A stretch of 48,454 nucleotides of DNA from the IMG/VR virus record IMGVR_UViG_3300025152_000001. One strand, given 5' to 3'. This document shows positions 1 through 48,454 of the stretch, in pieces. The notes below the pieces were generated by a model that worked only from the letters and a program-made list of their open reading frames with translations, ran no database searches and had not been told where the DNA came from. Numbering within the stretch: the stretch's first letter is position 1; every line of letters begins with the position of its first letter. This stretch comes from a virus. A program made the translations under genes and the position numbers.

Positions 1-51
1 GCGGTTGCGACTTGAAGGGCATAACCCTGCCGACTACAATCGGTGGCTCTC
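1..51. repeat. Terminal direct repeat: bases 1-51 are identical to 48404-48454 (circular-assembly style overlap)
   Basis: Read directly: gcggttgcgacttgaagggcataaccctgccgactacaatcggtggctctc occurs at both window ends. It lies inside 60-bp tandem coding repeats. Confidence 0.9.
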
Positions 52-182
52 TCGACCTTGGCGGTTGCGACTTGAAGGGCATAACCCTGCCAACCACTAT
101 TGATGGCTCTCTCTACCTTAGCGGTTGCGACTTGAAGGGCATAACAATACCAAAAAGATTTAAAAACAAAATTATCAATTAA
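1..182 (+). CDS. 3' part of LRR-like tandem-repeat protein, paralog B (5' part at 48052..48454; continuous once the 51-bp overlap is merged)
   Basis: In-frame 20-aa units (..GCDLKGITLPTTIG GSLDLGGCDLKGITLPTTID GSLYLSGCDLKGITIPKRFKNKIIN), stop TAA 180-182. The C-terminus mirrors that of 45167..46060. Confidence 0.8.
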   Translation, partial: GCDLKGITLPTTIGGSLDLGGCDLKGITLPTTIDGSLYLSGCDLKGITIPKRFKNKIIN

Positions 183-197
183 AAGGAGAATAACAAA

Positions 198-392
198 ATG
201 AGCTATAGCGGAACATGTAAGAATTGTAAGCACTTAAACTTTGACGGAGATACCGGATTTTGTTGTGATAAACACGAAGTGGAGATAATATATTCAGCGA
301 CAAAAGAATGGGATGATGACCGCGGATATTTTGAACATAAAGAGATGATAACACCCAATGAGTGTTGTGGTGATGACTATGAGGCGAGGTAA
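198..392 (+). CDS. hypothetical Cys-rich small protein (64 aa)
   Basis: ORF with AAGGAG upstream of the ATG. Several Cys pairs (CKNCK, FCCD, ECCG). No family recognised. Confidence 0.55.
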   Translation: MSYSGTCKNCKHLNFDGDTGFCCDKHEVEIIYSATKEWDDDRGYFEHKEMITPNECCGDDYEAR

Positions 393-402
393 AATAAACC
401 AC

Positions 403-431
403 TTGACATTGGTTCTGGAATATGTTATAAT
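403..431 (+). promoter_or_regulatory. consensus sigma70/sigmaA promoter (TTGACA-N17-TATAAT with TGT extended -10)
   Basis: ttgaca 403-408, 17-nt spacer ending tatgt, tataat 426-431. Followed by a GGAGGG SD and the ATG at 452. Confidence 0.75.
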
Positions 432-451
432 GATTAAAATAAGGAGGGAAT

Positions 452-844
452 ATGGATTTAACGGAATACAAAAGAACGTGGTATTTAAAAAACAAAGAAA
501 GATGCAAAAAAATAATGAAAATATGGCGTTCTAAAAATAGATTCAATAAAAATGTATTGGCTAGTAAAAAGAAATACGCTGTTAATAATAAAAAAAAGAT
601 AAACATAAGACAACTTAAAAGATGGTATGTTGTGTGTTTCGGTGGGAATAGGGATATTGTTTTGGCTAGAGATAATTATAGGTGTACAAAGTGTGGAGAT
701 AATGGGGGAAACACCAGATTGGTTGTTCACCACATAGACGGAAATAATTGGAAATCCGACAAACCAAACCATAGTTTAGAGAATTTAATAACATTTTGCA
801 ATTCTTGTCACACTAGATTGCACAAAAAGAAAGGAGGGTGGTAA
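452..844 (+). CDS. HNH homing-type endonuclease
   Basis: 130 aa. CTKCG zinc knuckle, then VVHHIDGNNW ... NLITFCNSCHTRLH, a classic H-N-H core. Strong SD. Confidence 0.85.
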   Translation: MDLTEYKRTWYLKNKERCKKIMKIWRSKNRFNKNVLASKKKYAVNNKKKINIRQLKRWYVVCFGGNRDIVLARDNYRCTKCGDNGGNTRLVVHHIDGNNWKSDKPNHSLENLITFCNSCHTRLHKKKGGW

Positions 845-845
845 A

Positions 846-1289
846 TTGGAAATTTTCGACATCGATAAAGCACTTGCATTAATACCAGAAGCCCGTAAAC
901 TTCTCACAGACACTTACAATGAGAAATACAAGGCACATCTGGAAGCGAAACAGAATATAGATAGGAAAGAAGCCAAATTGACACTGGAACTAATGGCAAA
1001 ATACGATATAGATAGTAAAAAGGGTGCGGACAAGCAAACATTACTAAAGAAAATAAAGTCCGAGGTCGTGGAGCTTTTACACCTTGACCGTATGGAGATG
1101 ATATGTCTACAAGCGGAAGTGGAAAAACTCCATCAAGATATTAAGTCTATGACAGAGGAGGGTATTGGGTTAAATGTGAGAATGAGTTTAGAGAAATCAC
1201 TGGTAAACAGTGGGGTGCATTTCGGGGATAACACACCAAGAGGGAAAAGCATATATAGCGATATTAAATCTAAAGGAGGGTTGTTATGA
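846..1289 (+). CDS. hypothetical coiled-coil-like protein (147 aa)
   Basis: TTG start directly after the HNH stop. Charged heptad-like sequence. No family recognised. Confidence 0.55.
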   Translation: MEIFDIDKALALIPEARKLLTDTYNEKYKAHLEAKQNIDRKEAKLTLELMAKYDIDSKKGADKQTLLKKIKSEVVELLHLDRMEMICLQAEVEKLHQDIKSMTEEGIGLNVRMSLEKSLVNSGVHFGDNTPRGKSIYSDIKSKGGLL

Positions 1290-1456
1290 AGGGATTTAGA
1301 GAAGTTAATATATTGATAGACACGGAAACAGAGAAATGGATAACAGACCGTTCTAAGGGTTCTTTCCGAGATACGGTGGCACAGATAGTTAAGAATTGGG
1401 TAGCATATATGAAAACAGTAGAAGATACCAAAAACAAAGAAACAAAGGAGAAATAA
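1286..1456 (+). CDS. small hypothetical protein (56 aa), possibly ribbon-helix-helix-like
   Basis: Not in the ORF track (<60 aa). ATG 1286 preceded by AAAGGAGGG and overlapping the upstream stop. The product MKGFREVNILIDTETEKWITDRSKGSFRDTVAQIVKNW.. has a strand-helix-helix pattern. Confidence 0.45.
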   Translation: MKGFREVNILIDTETEKWITDRSKGSFRDTVAQIVKNWVAYMKTVEDTKNKETKEK

Positions 1457-1650
1457 TGTCATTCGAATGTGAGTGCAATAAATGCAAAGAAGATATAATC
1501 CAAAGGGGCGATGTTTATTGTGATAAATGCTACAAAGAACTAGAAGATATAATTGAAAGCCAAAGAGCAGAAATTGACGAACAAGGGGATAGGATTAACT
1601 CCCTTGAAGAACAAATAGAAGCATTGGAATTGGAAAAATCTGATATATAG
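1456..1650 (+). CDS. small zinc-ribbon plus coiled-coil protein (64 aa)
   Basis: Internal ATG of ORF 1396..1650 with AAAGGAG SD and TAATG overlap. CECNKC...CDKC motif followed by heptads. Confidence 0.55.
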   Translation: MSFECECNKCKEDIIQRGDVYCDKCYKELEDIIESQRAEIDEQGDRINSLEEQIEALELEKSDI

Positions 1651-1658
1651 GAGAAAAA

Positions 1659-2090
1659 ATGAGTGAAGCAACGCAACAGGCAACAATAACAGTGAAGGGA
1701 ATATCGGAAGAAAAGACTACGAAAACAGGTAAGAAATATTTTGGGGTACTAGCTTCTGACGGTACTACTTGGTACAACATAATGGATGTTGCAATGGTTG
1801 GGGTTGTTAGGGGTGCTAATGTTCTGGTTGACTTCTCTATGCTTGGCACTTCTCGTTGGTCACGAAAGACACTTGTATTGGGTGAAGGGAAATTACAGGG
1901 TGCTAGTAAGCCCTCTGGCGAAACAGGAACTCCAAAACAGGAAATTGTACCGTCTAATGTTAACGGTAAAGACACTCTAACCCTTTTACTATCCGCTCAA
2001 ATTCTTAGCATTAAGATTACCACTGGCAAGACCCTTGAAGAAATCTGCGAAGAGTTAAAGGAGATTTACAATGGTATTTCAGGAAAGTGA
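1659..2090 (+). CDS. hypothetical protein (143 aa)
   Basis: ORF with GGAGAAAAA-ATG context in a co-directional block. No family recognised. Confidence 0.6.
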   Translation: MSEATQQATITVKGISEEKTTKTGKKYFGVLASDGTTWYNIMDVAMVGVVRGANVLVDFSMLGTSRWSRKTLVLGEGKLQGASKPSGETGTPKQEIVPSNVNGKDTLTLLLSAQILSIKITTGKTLEEICEELKEIYNGISGK

Positions 2091-2262
2091 AGATGGTACT
2101 TGGAAAGCAGGGATAGAGAAAAGAGATGGTATTGACTACATAGTGATAATCAGTAAAGATAAAAAGGTGGAATGTCCGCTAGATGAGTTTAACGAGATTG
2201 GATTGGTTCTGGGGGTTAGACCGATTAGTGCAAAGGATTATTATGCAAAACACGGGAACTAA
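2071..2262 (+). CDS. hypothetical protein (63 aa)
   Basis: ORF overlapping the upstream gene end by 20 nt. Protein-like composition. Confidence 0.45.
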   Translation: MVFQESEDGTWKAGIEKRDGIDYIVIISKDKKVECPLDEFNEIGLVLGVRPISAKDYYAKHGN

Positions 2263-2539
2263 AGATTTACTAAAGTTGTTTGCTAGTATCTATCCAACAT
2301 ATATGAACGGTTCCCCGTGTATAATAAATTGGGGCAGGGATGGAGCTGTAATTAAGAAGATTAAGGAAGCCTACGAAGATAAAACAGCAGATATGATACG
2401 ACAGTATTTCGCCTATTGGAAATCTGGGTATAACAACTGGGTATCTTCTAAGGCTCCATCTCTAACAATAATGTTGGGTAATATCGGGGATTTGCAAATG
2501 TGGATGAATAAACAAGAGAAAGAGGAGGTGCTAAGATGA
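2243..2539 (+). CDS. hypothetical protein (98 aa)
   Basis: Internal ATG of ORF 2183..2539 preceded by AAGGA. The longer start would overlap 2071..2262 heavily. Confidence 0.5.
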   Translation: MQNTGTKDLLKLFASIYPTYMNGSPCIINWGRDGAVIKKIKEAYEDKTADMIRQYFAYWKSGYNNWVSSKAPSLTIMLGNIGDLQMWMNKQEKEEVLR

Positions 2540-2733
2540 AAAAGAAAATACAAGAGATAGAAGAAGATGGCACACATTGCACCTACAAGAAAGAAATACA
2601 TAGAGCCTGTAAAAATTTCTACATTGCAATAGGAGCGGTTAGCACTTATGGTTTGACAGACGACCAAGCCAAAAAGATAGATGATTTCTACCATATAGCA
2701 CAAGAGATATGTGTTGAATTGGAGGGGAAATGA
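2536..2733 (+). CDS. hypothetical protein (65 aa)
   Basis: ATGA start/stop overlap with the upstream gene. GGAGG SD. Confidence 0.55.
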   Translation: MKKKIQEIEEDGTHCTYKKEIHRACKNFYIAIGAVSTYGLTDDQAKKIDDFYHIAQEICVELEGK

Positions 2734-3101
2734 AATATCCTACAGCAAAACAGGTTGTAAACCTTATTGAGGGATTAACCTGCGAAAGAGAAAATCTAAG
2801 TATGGATTTAGTTTGGAATAGTGGGATAGAAATAGGTGGGAAAACAAGACTGATTCCCGTTTCAGAAGAGCAAAGAAAAGAGATAAATGATTTTATGAGT
2901 GATGTTTACCATTTTACCCATTTCTTTGGTGCTTGTGGTAGAAGAAATCACAAGTCAGATTTGCCTAGATTCTGGGAGAAAGCTAAACAACTTAAAAAAG
3001 ATGGGTTTTGTGATATTTGGAAAAGAGATGATTTTAGTTGGTATACTAAACTACAAAAAAGAATAAAAAAACACGAAAAGAAACAAAAGGTTAAACAATG
3101 A
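2730..3101 (+). CDS. hypothetical protein (123 aa) immediately upstream of the helicase
   Basis: ATGA overlap with the upstream gene. Basic C-terminal tail. No family recognised. Confidence 0.55.
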   Translation: MKYPTAKQVVNLIEGLTCERENLSMDLVWNSGIEIGGKTRLIPVSEEQRKEINDFMSDVYHFTHFFGACGRRNHKSDLPRFWEKAKQLKKDGFCDIWKRDDFSWYTKLQKRIKKHEKKQKVKQ

Positions 3102-4105
3102 CAATAAAGTCACTATCGGGTGAAGTGTTAAAGGACATACTATCTCGTTCTTCCACACCTGAATTTCCTATAGGATTAAGAGATGTTGATGATATTCTCT
3201 GGGGATTAAAGAGGTCTAAACTACACGCCATAGGTGGCAGAACCAGTATGGGAAAATCCGCAGAAATGTTCTTTATAGCAAACCATCTTGTTGGACTTAA
3301 CAAAAAGGTAGGGTTCCTTAACTTAGAAATGACAAACAAGGAAATTATAGAGAGGATGTTATGTCTTAATTGTAAAGTAAGCAATGAGGATATGATTAAA
3401 GGAAGGCTTACACCAGAGCAGAAATATATACTTGAAGAATATATTGGAACAATGCCGGAAGACCACGGTCTTGTTGTAGCAGATAGATTAGATTCCGACT
3501 GGGGGAACGTATCAAACATAAGACGTTTTCTAGATACAAACAAGGTTGATGTTTTATTTCTTGACTATATACAAATGATTCGAGCAAGAGATGACCAGCA
3601 AGAGAGAATACAGTTAGGACAATTTTCAGTAGACCTAGATAGAATAGCCAAAGAATATAATGTTGCTGTTGTTTATGGTTCACAGATAAACAGGGCGGGA
3701 GTTACAGAAGAAAGCCAAGGCATACCAAAACTACATCATTTTAAGGGTTCGGGTGTACTTGAGGAAAATGCCCACGCAGTAATAATAGTCCACTGGTACT
3801 GGAAGGCAATGATGAAAAAGAAAGACGGTACAGAGTACCATCCGAAAGAATATGCAATGTATGTAGCAAAAAATAGGGGTGGTAGAACAGGTCTTGCAAT
3901 AGTGAACTTTACACCAGAACATTACAATTTTGAAGATAGGGAAAAAACAGTATCAGAAACCATATGGGAGGGTAAAGATGCTAACCAAACACGACCTGCA
4001 AATGTTGACAAAGAACACGCAAACGACACTGGACATGATGACCCGAAATATAGACGAGTCGGTCAAAAGCAAGTTAGCATTGGAGAGGGACTTAGTGAAT
4101 TATAA
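3098..4105 (+). CDS. DnaB-family replicative helicase (RecA-like C-terminal domain only)
   Basis: 335 aa. Walker A GGRTSMGKSAEM, Walker B/DnaB motif VLFLDYIQMI, then SQINR and GSGVLEENAH. No N-terminal DnaB domain is evident. Confidence 0.8.
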   Translation: MTIKSLSGEVLKDILSRSSTPEFPIGLRDVDDILWGLKRSKLHAIGGRTSMGKSAEMFFIANHLVGLNKKVGFLNLEMTNKEIIERMLCLNCKVSNEDMIKGRLTPEQKYILEEYIGTMPEDHGLVVADRLDSDWGNVSNIRRFLDTNKVDVLFLDYIQMIRARDDQQERIQLGQFSVDLDRIAKEYNVAVVYGSQINRAGVTEESQGIPKLHHFKGSGVLEENAHAVIIVHWYWKAMMKKKDGTEYHPKEYAMYVAKNRGGRTGLAIVNFTPEHYNFEDREKTVSETIWEGKDANQTRPANVDKEHANDTGHDDPKYRRVGQKQVSIGEGLSEL

Positions 4106-4136
4106 AAACCATTTAAGTTTATTGGAGGGGAAATGA
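3978..4136 (+). CDS. possible small overlapping gene (52 aa) within the helicase 3' end
   Basis: ATG 3978 preceded by the strong SD TGGGAGGGTAAAG. Coiled-coil-like product in a different frame from the helicase tail. Confidence 0.3.
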   Translation: MLTKHDLQMLTKNTQTTLDMMTRNIDESVKSKLALERDLVNYKNHLSLLEGK

Positions 4137-4219
4137 AATTTATATTAGTGGTGATAATAATAACAATTCTCTATCTCTACTGGAGAGATACAAATGGCAG
4201 GGGGGGGGTACTGACGTGA
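4133..4219 (+). CDS. possible 28-aa membrane micropeptide
   Basis: ATG 4133 overlaps the upstream TGA and follows GGAGGGG. The product MKFILVVIIITILYLYWRDTNGRGGVLT is one hydrophobic helix. The reading frame crosses a G9 run. Confidence 0.3.
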   Translation: MKFILVVIIITILYLYWRDTNGRGGVLT

Positions 4220-4419
4220 GTATAGATAAAATATTTCTCTTGACAATTGCCGTAATATTTGGTATAATACATATACGGTTGATTGCGGGGGCGATAACAG
4301 GAATACTTGCGTGTTTGTTTTTACTGTTTTACCAAATGGGAATTGACACACTATACCTGATGTTTAATATGTTCGGGGTAGTGATAAAAATAGAAGGAGT
4401 AAAACAAGATGGAAAATAG
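4216..4419 (+). CDS. possible small 2-TM membrane protein (67 aa, GTG start)
   Basis: Hydrophobic product, but two promoter-like elements lie inside it, so coding status is uncertain. Confidence 0.3.
   Translation: MSIDKIFLLTIAVIFGIIHIRLIAGAITGILACLFLLFYQMGIDTLYLMFNMFGVVIKIEGVKQDGK
4240..4268 (+). promoter_or_regulatory. consensus sigma70/sigmaA promoter (TTGACA-N17-TATAAT, TGG extended -10)
   Basis: ttgaca 4240-4245, 17-nt spacer, tataat 4263-4268. Confidence 0.65.
4343..4370 (+). promoter_or_regulatory. second promoter-like element (TTGACA-N16-TAATAT)
   Basis: ttgaca 4343-4348, taatat 4365-4370, about 40 nt upstream of the ATG at 4409. Confidence 0.45.
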
Positions 4420-5050
4420 TGCAACAGGAATTCCTATAGGAAATTGGATTGGTGCGGATTGTGGTAGTTCTTCTGGAGTAGTTACTGGAAATACAACAGC
4501 AACAAACTATCATTGGGAAGCAATTAGACCATTAACACCATACGGTTTATCTATATCGTGTACACCAGAGGTGAAAGAATATAATCCAATAAAACCTAAA
4601 GGAGGAAAGAAAATGAAATCAACAAAACTAAAAGTGGGAGATAAGGTGAAAATGGATGGGACTACCGGGGAATATACGGTGATTAAACTTCAAAACGAAA
4701 GGCAGGTAGTGTTTAGTTCTGGTGTAGATGGAGCACTGGCATACCGTGCAGAAAAGAGTGAAAATGGTCTGTGGTTTTGCGGTGCTAGTGCAATAGTGAA
4801 GGTTGGCAATGCTATAAAGAAAGTTCCTAGCCTTCTAGTAAAAGGACACACACCCAGATTAGTAATAAAAGTGGGGTGTAAAGAGTTTGACGTTAAGGGG
4901 ATTAACAAATTAGTTAAAAGGTTGTTATCTATGGCTAAGGCATCTAAACAGGTAGTAGGTGGTCAGGCGGTGTTTAGTGGAGAAGGGTTTTATGTTGAAG
5001 ATATAGAAAACGCAATTAAGTGGTTGAAAGAAAACAAAATAACCTCATAG
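4409..5050 (+). CDS. hypothetical protein (213 aa; alternative start at 4613)
   Basis: GAAGGAG SD before 4409. An in-frame ATG at 4613 has an even stronger SD (AAAGGAGGAAAG), so a shorter product is possible. Confidence 0.55.
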   Translation: MENSATGIPIGNWIGADCGSSSGVVTGNTTATNYHWEAIRPLTPYGLSISCTPEVKEYNPIKPKGGKKMKSTKLKVGDKVKMDGTTGEYTVIKLQNERQVVFSSGVDGALAYRAEKSENGLWFCGASAIVKVGNAIKKVPSLLVKGHTPRLVIKVGCKEFDVKGINKLVKRLLSMAKASKQVVGGQAVFSGEGFYVEDIENAIKWLKENKITS

Positions 5051-5059
5051 GAGAATAAT

Positions 5060-5863
5060 ATGGCTTGGATTGAGAACATAATAGATAGGTCTATAATGGC
5101 TAAGGCAAAGGCGAATAAAAGAAGTGGTAAGTTTTCGTTTTCCAAACTTGGACACTGCTTACGACAAATTATGATGGAGGAACGCAAGTATGACGAGTTG
5201 TACCCTGATAAATTTATACCCAATACACCACAGCAAGAGAGGGTGTTTGCAGCTGGGTATTTATTTGAACGGTTTTGTGTTGACAACACCAAGGATATAA
5301 CCGTTGCTTCACAGATACCTTGCGAGTATCGGGGAATTAAGGGAACAGCAGATGTCGTGTTAGATGATAGTGGAAAGAACGTGTTGGGTGACTGGAAATC
5401 AGTTCATAGTGATAAGTTTGGATATTTAAGCAAAGAAGCAAAGCCAGACGAAAGTTATGCAATGCAGATTACCGGCTACTACTTATCTTTAAAGGATAAA
5501 TACAAACTAGAAGATAAGGGTTTGGTAATATATGTCGAGAAGAATAGTATTTTAATAAAAGAAATGGGATTTGAGTTTAAGGATTATATCGGGAAGGTTA
5601 ATGCAAAGATAGACCTTTATGAGAGGGCTTGTGCCGTTGACACGCTTCCTGATGGACTTCCTTTAAGTGAAGAAGGGAAAATACCGTGGCAGTGCTTTAG
5701 TAATGGTGCTAAGAATGGATGTAGGTTGTGGTGTTCGTATATACGGCACTGTGAGAAATACAATACCGAATATTTGAAGGCAATGGAAGAAGAAAAGAAA
5801 ATGAAAGCAGAGAAAGCAGAAAAGAAAGCGAAAGCAGATAAGAAAAAGGGAGGGTTAATATAA
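5060..5863 (+). CDS. Cas4-like / RecB-family PD-(D/E)XK exonuclease with probable Fe-S cysteines
   Basis: 267 aa. GTADVVLD, GDWKS (D-x-K) and QITGYY (QxxxY) motifs. One N-terminal Cys (GHCLRQ) plus C-terminal CRLWCSYIRHC, and a Lys-rich tail. Confidence 0.7.
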   Translation: MAWIENIIDRSIMAKAKANKRSGKFSFSKLGHCLRQIMMEERKYDELYPDKFIPNTPQQERVFAAGYLFERFCVDNTKDITVASQIPCEYRGIKGTADVVLDDSGKNVLGDWKSVHSDKFGYLSKEAKPDESYAMQITGYYLSLKDKYKLEDKGLVIYVEKNSILIKEMGFEFKDYIGKVNAKIDLYERACAVDTLPDGLPLSEEGKIPWQCFSNGAKNGCRLWCSYIRHCEKYNTEYLKAMEEEKKMKAEKAEKKAKADKKKGGLI

Positions 5864-6117
5864 TGACAAATGTGACGATTGGAGGCAAACAATATGTATT
5901 TGAGCAACTTCCTAAGAACATACAGGAATTGTTTTCAGAGAGTTTACAGTACACAGATAGGGCTTCTAAGTTGTATGATGAATCACAGAAGGCACAAGGA
6001 ATTGCAGAGTTTGTTAATGTGAAGTTAAATAAGGAAATATCTCTTCACGACCAGAAAATAGATGCGGTTAAAGATGCCACTAACATCACTCCCATAAAGG
6101 AGAAAACAAATGAATAA
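5863..6117 (+). CDS. hypothetical protein (84 aa)
   Basis: Start abuts the upstream stop. GGAGGG SD. Confidence 0.55.
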   Translation: MTNVTIGGKQYVFEQLPKNIQELFSESLQYTDRASKLYDESQKAQGIAEFVNVKLNKEISLHDQKIDAVKDATNITPIKEKTNE

Positions 6118-6484
6118 AGAAACCACTGATTTAATACAGAAACTAGCAGATAAACTTGGAACCACAGCTGAACACCTATGGGGTGTGTTGCTTAAACAAG
6201 CCCCAATATCTGCAATAACCGAAGGTGTTTTAATGATAATATTATTCACCTCTTTATGCTCTTTCTGGATTTGGTATGGTTCGTGGTATAAGAAAGCATT
6301 GGCAAAAGAGATAAAAAAAGGGTATAGTTATGTTGACGCTGATAGTACAACACCTAAAATTGTTGGATTAACCCTTGCAACCCTTGTATTCATTCTGGTA
6401 TTTTTATTGTCAATAGGTGGGGTTATTGCAGGGCTAATGAACCCCGAATATTGGGCATTAATGCAGATAATCGGAGGTAGATAA
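6110..6484 (+). CDS. hypothetical membrane protein (124 aa)
   Basis: Two clear hydrophobic segments (GVLMIILFTSLCSFWIWYGSW and IVGLTLATLVFILVFLLSIGGVIAGL). Coupled start. Confidence 0.6.
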   Translation: MNKETTDLIQKLADKLGTTAEHLWGVLLKQAPISAITEGVLMIILFTSLCSFWIWYGSWYKKALAKEIKKGYSYVDADSTTPKIVGLTLATLVFILVFLLSIGGVIAGLMNPEYWALMQIIGGR

Positions 6485-6855
6485 TGCAGAAAACGCAAAA
6501 GTGTAGGTGGTGCTTTAATTGTATGAAGAAGGCTCCCGCATTTAATTATATCTGCCTGAAAGATGTATGGACTGAAAGTTTGTCGTATGACACTATCTGT
6601 GGTTCTGAAAAGTTAAATGAAACAGCAAGTAAATGCAAGTTCTATGATGATGACGAGGAATCAACAAAGCCTATAGATTGGAACGGACATATACAGGTGG
6701 AGTTGACAAAGGAAAGAGAAGCATTTGCACCCCTTGTTAGGAAATTGAATAGGCTACCGGTTGCTAACATATCCATAGAGAAAACCCCTATTGCTACATT
6801 GGCAAGGATAAACGGTCATCTGTATAAAATCGGGGAGGTAAAGAGTGCCGAATAA
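6484..6855 (+). CDS. hypothetical protein (123 aa)
   Basis: ATG overlaps the upstream stop. CRWCFNC motif. No family recognised. Confidence 0.55.
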   Translation: MQKTQKCRWCFNCMKKAPAFNYICLKDVWTESLSYDTICGSEKLNETASKCKFYDDDEESTKPIDWNGHIQVELTKEREAFAPLVRKLNRLPVANISIEKTPIATLARINGHLYKIGEVKSAE

Positions 6856-7081
6856 TCCAATGGGTTATGCCTGTGCCGAATGTTTCGGGGTGTATCATAG
6901 TTTAAAAGAAGTGGTATGGAAAAAGAACTGTTCACCATTAAGCCAGAAATACATATGCGGTGGTTGTCTTAGTAGGTTGATAGAAGAACACAAAGTTGAC
7001 GGGGATATATCGTGTGATTTGTGTATTCCCCACACAACTGGTGAAATGAGGGTTATACCAACCAGAAAGAATTTACTGTAA
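6845..7081 (+). CDS. hypothetical zinc-ribbon protein (78 aa, GTG start; ATG alternative at 6860)
   Basis: CAEC...CGGC...CDLC cysteine pairs. Coupled to the upstream gene. Confidence 0.5.
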   Translation: MPNNPMGYACAECFGVYHSLKEVVWKKNCSPLSQKYICGGCLSRLIEEHKVDGDISCDLCIPHTTGEMRVIPTRKNLL

Positions 7082-7091
7082 AGGATAAAAT

Positions 7092-7358
7092 ATGAATAAA
7101 TTAGAACTAAAGGAAAGCCCAAAGTTTGAGTGTGGTATTGTGGTGTCCTTTGGGGAAGATGGAGAAGTGTTTATGAAGCACGGTAGGAACGGTTCCTGTG
7201 AACACTGTTCAGCCGAAGCCATTGCCAGATTAATTAATTTACTCCCAAAGGAAAAGGTTATAAAAGAATTAAAGCATTTATCTTGCAAGAACGGTTTGAC
7301 TAGATATAAGAGCTGTTTCGACTTCGTGGCAAAATCAATGGAGGTGAAAAATGGATAA
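7092..7358 (+). CDS. hypothetical protein (88 aa)
   Basis: AAGGA SD. Protein-like composition. Confidence 0.55.
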   Translation: MNKLELKESPKFECGIVVSFGEDGEVFMKHGRNGSCEHCSAEAIARLINLLPKEKVIKELKHLSCKNGLTRYKSCFDFVAKSMEVKNG

Positions 7359-7518
7359 AATAACAATAGAACATATTGACGGTAATGTTGTGATACACGA
7401 TTTACTATGTGATAGAAAGATGTCTATTACGTTAGAACAGGCTCACGACCTAGCTGTGGGGATAGGATTTATGTTGCAGGATTTAGACCCAGACCAACAC
7501 CCGGAGGCAAAACTATGA
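7351..7518 (+). CDS. small hypothetical protein (55 aa)
   Basis: Not in the ORF track. ATG 7351 follows GGAGGTGAAAA, and the stop overlaps the ATG at 7515. It fills an otherwise empty gap. Confidence 0.45.
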   Translation: MDKITIEHIDGNVVIHDLLCDRKMSITLEQAHDLAVGIGFMLQDLDPDQHPEAKL

Positions 7519-7727
7519 TTATAACTAAGGTGATATGTAATAACGGTTATGGTTATGCCGTTGGTGAGTCGGTTTTAGACCCAATGAGTGGAAATAAAGA
7601 GATTGCAAGTATTGTAGAGCATAGAGCAAAAGGAGATGGAGATAAGTGGTACTATGATGTTATTTACACTGACGATTGTTTTACTAGACTATTTGATGTT
7701 ATAAAAGCAGAATACAGGGAGGTATAA
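7515..7727 (+). CDS. hypothetical protein (70 aa)
   Basis: ATGA coupling with the upstream ORF. GGAGG SD. Confidence 0.55.
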   Translation: MIITKVICNNGYGYAVGESVLDPMSGNKEIASIVEHRAKGDGDKWYYDVIYTDDCFTRLFDVIKAEYREV

Positions 7728-7933
7728 TGTTTAGTGGTTTTTGTGGTATAGAACCATATTTGATACAAGATAACTTTGTTTATTACACGGCAGAACCACC
7801 ACCAGAGTTCTGGGAATGGGTTGAGTACCAAGACAAGTTAAGACACCCGCTATTTATCCACGTAGGACATTTTGAAATTACCGTAAAAATAATAGGAGAT
7901 AAAATAAAATGGACGAACATAAGTCAATCTTAG
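7727..7933 (+). CDS. hypothetical protein (68 aa)
   Basis: TAATG coupling. GGGAGG SD. Confidence 0.5.
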   Translation: MFSGFCGIEPYLIQDNFVYYTAEPPPEFWEWVEYQDKLRHPLFIHVGHFEITVKIIGDKIKWTNISQS

Positions 7934-8187
7934 AAGAAAGTTTGTCGTTAGTTAATGGGGAAAGACAAGACAACTATGGTGACCCTGTTAAGTGTATGGA
8001 ACGAACTATGGCTATATTCTATGCTATATCTGGGATAAAGTTAGAAACAAGGCACGTACCACTGTTTAACATAGCACAGAAATTAGCAAGGGAATATAAT
8101 AAACCTAGCAGGGAAAATAAACTTGATATGTGCGGATACCTCCACATACAGGATTTAGTAGAACAAAAGGAGAAAACAAATGGCTAG
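7909..8187 (+). CDS. conserved phage protein, DUF6378-like (GERQDNYGDP motif)
   Basis: 92 aa. I recall the N-terminal ..NGERQDNYGDP.. motif from a phage domain of unknown or nucleotide-related function. This is memory-based, not searched. Confidence 0.45.
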   Translation: MDEHKSILEESLSLVNGERQDNYGDPVKCMERTMAIFYAISGIKLETRHVPLFNIAQKLAREYNKPSRENKLDMCGYLHIQDLVEQKEKTNG

Positions 8188-8524
8188 TTTAAATAAAGTG
8201 ATGTTGATAGGAAATCTGACGAAAGACCCTGAACTTAAAACTATAGGGGAAAGCAATAAAGTGTGTAGATTTGGTATGGCAATGAACAAGAGATACAAAA
8301 CGGAAAGCGGTGAAGAGAAAGAGGAAGTGTGTTTTTTGAGTGTTGATGTGTGGGGAAAACAGGGAGAACTTTGTTCTAAATATCTCAAGAAGGGAAGTCT
8401 AACATTTGTAGAGGGTAGACTGCAATCTAGGTCTTACGAGAAAGACGGGGTGAAGCACTTTGTTCTTGAGGTGGTGGCAGATAGGGTGCAGTTCCTTGAT
8501 AAAAAGGAGAAAGAAGGTGAATAA
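8180..8524 (+). CDS. ssb: single-stranded DNA-binding protein
   Basis: 114 aa. The canonical OB-fold SSB start MASLNKVMLIGNLTKDPEL, then ..FLSVDVWGKQGE..YLKKGSLTFVEGRLQSRSYE. Confidence 0.85.
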   Translation: MASLNKVMLIGNLTKDPELKTIGESNKVCRFGMAMNKRYKTESGEEKEEVCFLSVDVWGKQGELCSKYLKKGSLTFVEGRLQSRSYEKDGVKHFVLEVVADRVQFLDKKEKEGE

Positions 8525-8657
8525 GTTTATATTCCCTTGTGTCTTAATGTTTCTTAATATCTGTGCATCTATAGGGTATTTCTGGAACAAGGATATATGG
8601 ATGGGTTTTTATTGGATAACTGCATTTTTTTTAACGTTCATAATAACATTTAAATAG
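8517..8657 (+). CDS. possible small membrane protein (46 aa, GTG start)
   Basis: Hydrophobic product. The start choice within ORF 8460..8657 is uncertain. Confidence 0.3.
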   Translation: MNKFIFPCVLMFLNICASIGYFWNKDIWMGFYWITAFFLTFIITFK

Positions 8658-8666
8658 GGGGTAATA

Positions 8667-9656
8667 GTGAAAACAAAAGTGGAAATGGCTAGAGAATTGG
8701 TAAAGAAATATCCTTACGAACCATCTTTAACACTTGCCAAGATGTTGTATTCAGATAACAAGTTGTTGTTTAAAGATGCGGAACAAGCAAGAGATAGCAT
8801 AAGACAGGCAAGGGGTGTTGGTGGGGGTAAACACACAAAGAAAAAAGCCGTGCAGATACGAACAAAAGAGCAGATAGAAATATCCAGAGGGATAAAATCC
8901 ATAATACCAGATGAAACACCGTTTAAGGTTGAGAACCTGACCGGTGCTTATAAATGGCTTCTTCTTCCAGATATGCACATACCCTATTTTGACCTAAAAG
9001 CTATTGAGGTGGCGGTGGCATTTGGTAAGAAAGAAAAATGTGATGGGATAATCTACCCTGGAGATTTATCAGACTGCTATTCCCTGTCCACGTTTGACAA
9101 AGACCCTTCGCAGAGAGATTTTCTCGGGGAAATTGCAATGGTTAAGAAGATGATATATGAGATTAGTAGGATAATAAAACCTTCTACAACCATTTGGAAA
9201 ATGGGAAACCACGAACACCGTTTGAGTAGGTTCCTTATGCAGAAAGCACCGATATTGTTTAAACTACCCTCTTTATCATTCGAGAAGATATACGACCTAG
9301 AGCGGTTGAAGGTGAAGACAATACCGCACACTAGTTTGTTGAGATACCAGAAATTGACAATAGGTCACGGAGATGAGTTTGGCTCTGTATCTTCTGCATA
9401 TCCTGCAAGGGGAGTGTTCCTTCGGACAGGTGCTTGTACGTATGTCACTCACTGGCACCGTTCTTCCACTTACACCGAAACAGATTTAAACGGGGATATA
9501 AAGACCTGTTGGAGTAGTGGTTGTCTTTGCAATATGCACCCAGAGTATGCACCTGTCAACAAGTGGAATCACGGGTTTGGTATACTAGAAACAAAGGGTA
9601 AGTATTGGGAGATAAAGAATAAGAGTATTATAAAATCTAAAGTGTTTGAGGGATAA
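8667..9656 (+). CDS. calcineurin-like metallophosphoesterase
   Basis: 329 aa. LLLPDMHIPY (DxH), YPGDLSDCY (GDxxD), GNHEHR, GHGDE and THWHR motifs in canonical order. GTG start after GGGGG. Confidence 0.75.
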   Translation: MKTKVEMARELVKKYPYEPSLTLAKMLYSDNKLLFKDAEQARDSIRQARGVGGGKHTKKKAVQIRTKEQIEISRGIKSIIPDETPFKVENLTGAYKWLLLPDMHIPYFDLKAIEVAVAFGKKEKCDGIIYPGDLSDCYSLSTFDKDPSQRDFLGEIAMVKKMIYEISRIIKPSTTIWKMGNHEHRLSRFLMQKAPILFKLPSLSFEKIYDLERLKVKTIPHTSLLRYQKLTIGHGDEFGSVSSAYPARGVFLRTGACTYVTHWHRSSTYTETDLNGDIKTCWSSGCLCNMHPEYAPVNKWNHGFGILETKGKYWEIKNKSIIKSKVFEG

Positions 9657-9658
9657 GT

Positions 9659-9958
9659 ATGGGATTTACCAGTGCATTGTTTAGAGAGGGTACAACATAT
9701 AATGCGGATTCCAATTTAGGACAAAGTCTAACAAAAAGTTCTTTAGAGCAACGTCTACAAGCATCATATAACCAACAATTACAACAGATGCACGTTCAGA
9801 GTCGACCACAATACCACTATAGAGAAAGTGACGTAGAAAGGTGTTTGTATGATGAACCAAGGTGTTTGTATGATGAACCAATGAAACCTATTATTAACAA
9901 CAAGAAATCAAACAAAGTACAGGAGGATATAGACATATGTTCAAGAACACTAAGATAG
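9659..9958 (+). CDS. hypothetical Gln-rich protein (99 aa) containing a 21-bp in-frame tandem duplication
   Basis: ORF directly after 9656. RCLYDEP RCLYDEP is encoded by two identical 21-nt units. Confidence 0.5.
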   Translation: MGFTSALFREGTTYNADSNLGQSLTKSSLEQRLQASYNQQLQQMHVQSRPQYHYRESDVERCLYDEPRCLYDEPMKPIINNKKSNKVQEDIDICSRTLR

Positions 9959-10260
9959 TTGAGTTGGAAAGAACAATTTGGAAATTAGAACAGGAAAAAG
10001 AAATAAAAAGTAGAATATATGAAATAGAGATAAATAAAGTAAGAGATGGTCAAAAACTAGAAATAGAAAAAGCTGTAATATCTAAACAGAAAGAAATGGA
10101 ACAGGCTTTAATTAAGTCAGACCTACTCCGTGTAGAAGCAGTTGCAAAACTTAACACCTATATTGATATGGACACCAAGGATGACCGCAAAACAATAACT
10201 AAGATGTTGGAGAAAGCGGTTGAGGGGTTGTCAAGTGCAAGGGTTCAGATAGTTAAGTAA
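9937..10260 (+). CDS. hypothetical coiled-coil protein (107 aa)
   Basis: AGGAGG SD. Heptad-rich, charged sequence. Confidence 0.55.
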   Translation: MFKNTKIVELERTIWKLEQEKEIKSRIYEIEINKVRDGQKLEIEKAVISKQKEMEQALIKSDLLRVEAVAKLNTYIDMDTKDDRKTITKMLEKAVEGLSSARVQIVK

Positions 10261-10373
10261 GAAACTTGTCCGTGGTGGTGGTTGCCTGTCAATACAAAAG
10301 GTGTTATTTCGCAGTAGCCCAGTGCGTAAATCTGCCACGAAGAACCACCATTGCGGATATTAAAAGGAGAATT

Positions 10374-10868
10374 ATGGATATAGAATTAGATAAAATATTG
10401 TGTAAGAAATATCCCAAACTGTTTAAGCAAAGACACGGTGATGTTCGTAGAACTGCAATGGTTTGGGGGTTCCAGTGTCGAGCAGGATGGGCAATGCTTA
10501 TTGACGAACTATGCTTTAAGATACAAAATCACTGTGATAAGATGAAGTTTCAGGTGGAGGTGAACACAGTTAAAGAGAAATGGGGTGGGTTGCGGTTTTA
10601 TATTGATGGTGCAGATGAAATGATATACAAGTATATCCACTGGGCAGAAGAGGTATCGTACCATATCTGCGAAGAGTGTGGAACTATGGATAATGTCAAA
10701 ACTTGGTATATTGGGTGGAACAGAACTCTCTGTATAGATTGTGCCAAGAAGGGAGAATACCCTGCTTACTATACCCCACTATATTATTGGTACCACACTA
10801 ATATCCGTTCTAGGTGGATTCATTTTGAGTGGAGAGTTAAATCTTTCTTTAGAAGGAGGGGTAAATGA
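10374..10868 (+). CDS. conserved phage protein (KEKWGGLRFY motif, C-terminal CEECG...CIDC zinc ribbon)
   Basis: Internal ATG with AAAAGGAGA SD. The 108 nt upstream in the long ORF are GC-rich and look non-coding. Confidence 0.6.
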   Translation: MDIELDKILCKKYPKLFKQRHGDVRRTAMVWGFQCRAGWAMLIDELCFKIQNHCDKMKFQVEVNTVKEKWGGLRFYIDGADEMIYKYIHWAEEVSYHICEECGTMDNVKTWYIGWNRTLCIDCAKKGEYPAYYTPLYYWYHTNIRSRWIHFEWRVKSFFRRRGK

Positions 10869-11773
10869 TAAAATCGTTTCCAAAGATTTGGAATTTAGGA
10901 GAGCCTTTTATCAAGGAACTTTATGATGGCGATGTTGAAATAACAGAAAAGATAGATGGCAGTCAGTTTGGATTTGGTATAACTCCGAATGGTGATATTG
11001 TAATGCGAAGCAAGGGAAAAGAGCAATACAAAGAACAATGTGATAAAATGTTTAATTTAGCAACAGAACAGGTCTTTAAGAGAGAAAAGAGATTACTGGA
11101 GTTTCCAAAAGGAACATATTTCTATGGGGAGTATTTGAATAAACCACATCACAATGTACTATCTTACGAGAGAACCCCCAAGGACAATATAATTATATTT
11201 GGAGTGCAAACCCCAGACGGTTCTTTTGTAAGTAAACATTCGGAATTAAAGTGGTTTTCAGATGAAATGGAATTTGAGATAGTACCATTACTTAAGGAAG
11301 GAGTTGTATCTGGAATAGACGAATTGAAACAATTACTTGAAACACCAAGTATTCTGGGTAATTGCAAAATAGAGGGATTTGTAATAAAGAACTACAATAA
11401 GTTTACCCCCTTAATTGGTGGGACTTCTTTCCCTTGTTTTGGCAAGTATGTATCAGAAGCATTTAAAGAAAAACATAACAAAGAGTGGGTTTCTGGTAAG
11501 GACAAGATAACAGAGTTTATTGATAGTTTTAGAAGTGAGGCTAGATGGAATAAGGCAGTACAACACCTTAAAGAAAAGGGACTGCTGACCAATTCCCCCA
11601 AAGATATTCCACTTTTATTTAAAGAAATACATATTGACTTAGTTGAGGAAGAAGAAAGAGCTATAAAGGAAGATTTGTATAAACTCTACATTGACAGTAT
11701 AAAGAGAAAGGCTTGTGGTGGTTTCCCGGAGTGGTATAAAGAAAAACTAATGAAACAATCCGTGGAGGGGTAA
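10865..11773 (+). CDS. ATP-dependent RNA/DNA ligase-like nucleotidyltransferase
   Basis: 302 aa. Motif I EKIDGSQFGF (KxDG), then FYGEY, IIIFGV, EGFVIKNY and GKYVSEAFKE, matching covalent nucleotidyltransferase motifs I, III, IIIa, IV and V. Confidence 0.7.
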   Translation: MIKSFPKIWNLGEPFIKELYDGDVEITEKIDGSQFGFGITPNGDIVMRSKGKEQYKEQCDKMFNLATEQVFKREKRLLEFPKGTYFYGEYLNKPHHNVLSYERTPKDNIIIFGVQTPDGSFVSKHSELKWFSDEMEFEIVPLLKEGVVSGIDELKQLLETPSILGNCKIEGFVIKNYNKFTPLIGGTSFPCFGKYVSEAFKEKHNKEWVSGKDKITEFIDSFRSEARWNKAVQHLKEKGLLTNSPKDIPLLFKEIHIDLVEEEERAIKEDLYKLYIDSIKRKACGGFPEWYKEKLMKQSVEG

Positions 11774-12256
11774 ATGAAAAAGGAATTTACAGCACAAGAT
11801 GTTAATGAAATAGCCAAAGAAAACTGGGTGGCGGGTAAAGTTGGTAATTTTACAGAGTGTCACTGGATTGGAAAAGAGGGTGTTGATGATGTTATTTGGA
11901 TTACGTCTTGTGGGAAGGAAGTTAACGAGATGAATAGTACGGCTTTTGAGGTTTGTCCCTATTGCAATAGACCAGTATGGTTGTGCCAAGAAAAAGCACT
12001 AGCAAAAGCACTTTATGATTATAAAGAAAAAAAACTTATAGAAATTACAGATACTTGTTTAAATTGTAGACCAAAAGTATTCAATGATGGTTTATGTGTT
12101 GGTATAGAAAAGGTTTTGAAAAAATTAAGAGTAATGGCTACGGCGTGGGATAATGCACATTTATCTACTGGTAGTCAATGGAATAAGGCTTTAACACAAT
12201 GTGGCAAATCCGTTGAAGCACTTATAAAACATTTTGAACAGGAGGCTCGGAGATGA
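11774..12256 (+). CDS. hypothetical protein (160 aa)
   Basis: ATG one base after the upstream stop. GGAGGGG SD. CPYCNRP motif. Confidence 0.6.
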   Translation: MKKEFTAQDVNEIAKENWVAGKVGNFTECHWIGKEGVDDVIWITSCGKEVNEMNSTAFEVCPYCNRPVWLCQEKALAKALYDYKEKKLIEITDTCLNCRPKVFNDGLCVGIEKVLKKLRVMATAWDNAHLSTGSQWNKALTQCGKSVEALIKHFEQEARR

Positions 12257-12495
12257 ATTGTGTGAAATGTGGCAATACAACAGATACCTCAATGCTTTGT
12301 CGTGGTTGTGCTATTGATAAGACCTACGATATAGCATACAACAATGGGGTATGTGACGAAAAAGAAAGGATAATTAATATGCTAACGGAATATTTTGTAG
12401 CAGTGAAAATAGGGAAGGGTCAGGGAACCATAGACCAACTTAGAAGAAATGATTTTATAGATGTTTTAATAGAAGCAATAAAAGGAGATAAATGA
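12253..12495 (+). CDS. hypothetical zinc-ribbon protein (80 aa)
   Basis: ATGA coupling. CVKCG...CRGC. Confidence 0.55.
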   Translation: MNCVKCGNTTDTSMLCRGCAIDKTYDIAYNNGVCDEKERIINMLTEYFVAVKIGKGQGTIDQLRRNDFIDVLIEAIKGDK

Positions 12496-12860
12496 AAAAA
12501 CTAGAAAATAAATATCTCAAGAAATCTACCAAAGAGAAACTAACACAGAAATTGAGAAAGTTGTACGATATAAAAGTCCAAACAAAAACGCCAGATTATT
12601 CTAAGATTAGGTTCTGGGGTAAGATGGTTAAGGTCAATGCTATATTTTGTCCTGATTGCCATACTATGATATTCTCTCTCCACCGCCACGATTACAATGA
12701 ATGTAAGTGTGGTAAATATATGATAGACGGTGGATTTGATTATCTTAGATGTTCAGTGAACAGTATTGCCTGTACCATTGGACTTCCGGTAGCACTATTC
12801 AAGGAAATGGGTCTGGACTATCCAGAAAAGGCGGTATATGATAATCGTAGTTCACGGTGA
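12492..12860 (+). CDS. hypothetical zinc-binding protein (122 aa)
   Basis: ATGA coupling. CPDCH...HRHDYNECKCG motif. Confidence 0.55.
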   Translation: MKKLENKYLKKSTKEKLTQKLRKLYDIKVQTKTPDYSKIRFWGKMVKVNAIFCPDCHTMIFSLHRHDYNECKCGKYMIDGGFDYLRCSVNSIACTIGLPVALFKEMGLDYPEKAVYDNRSSR

Positions 12861-13215
12861 TTGTGTTGGTAAGAAAACAAGCCAAGTGTTTGTGTTTCGG
12901 TTGAGAAGGCTTGTACCAAATGCTAGGTTTATACAATATGCTAAAGATTTCGGTAGACAGATTACAGGGGAACACAAGGGGATGTTCTTAAAGGAAGATA
13001 AATTACAGATACATATTGACTGGTTTACATCTAATAGAATAACAATAAGAGATGGGGTTAATATGGAACAATCTATCTGGGATTTGCTTCAAGATTATGA
13101 AGTGATACACAATGATTCACAGTTCTATAAATGGTCTGGGACAAAGAACCTAGATAAATTAAATCCAAGAGTAGAGATAAAAATAGAAAAGTTTTCTCTT
13201 GACATTTCTAAATAA
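12838..13215 (+). CDS. hypothetical protein (125 aa)
   Basis: ORF overlapping the upstream end by 23 nt. Protein-like composition. Confidence 0.5.
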   Translation: MIIVVHGDCVGKKTSQVFVFRLRRLVPNARFIQYAKDFGRQITGEHKGMFLKEDKLQIHIDWFTSNRITIRDGVNMEQSIWDLLQDYEVIHNDSQFYKWSGTKNLDKLNPRVEIKIEKFSLDISK

Positions 13216-13227
13216 ATATGGTATAAT
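13199..13227 (+). promoter_or_regulatory. perfect consensus sigma70/sigmaA promoter (TTGACA-N17-TATAAT, TGG extended -10) placed directly on an ATG
   Basis: ttgaca 13199-13204, tataat 13222-13227. The ATG of ORF 13233 lies 5 nt after the -10 hexamer. Confidence 0.7.
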
Positions 13228-13232
13228 GTATT

Positions 13233-13535
13233 ATGATTGACAAGAAGGCGTACGACTTCAACAAGAAAGTGTGGCATAGCTTTTATCAGGGAGAAATACA
13301 CCATACCTTTGGTGGTTCTCACAGAAGTGGTGTTGGATTATGTTGCCTTCACTTCTTTGAACAAGCACGGTCTGGACATCAAGATAATTGGAGTTGGGTG
13401 GAAGGACTAAAAGAGAAGTTGTTTGATGACTTCCAACTTGCCAAGGATAATTACGATTACTTTGATGGGTGCAGGAAGAAATTGTTTAGCGAATGTGAGT
13501 ATTGTTATTTCTTTAGCGAGGTTCCGAAAGGATAG
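13233..13535 (+). CDS. hypothetical protein (100 aa), predicted leaderless
   Basis: ORF with protein-like composition. There is no SD, and the ATG coincides with the predicted transcription start of the 13199 promoter. Confidence 0.45.
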   Translation: MIDKKAYDFNKKVWHSFYQGEIHHTFGGSHRSGVGLCCLHFFEQARSGHQDNWSWVEGLKEKLFDDFQLAKDNYDYFDGCRKKLFSECEYCYFFSEVPKG

Positions 13536-14215
13536 TCCACCTCTTGGCAATGTGGATAGACCCCAAAGAACAAAAGTGGTTACCTTGCTTCACCCAAAAT
13601 CCTCTCAACCGAAGGATTGGGAAAGTTACCCAGTCGCCCTACAGGGTAAAAGTGGGGATAGTAAATAGAGAGGTAGCTAGGGTGCTAATGGCTTTAGGGT
13701 GGGGAATAATCGTGGGGTTAGTCCCTCGAAAAACCCACCCACCTTGCTAAAATGGCGGGTTGACTTAATTGTGCTTAGCACAGCCGATAAGATGCCTATA
13801 GGTGAAATTTCACGGTGTCATCCCCGCCTCCAATAAATGATTGACTCAGTATGCCTATACCACGCTAATGTGTGGCAAGCATAAATCTCTGGGTTTTGCA
13901 GTACCTTGTGTGCCTCTACTTATATGACGGTATGAGTAAGCAAACTTCACGGGGTCTTTGCGGGGTAGGTTCTGACGAGAATAGCGGATAGCAAGTATTG
14001 GCAAGGGTAGGTACAAACTCTCGTAAGTCCAATCGCCTATCCTATATTAATCAATAGTATTATGAGGTTATTGTAGACGTTCACAACATCACCACGATTG
14101 GCTGTAGCGAGTTTAATTAGTTCAACGTACTTACACTCGTTTTGGACATTATCTTTCACTACAGGGCATCCTAGAGCGATTTAGGGGTATAAAATAGCTA
14201 TATCACGGAGGGGAT
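13536..14215 (+). ncRNA. candidate large structured non-coding RNA (class undetermined)
   Basis: 680 nt without a credible ORF or SD and visibly more GC-rich than its flanks. Nested GC helices include 13697-13703/13734-13740 and 13754-13759/13823-13828, the latter enclosing hairpins 13769-13783 and 13802-13813. The strand is assumed from the flanking transcription. Confidence 0.35.
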
Positions 14216-14449
14216 ATGCGATACACGGTAAAGCCAACCAAAAAGCAACTAAAGATAATGAAGGAGTGTTGGGAAGAGTTTAAGTTCCAAGAGAACCAAT
14301 GGTATGAGGCTATTGGTGGTTTAGAGAAGACCTTGGAACGAGAAACAGGTATTAAGGGGATAGAGTTCTTTAGGAATGATTTTGGCGAATTTGCTGGTAT
14401 CGGCAATATCGCAAGGACAATGAAACTTATAATAGGAGATGACCTATGA
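14216..14449 (+). CDS. hypothetical protein (77 aa)
   Basis: GGAGGGG SD 4 nt before the ATG. Confidence 0.6.
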   Translation: MRYTVKPTKKQLKIMKECWEEFKFQENQWYEAIGGLEKTLERETGIKGIEFFRNDFGEFAGIGNIARTMKLIIGDDL

Positions 14450-14847
14450 AAGACGAACTACTACCAAGAATACTAGACCACTTGAAAATAAAGGAACTAG
14501 GTCTTACCGTTTACCTACTTGCGGACTATGTTCTAAGAGTGAATATGGCTCAACGAGATTATGCTTTGGGTGCTTCTGATGGACAATGGCAACTTAAAAT
14601 AGCTAATGAGGATTTAGAACAATTACAGAAATATATGAACGGTAAGAAGGGTGTTATATACGACAATGTTTATAAGGCAATAGAACTCGGGGAACTTATG
14701 ATGTGTTTTGAGGATAAGGGGAAATGCGGACTTGCTAGAGATTGCTGGATTACTAGAAAAGGTTTTGCCCCTTGCCGTAAAGAACCTATAAAGAAACAAA
14801 GGAGGAATAATGAAAAATCTCTACGTAAAACTACCAAATCTAAATAA
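14446..14847 (+). CDS. hypothetical protein (133 aa)
   Basis: ATGA coupling. Basic C-terminal tail. Confidence 0.6.
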   Translation: MKDELLPRILDHLKIKELGLTVYLLADYVLRVNMAQRDYALGASDGQWQLKIANEDLEQLQKYMNGKKGVIYDNVYKAIELGELMMCFEDKGKCGLARDCWITRKGFAPCRKEPIKKQRRNNEKSLRKTTKSK

Positions 14848-15154
14848 GATAAAGGATTATGAGGATTTCTACAAATTCATTACAAGGAATATGAAGAATC
14901 CAAAGAAACTAAAGATAGATATAACTTCTGTATATCTAACGAAACAAAACGAAACCACCCTTGCAGAACACTTAAAGAAGAAGATGAGAAGAGTTGGAAG
15001 AGCAAAACTATATAGCAATAAGATGTATGAAAAGGCTTGGGCTATGGAATGGTTATGCTATTCTCCCAACACCTCATTACAGGGATTATGTAAAGACGGT
15101 TATGCTTTAATTAATAATACCAAGATATTCATTAAAGAAAGAAAGGAGAAGTAA
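14810..15154 (+). CDS. hypothetical protein (114 aa)
   Basis: AGGAGG SD. Overlaps the upstream 3' end by 38 nt. Confidence 0.55.
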   Translation: MKNLYVKLPNLNKIKDYEDFYKFITRNMKNPKKLKIDITSVYLTKQNETTLAEHLKKKMRRVGRAKLYSNKMYEKAWAMEWLCYSPNTSLQGLCKDGYALINNTKIFIKERKEK

Positions 15155-15378
15155 TGGAACTACCACAGATATTCTCTAAGATTAAACGGGATATAATGTC
15201 TAGTTCGGTACTAACACCCAGCAATCAGTTAAAGGTGTGTCATATATTAAAGCAGTCTTTCAGGGATTGTTTAAGGATTGAAAATGCAGAATTAGGAGAA
15301 GCACCAAGCACTTTCCACGCAGGACAGGATAAATCAGTTAATGAACTGTTTAACCAGATGTTTGGCACTAGTAAGTAA
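15154..15378 (+). CDS. hypothetical protein (74 aa), last gene of the plus arm
   Basis: TAATG coupling. AAGGAG SD. Confidence 0.5.
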   Translation: MELPQIFSKIKRDIMSSSVLTPSNQLKVCHILKQSFRDCLRIENAELGEAPSTFHAGQDKSVNELFNQMFGTSK

Positions 15379-15390
15379 GGGAATAGTAAA

Positions 15391-15420
15391 GGCGGAGGAT
15401 AAATCCGACTATCTTCCGCC
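15391..15420. terminator. hairpin at the convergence point of the two arms (candidate bidirectional terminator)
   Basis: ggcggagg (15391-15398) pairs with cttccgcc (15413-15420), giving 8 bp with one G-U. It lies between the stops at 15378 (+) and 15430 (-). Confidence 0.5.
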
Positions 15421-15429
15421 ATAGGAACA

Positions 15430-15918
15430 TTAGGAAGTCGCCCACAGTTTCTTCTCTCCCACACTATTAAGTGCTTCCTTAAAGTCATTAATGTTCAACT
15501 CTTCATACTTGGCAACAAGTCTTTCGGTGTAATTAGTGCAGGTAGCGTACCGCCTCTTACCGTTTATTAACCAATAATAATAGAGTTTATATTCGTTTCT
15601 ATGTTCGTAACTTTCGGGATATAGTCTTTCAATTAATCTTACATAGTTAATAATTGCTATACTAAAATTAGGGTACTTGCGGAACGTGTCGGCTATTATT
15701 ACTTCTTTTCCGTTTACCACCTCGGGATTATTCTTTAATAGATATACGTCACCCTTCCAACTCTTTGTTGCCTTGACTGAAAACGGGTTATAAGCCTTCA
15801 TTGTTAATTCATTGGACAAGTTGCTCTCACAATAAGCCTGTGCGTAGAGAATAAGCCTATCCCAGTTACCAATATTTGCATATTGTAAGTTATTATAAAA
15901 TTCTGCTAGTTTTAACAT
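15430..15918 (-). CDS. endolysin, glucosaminidase/FlgJ-like (PF01832-type) domain
   Basis: 162 aa. ..LYAQAYCESNLSNELTMKAYNPFSVKAT....ADTFRKYPNFSIAIINYVRLI.. matches the A-x-x-ES...N-x-F-x-x-K...F-R-x-Y pattern. It sits at the end of the lysis cassette. Confidence 0.7.
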   Translation of the reverse strand: MLKLAEFYNNLQYANIGNWDRLILYAQAYCESNLSNELTMKAYNPFSVKATKSWKGDVYLLKNNPEVVNGKEVIIADTFRKYPNFSIAIINYVRLIERLYPESYEHRNEYKLYYYWLINGKRRYATCTNYTERLVAKYEELNINDFKEALNSVGEKKLWATS

Positions 15919-15927
15919 CTTAACCCC

Positions 15928-16377
15928 TTAGAATATCGGTATACTCACTTTCAACTGTATTAGGTCTGGATAAGCATTTATATGCTGGTAGTCTAAAGAA
16001 ACAAGATAAGGTTTTAGGTTCACGGTAGCACCAACACTCCAATTCTCTACATTGATAATTATATCCTTAGATGGTGCAAGAAAGTCTGGATTAACCTGTA
16101 CCCCATACCCCAAGTTAAAGAATAGAAAAGCGGTAGTGGTGGTTTTTTTCTTTTGCAGAAAATCAAGAAAATCATAATCAAAACTAATGCTATCTCCGAA
16201 GTAAGAAATCTCTCCATCAGGTTTAACTACTATCTTATTAGCACCAGTGACCTTACCCTTTCTAGCACTACTCGATACCGTTTGTGTTATATCTGGTTGT
16301 CGGAAATATAACATAAAACCCATAACCCCTACTGCTAAAGATAGGATAATTAGTATATAATTTTTAAACCGTTCCAC
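15928..16377 (-). CDS. membrane-anchored protein (149 aa) in the lysis cassette
   Basis: N-terminal TM helix (YILIILSLAVGVMGFMLYF) followed by a beta-rich domain. The function (spanin-like?) is not established. Confidence 0.5.
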   Translation of the reverse strand: MERFKNYILIILSLAVGVMGFMLYFRQPDITQTVSSSARKGKVTGANKIVVKPDGEISYFGDSISFDYDFLDFLQKKKTTTTAFLFFNLGYGVQVNPDFLAPSKDIIINVENWSVGATVNLKPYLVSLDYQHINAYPDLIQLKVSIPIF

Positions 16378-16546
16378 TTACCACCGCCTTATCGCTAAAA
16401 TACCTTACCGCAAAATACCCAGCCACTATACCACCAAAGCCAATAACAAACTGCACATCGTTCATATTAACCTTTAATGAGTAAAGTGTAAATAAGACTT
16501 CGCTTATTATCGCAAATATGAATCTCCTGTCTATAAGTTTTTTCAT
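16364..16546 (-). CDS. small 2-TM protein (60 aa), holin/antiholin candidate
   Basis: Two hydrophobic segments. Start overlaps the upstream stop (ATGA). Confidence 0.5.
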   Translation of the reverse strand: MKKLIDRRFIFAIISEVLFTLYSLKVNMNDVQFVIGFGGIVAGYFAVRYFSDKAVVSGTV

Positions 16547-16701
16547 TTCATCATATCCTTTAGGTTTTTATACCCAGCAACCTGTGGTAATATTTCTTTA
16601 AATAATGATTTCCACTCGTTCATTTCTTTTTTATAAATATTCCAACATGCCCAACCAGCTAGAACTATACCCACCCAAAGACCTAGTACAAATTCTATCA
16701 T
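16543..16701 (-). CDS. small 1-TM protein (52 aa)
   Basis: Not in the ORF track. ATG 16701 overlaps the TGA of 16698..16976, and its stop overlaps the ATG at 16546. N-terminal helix EFVLGLWVGIVLAGWACW. Confidence 0.4.
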   Translation of the reverse strand: MIEFVLGLWVGIVLAGWACWNIYKKEMNEWKSLFKEILPQVAGYKNLKDMMK

Positions 16702-16976
16702 TTAACCCTCTGCATAATAACATCTAGTTTATTGTTCATTTCCTTCATTGCTGAAACCATTTCTTTCTGACCTTCTTTCAGTGTAACAATATTTGTTTTA
16801 TTCTCTATCGCTTGACATTTGAGTACCGTGGTTTCATTCTTCGCATATTCAGCATTGTTGAAAGCAAATATTGTTATGGAAAATATCAATGCCAATACCC
16901 CGTAGATTACATACACTACTGTCTTACTACTTCCATTGTGAACTGGTGCTAGAGTTTTTGCCAAATGTTTAACCAT
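16698..16976 (-). CDS. 1-TM protein (92 aa) with a coiled C-terminus
   Basis: TM segment VVYVIYGVLALIFSITIFAF. Coupled to its neighbours. Confidence 0.5.
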   Translation of the reverse strand: MVKHLAKTLAPVHNGSSKTVVYVIYGVLALIFSITIFAFNNAEYAKNETTVLKCQAIENKTNIVTLKEGQKEMVSAMKEMNNKLDVIMQRVK

Positions 16977-17229
16977 ATATTCCCCTTTGTATTATTAAAA
17001 TAACCGCACTTGAAAATATGCCTATTGTATCTGCAACTATATCTCTAATCCCAAATCCCGAACTGCTCATGTCTGAAAACTCTTTTATTATCCCTATTGT
17101 CATAACAACTAACATTGAGATAATAATATCATGACAAAAGGCAAATGCTATCATTGTCAACCAACCTGACAAACAACAATGGATTACTTTATCCATGCCT
17201 ATCTTACTTGCGTATTCTGTTAGTTTCAA
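16969..17229 (-). CDS. multi-TM small protein (86 aa), holin candidate
   Basis: Three hydrophobic stretches. First gene after the tailspike. Confidence 0.5.
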   Translation of the reverse strand: MKLTEYASKIGMDKVIHCCLSGWLTMIAFAFCHDIIISMLVVMTIGIIKEFSDMSSSGFGIRDIVADTIGIFSSAVILIIQRGIYG

Positions 17230-17237
17230 TTGTTTTC

Positions 17238-19259
17238 CTATACTATTGCTGTAATTAAACCATTTTTTACTGTGACTGTTTTACTATCTGCTGTTGTAAA
17301 TGAACCCGATGCACCCACTGAACCATCTGCCGACTTATACCCTGTTTTAGGTAAAATATATCCGTCATTAGTTATGGTCATTTTTAGAGTTGCCGAACCT
17401 GCCTGTTGGTTATAAAAAACCAAGTCGCTATCAACACTCTCCGCTGTGTGGTCTGTTATATGTACACCAACCCAACCCGCACCGACAGCGGTAGAGTCAC
17501 TATCTTTTGTTCTAAAATGCAGAAAACAATAGTTGTTGTTTGTTGCATTTTCGTTCATTAAGGTAAGGGCTATCTGTGCCCATGTGCTACCAAAAGAAGT
17601 TTCTGCATCGTCGCTCTTTATCCATAACTTTGTACTTGGTGCGTTTGTCCCTATACCAATACAATCTGCCGAAGCATCAGCAAACAATAAGTTAGCATCT
17701 GTATCACCCTCTATTCTTGTGTCTACGTCTGCCCCTGCTTCGTTTAATACTGTTGCCCCGTTCACTGTTAGACCTGTTCCCGTAATACTTGCAAAACTAG
17801 GACTATCCCCACTTGTGTAATATCCACATATTGTTTTTAAATTCGCTGCGGTTAATTCTTCTATTACACCCGCCCCAGCGGTTATCCTCCCAAGAACTCT
17901 ACTAGCTGCGGTAATATCTTGAATACAGGGATAAGTTATATTCTTTGCTATCACATCTGCTGTTGCCAATAAACTACTTGTTACAACACCAGTAATAGAA
18001 TTATGAAGTAATCCAGCAACACTAAGTCCACTTAATGTTAAAGAGTTTATTACCGCATTATCAAAAGACCCCATTTCTTTAAAAACACCATCCTCTTGTT
18101 TTAATGGTTTTGCGTTTGTTACAGGGAACTCAAAGAAACCTATATCAAAAGTTATTTTCTGTGGTCTTGTAGTCCCGAAATAATCTGTAGTAAAAACAGC
18201 ACTTAAATCTACCCCTGCGTTAATACACGGAGATTCTTTAAATAATTTATAATTAGTGGCTGTTACACCTGTTGCGTTCTGATATAGCGGATTAGCACTA
18301 ATAGAGTTAGCATCTTGACTACTTGCAGTTTTCCATAATGCCAATGTAGCCTTAGATGAACCCCAATACCCTGCATTTGCTGTACCAGTTGGGTATAAAT
18401 CATTATAGTCGGAAACAAAACCCGTTTGACTATCATCTGAAACATATAAACAATAGTCCGTCATCCCGAACATTATATTGTTTTTACAAGTCATCGTTGT
18501 TGCTGCGTTTTCAAATCTTATACATGCTTCGGTATTATTGTAACAAGTATTATTGTAGGCGTTCCCATTTGTAGAAAGAGCAAACTTTATTCCACTTAAA
18601 ACATTAAGTAAAGAAAAATTATTATAAACGGTAGCATAGTGAGAACCATTGTAAACATAAATACCGCTGTTAAGGTTACTGTAAATTCTATTACGGTATA
18701 CCATGTTGTAAGTTGAACCAAGGTATATATAAATTCCATTACTGTTAGAATAACAGGTATTATCATATACGTTACAATTAGTAGCACCCTGTACGAGTAT
18801 ACCTGTATTGCTATTGGAATAGCATATATTATTATAAATAGAACTATAGTGACTTCCAGTGCGGACATACAATCCAAAAGCATTACTATAAGAAGTGTTG
18901 TTTATAACAATAGCGTAGGTACAGTTGGTGTGGAATCTACATCCTGCGGAAGTGTGGTTTCTAAATATAAAACCATTTACAGTGACATAGTCTATTGCAT
19001 CTATATAAAATCCGTTAGCCCTTGTGCTTTGACCATCAACTATTGGTGTATTTCCAGAGGCAGCTTCAAAAACTAATCTAAATGCTGATGTAGGGTTTAA
19101 TCCAGTGTTTGGGGTAGCGGTTTCCGTATATGTGCCATCATACACCTGTATTGTGTGAGTTTCGGTAAAACCTACACTTCCTACGGTTGTGTATAGATTA
19201 TCAAGTGCAGCTTGTATCGTAGAATATGTTTGCCCACTTCCTACTGTTCTTACGCTCAT
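17238..19259 (-). CDS. tailspike/tail fibre with a right-handed parallel beta-helix (pectate-lyase-like) domain
   Basis: 673 aa. N-terminus GSGQTYSTIQAAL...VYDGTYTE, then repeated NNxCYSNxxGIY-type PbH1 turns. The C-terminal fibre-like segment contains ..IGIGTNAPSTKL.. Confidence 0.75.
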   Translation of the reverse strand: MSVRTVGSGQTYSTIQAALDNLYTTVGSVGFTETHTIQVYDGTYTETATPNTGLNPTSAFRLVFEAASGNTPIVDGQSTRANGFYIDAIDYVTVNGFIFRNHTSAGCRFHTNCTYAIVINNTSYSNAFGLYVRTGSHYSSIYNNICYSNSNTGILVQGATNCNVYDNTCYSNSNGIYIYLGSTYNMVYRNRIYSNLNSGIYVYNGSHYATVYNNFSLLNVLSGIKFALSTNGNAYNNTCYNNTEACIRFENAATTMTCKNNIMFGMTDYCLYVSDDSQTGFVSDYNDLYPTGTANAGYWGSSKATLALWKTASSQDANSISANPLYQNATGVTATNYKLFKESPCINAGVDLSAVFTTDYFGTTRPQKITFDIGFFEFPVTNAKPLKQEDGVFKEMGSFDNAVINSLTLSGLSVAGLLHNSITGVVTSSLLATADVIAKNITYPCIQDITAASRVLGRITAGAGVIEELTAANLKTICGYYTSGDSPSFASITGTGLTVNGATVLNEAGADVDTRIEGDTDANLLFADASADCIGIGTNAPSTKLWIKSDDAETSFGSTWAQIALTLMNENATNNNYCFLHFRTKDSDSTAVGAGWVGVHITDHTAESVDSDLVFYNQQAGSATLKMTITNDGYILPKTGYKSADGSVGASGSFTTADSKTVTVKNGLITAIV

Positions 19260-19268
19260 TTTACTCTC

Positions 19269-20156
19269 CTAAGCCAATATAATTCTAACATTATTAAATC
19301 TAAATACTATAGTAGTAGCATTTTTTGAATAACCAACTATTTGCACAACCTTTCCTGCCCCTACTGGACAAGTTTGAGTTAATTGCCCAGAGGTTTCTGA
19401 TAAAAATATCTCTGCTCTTGGTGTCCAGTTCCAAGCGACATTTGTCATTTCTCCAGTTACCAATATATCTCCTGCTATACCTTCCGCTATATTTGCTGTT
19501 GCTATTCCTTTTGCGGGAGCAGTTATTTCATTTGTAGCACTTGCCTTAGCAAACTCACCAGAATTTACATTTTTATAAACAACATCATATTGTGTTAACC
19601 CGCCAGTTGCAGCTATACCGGATATAACTTTAAAATTTCCCCAACCATATGCTGTATTCCAATTTGTTTCTTCTGTGGTTGTCGGGATAACGTAACCCGT
19701 CTGAACCGCTATAGTGCTACCACTTCTGTGTATAGGGTCTGTGAAGGTAAGTATATTTTCTTTATTATTAAATGTAGACCAATCGGCTGCACTTAATATT
19801 CCCAACTGTGCAGCACTCGCCACTTGCAATTCTGATATATCTACAGAAATAACAGCCTTCCCACCCGTACTGGCAACATCAATACCTGTAGTGAAATTAA
19901 GGGCAGAGGGATTGGCTATTCTTACAGTACCATCTTCCTCTGCATTTAATACAACAGCACCAGCAGGGATATTTGGTGCATTGTGTTTGGTTCCCGTGTG
20001 GGTGTGTCCAGTCTTACTATCAAACTTACCCCTCACATACAGATTATAGTCATTAAGAACATCTTGTATCACTGAATGACTTTGCTGTAAATAGGTGTTT
20101 AAGTCAGTAAAATCCGCAAACTTTCTTACCTGTGGGAGATTTTTAGTTGCACTCAT
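19269..20156 (-). CDS. tail fibre-like structural protein (295 aa)
   Basis: Position between the large virion protein and the tailspike. Thr/Gly/Ala-rich, beta-type composition. Confidence 0.55.
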   Translation of the reverse strand: MSATKNLPQVRKFADFTDLNTYLQQSHSVIQDVLNDYNLYVRGKFDSKTGHTHTGTKHNAPNIPAGAVVLNAEEDGTVRIANPSALNFTTGIDVASTGGKAVISVDISELQVASAAQLGILSAADWSTFNNKENILTFTDPIHRSGSTIAVQTGYVIPTTTEETNWNTAYGWGNFKVISGIAATGGLTQYDVVYKNVNSGEFAKASATNEITAPAKGIATANIAEGIAGDILVTGEMTNVAWNWTPRAEIFLSETSGQLTQTCPVGAGKVVQIVGYSKNATTIVFRFNNVRIILA

Positions 20157-23100
20157 TATTGTCCGTACCTTTTGTTCAATTCTTCTAGTTTGTCATTATA
20201 TTGTTTTAAAATCTTCCCTATGTATTTTTCCTTTTCCTCTTGGCTAAGACTTGTATTGTTCTTAATGCTACCCTTGTTTCTATTATAATCACTCTCGGCT
20301 TTATCGTATGCACGTTTTTTAAATATACTGGTTTGGTCTTCCCTATCTGAAACATCTTTATATAGTTTTCTAACTCCAACTATATCAGATACACCTGCTT
20401 TTTTATATTCTCTTTCTTCTGGTGCAAGGAATGTATCAAGCCCCCTCCACATTGTTATTGGTAAACCCGGGAGATAAGACGATATATAATGGTCTATTCT
20501 TGCAGGACTGGTTTCTATTTTATCACCTAGCAATATTGACAACTCAGATGTTGACCTATTAAACTTTGCTGATTCTGGTTTAGACTCATCAAACGGAGAA
20601 ACAATGGTAGACTTTCTAAAGAAACTATAATTAGCCAAATCCTCAAACATTGGTCTAATAGACGTTGGGAGTAGGTCACCTTGACTGGTTATAGGCATTA
20701 ACGTACTTACTGGAGAAAAATCAGATATAGGGTTTATAAGTGTTTCAAATAATTCTTGTTTCTTCCCAGACTTTTTCAACCACTCTAAATAATATTCTGT
20801 AAAATTAGTAGCGGCTTTTCCTATGTCAGATTTTGGTATCTTAACATAAGATGTATCACTTGTCATAAATACAAAGTTATTCATTTTCGTAGCAGAAGAT
20901 ACTATGGTTTCATTATTATATCCCTCGTAGGCATTATTGTGATTCCATAATGCAATACCAGTGCCAACAAGTGGGGTCATTCTTATAACGGAACGCAATG
21001 GGTGTTTCTTGGTTGTTTCTACCAACTGTAGTTTACCTTGGATATTTGCGTTAAGAAAGGCGTAATATCCGTTAATTCTCGCCATATCTCTGCCAGTACG
21101 AGAGAAGTTGGCAGTAACGTTTTTGGCTCCCATCATCGCCTCTTCTCTTGAACCACCCCTTGCTAATATCTTTTTATATTCCTGATACCTGTAGGGAAGT
21201 TCTGTTTTCTGTGATAACCACTGTAGAGCTTCTAAGGGTGTATTAGCGGCATTTTGTGCATTTTTAAGAAAACTAGCATCCTTCTCGCCAATAACATTTT
21301 TAAAGTTCTTAACATTAGACGCTCTATCTCTAGCTACGAAAGTTGACATTTCTCCACCATCTCTTAGAAACTGCTTAAATAGTGGAACACTCCTAACTTC
21401 ATCTAACAACCCAACAGTAAGGTCTATACCCGTTATAGTAGTCCAACCTCTTTCAGAATTATAATATGCAGATAGAGTGTCTCTGGCTATGTTGGTGATA
21501 CTAAACTCCGGGTTAGCAGATGTTGCAAGTGACCTAAATACCTTGGTGGGGTATCTAAAGAACTTTGCAACCGCCGACAACTGTGTTGTAGACATACCAT
21601 TGAAAGCTATATAAATATCGTCTGGCACAGAGAACTCTCTCATTTCGCCGTTTTCAAAGTAAGAAACTATATTCTTTTTTGACCTAGTCGCAGATACATC
21701 TTTTAATCTTTCTGATAATATCTCACTTGACTTAGCTATATCAAAAAAAGCTTTCTTTGCTTTATTGGCATTAGCCATTATCTCTATTCTGTATGTATCG
21801 GAAACAAGAGATTCCAGAGGGTTTACTATCTTAACCTCGGAACCAACATTGTGTAATTCTCTTATTGTTTGCCTTATGTCTTTCTTGCTAACTTTTAGTT
21901 TTTTAGGTCTGACAATACCACTTTCTACCACATCTTTAGATACCTTATCTAGTACAAGGGGTATATAGTCTGGGTTTTTCTTGAACGATTCCATCATTTC
22001 TTTACTTATAACTCCAGATTCGTGAAGATTTGACATTTGCTTTAATCTAAAATCATTTAACTCTTTGTATACCGTGTCCCACTTTTTAATTGTTTCTGGA
22101 GATGTTTTAGATACTAGATTCTTAAATTCATACTTAGCGTTTTCATATGTTCCAAATATAGACTTAACTATGGGGTTTTCCCCTAAGTACTTCTCTGTTG
22201 CTATTGCTCTTCTCGATATAGCATATTTATTGAAATCCTTGTAATCGTCTTTTATTTTCATTACAATAGGTTTAAAGTCTTGCACTATTATCTGTTTTGC
22301 TCTTCCAGTACTATCAAGGTGTCTTTGTAATAGATATATTGGATTGTCCTTATCTGCTATTTTTGAAGGATTCTTAAAAGAGTTTATTTCTGGAACCTTA
22401 CCCTCGCCTAGGGAGTTCTTAATTGATGTTTCTATTGATTCCTTAGACATACCATTTTTCTTGGGGTCAAAGAAGATGTCTTCAGTTTTTGGAATATCCC
22501 TTTTACCAAAGTCTACAGCACCTTGAGTTGTTGCTTTTTCAACGGGGTGGAATTGGTTTATGAGTCGAGTGTCTAAATCGTCAACCAACATATCCACCTG
22601 TTGCATTATTGGTTTGGTCTTCTTCTCTGCGGCTTCATACGTTATTCTATTGCCAAGGGTGTCTAATCTGGTGTTCAGTCTATCGGTGTATGCTTTTGTA
22701 GATTCACCCGGCATAGGTATTCTCCACCTAGACTCCAGTTCTCCCATATCAACACCAATATTACTTAATGATTTCTGGAAGGTTTTTTCCCCAACCAATG
22801 ATTTTGCGGCATTATACGTTCCCTTAAATACTTTTCCCATTGGTGCGAGTAGAGGGTCTAAAGAGAATCCAGCCAACGTCCAAACAAGAGCGTTTGTCAC
22901 GTCTTCTGCATTACCATAACTTGGATTTTTACTTTTACCATCCACCATATAATCGTTGAAGTTTTTAGCAAAAACGTCACCTGCGTCTTGGTCTTCTTTA
23001 AACGCCTCACCAAAAGATGTCACTAGGTGATTCCACTGGTCTTTACCAGTCAATGTATTTCCTGTAGGTTTAATAGGGGTCATAGCATTAAGAACACCAG

Positions 23101-23422
23101 CAACAGCATTAACCGGTAAACTTAACGGTCTTAGTGCATTTATACCTTTATATGTATCACCACCGTAATCAGATGGAGTTGTATCAATGGAACCCCTATT
23201 TAACATCTGCACAACTGTTAATTGTGGCTTTTGCTCTACTGGTTGAGAAACACTCAAAGCCCTTTGCATAAAATTATTAAACAGGTCTGGAGTTTGTTTC
23301 TCAACGGGAATAGTTTTAGTGACAACATCTTTATAGTATTTCTCGGCAAGTTGCATCTGTTGTTCTTTACTTGCTTTCTTAAATCTATCGTCACCTGCTA
23401 TTTCATTCCAAGTAACAGCCAT
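20156..23422 (-). CDS. large virion-associated protein (1088 aa; internal/ejection-type candidate)
   Basis: Size and position in the tail module. No enzymatic motif recognised. Confidence 0.55.
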   Translation of the reverse strand: MAVTWNEIAGDDRFKKASKEQQMQLAEKYYKDVVTKTIPVEKQTPDLFNNFMQRALSVSQPVEQKPQLTVVQMLNRGSIDTTPSDYGGDTYKGINALRPLSLPVNAVAGVLNAMTPIKPTGNTLTGKDQWNHLVTSFGEAFKEDQDAGDVFAKNFNDYMVDGKSKNPSYGNAEDVTNALVWTLAGFSLDPLLAPMGKVFKGTYNAAKSLVGEKTFQKSLSNIGVDMGELESRWRIPMPGESTKAYTDRLNTRLDTLGNRITYEAAEKKTKPIMQQVDMLVDDLDTRLINQFHPVEKATTQGAVDFGKRDIPKTEDIFFDPKKNGMSKESIETSIKNSLGEGKVPEINSFKNPSKIADKDNPIYLLQRHLDSTGRAKQIIVQDFKPIVMKIKDDYKDFNKYAISRRAIATEKYLGENPIVKSIFGTYENAKYEFKNLVSKTSPETIKKWDTVYKELNDFRLKQMSNLHESGVISKEMMESFKKNPDYIPLVLDKVSKDVVESGIVRPKKLKVSKKDIRQTIRELHNVGSEVKIVNPLESLVSDTYRIEIMANANKAKKAFFDIAKSSEILSERLKDVSATRSKKNIVSYFENGEMREFSVPDDIYIAFNGMSTTQLSAVAKFFRYPTKVFRSLATSANPEFSITNIARDTLSAYYNSERGWTTITGIDLTVGLLDEVRSVPLFKQFLRDGGEMSTFVARDRASNVKNFKNVIGEKDASFLKNAQNAANTPLEALQWLSQKTELPYRYQEYKKILARGGSREEAMMGAKNVTANFSRTGRDMARINGYYAFLNANIQGKLQLVETTKKHPLRSVIRMTPLVGTGIALWNHNNAYEGYNNETIVSSATKMNNFVFMTSDTSYVKIPKSDIGKAATNFTEYYLEWLKKSGKKQELFETLINPISDFSPVSTLMPITSQGDLLPTSIRPMFEDLANYSFFRKSTIVSPFDESKPESAKFNRSTSELSILLGDKIETSPARIDHYISSYLPGLPITMWRGLDTFLAPEEREYKKAGVSDIVGVRKLYKDVSDREDQTSIFKKRAYDKAESDYNRNKGSIKNNTSLSQEEKEKYIGKILKQYNDKLEELNKRYGQ

Positions 23423-23434
23423 TAAATCTCCTTA

Positions 23435-24178
23435 TTATTTTATGAAAAATTGGTCTAGTTCTGTATTCCCTTCCACGTTGTCAACTTCTTCGTTCCCACC
23501 AAGTATATCTCTTTGCATTATCTGACCTAGTGCTTTTTCATACTTTCTCATAGCGGCAACAGTTCTCAATGTTTCCTTAATCTTTCCAACCTCAACTGGG
23601 TCATATTTCATAATGGGAGTATGTTTACTAAACATTGAACCACTCTTGTTTTCTGCTGTATCTATTTTCTTCACTCCAAATGTTTCCCATATGGGGTTAG
23701 TTTCTGATTTTGCAAATTCTAATATTTTCTGTGGGTCATCTATATTGCCTATCTTGGCTATCGCTGTTTTTACAGATTTAGGAACCATTGGGTCTTCTTG
23801 CGTTGTTGCAAGGTCTTTCCTGTATCTCTGTATTGTTGAGTCATACTTGTCTACATCTGCTTTATATTGTTTTGTCGGAGGCATATAGCCATAAATACCC
23901 TCATCTCCACCATAAGCAGAACGTATTATTTTCTTTAACTGTTCTGGCTCGTAATTACCAGAATCTATTTCTTCCTGCCTTACAGATTTGTAACCTCTCA
24001 ACCCATATGCCTTCTGTTCTTCTAGGGCATTGTTTTTAATATCTATTTTTTTCTTAGCCAATTCCAATTCCTTATTCCTCTGGTCGTTATATGTCTGACC
24101 AAATGCTTGAAGGAACATAGCTATACCACTTAATGCTGGACTGCCACTATCTGTCGTGTTCGCTGGATTAAAAGCCAT
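23435..24178 (-). CDS. virion-module protein (247 aa)
   Basis: GGAG SD. Sits in the structural block. No family recognised. Confidence 0.5.
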   Translation of the reverse strand: MAFNPANTTDSGSPALSGIAMFLQAFGQTYNDQRNKELELAKKKIDIKNNALEEQKAYGLRGYKSVRQEEIDSGNYEPEQLKKIIRSAYGGDEGIYGYMPPTKQYKADVDKYDSTIQRYRKDLATTQEDPMVPKSVKTAIAKIGNIDDPQKILEFAKSETNPIWETFGVKKIDTAENKSGSMFSKHTPIMKYDPVEVGKIKETLRTVAAMRKYEKALGQIMQRDILGGNEEVDNVEGNTELDQFFIK

Positions 24179-24189
24179 AGTTTATCTCC

Positions 24190-24804
24190 TTACCAATTTT
24201 CTTTATAGGGATTGTCTAAGTCTATTTTACTTGTACCATAGGTTGGTATTTCTCCATAAGTATTAGTATATTTCATTTGTGATTGCCACCCACCGTTATA
24301 ACCAACTTCTCCAGCTTTCTTACCACCACCAAATATTGCATTTGCTATTCCACCACCTAACGGCCCACCTAATATAGTTCCAATACCACCACCTATCATA
24401 CCCCAAAGGGTATTAGATGCCTGTTGGTTAGCCACTTGCTGTTGAGCATTCCACTGGTCTTCTTGTAGTTTACGGCTCCAACTTCTTTGTATTTCATTCT
24501 GTTGTGACTGATATGGTAACTGACCTTGTATTGTAGCACCAGTGTAGGGAGATATTCCACCCCACTGATTAACTTCCGCTGCTCTCTTATCTTGCTGACC
24601 CAATGCCATTTGAGATAAATCCCTATTAGTAGTCATATCATATTGCTGGGAGAAGTTAGTGATGTCTTGGGGTGTAGAATATGAACGTCTACGCTGTACA
24701 ACCCCCGCTCTCTGTACATCTTCTATTCCTTTTTGTCTGTTAAGGTCATAGAAACCTTGTGCAGATTTTAGAGCCTCGTCATATATTGGGTCATTAATAG
24801 CCAT
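24190..24804 (-). CDS. virion-module protein with a Gly-rich hydrophobic segment (204 aa)
   Basis: Internal ATG with GGAGGAAG SD. GMIGGGIGTILGGPLGGGIANAIFGGG tract. Confidence 0.5.
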   Translation of the reverse strand: MAINDPIYDEALKSAQGFYDLNRQKGIEDVQRAGVVQRRRSYSTPQDITNFSQQYDMTTNRDLSQMALGQQDKRAAEVNQWGGISPYTGATIQGQLPYQSQQNEIQRSWSRKLQEDQWNAQQQVANQQASNTLWGMIGGGIGTILGGPLGGGIANAIFGGGKKAGEVGYNGGWQSQMKYTNTYGEIPTYGTSKIDLDNPYKENW

Positions 24805-24817
24805 TTTACTTCCTCCG

Positions 24818-27800
24818 TTAGATAGTTCTTTCCTTAACATTATATTTTGTTAGTGCACGATAAAGAGTTAAGTCTACAGCATCATCTGTGTAGAACTTGT
24901 ATTTTATATCCCTTCCATTAGCATAGCCATTATATAAATATCTCTGTTCACCATCTCCCTGCGTCAAATCAATAGAACCAAGGTCTGTAAATATTCCAGA
25001 ATTGTTTATATCATAGGATATGTCTAGTGTTCCCACTGCTGATTGCGGTTCAAAGAATACATTGGTTTCCTTAAACCATTTATCCTGTCCCTTGTTTATC
25101 ACCCCAAATCTGCCAGTGACCCAATAAGAAACAATATCTTCTATATGGTCTACATCACCGTAATTAAATTTTAACCCAGAGAATAAACTAAATATACTCC
25201 CATCTACAGAACTACCAAAATAAGGGTTCTGGATGAACGTAGATAAAGAACCAACGGGGTAATCCTTAATGTTCTGAAACTGCCACATCTTATCTATGCA
25301 CATTCCAGTGTTTGCATATTTATCTCCCTCTATCTGTCCAAATAGAAAATAGCGGTTGTTATATACCATACTAGCCATTTGAGTAGTAGGGATTGTTGAA
25401 CCAGAAGAAGTAATCCAGTTTACAACAACAGAATCAATAAAAGGTATTTCATTGTATTTATTAGTGTTGAGTTCGGCTCTCCACTGAATCCATCTGTTTC
25501 CGTCTGTCTCTGGTATCTTTTGCCCCGGAGTTGCAACGTGCCAATTGGCTGTGGATAAATCTCCAGATGATGTTGCCGACCTTGTAAAGTAGTTAATAGT
25601 TTGGTTAGCAAACGTGCTGGATGCTTCAAATGTATACCATTTCCCAGATGCAGTCCCAATATCGTTTGTTTGTGATATAAATGTTCCGCCACAAGGTACA
25701 ATCATCTTTAACACTGGTGCGGTAGTATAAGGAGTTAATGACGTTAATGTTGCATACACCCTAAAATATTCCAGCATTGTTATAGATGTGACATCTGTCC
25801 ATTTAAAATTATATACATCTGTTGTGGTTGGTAAGGGATATAATGTGGCGGTAGTCCAATCTGCTAAATCAGTTGCCGCTGTTCTTATAGATAACGAAAG
25901 AGTGCTACCACTAGGTATGGTCATATTTCCAACGAAATTTCCCAACACATCTGGGGAACTTGTCACCCTTCTTATGGTCGGAGATTCCCAAGTTACTGCT
26001 GTGGGTGAGTAGGCATTAGTGTTGCCAGTTAAGGTTATATTATCTACTCCACCGTACACTCTATAGTTTATATAACCAGCATCTGGAGTAGTGTCTTCTC
26101 CGTAAAATCTTGCAGAAATATTTATAGTTCCAGAAGCATAATTAAATGTGTCACTAGTCATTGTTCTGGAATATGGGACTTCCAACCCAGAAGATGGAAC
26201 AACTCCGGTTTTGTATGCCGTGTCTAATAATGCAACTATTTTTAAAGATTGACCATAATACGAAGAGCCGGGATTGAATGAAAACGTCTGCCAAGAGCCC
26301 GTTGTAGTAGCAACTGAATACAGTAAAACATTTGCCGATGTGTAAACTCTAACATATAAAACAGCATCATATTGCTGAGTTGGATAACTATTTCTATTCC
26401 GTGTTAAATCTATCACCCCTAGTGCAAATTTAGAACCAGATAGTGGAGTCCATTGGTCTACATACCACAAGGTGGTAGTACCAGTTTCGGCAGTCCACTC
26501 TCCACCGTTCCAATTAGTAATACCAGATTCAAAGTCTGGGTTTGCAATTACAGTGTTACTATTTTTTATAGTTATAGCATCTGTGACGGTGTCAACATCT
26601 GCTTGTGCTGATAATGTTCCAGTTTGCCAATCTGCCTTACTTTGCCACACCCTCTGTTTTAATGCACCAGAATGGTCGTCCCCAGTATAATCAAAAAGAT
26701 TAGTACCAGTTGTTCCAGCTGCGAAATCTTCTTCTATAGCCTGAATCCAACTACCATAATTAACCAAAGACTGTTGAAATTTCTCGTAAGTGGGTTTTAC
26801 TGGGTCAGATATTCTTATCGGAGAAAAACTCTCATCCATACGATAAAGACCGTCTTTACCAGAGAATAATATACTGTTATCCTTTACTTGCACAGACCGA
26901 CCTAATGTACAACCTATTCCAAACTCTCTAGGCATCCAGTCAAAATTAGAACCCATTTCTCCAGTGAGGACATAGAATATCCTATTTAGAAATATTACAG
27001 TGCGTTCTCCAAATGCTATACCCCTTGTTATGTAATCTCCAGTATCAAGAGCCAAATCTTTTGCAAATGTGTTACTAAACCAACCTGCTTCTGTTGGCAG
27101 TTTTGTTTCGTCAGTGTAATAAACCGTAGCTAGATTTCCCTCGGCATATCCTATCATTAGTGTAGCACCTTGATGATTCCAAATATGTCTTCCACGAGGA
27201 ACCCAGAAAGCCGCACCGTGAGCCGCATTAAATGTTATTGTTTGTTCTGCGTCTGTATAAGCCATAACCCAGTCTGAACCGTTAGTGAAATAACAATCAC
27301 CATCATAAGTACAAAATTCGTGTTCATATGAAGAATTAAATCCACTGGCTACCGGGGTAAACGTTATCCCATCTGTTGAAGCCCATACCGTTTGACCATC
27401 AGAAGCCATTAACTTTCTTGAACCATCTGTCTGGAAATATTCAGCCATAGTCCTAACTGGCTTTAAAGCCCTAATATCATCTATGAATATAGTATGAGCA
27501 ATATTTTGGTCTCTATTGGAATTAAGAGCAACAATGGTTATTGCCGTGTTTGACGAAGGGTCTACCATTGGAACTGTGACATAAGTCCATTCATAAGCAG
27601 TAATGGGAACATCTATTGACATATCTTCTTCTAGTCCAACAGCATCACTTAATTGTACACTTAAATCCCCTTTCAATAAGTCAATGCTAGAATATATCCA
27701 AAGTCCAACTCTCTTGAACTCTGATATATCTATTGCTGTTATATCTTTATGTGCTATAACTCCAGTGGTGAAGGTAGCAGTTATAACGTTTTTAGAATCA

Positions 27801-28558
27801 TAAGTCCCAACCTTGGGGGTTATTACGTTAGTTCCTATTGTGGTAGTTGTATCTGCGGTACTTGTCACTTCCGAAGAAGCTGTCCAAGCTGTTTCACATA
27901 ACTCAACAGGAAAGAACCCCGTGCTAAATGTTTCAATATTATCTATATAAATTGTATTTGCACCAACATTAGCTGGTACGTTTATACCAATAGAAATAAC
28001 AGCATCTCTAGTTGCCGCCGCTGATGCAAAATTAAGATTAACATAATACCAAGTATTTGCCAATAAGGTGGGTATGTCTATACTTTCTGCGTTTGGAGTT
28101 CCTCCACAAGCGGTTGTTTCTGACAATACAAACTCATAATCACCAGCCGTCACACCAGTTGTAAACTTAACATAAAATCCTACAGATGTATAACCCGATA
28201 AGTCCTTTGCCGAGAAATTAGAATAGGCTGCAATTCCAGTAGTGAAGGCGGCATCTATTACTATCTTGTTTGTATATGTTCCAATAACAGTTGTAGTGTT
28301 GTCTGCTGTAGTAGTGACATTTGAAACTAGCTGACCACTCCCACCACTTGTCCACACGGCTTCGCAATTATGAACCAATAGTTTAGAACCAATATTACCA
28401 GTTTTAACAAACCCCGGAAGTTTCTTAATGGTTCCGACAACTTCGTCAGTCAGTACATTTTGATTATCAGAGGCTTCCGCTTCTGTAAGATACAGTTCGG
28501 GAGTTGCTGTCGCAAGACCCTTAAACCCACTGTGAGATAAAATTTGACTTTCTATCAT
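24818..28558 (-). CDS. large tail protein (1246 aa) with two N-terminal copies of a jelly-roll/CBM-like domain
   Basis: Length and position. aa 64-211 and 220-365 are paralogous to each other and to aa 115-260 of 29661..30596. Confidence 0.65.
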   Translation of the reverse strand: MIESQILSHSGFKGLATATPELYLTEAEASDNQNVLTDEVVGTIKKLPGFVKTGNIGSKLLVHNCEAVWTSGGSGQLVSNVTTTADNTTTVIGTYTNKIVIDAAFTTGIAAYSNFSAKDLSGYTSVGFYVKFTTGVTAGDYEFVLSETTACGGTPNAESIDIPTLLANTWYYVNLNFASAAATRDAVISIGINVPANVGANTIYIDNIETFSTGFFPVELCETAWTASSEVTSTADTTTTIGTNVITPKVGTYDSKNVITATFTTGVIAHKDITAIDISEFKRVGLWIYSSIDLLKGDLSVQLSDAVGLEEDMSIDVPITAYEWTYVTVPMVDPSSNTAITIVALNSNRDQNIAHTIFIDDIRALKPVRTMAEYFQTDGSRKLMASDGQTVWASTDGITFTPVASGFNSSYEHEFCTYDGDCYFTNGSDWVMAYTDAEQTITFNAAHGAAFWVPRGRHIWNHQGATLMIGYAEGNLATVYYTDETKLPTEAGWFSNTFAKDLALDTGDYITRGIAFGERTVIFLNRIFYVLTGEMGSNFDWMPREFGIGCTLGRSVQVKDNSILFSGKDGLYRMDESFSPIRISDPVKPTYEKFQQSLVNYGSWIQAIEEDFAAGTTGTNLFDYTGDDHSGALKQRVWQSKADWQTGTLSAQADVDTVTDAITIKNSNTVIANPDFESGITNWNGGEWTAETGTTTLWYVDQWTPLSGSKFALGVIDLTRNRNSYPTQQYDAVLYVRVYTSANVLLYSVATTTGSWQTFSFNPGSSYYGQSLKIVALLDTAYKTGVVPSSGLEVPYSRTMTSDTFNYASGTINISARFYGEDTTPDAGYINYRVYGGVDNITLTGNTNAYSPTAVTWESPTIRRVTSSPDVLGNFVGNMTIPSGSTLSLSIRTAATDLADWTTATLYPLPTTTDVYNFKWTDVTSITMLEYFRVYATLTSLTPYTTAPVLKMIVPCGGTFISQTNDIGTASGKWYTFEASSTFANQTINYFTRSATSSGDLSTANWHVATPGQKIPETDGNRWIQWRAELNTNKYNEIPFIDSVVVNWITSSGSTIPTTQMASMVYNNRYFLFGQIEGDKYANTGMCIDKMWQFQNIKDYPVGSLSTFIQNPYFGSSVDGSIFSLFSGLKFNYGDVDHIEDIVSYWVTGRFGVINKGQDKWFKETNVFFEPQSAVGTLDISYDINNSGIFTDLGSIDLTQGDGEQRYLYNGYANGRDIKYKFYTDDAVDLTLYRALTKYNVKERTI

Positions 28559-28560
28559 TT

Positions 28561-29460
28561 TTACCTTCTTGAATTATAAATCATTGGTATAAAGGAATCT
28601 GAACGGTCTTCCTTATTGCTTAAATCATACACGCACTGTCTAGCCATCTCAAAATATTCTTTCTTGTATAATTGAGCTTCTTCTATCTCCCTACCACGTA
28701 TTAAAAGTTTCCAAGTGGCGAACAATAAAGGTGCTTCTGTGTATTCCTCTAAAAGAAGTTCTGCATTAAAAGGAACATCTACCACGTCTATCATATCTTC
28801 TGGTCTTATAAGAGCGTGTACATAAGCAGAATCCATATAAGAATAAGTGACAGTGTATGTCGTTCCTGCTGTGGGAGCACCAGAAACCCAAGTGATAACT
28901 CCCAATGCTTCTGTATAGTTTGTAGTGTAGGTTAATATTGTACCAGAACTATTGGTCACCACTGCTGTAGTGGAAAATAATACTGTATTGGTATGTGCCA
29001 GTGTGTCTGTAGTGCTGGAACCCCTTGTAACTGTTTCCGTTATTTCTATACTTGCAGGTGCTGGTACTAAACCTAAATTCTTTAAAGCCCTGATATAGTA
29101 TTTACTGGGGGTAGATGCGTCTTGGTCTCTCCAACCATTGCTTATTAAATCCAACTTCTGTATACTTGTCGGTTCTAATCTCTTATCATTTACAATAACC
29201 CCACCCTCGGCATCTATCTGTAATATGTTGGTAGGTATAGACGAGGCTAAAGATATATCATATTCCTGTTGACCGTCAACAAGGGTTAAAGGGGTCTTGG
29301 TAGTTAAAGACCTAGTTCTACGAATAAAGTCTTTCTGACCGTTATTTAAAAAGCCGTCTCTTACTGAAACATCTCCATATACACCAACTTCTGTTCCAGA
29401 TATACGAAGATTATCACAAAGAGATGCTCGAAGTTGACTTAATGTCCAATACTGTGCCAT
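28561..29460 (-). CDS. virion structural protein (299 aa), adaptor-like position
   Basis: Immediately upstream of the 1246-aa tail protein. N-terminus ..TLSQLRASLCDNL...NNGQKDFIRRT...GQQEYDI is typical of phage head-tail joining proteins (a memory-based impression). Confidence 0.5.
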   Translation of the reverse strand: MAQYWTLSQLRASLCDNLRISGTEVGVYGDVSVRDGFLNNGQKDFIRRTRSLTTKTPLTLVDGQQEYDISLASSIPTNILQIDAEGGVIVNDKRLEPTSIQKLDLISNGWRDQDASTPSKYYIRALKNLGLVPAPASIEITETVTRGSSTTDTLAHTNTVLFSTTAVVTNSSGTILTYTTNYTEALGVITWVSGAPTAGTTYTVTYSYMDSAYVHALIRPEDMIDVVDVPFNAELLLEEYTEAPLLFATWKLLIRGREIEEAQLYKKEYFEMARQCVYDLSNKEDRSDSFIPMIYNSRR

Positions 29461-29472
29461 TTTATCTCCGTG

Positions 29473-29661
29473 TTATTTACTATCAACGCAACGTCCGCAA
29501 ATTAATTTCCCACGTTGGCTTACTAAATAATTAGCAGGAATAGATATAGAGCAGATATCACACTCACGTTTTCCCTTATCATTCATAAAGGAAGGTTTTG
29601 TGTTAGTCCGCTCTATATTTTTCTCTCTGTATGTACGTTGTTGTCTTTTTGGCGATTCCAT
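29473..29661 (-). CDS. small zinc-ribbon protein (62 aa)
   Basis: Internal ATG forming a TAATG overlap with the upstream stop. CDIC...CGRC. Confidence 0.45.
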   Translation of the reverse strand: MESPKRQQRTYREKNIERTNTKPSFMNDKGKRECDICSISIPANYLVSQRGKLICGRCVDSK

Positions 29662-30596
29662 TATCTTATAGAATCCTCTGACCACGTAAATTCGAAGCAA
29701 ATTGCCGCCTGTATAACATCAGTGTTTGCTATACCAACAGTCGTGCAAACTAAATCACCATACGGGCTTCCCAATGCAGACCCGCTCTGTAAACTAGGGA
29801 ACTGCTGTGAACGTTTTATAAATCTTACGTTGTCAATATACAACACAGCCGCTCCAAAATCTCTGTTCGCCCATAAACCATGAGAAGAAATAACATCTCT
29901 GGCTGTGGTGGCTCCAGTGAAATAGAGTTTAACGAAATACCACTTATCTGCTTCCATTGCAAAAGGTATATTAAGAGTTTCGTCAGGCGAGGCAAGGACT
30001 GTTGATTCGTCAGTACAGAAAGCCAAGTCGCTGGGCTGTAATGCTACCGAGGAACGAATATAGAAACTCACTCCTTCCCACTCGTCACCACTATCGGTGG
30101 CTCCAGTGATATATGCAATCTTGCCTGTGGTGAACCCTGCGGCAAGAGTTAGTTTTTGTGAAGTAGGTGTGGCATCTGTCGTATCTGGTACAACTATAGT
30201 GGTTTCGTCTGCCGCTGTCACATTAGTAGTAGCAGTCCACGTAGTCGCACAATTATCCCACATTTCAGAAGTGGGACTCTTTAGACCCTGTTTCCATTTA
30301 TAGGTTTCTCCAATATTGAGAGTTGGGGATATGACACTACAAACAGGAAGGTCTGTTGCAAAGTCAATTTCCCAAGATAAACCAGTACACGTACCGTCAA
30401 CCTTTGTGTATATACTGTGGAGTTTTATTCCCAGAGGGTAGGGTGTTTCGGTAAACGCTGTTGAAAGGTCTATGATAACTTGGTCAGCCCAGTTATCGGT
30501 TGCTGCGGATGTTGCGTATACATCAAGATGGTTAAGACCGTGCCTTATCCATCCTCTCCTAGAATTTTTTACTAAAACGGGAACCGGTGCAGACAT
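29661..30596 (-). CDS. virion-module protein (311 aa) carrying one copy of the CBM-like domain
   Basis: GGAGGA SD. aa 115-260 (NCATTWT...FTTGKIAY...VLYIDNVRFI) are paralogous to the two copies in 24818..28558. Confidence 0.6.
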   Translation of the reverse strand: MSAPVPVLVKNSRRGWIRHGLNHLDVYATSAATDNWADQVIIDLSTAFTETPYPLGIKLHSIYTKVDGTCTGLSWEIDFATDLPVCSVISPTLNIGETYKWKQGLKSPTSEMWDNCATTWTATTNVTAADETTIVVPDTTDATPTSQKLTLAAGFTTGKIAYITGATDSGDEWEGVSFYIRSSVALQPSDLAFCTDESTVLASPDETLNIPFAMEADKWYFVKLYFTGATTARDVISSHGLWANRDFGAAVLYIDNVRFIKRSQQFPSLQSGSALGSPYGDLVCTTVGIANTDVIQAAICFEFTWSEDSIR

Positions 30597-30653
30597 AAAT
30601 CCTCCATTAGCAAGTTAGACTTGCCATGCAGTAAACGCTTGACACGTCTACCG

Positions 30654-31532
30654 CTAATTTCCACCCTTGGCAATATGTCTTAGCCTTGCCTCTGGTATGG
30701 AACAAACTTTCTTAATCCAAGGTAAATATTTGTCTAATATTTCTTCCGTGAAAAAACCACTTTTGTTTAAGTATCTAAATTGTGCGTCACTTATTAATGC
30801 TCCATTATATCCGTTGTTAGAGCAGAACGCCACTTTCTCGTCTTGCCCATATATATCTTCTGGGAGTAGTTGTATAATCTCATAAAGCATTTTAGTCCAT
30901 ATCTCAACGTGTTTGGGTAACCACACTGGAACCATTTGCGTTTGAAATGTTGTTAGCGAGTATGGTATTATAACCATCGGATTATTGTTTTTAGCTATCC
31001 CGTCAAGCAATGCTGCTAAATGCGGGTACTCGTAACCACGGTATTTATTCTTATCGTATGCCTTTATTGTATCTCTGTGTAATATCGTAGACCCAACTAA
31101 TGTAGAGTGCCATGCAAAATTCTTGAGAAACTTATTTCTATCTTCCTCTATAAAGGGTTTACCAAACAAACTTAACCTGTGCATAGAATTAACTAAAACA
31201 GCGGAGTAGGTACCTTGGTTTAAAAAATCCATTATACACGGCAAAGAGCCAGTATCTATGGTCATCTTATTACCGATAATCCATACATATTCTGCATCTA
31301 CATTTTCACAAGCAAATTGGTATGAATCATCAAAATTTAGGTCTTTACTATGCTTGTAATATTTAAACTGCGGATATCTTTTAACAAACTCAGTGTTATC
31401 GTCTTTTACGCTGTTGTCAAATATGTAAAACGGTATATCACTGTTCTTTAATATCTTAGCATGGTGCTCAAGGTTCTTAGCCATTGCTTCTTTATTGTCC
31501 CGTAGTAGAACTCCAATCCCAAGTTTTGACAA
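30654..31532 (-). CDS. possible glycosyltransferase-like protein (292 aa, TTG start)
   Basis: AAGGAG SD 5 nt before the TTG. The N-terminal pattern GIGVLLRDN...FYIFDNSVKDDNTEFV...AEYVWIIGNKM loosely resembles a GT-A fold but has no clear DxD motif. Confidence 0.35.
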   Translation of the reverse strand: MSKLGIGVLLRDNKEAMAKNLEHHAKILKNSDIPFYIFDNSVKDDNTEFVKRYPQFKYYKHSKDLNFDDSYQFACENVDAEYVWIIGNKMTIDTGSLPCIMDFLNQGTYSAVLVNSMHRLSLFGKPFIEEDRNKFLKNFAWHSTLVGSTILHRDTIKAYDKNKYRGYEYPHLAALLDGIAKNNNPMVIIPYSLTTFQTQMVPVWLPKHVEIWTKMLYEIIQLLPEDIYGQDEKVAFCSNNGYNGALISDAQFRYLNKSGFFTEEILDKYLPWIKKVCSIPEARLRHIAKGGN

Positions 31533-31553
31533 AGATGCTCCTTTGTTAAGGTC

Positions 31554-31578
31554 GGGGTGAGATTTTAAGTCCCACCCC
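31554..31578 (-). terminator. stable hairpin downstream of the beta-helix gene (attenuator/terminator candidate)
   Basis: On the minus strand, ggggtggga-cttaaaa-tctcacccc forms a 9-bp stem (one G-U). No U-tract follows. Confidence 0.35.
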
Positions 31579-31589
31579 TAACCAAAATG

Positions 31590-32495
31590 TTAAGCCTGTG
31601 CTCCGTAATTAACTGGAGGTACTGAAATTGCTCCACCAGAACTTGTGGAGAACTCATTGTCTATCGCCTGAGTGGCTGCAATTCCGTGTGTAAGAGCAGC
31701 GGAATTAACAGCATCAGTTATACCCCTGTTTCCGACATACATAAACTTGTCAGAAGCATCGGCAACAACCTGAGTAACCGTGTCGAAGTAGTTACGAGCA
31801 ACAAGACCCTGTTGAGTAGCACAGGTTACACTTGAAGCAACACTAAGACCAATCGCACCAGATTCAATATAATTATCTACAATCTCTATTCCTCTGAACT
31901 CTCCAGCAAGAAGTGAAATCGCAGCGGTTGTGAATAAACCAGTGAACTTACAACCCTTAATTTTAAGGTAGTCCACTCCAGCGGCTCTAATACCCGTGGT
32001 TGCAGTAGCAACAGCTCTACCGTCAAATACACAGCCGATAAATTCCATACCAATCTGTTCATTAGGAATATCAACCATTATACCTGCGGCACTGTTCTCA
32101 AATCCCACGTTAATAAAACGCATACCCTGATATACTGTGGTGTCAAATACATGAACACCCTTTATTACAGCCATAGGTTTATTATCACAAGAACCTACAC
32201 CTATAATATCGGTCTTCTCTGCACCTACAGTGAGCGATTCTACAAAACGGTCACCAGCAATAAATATGGTGTTACGTCTTGCCCATCTGTCAGCACCTCT
32301 CGCTATATCAAGAGTGCTTAATGCACAAGCACGAGCGATAGTCTTAAGGGCATCATCCCAAGAAAGACCTTTATTCTGGTCGCTTCCGCTATTACCATCA
32401 ACAAAGAAGGTAGTACCAGATGTGTCCCTTACACTATCACCATATATCGGTATTCCAAAACTAGTAATCCCGTTAGGGAAATTTGTTAATCCCAT
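31590..32495 (-). CDS. beta-helix-like virion protein (301 aa) directly downstream of the major capsid gene
   Basis: Internal ATG with GAGGAG SD. MGLTNFPNGITSFGIPIYG.., then FFVDGNSGSDQNKGLSWDDALKTIARA and repeated short beta turns. Confidence 0.55.
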   Translation of the reverse strand: MGLTNFPNGITSFGIPIYGDSVRDTSGTTFFVDGNSGSDQNKGLSWDDALKTIARACALSTLDIARGADRWARRNTIFIAGDRFVESLTVGAEKTDIIGVGSCDNKPMAVIKGVHVFDTTVYQGMRFINVGFENSAAGIMVDIPNEQIGMEFIGCVFDGRAVATATTGIRAAGVDYLKIKGCKFTGLFTTAAISLLAGEFRGIEIVDNYIESGAIGLSVASSVTCATQQGLVARNYFDTVTQVVADASDKFMYVGNRGITDAVNSAALTHGIAATQAIDNEFSTSSGGAISVPPVNYGAQA

Positions 32496-32531
32496 TTTAA
32501 TCTCCTCTAGGAACACGGTGTTTTCTGTGCC

Positions 32532-32590
32532 AAGTAGAATTGCACTACTTCTTACCCTTTTTATTGGGTGATGTTTAAGGTACACCACCC
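32532..32590 (-). terminator. two hairpins immediately after the major capsid gene
   Basis: 32566-32590 (gggtgatg/caccaccc, 7-8 bp) and 32532-32550 (aagtag/ctactt, 6 bp). No U-tract, so the function is uncertain. Confidence 0.3.
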
Positions 32591-32615
32591 GAAACCTTTA
32601 TTCTTTAATGCTAAA

Positions 32616-33542
32616 TCAACCGCCGGAACTTCCCCACGTACCACGCCAGTCTATGGCTCCAAACCGATACCTTTCATACCCTTTATAGAGCATTGCATCG
32701 GTGTTGAAATCAACCTCTGAATCCGTTTCCAGACCAATTCTCTGAAAGAGTTTCAGTTTGTGAATGTTCGTACCACAGAGCAGGAACCAAGCATCGGGGT
32801 CTGTCAGGAAGTCATTTACTACAACCTGTAAACTCAATGTCTTAATCCAATTCTCTGAGTTATTCGCATTCTCAGGAGTTTTGATAGAAGCAACAAGCTG
32901 GTATGCTTTCTCTTCGTTGTCAGGGTGAACCAAGAGAACAGAAGGTCTAAGACCCGGCTGCCACAGTTTCCCACTATCCGAAAGAGTTGCACGAACCGCA
33001 TTAATGGCATCCTTGAGGGAAGCAGCATTAAGGTCAACACCCGCAGTTTCGGGTCTATTGTAATCCGTTCCACCTGTCTTTTTAAGAGGGTGAGTGAACA
33101 GAGTTGCATCTCCAAACAAGGGTTCACTATCCGCATAGACATAGCTATCCGAGAAACCATTGTTGAAAATGTTTGCACCGTTGACGTTCTTGGTGTAGAT
33201 GAATGACTTAGCAAGTTCCCCTGCCATATTTTTCATCTGACCATATCTTTCGTCATCAAATGCTTCCCTAGTGATTTTAAACCCTAATTTGTAGAGTTTA
33301 ATAACTGAACTAGAGTTATAACCTTCGCCGGGGGTGTCATACGTGAGAGCAGCACCTTCGCTCGACTCAGGAACCTGTCCAAACCCGTAAGTGGGCTGGG
33401 CATCAAACGTGCTACCAGTTGCGGTTTCCGTTCCAAACAGTCCTTCCCATTGTTTCGGTATTGACTTTGCTTCATTACTAAACGCCATATCCAATCTTGA
33501 CGTAAGTAAATGAGGTATATTACCAGTTGTAAGTATAGACAT
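32616..33542 (-). CDS. major capsid protein
   Basis: 308 aa. Position after the scaffold and decoration-like genes, strong SD (GGAGGG), typical size, and followed by hairpins. Confidence 0.7.
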   Translation of the reverse strand: MSILTTGNIPHLLTSRLDMAFSNEAKSIPKQWEGLFGTETATGSTFDAQPTYGFGQVPESSEGAALTYDTPGEGYNSSSVIKLYKLGFKITREAFDDERYGQMKNMAGELAKSFIYTKNVNGANIFNNGFSDSYVYADSEPLFGDATLFTHPLKKTGGTDYNRPETAGVDLNAASLKDAINAVRATLSDSGKLWQPGLRPSVLLVHPDNEEKAYQLVASIKTPENANNSENWIKTLSLQVVVNDFLTDPDAWFLLCGTNIHKLKLFQRIGLETDSEVDFNTDAMLYKGYERYRFGAIDWRGTWGSSGG

Positions 33543-33556
33543 ATTTTAACCCTCCG

Positions 33557-34045
33557 TTATGCTCCGATTGCTGTCTGTAAACAAGCAGACATAACCGTGC
33601 AGAGATAACGACCATACTGGTCGCCGACAGCCATATTATCACGCTTGTCTATTCCTATCACCACCAAAGAAGGTGTCGTCTGGTCGGTATTGTCAATCCT
33701 GATTATGTCAGAAACATTTTCAATAGGATATTTCAATCCGACAGAAGCAACAGCAGTGATTGCCGAAGCAGCCGTGCTATTGTACACCGACAGTGATAAG
33801 ATACTCGAAGGTGTTAAAACAACTACGTTGATAGCGGTATCAGTCGTTCCGGTCGCATCAGTCGCAGCAACACCCAGAATCGTTACACCGTTATCAGGAC
33901 ACACTGTCACCTTTCCAGAAGCAAGATACACCAAGTCGCCGCATTTAAACGTCTGACTTGCCGCTTCAGGGAAAGACAACATTGACCCGTGGTCGCCGTT
34001 AAGCTCTCCCACGTATTCACTACGTCTTACTGTTTGTACAGCCAT
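33557..34045 (-). CDS. head decoration-like protein (162 aa; DUF2190-like impression)
   Basis: Immediately upstream of the capsid gene. The FKCGDLVYLASGKVTV motif and Ala/Thr/Val-rich beta composition. Confidence 0.45.
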   Translation of the reverse strand: MAVQTVRRSEYVGELNGDHGSMLSFPEAASQTFKCGDLVYLASGKVTVCPDNGVTILGVAATDATGTTDTAINVVVLTPSSILSLSVYNSTAASAITAVASVGLKYPIENVSDIIRIDNTDQTTPSLVVIGIDKRDNMAVGDQYGRYLCTVMSACLQTAIGA

Positions 34046-34080
34046 GTTAAATCCTCCTCGTAATTACAGAGGGAGGAACA

Positions 34081-34497
34081 TTAACGATTGTCAATTAACT
34101 CTACATCGTTCTTATCCGCTTCCTCTTGTAATCTCTGTTTATCTCCAGAAATTTGCGTTTTCCACATATTCTGGTAGTATTTATCTCTTTCCTTGCAAAC
34201 AGAAGATAGACAACGCATGAGGATAGTACCCCGTAATTCCCAAGCACCAGAAGCATTAGCTTTTCCAGCAACAGGTTTAATTTTGGTTACTTCGTCCTTT
34301 GATACTATTTCAAATCCCTCGTCAGTACGCCTTTCGGCATCATCAAGGTTTATGTATCTATAAGAATAGTTCTTATCCCTATAATCCCATCTTTTGAATG
34401 AGAATGGACTTTTTTTACCAAACTTATGTTTTACTGCCGTGTCTTCGCTTTTTATCTCTGGCACTTCTTCTTCGACTTTCGATGATTTGATAGCCAT
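34081..34497 (-). CDS. hypothetical head-module protein (138 aa)
   Basis: GGAGGA SD. Sits between the scaffold and decoration-like genes. Confidence 0.55.
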   Translation of the reverse strand: MAIKSSKVEEEVPEIKSEDTAVKHKFGKKSPFSFKRWDYRDKNYSYRYINLDDAERRTDEGFEIVSKDEVTKIKPVAGKANASGAWELRGTILMRCLSSVCKERDKYYQNMWKTQISGDKQRLQEEADKNDVELIDNR

Positions 34498-34506
34498 AGT
34501 TCCTCC

Positions 34507-35325
34507 TTAAAGGTCGGGATGTTTGACGCTAGTCTTAGTCCCTTTAATCTCTGCCTTCTCCATAAATGCCTTATATGCTTCCTTGGTTAAACCAATTTTG
34601 TCCATAAAAGCCATTTCTTCTTTGGAGAGGCTTATTTCTTTCCCCTTCACAGGTACTACATTGGAACCTGCTACATCAGAAGTTGTGGGGATAATTTCCC
34701 TGCGTTTCTTTTCTTCCTCTCTTCCTAAATCCATAGCAACGTTTATCATATCTCCCTTTTTTGCTTCTATAAAGTTAGAGTATACAAGTCTGCGTTCTCT
34801 GGGTGTAAGAACCTTATTGAATCCAATCTGTGAGGCGTAGGTATCTAAAGCATAAGCCATTTCACCGTAGGAACCGTACATCTTTTGCAGAACAGGGTTG
34901 GACTCATAATCCGACCTAAGAGAAGATTCCATATTCTGGGCTTCAATGTTATTTAACTGTTGTTCTACAGCAGACATTCTAGGGTTCACTCTTTTATCAA
35001 TGACCCCGTTAGGATTGGTGAATATCTCATCAGTGTCGCCACCGCCCTGTTGTACAGGTGCGGGTGCCGAAAACCGTGATTCCAAATCTCTAACTTTCCT
35101 TTCCAGTTCTTCTCTCTTCTGCCTTTCTACATTCCTCTGTCCTATCACCTCATTGAGTCTTGAGGTGGGTACATTTCCCCGTTCAGCATCTTGGCTACTC
35201 CCTTTATCGTCTGGAGAAGACGTGCCTTTTGCTGGTTCGGTGGTTCCCTTGTTATCAGTTGTCGAAGCTGATTCGCTACCGGGTTTCTCTGTAGCATCTG
35301 TTTTTACGACTGGGATATTCTCCAT
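34507..35325 (-). CDS. scaffolding protein candidate (272 aa)
   Basis: Highly charged, helix-prone, low-complexity N-terminus. Located between the portal and capsid genes. Confidence 0.55.
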   Translation of the reverse strand: MENIPVVKTDATEKPGSESASTTDNKGTTEPAKGTSSPDDKGSSQDAERGNVPTSRLNEVIGQRNVERQKREELERKVRDLESRFSAPAPVQQGGGDTDEIFTNPNGVIDKRVNPRMSAVEQQLNNIEAQNMESSLRSDYESNPVLQKMYGSYGEMAYALDTYASQIGFNKVLTPRERRLVYSNFIEAKKGDMINVAMDLGREEEKKRREIIPTTSDVAGSNVVPVKGKEISLSKEEMAFMDKIGLTKEAYKAFMEKAEIKGTKTSVKHPDL

Positions 35326-35415
35326 ATTACCTCCACAGTTTTACGCCCTGTTAGGCTATCATTACAATAACAATAGTACAGTTGTTCTATGAAAATTATG
35401 TCAAAGAACCCTACA

Positions 35416-35691
35416 CTATTGTTTATTTTCTTCTTCTAGTTTCTTTAGTATTTCTTCTGGCATTTCTAATACCTGTTCTAATGTTCTTATCTGTGTTGCC
35501 AATTCTACACTCTTTATAGTGAAAGCTATTGGGTCTTTAGTGTTCTCTATATTTCTAGGAAGAGCCGCTAACTTGCCTTTATAGTTAAGAAGCTCCTCTA
35601 TAATAGACCGTTCAATAACCTTCCAGCCTTCGCTATCGTGAAACTGTAAATATATTTCAGACATTGACCACCGCCTGTATTTCTGATTCAT
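35416..35691 (-). CDS. hypothetical protein (91 aa)
   Basis: ORF coupled to the upstream GroES-like gene. Confidence 0.5.
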   Translation of the reverse strand: MNQKYRRWSMSEIYLQFHDSEGWKVIERSIIEELLNYKGKLAALPRNIENTKDPIAFTIKSVELATQIRTLEQVLEMPEEILKKLEEENKQ

Positions 35692-35914
35692 CTATTACTA
35701 AGTACTCAACGTTATCCTTCTTTAACTTCCTACCAGAATAACCACTTATCACTATCTTACTTCCTTTCTCTACGGATTTAACACTCTCTCCGCATTTCAT
35801 CACTTCTGCTATCTTTGTTTCGGTTCTTCTCTTTCTGGTTTTCAACAAAACTATCTTACTGTCCTTGGGGCATACCTTGACCAGAACCTTGCTGCATAGC
35901 GGGATTATTTCCAC
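35657..35914 (-). CDS. GroES/Cpn10-like co-chaperonin (85 aa, GTG start)
   Basis: GTG at 35914 follows AAGGAGAACAAG. (M)EIIPLCSKVLVKV..KIVLL..IAEVMKCGE..VEKGSKIVISGYSG..DNVEYLVIDESEIQAVV aligns by eye with E. coli GroES MNIRPLHDRVIVK..GIVL..GEVLAVGNG..VKVGDIVIFNDGYG..DNEEVLIMSESDILAIV. Confidence 0.6.
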   Translation of the reverse strand: MEIIPLCSKVLVKVCPKDSKIVLLKTRKRRTETKIAEVMKCGESVKSVEKGSKIVISGYSGRKLKKDNVEYLVIDESEIQAVVNV

Positions 35915-37883
35915 CTTGTTCTCCTTGCCCAGCCATAGCAAGTTGCTGTTCACCGGGACTTAGTTTTGACTGTTGCATAATTTGTGTTGCGGCAGACTTA
36001 AGTTCGCCCTCTATTTTCGCCATTACTGTCTGCTCTAGCGACTGCAATAATTCTTCGTGATTAGGAACCAATCTTTCCATTTGAGATTTATCATACTTCC
36101 TGAACAACTGTCTTGTGTTCTCTATTAGGGTTCTAAGCTGTGCAGGTGCAAACTGTGCCAACACACTAGGCGGTTGAGAGAATATCGGACTCTTTAACAA
36201 CATATCATAAAGGAATAACTCATCCTGTTTTTCCGCATCCTTTGAACCAGCCATAGATAATCCATTCAACACATATTGGAACTTTCCATTTTGTAGAACA
36301 TCTCTATCTAATTTCTTGATAACATAAGAATTGGTCTTATAGTCCCAAATACGATAATCCAGTTCCTTATCCCCGTGCTGTGCAAAGCCAGACACTATCA
36401 TCTTGGCTCTTTTCTCCATCATAGAATTAAATCTATAAATGAATATCTTAACCCTCAAAGAACTCTGGGCTATCAACATACTAGTTTTCTTGCCAGAAGC
36501 CCTAGGGTCAGAACTATCGGTGTTCCCACCATAAGCAGGACTTATACCAGCTCTTGTATTCTCAAACCCTATAATCTTATTTAATAGGGGAAGGGAGTTA
36601 TAATCTACGGTTCCCAAATTCAACATAGTTAAATCTGTTTCGTTATCAACATCAACTATCATACCCGGCTTAACATATCCGTTTGATGTCTTTATCTTCG
36701 TTCCCTTAACCCGCTTTAGAACTTTATTAACACACAAATTCCAGTTGTCTAATGTCTGGTTGTTTATCGCCTCTGCCTCATACTGCAAGGGTTTCAATAT
36801 TGTCGTTAAAGACGTACCATACCACTTCCCCGGTACTGGTATCATTGAACCAGATATCGCAGGTCTACCACCGTGGAATGTCTGTAAATGAGAACACCTT
36901 AAAAATGTTCCAGAACTGTATTCAAATACTAAGTATACATCCTTGCGTTCTCCAGTCTTATCTAAATCGTATTTACCGTATAAACAGATAAAAGGAAGTG
37001 CAGAAGGATTATCTCCAGAAAGATTTGCTATTTCATTTACCTGTTCTGTCCCCGCATCTCTACTATCTGTCGGAGAAACCTTATCCAACTCATCTAAATT
37101 CTTGTAATAGTTGGGAGTATAGAAGTTCTTTTCTTTAGCATCTTCCTTGGTTTTCCAGTCCACAAACGCAATAAAAGGAACCTTGTCTACATCATCTACT
37201 GCCCCGACAGGAACTATAACATCTTCCATTGCATAAACAACAGTTTTGGGTTTAACATATTCGTCATATTCTTTTACAAGGTTATATCCAAACGAAGTCT
37301 TGGCTCCAAATGCACCCGCAACTTTATCCGCTACACCTGCAACCGCACCAACAACTCCACCTTTCTTTTCCCATTTAAGTCTGGGCTTATCGCACAATTC
37401 CATTGTCTGCAACATAACACAGGTATCATCGTGAACAAATCTGTGTACTAACTTATCTATAGTTTTAAATTCGTCAGGGTCTAATTCTAACCTAGCATTA
37501 ATAAAGTCCTCAACATCTTCTTCGTGTTGCATTGAATATTCGTCAAGACCGTTTACATTATATATTCCGTTAGGGTTCTGGTATCTATCCATAACATTTT
37601 CAAATACAGTGTCGTTAAGTTCGGCAGCCATTGGCAAGGGGGTATTTGTCGCACCAGCCCAAGGCTCCGACTTAGAAGGTCTTATATTGTTTAGTAAGTC
37701 ATAATTCTCTTGCCACTCTGCTTCCTTGTCTTTCCTATGTTCTTTTGAATCAGATATTTGTTTCCTGAAATATTCAACTATCTCTTTCTGTCTTTCTTTG
37801 CTTAATGTGATGTCCTGTCCGTAAATAAATTTTGTGTCTATCGGACTTTCTGGCTGAACTATTTTCTCTGTTTTCTTTTCCAC
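35856..37883 (-). CDS. portal protein
   Basis: 675 aa. First large gene after terL/HNH, GTG start after GAGGT, Gln/Gly-rich C-terminal tail. The call rests on size and synteny. Confidence 0.7.
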   Translation of the reverse strand: MEKKTEKIVQPESPIDTKFIYGQDITLSKERQKEIVEYFRKQISDSKEHRKDKEAEWQENYDLLNNIRPSKSEPWAGATNTPLPMAAELNDTVFENVMDRYQNPNGIYNVNGLDEYSMQHEEDVEDFINARLELDPDEFKTIDKLVHRFVHDDTCVMLQTMELCDKPRLKWEKKGGVVGAVAGVADKVAGAFGAKTSFGYNLVKEYDEYVKPKTVVYAMEDVIVPVGAVDDVDKVPFIAFVDWKTKEDAKEKNFYTPNYYKNLDELDKVSPTDSRDAGTEQVNEIANLSGDNPSALPFICLYGKYDLDKTGERKDVYLVFEYSSGTFLRCSHLQTFHGGRPAISGSMIPVPGKWYGTSLTTILKPLQYEAEAINNQTLDNWNLCVNKVLKRVKGTKIKTSNGYVKPGMIVDVDNETDLTMLNLGTVDYNSLPLLNKIIGFENTRAGISPAYGGNTDSSDPRASGKKTSMLIAQSSLRVKIFIYRFNSMMEKRAKMIVSGFAQHGDKELDYRIWDYKTNSYVIKKLDRDVLQNGKFQYVLNGLSMAGSKDAEKQDELFLYDMLLKSPIFSQPPSVLAQFAPAQLRTLIENTRQLFRKYDKSQMERLVPNHEELLQSLEQTVMAKIEGELKSAATQIMQQSKLSPGEQQLAMAGQGEQGGNNPAMQQGSGQGMPQGQ

Positions 37884-38006
37884 TTAATACCTCGCCATTG
37901 TCATTTTTCTCTTCATAGATAACATAGGGTTTGTACGACCCTTTCTCTTGGTGTATGATTTTATTTTCTGTCTTCTACGCATCAGACTAGACTTTGTTTT
38001 TTTCAT
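37884..38006 (-). CDS. possible highly basic 40-aa peptide
   Basis: ATG 38006 after AGAGGT. The product MKKTKSSLMRRRQKIKSYTKRKGRTNPMLSMKRKMTMARY has 17 K/R in 40 aa, and its stop abuts the portal GTG. Confidence 0.3.
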   Translation of the reverse strand: MKKTKSSLMRRRQKIKSYTKRKGRTNPMLSMKRKMTMARY

Positions 38007-38754
38007 TTTTACCTCTTGACTTTTTTGGTATTTTATCGTGACATTTCTTACACAGTGTAATACCATTTGAAATATCCCACAAGGGGGAATATGTTATTGC
38101 CGCCTCAAACCTATCCAATAATGGCATATATCTAAACGCTTCTTCTTTTAGTATCTGAAACGCAACTTTATGGTGAGCCTCTAGGTCTCGTCTGCTAAAG
38201 GAATTGCAGTGTTGACAGGTAAAACTATCTCTTATGAATACCGACTGTCTCCACTCTTTATACTTCGTGCTATCTCTTATTAGTTTATTGATTGGCGTAA
38301 CCCCGCCACGCCACATAGGGTTTCCAGAACCACGTTGTTTCATACCTAGTTTTTTTAAATGTTTCCTTTGCATTTCAAGTCTCTCTGGTGTAAATTTTTT
38401 ATGACTCATGCAACTATTTGGTACACACTTAACAGAACAATACCTTCCCAGTCCTTTTTTTATTAAAGATGGTACAACTATTCTTTCTTTTCCACAAGTC
38501 TGACACTTTTTTACAACACCAGTGATTCTACTTTTATTTCTACAGTCAATTGAACAATATTTACTATGTCCTTTTTTTATTCTATATGGTATTGTTATTA
38601 TTTCTTTACCACAAAACAAACATTGTCTTGTTATTTTTCTAGTCTTGCTCTTTCCCCAGCATGCACTTGAGCAATATTTAGACCCTTCTTTTCTGTTGCT
38701 GGATGGCTTTGTATTGAAAATCTTGCCACATATTGGACAAGTCTTGCTTATCAC
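37987..38754 (-). CDS. HNH endonuclease with three N-terminal zinc-ribbon repeats
   Basis: 255 aa. Three repeats of CxxCGK-x(15-17)-(K/R)YCSxxC, then CQHCNS..LEAHHKV...NGITLCKKCHDKI (H-N-H). GTG start with a weak SD. Confidence 0.8.
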   Translation of the reverse strand: MISKTCPICGKIFNTKPSSNRKEGSKYCSSACWGKSKTRKITRQCLFCGKEIITIPYRIKKGHSKYCSIDCRNKSRITGVVKKCQTCGKERIVVPSLIKKGLGRYCSVKCVPNSCMSHKKFTPERLEMQRKHLKKLGMKQRGSGNPMWRGGVTPINKLIRDSTKYKEWRQSVFIRDSFTCQHCNSFSRRDLEAHHKVAFQILKEEAFRYMPLLDRFEAAITYSPLWDISNGITLCKKCHDKIPKKSRGKNEKNKV

Positions 38755-38800
38755 AATATACTGGCAATAAACAGCATCAGACTGTTTCTTTTGGCTTTCA

Positions 38801-38923
38801 TTATTTAACCCTCTCTAGTTTTCTACCAGAACATAGTTTAATACCTTTCTGTTTAGGTTTAGGGGTGTAATTGTAACACTCTTTTATTTTACATTCCCCA
38901 CTACCGTTACAAATAAGTTTCAT
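38801..38923 (-). CDS. possible small Cys-rich protein (40 aa)
   Basis: Not in the ORF track. ATG 38923 follows the terL stop and GGAG. Product MKLICNGSGECKIKECYNYTPKPKQKGIKLCSGRKLERVK. Confidence 0.3.
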   Translation of the reverse strand: MKLICNGSGECKIKECYNYTPKPKQKGIKLCSGRKLERVK

Positions 38924-38932
38924 AAAATCTCC

Positions 38933-40426
38933 CTAGTACAAACCAAATTTTCCGCTTCTATATGGAGTATCTCCTGAAATAAATTCTGGGATATGTTCAA
39001 CCTTTTGTCGCATTAAATATCTCCAAGCATCCATAAAATGGTCACGTTTCTTCTTTTGCTTTTGTCTTGGGTCAATATCTCTTTTGTTTGAACTGTCGTC
39101 CCAGACCGTGTGTTCCACTTGGTATATAAACTCTTTTAAATCATCAAAGACAAAGAACTTGTGAATATCTATTTCTTTTCCAGTTTCTCTGTCTGTTCCG
39201 ACTTCGCCTTTTAGAGCCATAGAACAACAATGATAACCACTTTCTAAATCCTTAATAGCATTTCTTACTGGTATACCTTGGTCTCTAAATAATTGAGCTG
39301 TTGTTTTCCCAGATGTTCTTTCCTGTGCATTTGCCGAAGTATCAATTACCGTGTATAGAATGTTCATTCCTTCGGATAATCGAAGTATAACTTTCGCCGC
39401 TTCCGCTATTGTTGCTGTTGGCTTAGAAACATATTCTTTAACTAAAAAACTGTCATTATCTGGACTTACCGCCAACCACAAACAGTAAATTGATGTAGCT
39501 GGGTGAGGGTCTAAAGCCCGCACAACAGTCCATTTCTCATCTATATATTTCGTATTAGGTTTTACTAAATGTACCTTTCTATTCCACAACGGGTACAACA
39601 CTCCGCTCTTACTTGTGAACTCTCCAAACAATCTTGACCTTTCGTCAGGGGTTCCCTTGAAAGACCGTTCTAAATTCTTAACCACTTCCGCAGAAGAATA
39701 TTCGTTATCGTAAATCGAAGCCGTTATCACTTCCACGTCATCTGCATCTGGGTCTTGGTTCATCCAAGGCTCATACAATCTTTCATACATAAATGACTTA
39801 CCCAAAAGAGGGGTCATAGTAAATATTATGTCTAGTGGTTCGTTAGCGTGTTGCCTTGCTAAACACTCATCATAAATATCTTCTGATGGTTCTTCATCGA
39901 ACGCAATTAATCTTTTTCTAGTGCCTTGGAATTTGATTCTGCCACTGTCAACTGACTTAAATCCTACGGTAGAACCATTCTTCATCTCTAGTATTCGGTC
40001 TGCTTCGTTCCATTTCTTTATTTCGTCTAATGGGAATAATTCCTTAATTTTCTTTTCTGCTACTCCCTTACTAGTGGGATAATCTACTGATACAACCCAA
40101 ACATCACAAGGTATTTTAATATCGTTTCTATAGGGGTGTTTACCACTTACAAAATAGTAAACTTCTGCAGCCATGCTAAAAGTTTTCCCACAGCCGTTCC
40201 CGCCAAAGAAAACCCTTTTACGCTTTTGGCTCTTGTGGAACTGCAACTGCTTCTGGTGCGGGACATAGTAATCTATCTTCCTTGTTGTCTTGTAATCCTC
40301 CAACGTCAGAAGGTCTTGGTATATCTGCTTCAACTCGTCCTTCGACAGTGTTTTTAGGACGTCCATTATTTCTAAGTTCGTTAAATTTAGCAGTGAGGAG
40401 CGAGAATACACGTTCGATAATGTCAT
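38933..40426 (-). CDS. terL: terminase large subunit
   Basis: 497 aa. Walker A FFGGNGCGKTF, Walker B LIAFDEEP, nuclease-domain motifs ALDPHP, IDTSANA and DHFMDAWRYL. Confidence 0.9.
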   Translation of the reverse strand: MTLSNVYSRSSLLNLTNLEIMDVLKTLSKDELKQIYQDLLTLEDYKTTRKIDYYVPHQKQLQFHKSQKRKRVFFGGNGCGKTFSMAAEVYYFVSGKHPYRNDIKIPCDVWVVSVDYPTSKGVAEKKIKELFPLDEIKKWNEADRILEMKNGSTVGFKSVDSGRIKFQGTRKRLIAFDEEPSEDIYDECLARQHANEPLDIIFTMTPLLGKSFMYERLYEPWMNQDPDADDVEVITASIYDNEYSSAEVVKNLERSFKGTPDERSRLFGEFTSKSGVLYPLWNRKVHLVKPNTKYIDEKWTVVRALDPHPATSIYCLWLAVSPDNDSFLVKEYVSKPTATIAEAAKVILRLSEGMNILYTVIDTSANAQERTSGKTTAQLFRDQGIPVRNAIKDLESGYHCCSMALKGEVGTDRETGKEIDIHKFFVFDDLKEFIYQVEHTVWDDSSNKRDIDPRQKQKKKRDHFMDAWRYLMRQKVEHIPEFISGDTPYRSGKFGLY

Positions 40427-40694
40427 TTGCCGAGAGTCCTTCCGATGGGTCTTTGGTCTCTATTTTGTCGGGTATTACGGTTCTTGATACATACAGAGAA
40501 GCATTTTGTCTTATCTTCTCATCTGATGATGTCATATCTTTCTTTAAATTACCAAGAGCGAGTTTGTAGAGTTTCATCATACCCGCTTGGGCTTTATTAC
40601 TTGATTCCTCGTCTACTACTGTCTTGCTCTTCTTTCGTCCGGCTCCTTTTCGGAACCCCCCCTGTTTAACCTCTAATACATTTTCTTCTGCCAC
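40218..40694 (-). CDS. terS: terminase small subunit candidate (158 aa, GTG start)
   Basis: Directly upstream of terL, AGAGGA SD, basic N-terminus GGFRKGAGRKKSK. The last 209 nt overlap terL out of frame. Confidence 0.45.
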   Translation of the reverse strand: MAEENVLEVKQGGFRKGAGRKKSKTVVDEESSNKAQAGMMKLYKLALGNLKKDMTSSDEKIRQNASLYVSRTVIPDKIETKDPSEGLSANDIIERVFSLLTAKFNELRNNGRPKNTVEGRVEADIPRPSDVGGLQDNKEDRLLCPAPEAVAVPQEPKA

Positions 40695-40766
40695 TTTATC
40701 CTCTTTCGAGTGCTAATTTTCGTTGGGGAGTCTCAATCCTATATGGATAGCTCCCCTAGTAGTTAC

Positions 40767-40964
40767 CTAAGTAACTTGCCCGAGAACGCTCGGTAATTTA
40801 TCTTCAAAGATGTTCTTTCCTTCATAATTCATTTCTTCCTGAATATCCACAACACACCTTGCACAAATAACATCTACGGCAGTTGAAGATACCTTAGTGT
40901 CCTTACCACACATATTGCAGGGTATATGCTTATCTTCTTTACTGTCAGGTGTTTTTTCCCTCAT
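40767..40964 (-). CDS. small zinc-ribbon protein (65 aa), predicted leaderless
   Basis: Internal ATG (M20 of ORF 40767..41021) lies 6 nt after a perfect -10 hexamer. CNMCG...CARC motif. Confidence 0.45.
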   Translation of the reverse strand: MREKTPDSKEDKHIPCNMCGKDTKVSSTAVDVICARCVVDIQEEMNYEGKNIFEDKLPSVLGQVT

Positions 40965-40970
40965 ATATAT

Positions 40971-40999
40971 ATTATACACATTTTTTCGCACTTTGTCAA
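40971..40999 (-). promoter_or_regulatory. perfect consensus sigma70/sigmaA promoter for the minus (structural) arm
   Basis: Minus strand TTGACA (40999-40994), N17, TATAAT (40976-40971). The ATG at 40964 sits at the predicted +1. Confidence 0.7.
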
Positions 41000-41104
41000 T
41001 AGATAACAGAACGGTTTTCAAAACGGCTCTGTTGAGCTTATTCTATCAGTGTTTTGTTTTTGTGTTTTTCGTGATTTTGGGTGGAACGCCTATAAGCAGA
41101 AAAA

Positions 41105-41825
41105 TTATCCACAGTCTAATCCACAGATTTTATGTGGTATTATTTTCGATAGTTCCCTATTATGGAATTACCGCAAATTTTACTACAGGAAAAATGGTTG
41201 AAATTTATCTATATATAGAAGCTGTATTAAATAATGCACACGATATACCACTGATACATAATGAGTTAAGCCTGAAATGACCTAAAAAGTGTTGCCACAA
41301 TCGATTCTGGCGAGTTAAAAACGTGTTATAGTACTCTGATACCAAAACTTAAAAAAAACCCACTAGAACGAAACGTGGTGCGATTTAGAGGCATTGTGGT
41401 TGCTGGTCACGACCATCATTTTCACTTAACCAGATAAATCTCATATTTATTGTTTTCCTGTTTTTCAGAAATCCTTTAAAAAGGGGAAAGGAAGGGAGTA
41501 AGGAAAAAGGGGACTATAGGGGATAAAGGTTAAAAGAGGGTTGGTATGGGGTTAAAGTTCTTAAAAGCTTTTATATTAAAAGCACTTTATAAATATAACT
41601 ACTACTTTCTAAGGTAACAAGCCCGAATTTGACAGGAAAACTGGTAGAGAAACTGAACCGCAATCCACAACCTAATCCACAGATTTAGAAATATTATGTT
41701 AACTAAAATTGCTTATGTTTATTGATAACTGGTTTTCCATAATAGTCAACCTGTGGATAACTATTGTCAAATTCATTAAACACATTATAACATAAGACGA
41801 TTTAAAATCTATAAATTGTGGATAA
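41105..41825. promoter_or_regulatory. DnaA-box cluster (candidate replication origin / DnaA-regulated control region)
   Basis: Perfect TTATCCACA at 41105-41113. Perfect TGTGGATAA at 41752-41760 and 41817-41825. One-mismatch TAATCCACA at 41117-41125 and 41673-41681. CAATCCACA at 41661-41669. Confidence 0.6.
41478..41556 (+). repeat. purine-only-like G-run tract
   Basis: aaaaaggggaaaggaagggagtaaggaaaaaggggactataggggataaaggttaaaagagggttggtatgggg is almost pyrimidine-free and has six runs of GGG or GGGG. Confidence 0.7.
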
Positions 41826-42421
41826 TTATATCCCCGTTTTCTTACTGTGCAAAACATCCCTGACCTGTAAGGACTTACATAATAAACTTAACACTTCCAC
41901 CAAATGGTACCGTTTTCCTGCAGCTTCGGACAAACCCTCGGACACTAAGTAATCATAATTTCGCTACCCTTCTATACCAACTATCTTACACTTTCTTTGA
42001 TAATTACCCCATTTTTGATAACTTGATTATAAAATCAAATTTTACAGCCAGTTATTAATAAAAGCCCTTATCCTATCAGCACTTATCGGACAATTTGGAA
42101 TCAGCTGTGGGGGTGGGGAGTCATATTACACTCTCGGGTGGCATTGGGCTTCTCGGACAAGTGCAATAGCATAGTAGCACATAGCATAAGAATTGTATAC
42201 ATAAGCTATACGTTATAATGCTTTTGCTTATACCCTTGTTTGTTTATTGCTGGATATACCCGGGTAGTAAGTGTTGTGTCGCACGCTAGTACAAACAGCA
42301 TAATATGCCTGATACATAAGCACTTAGCAAAAACAGTATATTGCATTATTGCCTGTTATTGATGGTATTGGTATATATAAAACGGCTTTAACACCTACTA
42401 ACTGCACCTATACATACATCA

Positions 42422-42540
42422 TTGCTTTGTTGCTTTGTTCTTTTTTGTTCTTATATTGTAATATATACTTACTTTATATGCTTTATTATAAACTACTTCA
42501 GTTATTAGATAGTTTCATTTGAAACCTTTTACTTTCTGTA
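42422..42540. promoter_or_regulatory. very AT-rich tract with tandem TTGCTTTG units (DNA-unwinding-element candidate)
   Basis: ttgctttg ttgctttg ttctttttt gttctt, followed by about 100 nt of roughly four-fifths A+T, inside the non-coding region. Confidence 0.35.
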
Positions 42541-43096
42541 GTATTATCACATTGGATTGTAATAAGATATAGTTTAAGCCCCTTTTCCGACTATCTCATA
42601 CTATACCCTTTAACCCCTTTTTGAGTTTATTCCTTTTGCCTTTACCGGTTACTATTGCATACTATATACACTAGCTAAAAGCCAAAGCTAAAGACAAAAA
42701 AGCTATAAAGATTAGTATTGTTAGTATATAGGTAAGTTTTTAGGGTTTTAACCTCGAAATATTCTTTTCGTTTACACTTCTCAAAACCTTCTCACGTTGC
42801 CTTCTGTTGAGTTTAAACACCACTAACCATAGTTATATGCCATGGCATTATTGCCTATGCTTAAAATCGATTGTAGTGATATTATACCCTATATGGTACG
42901 ATATACCACTTACTACCTGTTATTGCTGGTTAGTATCACCTTTTATATATCTATTGTACCTTTTAGGGTATAGTCCTGTTTTATTATTCCTGTAACTTTT
43001 TTCTATTTATGGCGTAATTGCCGTAATTAAAATAATTATTTTATGCTATTATGTCCCTGATACATAAGCATTTACAAACTATCTAAAAAATAACTA

Positions 43097-43124
43097 TTGA
43101 CAAATTAAATATCTATGTTATACT
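43097..43124 (+). promoter_or_regulatory. sigma70/sigmaA promoter for the plus arm (TTGACA-N16-TATACT, TGT extended -10)
   Basis: ttgaca 43097-43102, tatact 43119-43124, 42 nt upstream of the ATG at 43166 with a GGAGGG SD. Confidence 0.65.
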
Positions 43125-43165
43125 ATTAATAGAGCAGATTAGACAGCTCAACGGAGGGAAAGAAA

Positions 43166-43357
43166 ATGGAAAGATACCAGCATATAAGGGAAAAACTAGA
43201 ACCACTGAAAGTGTATACATATAGAGAAATAGTAAACATAATATCTCCAACACAATCAACAACAGCGGAATATATAATGGACAATATGAGGGCGTGCGGT
43301 ATGCTGTCTTATGCTTCTGACAGCACGGGGCATACGGGATTTAAATTAGTACAATAG
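43166..43357 (+). CDS. small protein (63 aa), possible winged-helix DNA-binding regulator
   Basis: First gene of the plus arm. Helix-turn-helix-like segment YTYREIVNIISPTQSTTAEYIMDNMRACGML. The assignment is tentative. Confidence 0.5.
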   Translation: MERYQHIREKLEPLKVYTYREIVNIISPTQSTTAEYIMDNMRACGMLSYASDSTGHTGFKLVQ

Positions 43358-43368
43358 GAGAAAAAACT

Positions 43369-43524
43369 ATGAATATATGGTTAAGAAATGATGTCCCACA
43401 AGCAGACCAAAGATGTATAGACTGTAAAAACTACAGAACTTGCAGAATAACGCTTTGCGACGGGAGACGCCAAACAAACGGACAGTATTACAATTTTAGT
43501 TGTTTTATACATAAAACAAAGTAA
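43369..43524 (+). CDS. small Cys-rich protein (51 aa)
   Basis: Not in the ORF track. ATG 43369 after TAGGAG. CIDC...C...C pattern. Confidence 0.4.
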   Translation: MNIWLRNDVPQADQRCIDCKNYRTCRITLCDGRRQTNGQYYNFSCFIHKTK

Positions 43525-43526
43525 GA

Positions 43527-43614
43527 ACACGGTAAGCCCTTACTCAATAAGAGAAGGGCAAGGAATAAAAACACCGTAAGCCCTGATTATCTTAGATAAC
43601 AGGCAGGGAATAAA
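43527..43614 (+). repeat. tandem pair of ~44-nt units, each forming a 9-bp bulged hairpin
   Basis: Units 43527-43569 and 43571-43614 share ACAC(G/C)GTAAGCCCT...AGGGAATAAA. Hairpins at 43536-43559 and 43582-43603. Confidence 0.6.
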
Positions 43615-43623
43615 GGCGGTTCT

Positions 43624-44151
43624 ATGAATTACATTGTAAAAGGTAAAAGCATCACGGTTGAAGCGGTAAGGGCGGAATTGATAAAGCGGTACAATTCCGA
43701 ATATAACACAGCGGAAAAAGTAAAAATCAATAAGGAAATAAAGGAATATTTGTATATTCCTAAAGATAATACAGAAAAAGAAGCATTTAACAAAGCATTT
43801 GAACAAGATATAATGGAAGCAAGTAATAACCTTGTATTACTCAATGAAATGTTGTTAAATGACAAAGCGGTATATCTTAAATGCGAAAAAGAGCCCAGGG
43901 GAAATTTAGATACGGGAAAACATTACTACTCAATTTTTGTTGTTAAAAATGAAGAGCTTTATAAAATATGGTTAAGGGCTTTTATTGTCCTTGTCGGCGG
44001 TTGTATCAATAATAAAGACAGGAATATGAGTAAATATATATTTGATAGCGGTGCAATAGGAATGAGCAGGGCTCTCGATGCAACAGATAATATTTTTAAC
44101 CTGCTAAAGTCTTTAGGCGGGTGCTACGCTCAAATAACAAGGTTTATCTAA
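43624..44151 (+). CDS. hypothetical protein (175 aa)
   Basis: Long ORF with protein-like composition. No family recognised. Confidence 0.6.
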   Translation: MNYIVKGKSITVEAVRAELIKRYNSEYNTAEKVKINKEIKEYLYIPKDNTEKEAFNKAFEQDIMEASNNLVLLNEMLLNDKAVYLKCEKEPRGNLDTGKHYYSIFVVKNEELYKIWLRAFIVLVGGCINNKDRNMSKYIFDSGAIGMSRALDATDNIFNLLKSLGGCYAQITRFI

Positions 44152-44208
44152 ACTAAACCATTATTAACCTTAATAAATAAAGTGATAATGCAAATGGAGG
44201 GTAAAAGG

Positions 44209-44382
44209 ATGTTTTGTAAAATATGCGGTAAACAGTTTTTATTAAGAGGTCGGAAATGGATAACGTTAATGTGTACTGGGTGCGGGGCAGAATATGAGAA
44301 GGGAAAAAACGAACCCTTTAACATTAATCAACATAATGAACAATATAAAAACAAAAAGGCGGTGCATAATGTCAAAGTTTAA
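44209..44382 (+). CDS. small zinc-ribbon protein (57 aa)
   Basis: Internal ATG after GGAGGGTAAAAGG. CKICG...CTGCG. Confidence 0.5.
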   Translation: MFCKICGKQFLLRGRKWITLMCTGCGAEYEKGKNEPFNINQHNEQYKNKKAVHNVKV

Positions 44383-44551
44383 AAATCTTAAAATAGGTAC
44401 AAAGGTTAGAACAAAAGACAAAGAATACAATATAGCATATATCACGAATATAACACAGCGGAAGGGTTGGTATTGGTACGATATACGGATAGTTGATGGA
44501 GGCGGTGAAAAAACCTGCTACCCTGAAAATATATTGGAGGTGCTAAAATGA
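44369..44551 (+). CDS. hypothetical protein (60 aa)
   Basis: Internal ATG of ORF 44294..44551. Overlaps the upstream end by 14 nt. Confidence 0.45.
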   Translation: MSKFKNLKIGTKVRTKDKEYNIAYITNITQRKGWYWYDIRIVDGGGEKTCYPENILEVLK

Positions 44552-45042
44552 AACTAAAGTTTAGTAATACTGAAAACGTGTTGTTTAATGGTAAAGAGAA
44601 TATAGTATCCTGTCAATACTGGTTTACAAAGTGTTATGATACAACAAAGGGATTAAAGCATAAAGAGAAAAGTATATCTGAAAAGATTAAAAATAAAGAA
44701 AGTTTCGCTTATAATGTATCACAAAAAGAGTTTTTTGCTTGTCCAGATTTTACACAAATAATTGAAAAGGCGGAAAAAAGTAATATTGAATTTACGAAAA
44801 TAAGCGGGCTTGTATTTAACGATATGTATATTTACAAAGGGACTATTGACAGCTACATTGTATATACAGCCTTAAGCAAAGAATATGTTGATATGTTGGA
44901 GTTTCCTGAAGTTTTATTTACCACTAATACAACATCTTTAATGGTTTACAAGGCAAAAGATAGGGCGGATAAATGGAATATTTTAGGTGGTCTAATGCCT
45001 ATTGAATTCAACATAAATGACTTAAAAAAGGAGATAATATAA
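44548..45042 (+). CDS. hypothetical protein (164 aa)
   Basis: ATGA coupling. GGAGG SD. Confidence 0.6.
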   Translation: MKLKFSNTENVLFNGKENIVSCQYWFTKCYDTTKGLKHKEKSISEKIKNKESFAYNVSQKEFFACPDFTQIIEKAEKSNIEFTKISGLVFNDMYIYKGTIDSYIVYTALSKEYVDMLEFPEVLFTTNTTSLMVYKAKDRADKWNILGGLMPIEFNINDLKKEII

Positions 45043-45166
45043 TGATATATAGTTGGCGGTACTTTGTCAACAAAAGGCAACAAAGGGCTTTAAATGAATT
45101 AAAATGGTGCTTATTATTCACGATTACAGCCGGGGTTATGGCAATGATTTTAAGGGGGTATTAAAT

Positions 45167-46060
45167 ATGTGCAGATTTATTTCATTCTTTCACAAACCAG
45201 ATGCAGACGGTAAGCCAGAGATTGCAGTATGGGATTTAAACTCTCACGGGGAAACAGAGGAACATTTGAAACTAAATACTAAGTTGTGGCAAGAAGCTCA
45301 TTACGAGCCAAATGGAAACCTTGAATTGAGATATAATGATAATTTTAAGTTAGATAAAAAAGAATATGAGGAAATATTTAAAAATAGATTTGTCAATTTT
45401 TCTTACTTTCTAAACCATTGTTTGAAACACTGGAATAACAGCGGCTATCTCGACCTTAGAGGTTGCGACTTGAAGGGAATAACCCTGCCGACTACAATCG
45501 GTGGCTATCTCGACCTTAGAGGTTGCGACCTGAAGGGCATAACCCTGCCAACCACTATTGATGGCTCTCTCTACCTTAGCGGTTGCGACTTAAAGGGCAT
45601 AACCCTGCCGACTACAATCGGTGGCTTTCTCTACCTTAGCGGTTGCGACTTGAAGGGCATAACCCTGCCGACTACAATCGGTGGCTCTCTCTACCTTAGC
45701 GGTTGCGACTTGAAGGGCATAACCCTGCCGACTACAATCGGTGGCTATCTCGACCTTAGAGGTTGCGACCTGAAGGGCATAACCCTGCCAACCACTATTG
45801 ATGGCTCTCTCTACCTTAGCGGTTGCGACTTGAAGGGCATAACCCTGCCAACCACTATTGATGGCTTTCTCTACCTTAGCGGTTGCGACTTGAAGGGCAT
45901 AACCCTGCCAACCACTATTGATGGCTCTCTCTACCTTAGCGGTTGCGACTTGAAGGGCATAACCCTGCCGACTACAATCGGTGGCTATCTCGACCTTAGC
46001 GGTTGCGACTTAAAGGGCTTAACTATACCAAAAAGATTTAAAAATAAGATTATAAAGTAA
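45167..46060 (+). CDS. LRR-like tandem-repeat protein, paralog A (about 92-aa N-terminal domain plus ten 20-aa units)
   Basis: ATG 45167 after AGGGGG gives the same MCRFISFFHKPDADGKPEIAVWDLNSHGETEEHLKLN.. start as paralog B. The 20-aa units G-x-L-x-L-x-G-C-D-L-K-G-I-T-L-P-T-T-I-(G/D) fit short bacterial-type LRRs. Confidence 0.8.
   Translation: MCRFISFFHKPDADGKPEIAVWDLNSHGETEEHLKLNTKLWQEAHYEPNGNLELRYNDNFKLDKKEYEEIFKNRFVNFSYFLNHCLKHWNNSGYLDLRGCDLKGITLPTTIGGYLDLRGCDLKGITLPTTIDGSLYLSGCDLKGITLPTTIGGFLYLSGCDLKGITLPTTIGGSLYLSGCDLKGITLPTTIGGYLDLRGCDLKGITLPTTIDGSLYLSGCDLKGITLPTTIDGFLYLSGCDLKGITLPTTIDGSLYLSGCDLKGITLPTTIGGYLDLSGCDLKGLTIPKRFKNKIIK
45443..46042 (+). repeat. ten in-frame 60-bp tandem repeats
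   Basis: Period exactly 60 nt. Units 2 and 6 are identical. Units 5 and 9 are identical to each other and to unit 1 of paralog B. The last unit diverges after about 35 nt. Confidence 0.9.
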
Positions 46061-46072
46061 AAAGGGGGAAAA

Positions 46073-46420
46073 ATGACAAAACAAGATTATTTAAACGATA
46101 TACAAATAGTAAAAAGGGATATTGAAACCGACAGGATAACATCAGAAGGGATTGACAGCACGATTGCACTTGTGGATGACTGGAAAAACCCCCTAATGGT
46201 GGGTTTCGATAAAATGGCTCATATCCTCACCACCTACGATTTTAAGCTACCGGAACGGTTAGAAGCTATAGAAGCCCTAAAGGGGGTGTGGTGGGTGGGT
46301 AAAGGGCTACCAGAAGGCAGGGAACGTATACAATACATCAAGGAACACAAAAAGGAAACATTAGAAGCATTAGAAAAGTTTAGAGGGTTTGTTAATGAAT
46401 ATTACAAGGGGGTAAGATGA
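46073..46420 (+). CDS. hypothetical protein (115 aa)
   Basis: GGGGGA SD. Confidence 0.6.
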   Translation: MTKQDYLNDIQIVKRDIETDRITSEGIDSTIALVDDWKNPLMVGFDKMAHILTTYDFKLPERLEAIEALKGVWWVGKGLPEGRERIQYIKEHKKETLEALEKFRGFVNEYYKGVR

Positions 46421-46668
46421 AAACTAAAAAAGAAATATATCAATGGTGGGTATCAAGAGGAGATATAGAAAACGAGGTTGACGATTTGACAATTCTTTGC
46501 AAAGAGTTAGACAAAAAACATTGCTATACAAACAGTACACGAAGAAAAGAAGTTATTGCAGGTAAAAATGTTGAAGTAAGACATATACAGATATGTAAAA
46601 GTGGTTGGAAATTTCCCCTTTATCTGGATTTTATTGACAATGAATGTGTTAGAATAGGAGGATTTTAA
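46417..46668 (+). CDS. hypothetical protein (83 aa)
   Basis: ATGA coupling. Confidence 0.55.
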   Translation: MKTKKEIYQWWVSRGDIENEVDDLTILCKELDKKHCYTNSTRRKEVIAGKNVEVRHIQICKSGWKFPLYLDFIDNECVRIGGF

Positions 46669-46830
46669 ATGAAAAAGAAAACCATAGAGATAGAAAAGAT
46701 AATTGATATTGAAGAACTAGAAAACACGGAAAGCATTTTAACCACCCAAAGAGATATTATCGGAGAGATAACAAGAGGATTAGAAGATGAGCAGGATTTT
46801 ATTAATTCCAATTTGTACGGGAGCTGTTAA
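46669..46830 (+). CDS. small acidic protein (53 aa)
   Basis: Not in the ORF track. ATG directly after the upstream TAA. GGAGGA SD. Confidence 0.4.
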   Translation: MKKKTIEIEKIIDIEELENTESILTTQRDIIGEITRGLEDEQDFINSNLYGSC

Positions 46831-46984
46831 TCTTATGACTAACATTTCAAGAACTATAATTACGAAGATTAAGAACAGTTGGTATCGGGTTATTAAGTCA
46901 GAAGGGTTATTGTTCGGCTGGGCCTGTGTTCTGTCCTTGCTGTTCGTTCTAAACCTTTTGCTACATACTAACTTTTTACATTAG
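46787..46984 (+). CDS. possible small membrane protein (65 aa)
   Basis: AGAGGA upstream and a hydrophobic C-terminus. It overlaps 46669..46830 by 44 nt, so it is uncertain. Confidence 0.3.
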   Translation: MSRILLIPICTGAVNLMTNISRTIITKIKNSWYRVIKSEGLLFGWACVLSLLFVLNLLLHTNFLH

Positions 46985-47132
46985 GGCGACTGCCCGATAT
47001 ATCACTGTATGATTTATGAAGCTTGTAGAAGATACCCATATCTATTATACACTTTTCAAACGTAAAGAAGTATGACCAATATCATACAGGAAAACACTTG
47101 ATTGTATAAGGGTAAATTGAAAGAAAATAAAG

Positions 47133-47152
47133 TAGTTAGTCTAGACTAACTA
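47133..47152. promoter_or_regulatory. perfect 20-bp palindrome (operator or hairpin candidate)
   Basis: tagttagtct/agactaacta is an exact inverted repeat with no spacer, in the non-coding gap 46985-47176. Confidence 0.5.
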
Positions 47153-47176
47153 ATATCACTAAAAAGGGGAGGTAAA

Positions 47177-47302
47177 ATGGGTAAAAAATATAACCACGGG
47201 AAAACAGATTTTAAGGCGGATTTTATGGTTAGTTTGGTGTCGGTGGGATTGTTTTTTGCAGTGATTGGTGCGATAGTGTTTGTGTTAAACACAGTAAAAT
47301 AG
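47177..47302 (+). CDS. small 1-TM peptide (41 aa)
   Basis: Not in the ORF track. GGGGAGG SD. TM segment MVSLVSVGLFFAVIGAIVFVL. Confidence 0.4.
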   Translation: MGKKYNHGKTDFKADFMVSLVSVGLFFAVIGAIVFVLNTVK

Positions 47303-47305
47303 TTG

Positions 47306-47334
47306 TTGACAAGTGGTAAAAATTATGGTACAAT
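47306..47334 (+). promoter_or_regulatory. sigma70/sigmaA promoter (TTGACA-N17-TACAAT, TGG extended -10)
   Basis: ttgaca 47306-47311, tacaat 47329-47334. Followed by AAGGAGGG and the ATG at 47360. Confidence 0.65.
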
Positions 47335-47359
47335 AAATTGAAAATTTAAGGAGGGTAAA

Positions 47360-47566
47360 ATGAGTGTACCCAAAGGAAAGTATTGCGAAAATAATAATTA
47401 TAAAACCTGCGAACATATGTCACTTGATACCACTGGTGCAAATAGTGTTTGTGCAAAATATGGAAATATTGGATTTGAAAGTGAATGGTATAGAAACCAG
47501 CCAAGAACAATCAAATGCAAGCAATGTCTAACGGAGGGAAAGGAAAATGAGCATAAACATAGATAA
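47360..47566 (+). CDS. hypothetical Cys-containing protein (68 aa)
   Basis: Strong SD. Six Cys, including KCKQC near the C-terminus. Confidence 0.55.
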   Translation: MSVPKGKYCENNNYKTCEHMSLDTTGANSVCAKYGNIGFESEWYRNQPRTIKCKQCLTEGKENEHKHR

Positions 47567-47599
47567 CATAAAGGATGGAAAACAACAAAAGGATAAAAA

Positions 47600-47821
47600 A
47601 TGAGTGAAAATAAGATAAGGGCGGAACGACAGGTCATTATTAAAGTTGAAGAATTAGAATGGAATCTATCACAGGGTAGAAACTATTATAATGTTACAGT
47701 ATGGAAAAAATATAAACACTCACCTACTGTTTTAAGATTTAACATTAGGCAAACGTTAAAAATGTTAGATGTGCTTTTGCCGAAACAACAACTCAAATCC
47801 TATCTAGGGGAGGAAAAGTGA
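47600..47821 (+). CDS. hypothetical protein (73 aa)
   Basis: AAGGA upstream. Protein-like composition. Confidence 0.5.
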   Translation: MSENKIRAERQVIIKVEELEWNLSQGRNYYNVTVWKKYKHSPTVLRFNIRQTLKMLDVLLPKQQLKSYLGEEK

Positions 47822-48048
47822 AAAAACACGATATAAGGACATTACGAGATATACTAGAAGTTGTTGACGATAAGAATATTGACTATTTCATTAAGGATTT
47901 TTCTGACTGGTTGTATATTTTAGTAATAGTTGCTAAGTTAGACAAGACACAAATAAAGGTAAACAATGCGGATATATTCACATGGATAGATGATAAGAAA
48001 AACAATGTTCACGTAAGTTTTTCTAAGAAAAAACAAGGGGAGGAATAA
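47818..48048 (+). CDS. hypothetical protein (76 aa, GTG start)
   Basis: GTGA coupling with the upstream stop. GGGGAGG SD. Confidence 0.5.
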   Translation: MKKHDIRTLRDILEVVDDKNIDYFIKDFSDWLYILVIVAKLDKTQIKVNNADIFTWIDDKKNNVHVSFSKKKQGEE

Positions 48049-48051
48049 CAA

Positions 48052-48454
48052 ATGTGCAGATTTATTTCATTTTTCCACAAACCAGATGCGGACGGTAAGC
48101 CAGAAATTGCCGTGTGGGATTTAAACTCTCACGGGGAAACAGAGGAACATTTAAAGCTAAATACTAAGTTATGGCAAGAAGCCCACTATGAACCAAATGG
48201 TAATCTTGAATTGAGATACAATGATAATTTTAAGTTAGACAAGCAAGAGTATGAGGAAATATTTAAAAATAGATTTATTAACTTCAATTACTTTTTAAAT
48301 TATTGTCTTAAACACTGGAATAAAAAAGGCTCTCTCTACCTTAGCGGTTGCGACTTGAAGGGCATAACCCTGCCGACTACAATCGGTGGCTCTCTCGACC
48401 TTGGCGGTTGCGACTTGAAGGGCATAACCCTGCCGACTACAATCGGTGGCTCTC
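48052..48454 (+). CDS. 5' part of LRR-like tandem-repeat protein, paralog B (continues at window start)
   Basis: GGGGAGG SD. The N-terminal domain is nearly identical to paralog A. 60-bp units start at 48328. There is no stop before the window end. Confidence 0.8.
   Translation, partial: MCRFISFFHKPDADGKPEIAVWDLNSHGETEEHLKLNTKLWQEAHYEPNGNLELRYNDNFKLDKQEYEEIFKNRFINFNYFLNYCLKHWNKKGSLYLSGCDLKGITLPTTIGGSLDLGGCDLKGITLPTTIGGS
48404..48454. repeat. second copy of the 51-bp terminal direct repeat
   Basis: Identical to bases 1-51. Confidence 0.9.

Follow-up and report, generated by a model that had tools for sequence, protein, structure and literature searches.

The window, a 48,454-nt stretch of viral DNA (IMG/VR record IMGVR_UViG_3300025152_000001), contains a 680-nt gap at 13536-14215, between the ORFs at 13233-13535 and 14216-14449. 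An earlier note made from the sequence had described a long gap holding only short overlapping ORFs; we found none longer than 81 aa in it. The full block is present with 100% identity on four public contigs, where gene callers report no ORF, and in part on two further contigs. Its G+C content, previously described as enriched, is indeed 0.45-0.47 over 13450-14050 compared with 0.31-0.39 in the flanks. An ORF on the - strand (14037-14159) was rejected as a gene because its substitutions are distributed 3/3/1 by codon position. The phage encodes an RNA ligase. Its terminase shows at most 30% identity to those of cultured phages, and host inference from the terminase failed.

Upstream of the gap, a predicted sigma-70-type promoter precedes the gene of a 100-aa Cys/His-rich protein (Table 1). 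The promoter is kept in the related contig L001, and homologous promoters are found before the RNA described below, or before a tRNA, in L123, L107 and L253. Judging from its sequence, this promoter probably gives rise to a single early transcript spanning the small ORF and the RNA. The promoter-proximal slot is filled by tRNA-Asn in the related phage L253 and by a cloverleaf-like element in L123; ARAGORN detected no tRNA or tmRNA genes in the window, L001, L107, L120 or L123. No terminator-like site was found on the + strand across 12800-14800. The small ORF is coding, because its substitutions relative to L001 are 7/6/20 by codon position. Its product has no match in Pfam (to E<=10), PHROGs, PDB or the defence library, and no nuclease or toxin domain; the AlphaFold model reaches a pLDDT of 66.5 and gives no Foldseek hits. 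An HNH-like reading of the protein was discarded on these empty Pfam, PDB and Foldseek searches and this pLDDT. The protein family comprises 48 clusters, with homologs all of 97-113 aa and with invariant His, Cys, Asp and Glu residues.

We then delimited the conserved element, which occupies 13516-14043 on the + strand (~530 nt). Its 5' boundary lies 20 nt before the gap, within the 3' end of the upstream ORF, and its 3' boundary lies at about 14043. Thus, the limits 13536-14215 proposed earlier describe a real gap and not the conserved unit, the remainder being spacer. In L001, a 445-nt insertion carrying a pair of ORFs lies between domain D and the homologous spacer, while in the compact variants domain D is directly followed by a Shine-Dalgarno sequence and ATG. 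Relative to L001, 33 substitutions are observed in 528 nt, where 71-217 are expected from flanking third-codon-position rates, and the indels (22, 4 and 1 nt) are not multiples of three. A run of 132 nt (13714-13845) is invariant, where at least 17 changes are expected at flanking synonymous-site rates (P <= 5e-9). The block is more conserved than its flanking genes and is under purifying selection. The folding z-score against dinucleotide shuffles is -2.77 for the + strand and -0.31 for the - strand. This asymmetry, together with conserved G-U pairs that would turn into C-A mismatches if read from the opposite strand, indicates that the element is a + strand RNA.

Five sequence variants of this RNA (the window, L001, L107, L120 and L123) were collected from related uncultured phages, two of them close. 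Their modules are ordered as domain A, an optional insert of ~255 nt, the tandem units B and C, and domain D. The relatives' versions are 200-300 nt long. Unit C and domain D, which form the conserved core of ~140 nt, are common to all five variants, while unit B is not in all of them (L107 has one unit only). In domain A, helix P1 closes a junction with three hairpins, one capped by a GAAA tetraloop, one invariant (GUCCAC/GUGGAU) and one variable. The domain adopts an identical minimum-energy topology in four variants, each folded independently, and is 90% identical to its L107 counterpart over 72 nt; all of its pairs are canonical, and P1, P2, P4 and the extension of the P3 loop show compensatory changes. 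The pairs of domain D are likewise all canonical, with compensatory changes in P1, P2 and P3. Its compact versions fold into the same junction (z = -2.5 to -3.9), and P3 is expanded in the window. Across domains A and D together, every variant has canonical pairs at each of the 39 helix positions, and seven helices carry compensatory changes.

Table 1. Features of the promoter, the small gene and the RNA element, in positions of the window
Feature	Position	Strand	Remarks
Predicted sigma-70-type promoter	13199-13227	+	TTGACA, 17 nt, TG-n-TATAAT; 12/12 hexamer matches and extended -10 TG
Gene of 100-aa Cys/His-rich protein	13233-13535	+	Adjoins the RNA in 5/5 RNA-bearing variants
Domain A, four-way junction	13516-13588	+	Overlaps last 20 nt and stop codon of the upstream ORF
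Central insert, ~255 nt	13589-13843	+	Window and L001 only; absent from L107, L120 and L123
Unit B, abiF-like hairpin	13844-13894	+	P1 6 bp, 2-nt bulge, P2 UGC/GCA, CCUAU, P3 hairpin, AA, 3' internal loop UAAAUCU
Single-stranded linker B-C	13895-13902	+	8 nt; 8-10 nt in the 4 variants with both units
Unit C, second abiF-like hairpin	13903-13955	+	P1 8 bp, P2 UGC/GCA, CCUCU, P3 with conserved AUGACGG loop, 3' internal loop AACUUCA
Domain D, junction	13962-14043	+	P1 GGGGUAGG/CCUAUCCU, hairpin UUCU-GACG-AGAA, conserved strand UAGCGGAYAGCAA, variable hairpin P3
Spacer, outside the conserved RNA	14044-14215	no strand	Precedes 77-aa gene; missing in compact relatives

Units B and C align as tandem duplicates. 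They are 94% paired, compared with 25-46% in slid controls, and double changes occur at 8 of 15 pairs. Across the nine units of the family, P1 and P2 are 100% paired; P2 shows a compensatory swap between UGC/GCA and AGC/GCU, and position 5 of P1 is found as AU, UG or UA. The covariation expected of a structured RNA is thus present among the relatives, and every helix of A, B, C and D is supported by compensatory base changes. In short, the data show that 13516-14043 is a selectively maintained, modular, structured RNA; this applies to its existence, to the + strand, to its division into modules and to the helices found in A, B, C and D. The large structured RNA envisaged in the earlier note holds up in its strand-specific folding, selection and compensatory helices; the RNA is modular around its short core, not monolithic.

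The central insert folds by itself with z = -2.81. It is available in two nearly invariant copies, so that its covariation consists of one compensatory pair and a few G-C/G-U changes, and it has no match among the other sequences fetched. All helices listed in the earlier note fall inside this insert, where the complementary pairs 13598-13603/13613-13618, 13697-13703/13734-13740 and 13754-13759/13823-13828 are indeed present; the repeated words it pointed out also exist (ATGCCTATA at 13792 and 13851, and TTGGCAA-type words at 13544, 13873 and 13998). Three structural candidates were set aside. The stretch 13754-13832, in which a GGCGGG...CCCGCC stem precedes UCCA, looks tRNA-like, but ARAGORN finds nothing there. 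A hammerhead-like CUGACGAG at 13972 is replaced by CUUGACGAAG in the relatives, and the segment is a covarying 4-bp hairpin. A closing helix GGAUA(13530)/UAUCC(14041), suggested by alifold on a two-sequence alignment, gave way to the local P1 of domain D, which covaries in five variants.

Database searches returned little. Rfam 15 gave zero matches at gathering thresholds over the whole window, and only noise at E<=10 over 13200-14500 (Fibrobacter-1 at 15 bits on the wrong strand, mir-276, MIR160, NEAT1 and snR86). A blastn search of the region against 50,697 phage records produced no match. In exact-word scans with five core words over viral, metagenome and genome collections, the L001 contig alone was genuine; the other matches were discarded on inspection as chance occurrences in high-GC coding DNA or as members of one unrelated coding family.

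The earlier note had not foreseen that units B and C resemble an antitoxin. The abiF RNA motif (RF03085) is an RNA antitoxin that binds and neutralises the AbiF/Abi_2 HEPN toxin (PMC12373285, PMC12737573). The orthologous unit B of L120 matches RF03085 over its full length with 30.2 bits (E = 0.022), below the gathering threshold of 37. The Rfam model does not list abiF at E<=10 for the window's own units, in searches of 1301 nt and of 131 nt, nor for the units of L123. A second model, R1, was built solely from the nine units of the RNA family; units B and C score 65.4 and 66.6 bits on it as training members. Among 36 viral loci, R1 detects the authentic abiF motif at its correct position in 14, with a best score of 32.4 bits, and these motifs align to it over their full length. 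Its controls gave one weak match in 545 kb of unrelated loci, and one match in 45 loci with abiF words and without P1 pairing. A leave-one-out model, R2, recovered L120 unit B at 52.6 bits and still found four authentic motifs; without L120 unit B, just two matches reach E ~0.01, and the cross-detection leans partly on this unit, which shares the words used to gather the authentic abiF set. No third abiF-like unit was found in the central insert with R1 at E<=10.

The abiF words are AAGCCUCU (5' side) and GCUCAAAUC (3' side); the second of them forms the AbiF-inhibiting internal loop. Both are exact in L120 unit B, while the same positions match them partially in window unit B (AUGCCUAU and GCAUAAAUC) and in window unit C (GUGCCUCU and GCAAACUUC). 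The 3' internal loop thus reads UAAAUC or AACUUC in the window units, compared with CAAAUC, which is inhibitory in the solved AbiF complex. The abiF consensus has a terminal loop of ~7 nt, whereas the nine units carry a covarying P3 hairpin of 20-35 nt (20 nt in the window). Since loops of 16-22 nt occur in some authentic viral abiF motifs, we regard the long P3 as an expansion and not as disqualifying. The arrangement as tandem antitoxin-type repeats behind an upstream promoter, with two units in four variants and one in L107, fits the same picture. Taken together, sequence and fold lend moderate support to B and C as abiF-type units.

We tentatively favour the possibility that the RNA is an early-expressed, antitoxin-mimicking decoy that acts in trans against a host AbiF. 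Neither Abi_2 nor HEPN was found among the 75 ORFs of the window (PADLOC at E<=1e-3; Pfam at E<=1e-5); the genes downstream of the RNA encode 77-133 aa and gave no family match. An action in trans is suggested because the phage lacks an AbiF-type toxin. The RNA would be transcribed early, together with the small ORF, from the promoter at 13199-13227. Infection would release the host AbiF toxin from the host's own labile antitoxin RNA, and the abundant phage RNA would take up the toxin dimer, one unit per monomer. The occupied toxin would stay inactive, so that the phage could finish its cycle. The 255-nt insert and domains A and D might be further modules, or they might serve as scaffolds, specific to this lineage, by which the units are stabilised or presented. 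Transcription from the promoter, AbiF binding and the decoy function are all inferred here from sequence. The decoy reading has a precedent in the pseudo-ToxI of phage PhiTE, and its tandem pair recalls RCd22. The genomic context agrees with it as well, given the tRNA-Asn that fills the slot in L253, the RNA ligase of the phage and an orphan abiF motif beside a Tad2-like gene. Against it speak the sub-threshold Rfam score, the altered 3' internal loop, the long P3 and the small size of the family. Most of the RNA (A, the insert and D) has no counterpart in known abiF RNAs, and the decoy idea leaves these parts unexplained.

Alternatively, the RNA may be a partner of the 100-aa Cys/His-rich protein, serving as its ligand or regulator, or as the RNA antitoxin in a novel type III-like system whose protein is non-HEPN. 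We consider this unlikely, although their adjacency is constant in the five variants and the protein has invariant His, Cys, Asp and Glu. The gene order flips: the protein precedes the RNA in the window, L001 and L120, and follows it in L107 and L123, where the succession of promoter, tandem RNA repeats and small protein resembles a type III toxin-antitoxin layout. However, three of the five variants came to light via the protein, so the adjacency is subject to ascertainment bias. No trace of the RNA was found beside the distant family members examined (P0007, P0009 and P0010), which sit in tightly packed arrays, and the slot in L253 holds tRNA-Asn in place of this RNA. The missing terminator between RNA and gene and the lack of any nuclease or toxin domain, fold match or defence-library match for the protein also argue against this partnership.

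It is similarly doubtful that we are dealing with a structured RNA unrelated to AbiF, such as a stable regulatory or scaffold RNA, whose likeness to abiF is convergent, the common form being a simple hairpin whose internal loop is asymmetric. The escape of the window copies from Rfam's abiF model would agree with convergence, as would the fact that A, D and the insert, which make up ~80% of the RNA, match nothing, and that domain D, rather than unit B, accompanies C in every variant. On the other hand, convergence would have to account for specific shared features (the ACCC...GGGU ends of P1, GCCUCU, AAGC and YAAAUC, their order and spacing, and the tandem pair), as well as for detection in both directions with clean controls.

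Less probable still is a composite device in the promoter-proximal cargo slot that holds tRNAs in related phages. It could be an abiF-type antitoxin RNA re-partnered with the adjacent non-HEPN Cys/His protein, giving a novel type III-like RNA-protein module of lytic phages, or a multi-decoy in which A, the 255-nt insert, B-C and D would each mimic the RNA ligand of a different RNA-guided or RNA-regulated host defence. We give an equally small chance to a cis-acting leader or UTR element, riboswitch-like or a processing site, that governs translation or stability of the co-transcribed mRNA. AAAGGAG and ATG lie within ~15 nt of the 3' strand of D-P1 in L107, L120 and L123, the RNA sits in an operon without its own terminator, and authentic RCd22 acts on abiF expression in cis too. 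However, no class of downstream gene is conserved: depending on the variant, the RNA is followed by the gene of the small protein, that of a 135-aa protein or a 22-aa hydrophobic ORF, and a distance of 170-615 nt separates the RNA from the next gene in the window and L001. Furthermore, no conserved helix sequesters the Shine-Dalgarno sequence, and a terminator/anti-terminator alternative is not evident.

Two further readings are highly improbable. A known large class (GOLLD, ROOL, HEARO or raiA) or an ORF-less self-splicing intron, as the earlier note had suggested along with group I/II introns, would be compatible with the size, GC enrichment and phage location, but Rfam 15 gave no such match for the window (gathering thresholds; E<=10 in the region) or the compact relatives. 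The flanking ORFs, with a stop and a start of their own, are independent genes and not exons, and the element changes sides of the complete protein ORF, which it follows in the window and precedes in L107 and L123. A DNA-level element (replication origin or packaging site) or a decayed protein gene could be imagined from a conserved non-coding block in the replication and recombination arm with five copies of GGATAG (~16-fold enriched), but this enrichment fails multiple testing over 2080 hexamers in a GC-rich block, iterons and an AT-rich unwinding region were not found, folding is strand-asymmetric, G-U pairs are conserved and compensatory changes preserve RNA helices. In addition, no relative encodes a protein here, the indels are not multiples of three, and the block is more conserved than the genes beside it.

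AbiF/Abi_2 toxins and abiF RNA antitoxins constitute widespread abortive-infection systems, and AbiF/Abi_2 systems have lately been proposed as Cas13 ancestors. We found no established route of phage escape from AbiF in the literature searched. If true, the decoy proposal would add a second natural RNA antitoxin mimic to the pseudo-ToxI of phage PhiTE, and one that would be the first in the HEPN/AbiF lineage. Three domains that the proposal leaves unexplained, including one with an invariant stretch of 132 nt, and the exchange of RNA and tRNA behind the promoter point to under-explored non-coding RNA accessories of phages.

The hairpins have the plan of the known abiF motif (also called AbiFr), with a P1 of ~6 bp that ends in ACCC...GGGU, a bulge of 1-2 nt, a P2 of 3 bp and, in words that the window units match partially, a 5' GCCUCU, AAGC and a 3' internal loop of the YAAAUC type. 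The window units differ in P2, which is AGC/GCU in the motif and UGC/GCA in the window units, and the abiF systems carry an Abi_2/AbiD/F HEPN toxin gene immediately downstream, whereas the window phage has none. The closest arrangement is RCd22 of the C. difficile phage phi027, which likewise has two tandem copies with a short single-stranded linker and a sigma-70-type promoter in a phage genome. In RCd22, each of the two abiF motifs was modelled on one monomer of the AbiF dimer, and the linker in the dimer groove (PMC12373285). However, RCd22 is ~100-130 nt long, while the window units are set in a 530-nt RNA with three extra domains. Type III antitoxins differ in that a Rho-independent terminator separates their repeats from the toxin gene; none was found here.

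Phage PhiTE evades the type III toxin ToxN by means of a pseudo-ToxI RNA (PMC3475682). Pseudo-ToxI and the RNA described here are both encoded by phages that lack the cognate toxin, and both contain tandem repeats resembling a type III antitoxin of the host. The toxin differs (ToxN versus AbiF/HEPN), pseudo-ToxI folds as pseudoknot repeats, and the PhiTE mechanism is experimental while the one proposed here is inferred.

Orphan abiF sRNAs of lytic phages (for example, cyanophage S-CREM1, PMC9964418) are also abiF-type hairpins without an Abi_2 gene nearby. Among the authentic viral abiF motifs that we collected, 33 of 36 are orphans, with neighbours including terminase, gp3, C5 methylase and Tad2-like genes. 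One authentic orphan motif lies directly upstream of a Tad2-like anti-defence gene. That ~90% of canonical abiF motifs on viral contigs are orphan suggests a general phenomenon; no confirmed function of orphan abiF motifs was found in the literature searched. These orphans are canonical (36-38 nt), score above Rfam thresholds (51.6 bits in S-CREM1) and are usually single, whereas the window units are divergent, expanded, paired and placed within a large multi-domain RNA.

GOLLD and ROOL RNAs are, similarly, long, GC-enriched and highly structured non-coding RNAs of phages and prophages with no known partner. They show no match in sequence or structure, and each has one conserved large architecture, in contrast to the modular core with optional domains found here. 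Finally, the RNA may be compared with the tRNA cargo that phages carry behind early promoters, since the same slot holds tRNA-Asn in L253 and the cloverleaf-like element in L123, although the window RNA itself is not a tRNA according to ARAGORN. The tRNA-Asn and the cloverleaf-like element would both be stable and abundant, and could act against defences that target RNA.

The 680-nt gap downstream of the 100-aa ORF contains no ORF longer than 81 aa, has a G+C content of 0.45-0.47 against about 0.35 for the genome, and carries, at the coordinates given in an earlier note, all the complementary pairs and repeated words listed there. The note's observation of a GC-enriched non-coding block is confirmed. 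The block occurs at 100% identity and full length on four public contigs, where gene finders leave it uncalled, and two further public contigs with the block end partway through. We placed the start of the RNA element within the final 20 nt of the upstream ORF because the sequence there is 90% identical to the 5', promoter-proximal end of the RNA in L107, a related phage. L001 (IMG/VR contig 3300025087_000257), a divergent relative that aligns across the region, carries two ORFs (49 and 105 aa) on a 445-nt insertion immediately 3' of domain D, and the conserved element therefore ends there and is followed by spacer. Of the second of these ORFs, just the final ~26 nt are present in the window, reflecting either a deletion in the window or an insertion in L001. 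A minus-strand ORF within the spacer is not coding. Part of the spacer is well conserved in L001, with 2 mismatches over ~70 nt and a cluster of changes just beyond, and it includes a hairpin (CGAGU...ACUCG, then UUUU) whose 20-nt loop keeps it from being called in the terminator scan. This hairpin might act as a weak terminator or as a site regulating the 77-aa gene.

Positions of the features in the window and in related phages
Sequence	Feature	Position (strand)
Window	RNA ligase gene (PF09414, E = 5.5e-13), 1.7 kb upstream of the RNA	10865-11773
Window	Consensus promoter	13199-13227
Window	ATG of the 100-aa ORF, 5 nt past the -10 hexamer, without a Shine-Dalgarno sequence	13222-13235
Window	Upstream ORF	13233-13535
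Window	RNA element	13516-14043 (+)
Window	Domain A	13516-13588
Window	Insert	13589-13843
Window	Invariant 132-nt run	13714-13845
Window	Insert junction closed by GGCGGG/CCCGCC, with the UCCA after it	13754-13832
Window	Unit B	13844-13894
Window	Unit C	13903-13955
Window	Domain D	13962-14043
Window	GGATAG copies	13530, 13554, 13656, 13986 (+); 14037 (-)
Window	Deletion/insertion site relative to L001	~14044-14050
Window	Spacer	14044-14215
Window	Conserved spacer part	14081-14151
Window	Spacer hairpin	about 14110-14143
Window	Clustered spacer changes	14152-14167
Window	Downstream ORF	14216-14449
L001	Insertion with two ORFs	4836-5280
L107	DnaB helicase carrying an intein	1-758
L123	Extra cloverleaf-like element	101-170
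L123	Hydrophobic ORF	~484-552
L253	tRNA-Asn(GTT)	1054-1128
L253	Hydrophobic ORF	~1167-1247
L253	tRNA-His	2095-2169

Against L001, the upstream ORF shows 7/6/20 substitutions by codon position and is therefore truly coding. The RNA element has only 33 substitutions; at the third-position rates of three flanking genes (divergence 0.135, 0.198 and 0.41), 71-217 would be expected. Part of the insert with its border to unit B is invariant (P <= 5e-9). These counts, together with indels of 22, 4 and 1 nt, led us to reject the block as a decayed gene. Five copies of GGATAG, several in helices or junctions of domains A and D, lie in the block against 25 on both strands of the whole 48-kb window, an enrichment that fails multiple-testing robustness.

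The element encodes a conserved, modular structured RNA of the plus strand with two tandem hairpin units, which supports the large structured RNA proposed earlier as a candidate. The plus strand folds to -213 kcal/mol (z = -2.77 vs dinucleotide shuffles; -0.31 for the minus strand), and conserved G-U pairs identify the same strand. Nine B and C units from the window and its relatives align as duplicates of a single hairpin, P1-bulge-P2-CCUCU-P3-AA-P2'-loop-P1', with 94% of cells paired against 25-46% for slid partners, 8 of 15 pairs changed on both sides, and a covariation score reached by 0 of 500 shuffles. When four variants are folded independently, each domain A gives one and the same four-way junction, and the compact domain D likewise gives a shared junction in three (z = -2.5 to -3.9). 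Each of the 39 positions in the A and D helices holds a canonical pair whichever variant is taken, and double changes that compensate one another occur in A-P1, A-P2, A-P4, the A-P3 loop extension, D-P1, D-P2 and D-P3. The insert alone folds with z = -2.81; its predicted helices, those of the earlier note, show one compensatory pair, from just two nearly identical copies. Its invariant part includes a three-way junction followed by UCCA that recalls a tRNA acceptor stem, discriminator base and CCA end; ARAGORN detects neither tRNA nor tmRNA there or elsewhere in the window.

We reached L107 through a RusA-like protein (76% identical), and L120 and L123 by profile search with the small upstream protein; exact-word scans of viral, metagenome and genome collections for more distant relatives gave only chance matches. 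The order is protein gene, A, ~255-nt insert, B, C, D in the window and L001; promoter, A, C, D, Shine-Dalgarno sequence and ATG of the small-protein gene in L107; promoter, an extra element, A, B, C, D, Shine-Dalgarno sequence and ATG in L123; and protein gene, B, C, D, Shine-Dalgarno sequence and ATG of another gene in L120. Thus C and D occur in 5/5 variants, A and B in 4/5 and the insert in 2/5, in a sample of only five that is biased, as three came via a neighbouring protein. The extra ~70-nt element of L123 is a cloverleaf-like four-way junction with a 7-bp closing stem (z = -3.5), with no tRNA call by ARAGORN and no Rfam match.

A permissive Rfam scan of the relatives matched the abiF motif (RF03085) to L120 unit B over its full length at 30.2 bits (E = 0.022), short of the 37-bit gathering score, with both conserved abiF words exact. 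The Rfam model does not list the units of the window and L123, even in searches of about 130 nt; these are therefore abiF-like by architecture and transitive similarity, not members by Rfam's criterion. We then collected 120 viral loci with AAGCCTCT-N(3-30)-GCTCAAATC (L127-L246), 36 of which form five or all six of the P1 pairs, mostly with loops of 6-7 nt, and are thus authentic abiF motifs. A covariance model built only from our nine units found the motif full-length and in the correct place at 14 of the 36 (best 32.4 bits; 12 at a rough E <= 0.02), as well as at 1 of 45 word-bearing loci without P1 pairing and, with 18.8 bits, once in 545 kb of unrelated loci; within the window it finds exactly two units. 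Rebuilt without L120 unit B, the model still detects the left-out unit, at 52.6 bits, and finds four authentic motifs, at similarly rough E-values of 0.01-0.2. These results moderately support B and C as divergent, expanded abiF-type motifs. That Rfam's model misses the window's units would suit an unrelated RNA with a convergent resemblance, which we consider unlikely beside the reciprocal recovery.

The 100-aa Cys/His protein has no match in Pfam, PHROGs, PADLOC or PDB, and its structure model (pLDDT 66.5) no fold neighbour. Its mRNA would be leaderless or nearly so, judging from the promoter spacing; the L107 homolog has a normal AAAGGAG site. An exhaustive profile search returned standalone proteins of about 100 aa in 48 clusters, and three more distant members lie in tightly packed gene arrays with no part of the RNA. 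In the related phage L253, a homologous promoter is followed by tRNA-Asn, a small hydrophobic ORF and the protein gene, so that the tRNA occupies the promoter-proximal slot held by the abiF-like RNA in L107 and L123, with tRNA-His in the next gap. The protein therefore does not require the RNA, and the slot holds interchangeable stable-RNA cargo under the same promoter. Despite their adjacency, a partnership of RNA and protein is accordingly doubtful. A cis leader, which the Shine-Dalgarno sequence after domain D in three relatives would suit and the differing downstream genes would not, seems less probable still. The hydrophobic ORF (22-27 aa; MEAVLYVVIAIPILLVCAALWD and MFIDTMIVIVLVLAVAVVFFWDG...) lies between cargo and protein gene in L123 and L253, and has no counterpart in the window.

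A known large class (GOLLD, ROOL or intron type), as named in the earlier note, is highly improbable: across the whole window no Rfam 15 model reached its gathering threshold, and at E<=10 the stretch 13200-14500 gave a single 15-bit noise match on the wrong strand. Equally remote is a DNA element, however constrained the sequence, given the strand-specific fold. The block has no blastn match in 50,697 phage records. Its source is an uncultured SU10-like podophage with DnaB, SSB, RNA ligase and a RusA-like resolvase, whose terminase shares at most 30% identity with its counterpart in any cultured phage. In the L107 phage, the DnaB helicase has an intein (precomputed Pfam: Hom_end_hint, Hom_end, LAGLIDADG_3), and none was seen in the window DnaB. 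T4-type RNA ligases mend tRNAs cleaved by host anticodon nucleases, and the window ligase may therefore be another counter-measure against RNA-targeting defence.

No Abi_2/HEPN match was found among the window's 75 ORFs, and of the 36 authentic motifs on viral contigs only 3 have an Abi_2 gene within 3 kb. Some of the remainder directly precede genes for large terminases (L161, L162, L177, L202, L239), a gp3 packaging protein (L193), a C5 DNA methylase (L174) or a Tad2-like anti-Thoeris protein (L182). None of the 120 loci contains domain A or D, the insert or the small protein. Orphan abiF sRNAs are known in a few phages, their role not confirmed (PMC9964418, PMC12197685), and may be a general phage feature.

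RCd22 of C. difficile phi027 is an RNA antitoxin of two tandem abiF motifs that binds and neutralises the toxin AbiF (Abi_2, HEPN), whose gene follows immediately downstream, with one motif modelled per monomer of the AbiF dimer and the linker in a basic groove (PMC12373285). The AbiF RNase, which is regarded as the ancestor of Cas13, is inhibited by nucleotides in the bulge of its RNA (PMC12737573). In the reading that we favour, which assigns no role to A, D or the insert despite the strong constraint on the latter, the window RNA would be transcribed early from the consensus promoter and would act in trans as an antitoxin mimic that holds a host AbiF dimer inactive, by analogy with the pseudo-ToxI of phage PhiTE (PMC3475682).

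Follow-up and report, generated by a model that had tools for sequence, protein, structure and literature searches.

What is the role of a cluster of DnaA boxes in a stretch of phage DNA that carries no genes? The array analyzed here comes from an uncultured, lytic-looking phage, and it lies in a gene-free gap of 2.1 kb. The window, that is, the whole stretch of 48,454 nt that was analyzed, is a circular assembly with an end overlap of 51 bp. A preliminary description of this DNA proposed that the gap is an oriC-like origin of replication. We have analyzed the box array, its surroundings, and its conservation in related phage contigs, and weighed this proposal against the other functions that such an array might have.

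A Gene-Free Gap between Two Divergent Arms

All genes had been described as pointing away from the gap and converging at 15.4 kb. This layout is correct: the plus-strand ORFs run from 43166 across the assembly junction to 15378 and the minus-strand ORFs from 41021 to 15240. The gap had also been described as free of credible ORFs, and positions 41000–43166 are indeed gene-free under any stop-codon reading, with no long ORF emerging on read-through of TGA, TAG, or TAA. On the left side, the plausible coding part of the last minus-arm ORF stops near 40967; on the right side, the first plus-arm ORF starts at 43166 and is preceded by GGAGGG. Among the gap ORFs of at least 25 aa, none is intact with a ribosome-binding site in the relatives L001 and L014. 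An Rfam scan of the whole window returned 0 families at the gathering threshold, with only sub-threshold noise in the gap, and a search for tRNA and tmRNA genes found none. In a sliding-window folding scan, few windows had z < −3 (41260 on the minus strand, 41700 and 42860 on the plus strand) and an overall signal was absent (mean z −0.3 to −0.4); three sequences were alignable. The gap DNA had 0 blastn matches in 50,697 phage records and 0 in a plasmid collection, and a pattern scan of viral contigs gave nothing beyond one contig already known.

Two outward-facing predicted promoters flank the gap:

40971–40999, minus strand: P_left, a perfect sigma-70 consensus (TTGACA-17-TATAAT) that marks the left edge of the gap
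43097–43124, plus strand: P_right (TTGACA-16-TATACT), the predicted promoter of the plus (early/replication) arm

Only four promoters of the genome match the consensus at 12/12 positions, and P_left, predicted to serve the minus (terminase/structural) arm, is one of them; the relatives L001, L013, and L014 conserve both its −35 and its −10 element. The TTGACA/TATAAT promoters and the GGAGG ribosome sites point to a host with canonical machinery. In such hosts, TTATCCACA is the usual DnaA box.

Six DnaA Boxes in a Conserved Order

The three perfect boxes and the three near-boxes with one or two mismatches lie at the positions first reported, all within 41105–41825. First come two tandem pairs, each with a 3-bp gap, and then two perfect boxes that are inverted and lie 65 bp apart:

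41105–41125, plus strand: tandem pair 1, made of box 1 (41105, perfect TTATCCACA), a 3-bp gap (GTC), and box 2 (41117, TAATCCACA, one mismatch)
41661–41681, plus strand: tandem pair 2, made of box 3 (41661, CAATCCACA, two mismatches), a 3-bp gap (ACC), and box 4 (41673, TAATCCACA, one mismatch)
41752–41760, minus strand: box 5, perfect TTATCCACA
41817–41825, minus strand: box 6, perfect TTATCCACA

Pair 2 is a repeat (D4) 92% identical to pair 1. The window contains the co-oriented tandem boxes, at most 3 bp apart and with the upstream box nearer the consensus, that are expected of an oriC-type origin; bacterial origins most often have their tandem boxes arranged in this way, separated by 3 bp and with the better match in the upstream position (PMC8287927). 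A promoter-like sequence on the minus strand, TTTGCA-17-TATAAT (41853 to 41825), has its −10 hexamer directly next to box 6.

Counted on both strands of the 48.4 kb, the sole perfect TTATCCACA outside the gap is at 25550 (minus strand), the gap holding three of the four in the genome. The chance expectation of a perfect box per genome, first put at about 0.4, is slightly higher by our computation, from 0.59 (base composition) to 0.93 (second-order Markov). Three boxes within 720 bp were obtained in 0 of 400 simulated genomes, and the Poisson estimate for perfect boxes is about 3e-5. Similarly, 6 of the 12 ATCCACA cores of the genome fall within this same 720-bp stretch (chance about 5e-8). Since boxes with up to one mismatch are only weakly enriched genome-wide (26 observed vs. 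17.6 expected), the signal lies in the clustering of the boxes and not in their total number.

L014 and L013, whose terminases are 81% and 71% identical to that of the window, have retained the boxes in the same order and orientation, in surroundings that are 68–78% identical or unalignable. Perfect boxes of the relatives lie in the gap (3/3 in L001, 4/4 in L014, and 2/2 in L013), and none was found outside it in any of them; the 15-kb replication arm of a close relative (L023/L024) contains 0 boxes. Pair 1 of L001 is identical to that of the window. At the same position, L014 carries ATATCCACA twice and L013 TTATCCACA twice, both with a start-to-start spacing of 22 nt (13 bp apart), and the position of pair 2 is occupied in L014 by two perfect boxes, also with 22-nt spacing. 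The 15-nt context of box 5, CTGTGGATAACTATT, and the context of box 6, ATTGTGGATAATTAT, are invariant in the window, L001, and L014, and the distance between these two boxes is 65 nt in the first two and 64 nt in the third. What does not vary among the boxes is the core ATCCACA, flanked by A-rich DNA at its 5′ end and T-rich DNA at its 3′ end. A more distant relative with the same genome layout, L015 (terminase 53% identical), has 0 boxes. Beyond these phages, relatives with 35–36% terminase identity differ in gene layout, a genome scan yielded one Clostridia MAG contig (terminase 31% identical, 0 boxes), and a metagenome scan with the terminase alignment found one unrelated locus. The non-random clustering of the boxes, their confinement to the gap, and the conservation of their position and orientation argue that the cluster is under selection as a DnaA-type binding array.

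A+T-Rich DNA beside the Boxes

All boxes are accompanied by DNA of 71–80% A+T on the side where oriC has its unwinding element. Three unstranded segments can be delineated:

41126–41221: A+T tract (71% A+T) located 3′ of pair 1, ending in TATATATAGAAG (41210–41221)
41682–41751: spacer A, 76% A+T, located 3′ of both pair 2 and box 5, a candidate unwinding region
41761–41816: spacer B, 56 bp, 80% A+T, between the two co-oriented perfect boxes

The motif TATATATAGAAG occurs once in the window and is found unchanged in L001, L013, and L014. The length of spacer A varies, from 70 bp in the window to 16 bp in L014, and spacer B would be the best-conserved candidate unwinding region. It also holds a plus-strand promoter-like site, TTGTCA-16-TATAAC (41764–41791). 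The least stable 1% of the 40-nt windows of the genome include 41555–41574, 41681–41690, and 41774–41792. By composition, a candidate for the A+T-rich unwinding element that oriC-type origins have 3′ of their boxes is present. We also read by hand the DnaA-trios, defined as NAN on the strand opposite TTATCCACA, at least three starting at most 16 bp from a box (PMC8287927). One run of four is found 8 bp past box 2, which has about even odds of occurring by chance in 70% A+T DNA. No run was seen beside boxes 4, 5, and 6 in the window, nor any in L013 or L014. A conserved DnaA-trio unwinding element after the tandem boxes appears to be absent.

Other Elements of the Gap

Several other elements are recognizable between the two promoters:

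41244–41268, plus strand: TGATACATAA element, copy 1, about 25 nt, ATATnCC-TGATACATAA-GnACTTA
42302–42326, plus strand: TGATACATAA element, copy 2
43050–43074, plus strand: TGATACATAA element, copy 3, upstream of the −35 hexamer of P_right (which starts at 43097)
41396–41425, plus strand: terminator-like hairpin with the conserved GGTCACGACC in it and a T-run after it
41474–41560, plus strand: purine/G-rich block, 77% purine, 38% G, and 3 C in 87 nt, with the invariant GGGACTATAGGG
41926, 41938, 42086, and 42153 (region 41926–42159), plus strand: TCGGACA, four of the five copies in the genome
42023–42038: palindrome TTGATTATAAAATCAA
42103–42121: G-run GCTGTGGGGGTGGGGAG
42327–43049, unstranded: A+T filler, poorly conserved and indel-rich (identity to L001 about 76%, several indels)

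Allowing at most one mismatch, the TGATACATAA element is confined to the gap (41251, 42309, and 43057), always on the plus strand. It is found in L001, L013, L014 (one copy inverted), and L015, where it lies about 110 nt upstream of the rightward promoter. Its reverse complement resembles the promoter motif tAATGTATAtA of the phiEco32 gp36 sigma factor (PMC4281155); no copy precedes the late genes, and no sigma gene was found in the phage. The hairpin is represented in L013 by GGGGTCACGACCCC followed by TTTTTTT, and in L014 its motif GGTCACGACC is present at a shifted position. The purine/G-rich block, one of just four strong purine or pyrimidine runs genome-wide, is 100% identical in L001 and kept in L014 and L013. 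A relation between this block, inverted, and the C-rich stretch at 42563–42647 was weak (score 48 vs. 34.7 ± 4.7) and was dropped.

L014 has TTGGACA at the two aligned TCGGACA positions and retains the palindrome arms and the G-run. The TCGGACA copies, the palindrome, and the G-run are possible sites for some phage protein. Examined as potential iterons, the four TCGGACA copies and the three TGATACATAA elements are spread over 0.2–1.8 kb without a regular array. The filler contains the least stable DNA of the gap (42433–42520) and an inverted repeat (42883–42903/42952–42972).

Replication Genes and Strand Skew

The phage encodes a helicase with a DnaB_C domain (3098–4105), as the preliminary description had it, together with an SSB, a Cas4-like nuclease, and RusA. 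The statement in that description that initiator, polymerase, and primase are all missing agrees with Pfam and PHROGs searches, which recognized none in nearly all plus-arm ORFs of at least 50 aa; Rep, O-like, DnaD-like, and DnaA-like domains were likewise not found in the scanned ORFs. This absence fits a dependence on host DnaA. As about two thirds of the early ORFs are without assignable function, a phage initiator or box-binding protein could be hidden among them. PDB sequence searches with three orphan proteins came back empty, the orphans of 213 aa and 118 aa are almost devoid of homologs, and the single-sequence structure model of the latter was unusable (pLDDT 43). A protein search with the 1246-aa ORF gave no match.

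A cumulative skew plot had been suggested as a check on the origin. The minima of the GC and AT curves are at 43113 and 43058, respectively, at P_right and 1.2 kb from the boxes, and both curves are flat across the gap, including the boxes. Because all genes are co-oriented with the proposed forks, the skew provides no independent evidence on the origin.

A Possible Origin Run by Host DnaA

Our preferred reading, held with a confidence just short of even, is that the gap is a phage noncoding control region with a consensus sigma-70 promoter facing outward at either end, and that the left 0.8 kb of this region would constitute a DnaA-recruiting origin. Most likely, the first (theta) round of phage replication starts in this left part. 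The original proposal of an oriC-like origin stands in part: the cluster is real and conserved, A+T-rich DNA adjoins it, and the phage has no recognizable initiator, whereas the skew, the DnaA-trios, and the box-free L015 do not support it.

The following steps, from the binding of DnaA through unwinding and helicase loading to the place where the first fork arises, are inferred. The six boxes would be bound by host DnaA-ATP, and a DnaA oligomer nucleated on the closely spaced tandem pairs would extend into the spacers 3′ of the boxes (41682–41751 and 41761–41816, 76–80% A+T) and open them. A hexameric helicase, either the phage DnaB-like protein or that of the host, could then be loaded, and the circle would be copied bidirectionally by host primase and DNA polymerase III. 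Opening or priming may be helped by the G-rich block and by transcription from the promoter-like sites overlapping boxes 5 and 6, as in ColE1 and c2-type replication. Later rounds would probably proceed through the phage recombination set (Cas4-like nuclease, SSB, and RusA). The stronger statement, that an uncultured lytic lineage devoid of initiator, polymerase, and primase replicates like a mini-chromosome, with host DnaA alone driving a chromosome-style origin, is one that we consider rather unlikely. The origin reading as a whole is weakened by the lack of boxes in L015, by the shrinkage of spacer A, and by the occurrence of the same box-pair grammar in a T5 region that is not an origin.

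The boxes might instead be operators, transcriptional control being the alternative named in the preliminary description. Through them host DnaA, as a transcription factor, would gate the gap promoters and the leftward late-arm promoter; an early/late switch or a noncoding transcript would then follow the DnaA-ATP state of the host. Boxes 5 and 6 could have this role because they overlap promoter-like hexamers: box 5 abuts the −35 hexamer of TTGTCA-16-TATAAC, with box 6 about 20 nt downstream of the start, and box 6 abuts the −10 hexamer of the minus-strand TTTGCA-17-TATAAT. L001 retains the TATAA(C/A) and TATAAT hexamers, and L014 does so in part; in every relative, pair 1 is situated upstream of P_left. 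However, the distance of pair 1 to the −35 hexamer of P_left varies from about 105 bp in the window to 75 bp in L013 and 40 bp in L014, unlike the fixed geometry of an activator or repressor. The internal promoter-like sites score 9–10 out of 12 and are not significantly in excess (17 observed vs. 12.8 ± 3.6 in shuffles), the nearest box is 1.27 kb from P_right, and six paired boxes exceed the usual need of an operator. On balance, an operator role seems unlikely to us. The same degree of doubt attaches to a T5-like terminal or entry element, in which the virion genome would be linear, with its termini inside or next to the gap, and the box pairs, repeats, and G-rich tract would act in DNA entry (by pausing or DnaA membrane anchoring), end processing, or packaging. 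The noncoding injection-stop (iss) region and the divergent pre-early gap of T5 contain box pairs with a 12-nt start-to-start spacing, as here, as well as direct repeats (GTGCAAATCCGACA, six copies) and a purine/G-rich tract, features conserved in 25 T5-like phages (10.1101/866236). Moreover, the terminase genes are directly downstream of the gap, contigs L010 and L011 end at 42569 where L036 from the same sample starts at 42577, and two contigs of a distant relative end 183 nt upstream of the terminase gene. Yet eight other assemblies cross 42569/42577 without difference, the 7-nt A+T-rich overhang TAGTTTA would make a poor cohesive end, and the contig ends may reflect a mere coverage gap, as the assembly is fragmentary and perhaps built from the same reads. 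The gap DNA has no homology to T5, and no genes like T5 A1/A2 were seen. The role of the T5 boxes is itself hypothetical, and T5 has its own replication machinery, whereas the phage studied here has none and needs a host-driven start somewhere.

Two further explanations concern the protein that binds the boxes and the consequences of its binding. Chromosomal titration loci are clusters of high-affinity DnaA boxes, which the array resembles, and a multiplying phage genome might act as a sink for host DnaA, thereby blocking chromosome rounds or derepressing DnaA-controlled genes such as that of ribonucleotide reductase, to the advantage of the phage; titration of DnaA is discussed in 10.1101/2024.10.07.617004. 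A conserved array that is nevertheless missing from L015 would suit such an accessory function, but titration has no need of conserved order, orientation, 64–65-nt spacing, or A+T tracts, and it would be a by-product of any other function of the boxes too; as the primary role of the array, it appears very unlikely. Alternatively, the boxes could be bound mainly by a phage protein, DnaA domain IV-like or unrelated, that would serve the phage as an initiator or regulator of its own, with or without competition from host DnaA. Podophages of the HTVC010P type have a divergent early/late layout and no polymerase, as here, and a DnaA DNA-binding domain is encoded by most of them (PMC8477408); the one match to the portal, a weak one, is to a pelagiphage of this kind. 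The early ORFs are mostly orphans, and the conserved flanks of the ATCCACA core (AAAAG...A/G-TTTT) reach past the classical 9-mer. Against this, no Bac_DnaA_C or other initiator domain was detected in the scanned plus-arm ORFs at E values up to 0.1, and the simplest explanation for perfect matches to the cellular consensus across three diverged lineages is a cellular protein. We regard a dedicated phage binder as highly doubtful.

If the array is an origin run by host DnaA only, a virulent phage can drop all proteins of initiation and synthesis by offering the host its own origin grammar. This would have consequences for host range, which could take in any host whose DnaA reads TTATCCACA, and for competition with chromosome initiation, and it would help to predict origins in the many metagenomic phages without replication genes. 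The grammar shared with T5 (pairs spaced by 3 bp, direct repeats, and G-rich tract) would then suggest a general DnaA-hijacking module in unrelated lytic phages, and the array would offer a tractable comparison for the T5 DnaA-box pairs, whose function has been debated since 1987. If, on the other hand, the boxes act in DNA entry or timing, this phage would be a second, independent lytic phage using DnaA outside replication. With six boxes in a fixed order and a 64–65-nt spacing, the array is defined enough for mutation work.

Comparison with Known Origins and Box Arrays

The array resembles oriC in its consensus TTATCCACA boxes, in the co-oriented pair whose boxes stand in tandem 3 bp apart, the better one upstream, and in the low-stability A+T-rich DNA on the 3′ side. 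It differs from oriC by the apparent lack of a conserved DnaA-trio run, by the lack of a dnaA/dnaN linkage and of any GATC site, and by its location in a phage between two promoters. The theta origins P1 oriR, pSC101, F, and RK2 have auxiliary DnaA boxes. Like such plasmid and prophage origins, the gap combines boxes with A+T-rich DNA and short repeats, and the four TCGGACA copies and three TGATACATAA elements could be iterons. However, these origins adjoin the gene of a Rep initiator that binds the iterons, whereas none is recognizable here, and their iterons form a tight array, whereas the repeats of the gap are scattered over 1.8 kb. As in ColE1/pBR322-type origins, a G-rich tract could stabilize an RNA–DNA hybrid, and a DnaA box can load DnaB on the displaced strand. 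Unlike in these plasmids, no strong promoter was found to lead into the G-rich block of the gap, a terminator-like hairpin precedes it, and the folding scan gave no signal of RNA I/RNA II-like structures. Among viruses, plasmavirus L2 replicates from intergenic origins that each contain a DnaA box (PMC12662186).

The preliminary description considered such an origin unusual for a lytic phage. This is overstated, and the novelty of the array is lowered by two precedents. In lactococcal phages of the c2 type, which are strictly lytic, the noncoding gap between divergent early and late blocks harbors a host-only origin, and this origin replicates a plasmid with host proteins alone (PMC7150918). 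In Lactococcus Ceduovirus c2, the gap (NC_001706, 6635–7245) shows the same layout as the one described here and contains G/C-runs. The c2 origin, however, is 611 bp long with 0 DnaA boxes even at one mismatch and is thought to act through a noncoding transcript from an early promoter, whereas the present gap is 2.1 kb long and built on six boxes; blastn found no sequence relatedness between it and the c2, bIL67, and 923 origin types. The second precedent is that of the T5-like lytic phages, which carry DnaA-box pairs with a 3-bp gap in a large noncoding region that is not their origin (10.1101/866236). None of the best terminase matches listed is T5-like. The T5 region sits in the 10-kb terminal repeat, the T5 origins map elsewhere, T5 has its own replication enzymes, and the role proposed for its boxes, a stop in DNA entry through membrane-bound DnaA, is hypothetical. 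In the T5 sequence, we located co-oriented pairs at 9437/9449 and 9498/9510, with partners at 6121 and 6194. As in the gap described here, the T5 box pairs of the iss region and pre-early gap are accompanied by nearby direct repeats and a purine/G-rich tract, and part of this arrangement lies between divergent promoters.

Genome Organization and Gene Content

The sequence represents a complete phage genome in circular assembly, its first 51 bases recurring at the end. Plus-strand ORFs, forming the early/replication arm, run from 43166 across the assembly junction to 15378. Minus-strand ORFs extend from about 41000 down to 15240 and form the structural arm, which encodes the large terminase, an SU10-type portal and adaptor, capsid, tail, and lysis proteins. 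In addition to an HNH nuclease, a metallophosphoesterase, an RNA ligase, and many orphans, the plus arm encodes:

3098-4105, plus, DnaB_C helicase
5060-5863, plus, Cas4-like nuclease
8180-8524, plus, SSB
12838-13215, plus, RusA-like resolvase

A scan of nearly all plus-arm ORFs of at least 50 aa revealed no recognizable initiator, polymerase, or primase, and no DNA-binding domain of DnaA. As the orphan proteins beside the helicase have almost no homologs and the sole structure model was unusable, a phage initiator, or a protein that binds the boxes, may be hidden among them.

The phage is remote from all cultured phages. Its terminase is at most about 30% identical to those of known phages, the portal gives a single weak match, and the gap between the two arms and a 1246-aa protein have zero matches in 50,697 phage records. 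Identical or near-identical contigs were found in several groundwater-type metagenome assemblies.

Several genes vary among relatives. The product of a 213-aa orphan gene (4409-5050), directly upstream of the Cas4-like nuclease gene, is 57% identical in a close relative (contigs L023/L024), compared with 90-99% for its neighbors; it has no family match and, judging from its location, may be a single-strand annealing protein. The same relative harbors a radical-SAM gene absent from the window, lacks the RNA ligase, and carries a metallophosphoesterase gene about twice as long (L023 8959-10866, L024 7602-9527; window equivalent 8667-9656). The extra length and a faint LAGLIDADG match suggest an intein or homing-endonuclease insertion. 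In the IMG/VR contig L001 (7705-8769), about 1 kb of additional DNA lies within the large terminase gene, at window position 39950-39955 approximately, and the terminase match continues beyond; this could be an intron, intein, or homing-endonuclease insertion. An LRR/pentapeptide-like ORF (45104-46060) contains a 60-nt (20-aa) tandem repeat in 9.7 copies (45443-46023), and its product measures 318, 238, 218, or 178 aa across otherwise identical assemblies. A second copy of this repeat lies at the assembly junction (48328-48454/1-157), which explains why many contigs break there.

A Gene-Free Gap Bordered by Strong Promoters

The gap separating the two arms (approximately 41000-43166) is without a credible gene, as already stated in the preliminary description: we found no long ORF, either with the standard code or with readthrough at any of the stop codons, no small ORF that survives uninterrupted in relatives together with its ribosome site, and no tRNA or Rfam family. 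Apart from DnaA boxes, it contains:

40999-40971, minus, P_left, outward-facing sigma-70-type promoter TTGACA-17-TATAAT, adjoined by a T-rich stretch
41126-41221, 71% A+T tract ending in TATATATAGAAG
41244-41268, copy 1 of an element of about 25 nt, ATATnCC-TGATACATAA-GnACTTA (TGATACATAA at 41251)
41396-41425, hairpin around GGTCACGACC with a T-run
41474-41560, purine/G-rich block with GGGACTATAGGG (87 nt, 77% purine, 3 C)
41926-42159, four TCGGACA (4/5 of the genome total), a TTGATT...AATCAA palindrome, and a G-run
42302-42326, copy 2 of the TGATACATAA element (at 42309)
42327-43049, poorly conserved A+T filler
43050-43074, copy 3 of the TGATACATAA element (at 43057)
43097-43124, plus, P_right, outward-facing promoter TTGACA-16-TATACT

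Only four promoters matching the TTGACA-17-TATAAT consensus at 12 of 12 positions occur genome-wide, at 403, 4240, and 13199 on the plus strand and at 40999 on the minus strand, the last being P_left. With such a promoter leading the structural, late-looking arm, a phage activator may be unneeded. Together with GGAGG ribosome sites, these promoters point to a host with canonical sigma-70/sigma-A recognition. The reverse complement of the TGATACATAA element (CTTATGTATCA) resembles the phiEco32 gp36-sigma promoter motif tAATGTATAtA; no sigma gene was found in the phage.

In a low-coverage SPAdes contig (L032, coverage 2), the phage sequence at 41565, just past the G-rich block, is fused to unrelated DNA of 522 nt (1-522). 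This junction is probably a chimera; alternatively, it may reflect recombination or integration.

A Cluster of DnaA Boxes

The left half of the gap harbors six DnaA boxes:

41105-41125, tandem pair 1 (boxes 1 and 2, at 41105 and 41117), 3-bp gap
41661-41681, tandem pair 2 (boxes 3 and 4, at 41661 and 41673), 3-bp gap, matching pair 1 at 92% across 24 nt
41682-41751, spacer A, 70 bp, 76% A+T
41752-41760, box 5, inverted
41761-41816, spacer B, 56 bp, 80% A+T
41817-41825, box 6, inverted

The three perfect TTATCCACA boxes reported previously, at 41105 (plus), 41752 (minus), and 41817 (minus), are indeed present and match the E. coli-type consensus. So are the near-boxes, which read TAATCCACA at 41117 and 41673 and CAATCCACA at 41661. 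The only other perfect box of the genome lies at 25550, for 0.6-0.9 expected per genome. Three perfect boxes within 720 bp were encountered in none of 400 second-order Markov genomes (Poisson probability about 3e-5), and 6 of the 12 ATCCACA cores of the genome fall inside the same 720 bp (about 5e-8).

Taking TTATCCACA as the reference orientation, A+T-rich DNA lies 3' of every box. In E. coli, the oriC unwinding element is likewise located 3' of its boxes. Pair 2 and box 5 point toward each other with spacer A between them, and several of the A+T tracts adjoining boxes rank within the least stable 1% of the genome's 40-nt windows.

Conservation in Related Phages

The strongest evidence comes from conservation across relatives. 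In L001 (terminase identity 91-94%), the gap is 88% identical across its left 1.3 kb and 76% identical farther right, and the six boxes are preserved without change, as are their flanks. L001 also carries a 460-bp insertion in the gap (4922-5381; window 42283-42294, about 42290) and several smaller indels farther right. The right half of the gap tolerates large changes.

In the contig L014 (terminase 81%), only islands are alignable (68-78% identity) and the order of elements is kept. Two near-boxes ATATCCACA adjoin P_left; beyond them come TATATATAGAAG, the G-rich block, two rightward perfect boxes, and two leftward perfect boxes 64 nt apart, spacer A being reduced to 16 bp. In L013 (terminase 71%), which stops in the G-rich block, two perfect boxes beside P_left precede TATATATAGAAG, the TGATACATA element, GGGGTCACGACCCC with a T7 run after it, and the G-rich block. 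The start-to-start pair spacing is 22 nt in L013 and L014 versus 12 in the window. The constant portion is ATCCACA, preceded by A-rich and followed by T-rich sequence; positions 1 and 2 of the box vary. No perfect box occurs outside the gap in L001, L013, and L014, nor in the 15-kb replication arm of L023/L024.

The more distant L015 (terminase 53%) is likewise divergent in layout; its gap, 760 nt long, retains a block of G-rich repeats and a single TGATACATAA element and has no DnaA boxes. The TGATACATAA element, of which L014 has one inverted copy, is the sole gap feature common to all five lineages. As the array is kept in L001, L014, and L013 and absent from L015, it is selected within a sub-lineage and is not universal in the family.

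Candidate Genome Ends

In one fragmentary sample, two assemblies (L010, ENA ERZ27254848, and L011, Logan SRR3989315) stop at 42569, and L036, from the same ENA sample as L010, begins at 42577. The missing 7 nt, TAGTTTA, are the right half of the imperfect palindrome TAAGATA-TAGTTTA. Eight other assemblies span 42569-42577 with identical sequence. These positions, a lead, may mark a physical terminus or a mere coverage gap in one read set. In a distant relative (terminase 36%), two contigs of differing lengths and separate sources (L020 and L021) terminate at precisely the same point, 183 nt before the terminase gene, which may be a physical genome end beside the packaging genes in that lineage.

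Function of the Array

The cluster is real and conserved, and it is almost certainly a functional DnaA-type binding array. The preliminary description went further and proposed a candidate oriC-like origin, a reading that finds partial support. Cumulative skew has its minima at 43058 (AT) and 43113 (GC), at P_right, and is flat over the boxes; since every gene points the way the proposed forks would travel, skew is not independent evidence. The DnaA-trio element of the basal unwinding system shows no conservation. A run of four NAN DnaA-trios begins 8 bp past box 2, with roughly a coin-flip chance in 70% A+T DNA, and nothing comparable follows the other window boxes or those of L013 and L014.

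An origin is supported by the conserved array, its oriC-like pair geometry with adjoining low-stability DNA, a gene content of helicase and SSB without recognizable initiator, polymerase, or primase, and the precedents of c2-type phages and plasmavirus L2 described below. In bacterial origins, boxes most often stand in tandem pairs separated by no more than 3 bp, the upstream box being the better one (PMC8287927). The box-less L015, the shortened spacer A of L014, and the promoter-like hexamers overlapped by boxes 5 and 6 are neutral or speak against it. On balance, we give a host-DnaA-dependent origin, perhaps aided by local transcription, slightly less than an even chance. It would lack Dam/SeqA-style control, as GATC is absent from the window (about 118 sites expected under a maximal-order Markov model). 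Other 4-bp palindromes are also strongly avoided (GCGC 0, CGCG 1, GGCC 2, CATG 21 vs. 125 expected), as expected under heavy restriction pressure.

The other readings are not mutually exclusive with an origin or with each other. The overlapped hexamers would fit boxes acting in promoter control, which we consider unlikely. Titration of DnaA by the array is less probable still. Binding of the boxes by a phage protein seems similarly improbable: HTVC010P-type podophages, which have the same genome layout, often encode a DnaA DNA-binding domain (PMC8477408), but none was found here. A T5-like terminal or entry function is also unlikely, on a par with promoter control.

Comparison with Known Systems

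In T5, a non-coding region with DnaA-box pairs holds the injection-stop signal, and the origins lie elsewhere (10.1101/866236). We located these pairs in T5 (AY543070) at 9437/9449 and 9498/9510, and boxes with degenerate partners at 6121 and 6194, in a 480-bp gap between divergent promoters. Six GTGCAAATCCGACA repeats accompany the boxes, with a purine/G-rich tract at the end of the T5 terminal repeat. The window shares the 12-nt pair spacing, the short repeats (here TCGGACA), and the G-rich block; however, its gap has no sequence homology with T5, and T5 carries its own replication enzymes, unlike this phage. The parallel is double-edged: DnaA-box arrays are a device that recurs in lytic phages and, in the sole case studied, are not the origin, but T5 is self-equipped and this phage is not.

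In the strictly lytic lactococcal phages of the c2 type, the origin lies in the non-coding gap that separates divergent early and late blocks; this origin replicates plasmids using host proteins only (PMC7150918). As the c2 origin contains no DnaA box, the window array is not c2-type by sequence or content. Plasmavirus L2 replicates from intergenic origins with one DnaA box in each (PMC12662186). Given the c2-type and T5 parallels, the array is less unprecedented than the preliminary description supposed. The array is a well-defined, testable element of a new phage lineage; by these comparisons, it combines the layout of a c2-type host-only origin with a box grammar like that of oriC and T5.

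Follow-up and report, generated by a model that had tools for sequence, protein, structure and literature searches.

Near-identical repeats in which only a few surface residues vary are a hallmark of adaptable recognition, as seen in TAL effectors, fungal NLR sensors and lamprey receptors. A viral gene with ten 60-nt units, described in a first-pass annotation as almost identical outside two discrete blocks, raises the question of whether it encodes such a recognition protein, and how its units have stayed so similar in DNA while differing at a few sites. We addressed this in a stretch of 48,454 nt (IMG/VR record IMGVR_UViG_3300025152_000001), the whole of which is here called the window. The repeat gene (gene A) had been attributed to a phage, and portal, terminase, DnaB and tail proteins encoded in the window confirm this. 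The neighbours of the repeat genes, in this phage and in others, are early, recombination and replication genes. No tRNA genes were found in the window, and blastn of the region against GenBank phages gave no match. In exact-pattern scans, the gene A and gene B junctions and both 3' haplotypes described below were absent from IMG/VR, and the gene A junction was absent from JGI metagenomes. The features of gene A and of its paralogue, gene B, are as follows.

1..182, + strand: 3' part of gene B, with the tail of one unit, an SDG-D unit (45-104), the terminal unit (105-164), the C-terminal tail and a TAA stop codon (180-182)
45152..45159, + strand: Shine-Dalgarno sequence of gene A (aagggggt), read from the sequence, 7 nt 5' of the ATG at 45167
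45167..46060, + strand: gene A, an open reading frame for a 297-aa protein with an N-terminal Cys2 domain followed by ten LRR-like units
45167..45442, + strand: 92-aa N-terminal alpha/beta domain of gene A, with near-invariant columns at Met1-Cys2, Ser6 and His27
45443..46042, + strand: array A, ten in-frame 60-nt (20-aa) units, from Tandem Repeats Finder and the unit split
45983..46042, + strand: unit 10 of array A, divergent from unit position 36 on, units 1-9 being canonical
48053..48454, + strand: 5' part of gene B, with the N-terminal domain (48053-48327) and then 2.1 units, cut by the end of the window

The longest open reading frame would start gene A at an ATG at 45104. We rejected this start in favour of the ATG at 45167 (MCRF...), which has the Shine-Dalgarno sequence; the homologues begin MC... 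as well. Tandem Repeats Finder reported a 60-nt unit with 9.7 copies, 91% matches and no indels at 45443-46023, and splitting 45443-46042 into ten reproduced every unit that had been listed. The 20-residue consensus is G-x-L-x-L-x-G-C-D-L-K-G-I-T-L-P-T-T-I-G/D, and six residues follow the last unit. Gene B is complete in another assembly, L002, where it encodes 237 aa with seven units; the 3' part in the window matches its end. The suffix and prefix of the window have 51 nt in common, in repeat register. We considered this overlap as an assembler k-mer and rejected the idea, since it is simply in-register repeat. Genome lengths fit 47,563 plus 60 times the number of units for the window (ten in A, four in B), for L002 (five and seven) and for a third assembly, L003 (six and three), with a 141-nt overlap in L002 and in L003.

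The array had been proposed to form a solenoid, and the AlphaFold2 model of the gene A protein (pLDDT 92.9, pTM 0.86) agrees, with an N-terminal alpha/beta domain followed by a high-confidence solenoid. DSSP on this model placed the main strand of each unit at L3-S6 (L3-x4-L5-x6). Leucines 3 and 5 of this strand are buried, and because residues 2, 4 and 6 alternate with them, these three are predicted to lie on the face of the sheet, as expected from the earlier assignment of the amino-acid changes to the x positions of the strand motif. The unit has the leucine-rich repeat (LRR) core I19-x-x-x-L3-x-L5-x-x-C8-x-L10, with one extra residue ahead of the strand. The best Foldseek TM-scores in the PDB were to the LRR domains of IpaH/SspH1 and to an LRR flagellar protein (0.37-0.52, target-normalised), and LRR-annotated phage proteins in BFVD gave target-normalised TM-scores of 0.6-0.9. 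Pfam LRR_1 matched the whole gene A protein at 9.8e-16, with no single stretch passing alone.

Homologues of this protein carry automatic labels of the type 'YjbI, pentapeptide repeats', which would make the solenoid a beta-helix of pentapeptide repeats (Rfr) that mimics DNA. Twenty residues per turn equal four pentapeptides, Pfam Pentapeptide matched the whole protein at 5e-11, and the lowest Foldseek E-values in the PDB (not the best TM-scores) went to HetL, MfpA and Qnr, with weak NCBIfam matches to Qnr/MfpA. However, these NCBIfam matches scored about 20 bits against cut-offs of 125-480, and nothing in NCBIfam was above cut-off for the gene A protein. Superposition on HetL, Np275/276, MfpA, Qnr and AlbG gave TM-scores of 0.10-0.21 (query-normalised) and 0.15-0.30 (target-normalised), with an rmsd of 10-15 A to solved pentapeptide-repeat proteins; among the Foldseek matches with better E-values, pentapeptide-repeat proteins and designed beta1 solenoids reached TM-scores of at most 0.34. 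In the family profile search, LRR structures led by 5-8 orders of magnitude: those of BspA-like and Leptospira proteins matched at E = 2.7e-9 to 2e-4, and the LRR structures 4fs7, 7yjw, 4u06 and 8z5u at 2.7e-9 to 1.6e-3, against 0.08-0.26 for pentapeptide proteins. Only three of the four pentapeptides in a unit fit, T-I-G-G-S having no central hydrophobic residue, so the unit departs from the four A(D/N)LXX per turn of the square Rfr beta-helix. The repeat domain carries no net charge (18 acidic and 18 basic residues) and lacks the acidity of a DNA mimic. The tblastn matches in Caulobacter phages and in 103 records of Rheinheimera phages proved to be true A(D/N)LSG pentapeptide proteins, clearly different from gene A, and we rejected these as family members. 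We therefore regard a pentapeptide fold as highly improbable; TM-scores and sequence profile support the modelled solenoid as LRR-like rather than pentapeptide-like.

The first-pass annotation did not recognise the N-terminal domain of about 92 aa, and the sequence and HMM searches bore this out, finding no Pfam or PDB sequence match. Modelled alone (pLDDT 90.7), the domain had no credible fold relative in the PDB by Foldseek (best E-value 0.55). The matching PHROGs are all annotated 'unknown function'. Pfam detected no NEL E3-ligase domain in the gene A protein, and there is no NACHT/NB-ARC NTPase upstream of the repeats, a place taken by the 92-aa domain. PADLOC, whose models describe defence systems and not anti-defence proteins, had no match for the window protein or for three architecturally different relatives. 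The domain itself occurs in 764 representative clusters (50% identity), and 123 of the best 140 of these start with MC. It is fused to tails of several kinds, including several LRR types, ankyrin (13 of the top 140 clusters), FNIP and DUF4116. Compared across the family, the head is kept while the repeat module is swapped.

We then pooled the nine non-terminal units of gene A with six from the complete gene B of L002. Among these 15 units 12 of 60 nucleotide positions varied. Amino-acid-changing variation was confined to four codons, listed below, and variation in codons 10, 12 and 16-19 was synonymous only.

Codon 2: TAT/TCT/TTT, encoding Y/S/F
Codon 4: GAC/TAC, encoding D/Y
Codon 6: AGA/AGC/GGC, encoding R/S/G
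Codon 20: GGT/GAT, encoding G/D

Two alleles of a 3' block with five differences, four of them synonymous, had been described, and the pooled units contain exactly these haplotypes, CCGACTACAATCGGT and CCAACCACTATTGAT. The five sites (48, 51, 54, 57 and 59) are fully linked in 15 of 15 units, and clustering of five random sites within 12 nt has P = 0.003. The blocks were also said to occur in every combination. YDR, SYS and FYS were each found with the G block and with the D block (6/6 combinations), and L002 and L003, assembled independently, contain the six unit types as well. The four-gamete test gave 24 incompatible site pairs and at least three recombination events. To place a five-site 3' haplotype beside three different 5' types, units must have exchanged sequence by recombination or gene conversion, and an origin of the mosaic by recombination in evolution is supported. 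The 5' block is a different matter. It had been read as two cassettes, with a third form, SLDLG, in paralogue B. This third form is present, and the complete gene B also has SDS and YYG. Three codons vary independently and make seven triplets across A and B. The proposal that two old cassettes were shuffled, rather than point-mutated, thus stands for its recombination signal but not for its 5' cassettes. Point mutation with selection under ongoing homogenisation would fit the 5' block at least as well as cassette recombination, because distant homologues, with units 98-100% identical elsewhere, also vary at nucleotides 5, 10 and 18.

The dimorphic 3' block was found only in the window phage and in one other long array (L012), an internal array of 18 units in another phage that has its own two-allele 3' block (LPKE or IPDK) and many 5' types. 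We rejected an old, cross-phage dimorphism at the proline codon 16 (CCG/CCA): most arrays carry a single 3' haplotype, and the variation at codon 16 came mostly from terminal units. The order of residues along the arrays was indistinguishable from random (z = -1.65, 0.26 and 0.07). We also rejected the idea that the variable residues follow a structural rule of alternation, as identity between adjacent units equalled the permutation expectation; the random order is therefore evidence against a simple stacking or alternation rule.

Arrays of this kind are prone to misassembly, and the mosaic, or at least the order of the ten units, could be a chimeric path through a collapsed repeat graph. We compared the window with assemblies ERZ27254748, -749, -750, -848 and -852, which chain with the window flanks through exact 40-mers. 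Gene A has ten units in the window, five in L002, six in L003 and two in L007, and gene B has 7, 3, 4, 1 and 1 across assemblies, so that one genome appears with differing unit counts. Every short form can be derived from the longest ones by deletion in register, and none brings in a new unit type. Array B is itself cut by the end of the window, 22 of the 27 family loci in IMG/VR reach the end of a contig, and Illumina assemblies of highly conserved WD40 repeat arrays are unreliable (PMC12222747). The unit types, in contrast, are protected by their geometry: within a unit the two blocks together cover 55 nt, and the block of the next unit is 6-18 nt away, so any read or k-mer of at least 59 nt phases them. 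These six types recur in independent MEGAHIT k141 assemblies, a two-block mosaic is also present in the internal L012 array, and matching variable codons occur in an array within a chromosome-titled 4.86-Mb record (L039). In each short variant there are also junction strings of 43-115 nt that the long form lacks, such as the 61-mer TTCTCTACCTTAGCGGTTGCGACTTGAAGGGCATAACCCTGCCGACTACAATCGGTGGCTA, in which an FYS-G unit is joined to the terminal unit; either the short or the long form could therefore be real. We consider an artefactual origin unlikely. The unit types are robust, and unit number and order are assembly-dependent and not to be trusted from short-read assemblies.

The same observations bear on whether the arrays are being actively diversified, by programmed site-directed mutagenesis or by frequent cassette conversion among the units and between paralogues A and B. 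Unit counts differ in five samples of one study, one variant (L004) is an A/B fusion missing the 2.9 kb between the paralogues, and the identical three nucleotides vary in distant homologues. However, the count differences and the fusion (a SPAdes contig at 2x coverage) are expected from repeat collapse, and no variant shows new unit types. Changes at the variable sites include G/T, C/T and A/G, and are not adenine-specific as in diversity-generating retroelements. No template repeat was found outside arrays A and B. There was no Pfam hit to a reverse transcriptase among the called genes of L002 (corresponding to window positions 35163-48442 and 53-7477), the rest of the window having been scanned in part. 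Active diversification is thus very unlikely in our view, and the earlier suggestion that recombination continues to diversify this protein gained no support at the population level, as the count differences are in-register deletions confounded by short-read collapse.

Gene A is a member of a large phage family in which neither the new N-terminal head nor the family carries a name or an assigned function, and the hallmark described above is shown by the 20-residue sub-family that contains gene A, with about 200 homologues. One member is an unannotated ORF at the start of the record of EBPR podovirus 1 (JF412294), the only real member among the GenBank phage matches. In a set of 81 homologous proteins with 340 units, the mean within-protein pairwise difference was 0.50-0.57 at positions 2, 4 and 6 but did not exceed 0.18 at positions 1, 3, 5 and 7-16. 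Position 2 is S/Y/W, position 4 D/Y and position 6 S/R across the family, and 12/12 combinations occur. Among 15 IMG/VR arrays the amino acid varied at codon 2 in 14, at codon 4 in 13 and at codon 6 in 12. The L039 array has 14 units in a Bacteroidales record titled 'chromosome: 1' (OY782882.1); its 13 canonical units are identical save for nucleotides 5, 10 and 18. The units of another array, L011, are identical outside codons 2 and 6.

Variation restricted in this way might be neutral, the variable residues being tolerated surface positions that drift in a rapidly homogenised repeat and have no role in recognition. The very small alphabets (S/Y/W, D/Y and S/R), all reachable by single-nucleotide steps, are compatible with this and could reflect structural tolerance instead of ligand recognition. 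However, three codons vary even though the other 57 nt are identical, with zero synonymous variation (L011 and L039), and drift with homogenisation should homogenise the variable sites too. Conservative or single-step alternatives at position 4 (E, A and V) are essentially absent. Positions 11, 14, 17 and 18 are also exposed, yet they differ between proteins and are uniform within each protein. On balance we judge neutrality unlikely.

The explanation that we favour, with somewhat better than an even chance of being right, is that these are two-part phage proteins in which a head is joined to an LRR-like recognition solenoid, shaped by concerted evolution and by selection at exposed residues. 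Genes A and B would be paralogous early genes of a tailed phage of about 47.6 kb, each encoding a cytoplasmic protein. As the architecture suggests, the N-terminal part would be a conserved effector head, possibly with its N-terminal cysteine as a nucleophile, and the solenoid would be the target-recognition module. The 60-nt units would be held near-identical in DNA by unequal crossing-over and by gene conversion among them, while selection would maintain differences at the exposed strand positions 2 (S/Y/F), 4 (D/Y) and 6 (R/S/G). In the window phage, selection would also maintain the dimorphic 3' block, with G/D at position 20 and four hitch-hiking synonymous changes, and exchange between units would re-assort the 5' and 3' blocks into the mosaic. 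Most changes in the 3' block are synonymous, however, so invoking selection on G/D alone to explain its persistence is ad hoc. We infer selection for binding, a catalytic or effector role of the head, and a role in host takeover or anti-defence; the position among early genes makes a role of genes A and B in host interaction or anti-defence plausible.

Several known systems share parts of this pattern. The highly internally conserved (HIC) repeats of fungal NOD-like receptors (WD40 repeats of Podospora het-d/het-e) are concerted-evolution units of near-identical DNA with few hypervariable sites on the predicted binding face; their unit number and combination vary, and short-read assemblies of them are unreliable (PMC12222747). 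Such units are at least about 85% identical in DNA and vary at few sites, and array A, with 91% matches and variation at codons 2, 4, 6 and 20 only, resembles them in this. However, the fungal systems are WD40 (or ANK/TPR) propellers in eukaryotic NLR immune receptors with a NACHT domain, whereas the phage protein has 20-aa LRR-like units and a 92-aa Cys2 head. Hypervariable LRRs found by repeat mining, at a cell-surface locus of Flavobacterium psychrophilum and of the IP22/FNIP type in Dictyostelium purpureum, likewise concentrate their hypervariability at a few positions on one side of a modelled solenoid; they differ in unit number and show traces of recombination (Altae-Tran et al. 2020, PMC10392669). 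These are either secreted or cell-surface proteins of bacteria or else amoebal proteins, with units of about 22 aa and no Cys2 head, and not cytoplasmic early proteins of phages.

In scaffold, the phage protein resembles the short bacterial LRRs of IpaH/SspH/YopM (20-22 aa) and of BspA/TpLRR-like LRR_5 proteins, which have a unit of about 20 aa, an L-x-L-x-x-C/N-x-L core and a ladder cysteine, lack convex-side helices, and gave the best TM-scores and profile matches of the phage protein. The phage protein differs from them in its head and in having no NEL ubiquitin-ligase domain and no secretion signal, and its units are far more uniform, with one extra residue between the preceding hydrophobic residue and L-x-L. 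Lamprey variable lymphocyte receptors are also LRR binders, whose diversity comes from cassettes copied into the gene. Their assembly is somatic, depends on an AID-like deaminase and draws on flanking cassette libraries, whereas the phage genome has no donor cassette library besides the paralogue. TAL effectors, with their repeat-variable diresidues, share near-identical units, a small fixed variable set and arrays re-assorted by recombination, but they consist of 34-aa helical repeats that each read one DNA base, and the phage protein is a predicted beta-solenoid. Of a TALE-like code the phage arrays have only the signature in sequence, a small combinatorial alphabet with 12 main triplets.

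A stronger reading, which we think unlikely, is that the protein is a programmable binder in which each 20-aa unit reads one target element through (S/Y/W)(D/Y)(S/R), the array brings an N-terminal-cysteine effector domain with a new fold to this target, and recombination retargets it. If so, there would be 12 main 'letters' and a target that is periodic or extended. When hosts change, recombination among units and between paralogues would redirect the protein, which would then be the counterpart in phages of TAL effectors or F-box/LRR adaptors. Because the arrays systematically break or collapse in short-read phage assemblies, their length and diversity are under-recorded in viral databases. 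Should the head prove to be an enzyme or adaptor whose target is selected by the repeats, these proteins would represent a new class of host-manipulating phage proteins and would offer a compact scaffold on which to engineer binders.

The window is essentially one entire tailed-phage genome, circularly permuted, with a GC content of approximately 37%.

Features of the window
Minus strand: late genes (SU10-type portal, large terminase, beta-helix tail protein, LPD38-domain protein)
Plus strand: early and replication genes (DnaB-like helicase, RNA ligase, HNH endonuclease)
ATG at 45167 (MCRF...), plus strand: start of gene A, preceded by a good Shine-Dalgarno sequence; the same kind of start is seen in gene B and in all homologues
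48053 to the window end, completed at 1-182: gene B, the paralogous repeat gene

Tandem Repeats Finder located a 60-nt array at 45443-46023 and the same repeat at both window ends (1-145 and 48328-48454). Since gene B starts at one end and finishes at the other, the contig must have broken within array B. Window suffix and prefix are identical over 51 nt, which is simply the repeat in register; joining the ends through this overlap gives a 4-unit gene B, the form also found in L008, another assembly of this phage; a further assembly has 7 units. Gene callers extend gene A too far upstream, to ATG 45104 (MVLIIHDY..., region 45104-45166). As the conserved start is ATG 45167, database entries P0001, P0123, P0126 and P0127 carry 21 spurious N-terminal residues, which mask the obligatory Met-Cys start. 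Approximately 2 kb (41000-43150) separates the late from the early blocks and holds no ORF of at least 80 aa except 40897-41280. Four copies of the motif CCTGATACATAAGCAYTTA (41244, 41851, 42300 and 43048) and two of the element ATAACTATTGACAAAT, with TTGACA inside (41757 and 43090), are found there, perhaps serving as early promoters, as operators or as an origin. Elsewhere, a perfect 21-nt tandem duplication (AAGGTGTTTGTATGATGAACC, 2.1 copies, 9838-9881) surrounds the junction of two plus-strand ORFs.

Cutting 45443-46042 into units exactly reproduced the ten 60-nt units described in the first-pass annotation; from unit position 36 onward, the terminal unit departs from the others. We pooled the 9 canonical units of array A with the 6 of the complete gene B from another assembly (n=15). 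Twelve of the 60 nucleotide positions varied, with amino-acid changes limited to codon 2 (Y/S/F), codon 4 (D/Y), codon 6 (R/S/G) and codon 20 (G/D), and with synonymous variation only in codons 10, 12 and 16-19. The two 3' haplotypes that had been proposed were confirmed: the five sites that distinguish them, four of them synonymous, fall in a stretch of 12 nt, and each haplotype is combined with YDR, SYS and FYS (residues 2, 4 and 6). The five sites were fully linked in all 15 units (clustering P = 0.003), and a four-gamete test found 24 incompatible site pairs and at least 3 exchange events. The array mosaic is thus real and non-random, and recombination explains the re-assortment of the 3' block. 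The 5' end had been described as a choice between two cassettes. Instead, three codons vary independently, giving seven triplets in A and B, so that variation at this end follows a conserved pattern of three codons rather than cassette choice.

The 20-residue unit is common to about 200 homologues. Averaged over 81 proteins with 340 units, the pairwise difference between units of one protein was 0.57 at position 2, 0.57 at position 4, 0.50 at position 6 and no more than 0.18 at positions 1, 3, 5 and 7-16. Alphabets at the variable positions are tiny (S/Y/W at 2; D/Y, rarely N/H, at 4; S/R, rarely G, at 6), and all twelve main triplets are present in the family. Among 15 IMG/VR arrays, amino-acid variation was present at codon 2 in 14, at codon 4 in 13 and at codon 6 in 12. 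In a 383-aa homologue (locus L039), 13 canonical units differ solely at nucleotides 5, 10 and 18, the same positions as in the window, with no synonymous differences among them, and a GC-rich homologue (L011) behaved likewise. Judged from these sequences, variability at codons 2, 4 and 6 is a property of the family. Positions 11, 13, 14 and 17-19 are uniform inside a protein and different between proteins, which is a signature of concerted evolution. Only one 3' haplotype is present in most arrays, but L012, an internal array of 18 units, combines its own two-allele 3' block (LPKE versus IPDK) with many 5' types. The order of variable residues along arrays did not differ from random.

L039 (OY782882.1 1488272-1497402) is a 14-unit family member in a 4.86-Mb Bacteroidales record titled 'chromosome: 1', with a GC content (38.5%) near that of the window. 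On residue patterns alone, its neighbours resemble a repressor of the cI type, an SSB and a replication initiator, which suggests that the element is integrated and that part of the family has hosts among the Bacteroidota. Long antisense ORFs of 276 aa and 150 aa cross its repeat array (4295-5125, minus strand); these arise merely from the periodicity of the sequence, and a gene caller could mistake them for genes.

Other assemblies of the window phage differed in unit number. L002 (MEGAHIT k141, 48,424 bp), chained to the window by exact 40-mers over all flanks, has 5 units in A and 7 in B; L003 (48,244 bp) has 6 and 3; and fragmentary contigs have 2 in A, and 4, 1 and 1 in B. With terminal overlap removed, all three full-length contigs equal 47,563 nt plus 60 times the unit number. 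In every case the short forms are in-register deletions of the longest form, and no short array form of this phage contained a new unit type. Each contains a junction string of 43-115 nt missing from the long form, so that the short forms are either real deletion variants or collapsed paths kept from small-k graph stages. In L004 (ERZ4902888 NODE_3809, 5820 bp; SPAdes, 2x coverage), gene A is fused at 4042-4578, by its 5' end, to the last part of gene B; the intervening 2.9 kb (about 46.06-48.05 kb in the window) is absent, reflecting either natural deletion by recombination between paralogues or a low-coverage assembly chimera. In IMG/VR, 22 of 27 family loci reach a contig end, and two contigs have both ends inside an array. 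Published work on highly conserved WD40 repeats likewise finds Illumina assemblies of such arrays unreliable (PMC12222747). The unit types themselves are secure: the two blocks of any one unit span no more than 55 nt, and each of the six types is found again in independent assemblies.

AlphaFold2, with an input alignment of 36 sequences, modelled the gene A protein (pLDDT 92.9, pTM 0.86) as an alpha/beta domain (residues 1-92) followed by a regular solenoid, in which the longest DSSP strand per unit is L3-x4-L5-x6. Foldseek gave its lowest E-values to pentapeptide-repeat proteins and designed beta1 solenoids (target-normalised TM at most 0.34, rmsd 9-15 A), and its best superpositions to the LRR domains of IpaH and SspH1 and an LRR flagellar-motor protein (0.37-0.52). 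Against predicted viral structures, the good superpositions were LRR-annotated phage proteins (0.6-0.9). The family sequence profile matched structures of BspA-like and Leptospira LRRs at E = 2.7e-9 to 2e-4, versus 0.08-0.26 at best for pentapeptide proteins, and the repeat domain is net neutral, which DNA mimics are not. On the TM-scores, profile matches and charge, we read the modelled domain as an LRR-type solenoid of the short, cysteine-ladder kind. Buried leucines alternate with residues 2, 4 and 6, which would thus point out of the sheet face, with curvature and exposure that we infer; this supports the earlier placement of the variable residues on an LRR face. Residue 20 directly precedes the Gly-Gly turn into the strand.

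The closest analogues are the fungal NLR repeats, which combine high internal conservation with hypervariable sites as in the window array, the hypervariable LRRs of Flavobacterium psychrophilum and of Dictyostelium purpureum, the latter with the same Y/D/H/N preference, and the variable diresidues of TAL effectors. By the TM and profile values, the window protein itself does not fit the pentapeptide repeats. Nor does it have the defining features of an NLR, of an IpaH-type ligase or of a diversity-generating retroelement target, for which the called genes of L002 yielded no reverse-transcriptase Pfam hit.

Among 29 sequences falling to 12-20% identity, the N-terminal domain keeps Met1-Cys2, Ser6 and His27 without exception, and these residues, Thr30 and Arg55 are near-invariant in 140 further representatives. 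The domain had no match in Pfam, PDB sequences or PDB folds (best Foldseek E-value 0.55). An exhaustive profile search found it in 764 representative clusters, 228 at E <= 1e-10, beginning at residue 1 in nearly all, with an MC start in 123 of the top 140. The C-terminal halves comprise this 20-aa LRR, a 21-aa 'LTSA' LRR, other LRR types, ankyrin (13/140), FNIP and DUF4116. The architecture is thus a small, conserved head joined to repeat modules that can be exchanged, which is the logic of effector-plus-targeting or adaptor proteins. The obligatory Cys right after the initiator Met suggests a putative N-terminal nucleophile. A second recurrent head of ~110-130 aa (WMIR-x-DNDG...W-x-P-x-G-x-W...C-G-G-G-L-H-G) occurs on the same 20-aa repeats in P0011, P0015, P0028, P0041 and others. 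By eye, the C-terminal domain that follows the repeats in P0007-type relatives resembles one that Rheinheimera phage Barba gp045 and Caulobacter phage RW gp016 carry behind true pentapeptide repeats (L005 1519-2196; L006 1378-2448), with a conserved G-C-R/Q motif. It is a hint that, in another phage protein architecture, arrays of the LRR-like and pentapeptide kinds can replace each other.

The gene lies, in this phage as in others, among small early genes and near those for recombination and replication (RecT/exo, ERF/YqaJ, HNH, DnaB). The N-terminus (MCRFISFFHKPDADG...) is, by eye, unlike a signal peptide; known defence models gave no match, and the matching PHROGs carry no known function. 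In our working model, this would be an early protein of the cytoplasm, with a repeat face that binds a host component and an N-terminal head that acts on that component. What this analysis chiefly adds is the recognition of a phage family that is large, has no name yet and carries a new N-terminal domain.
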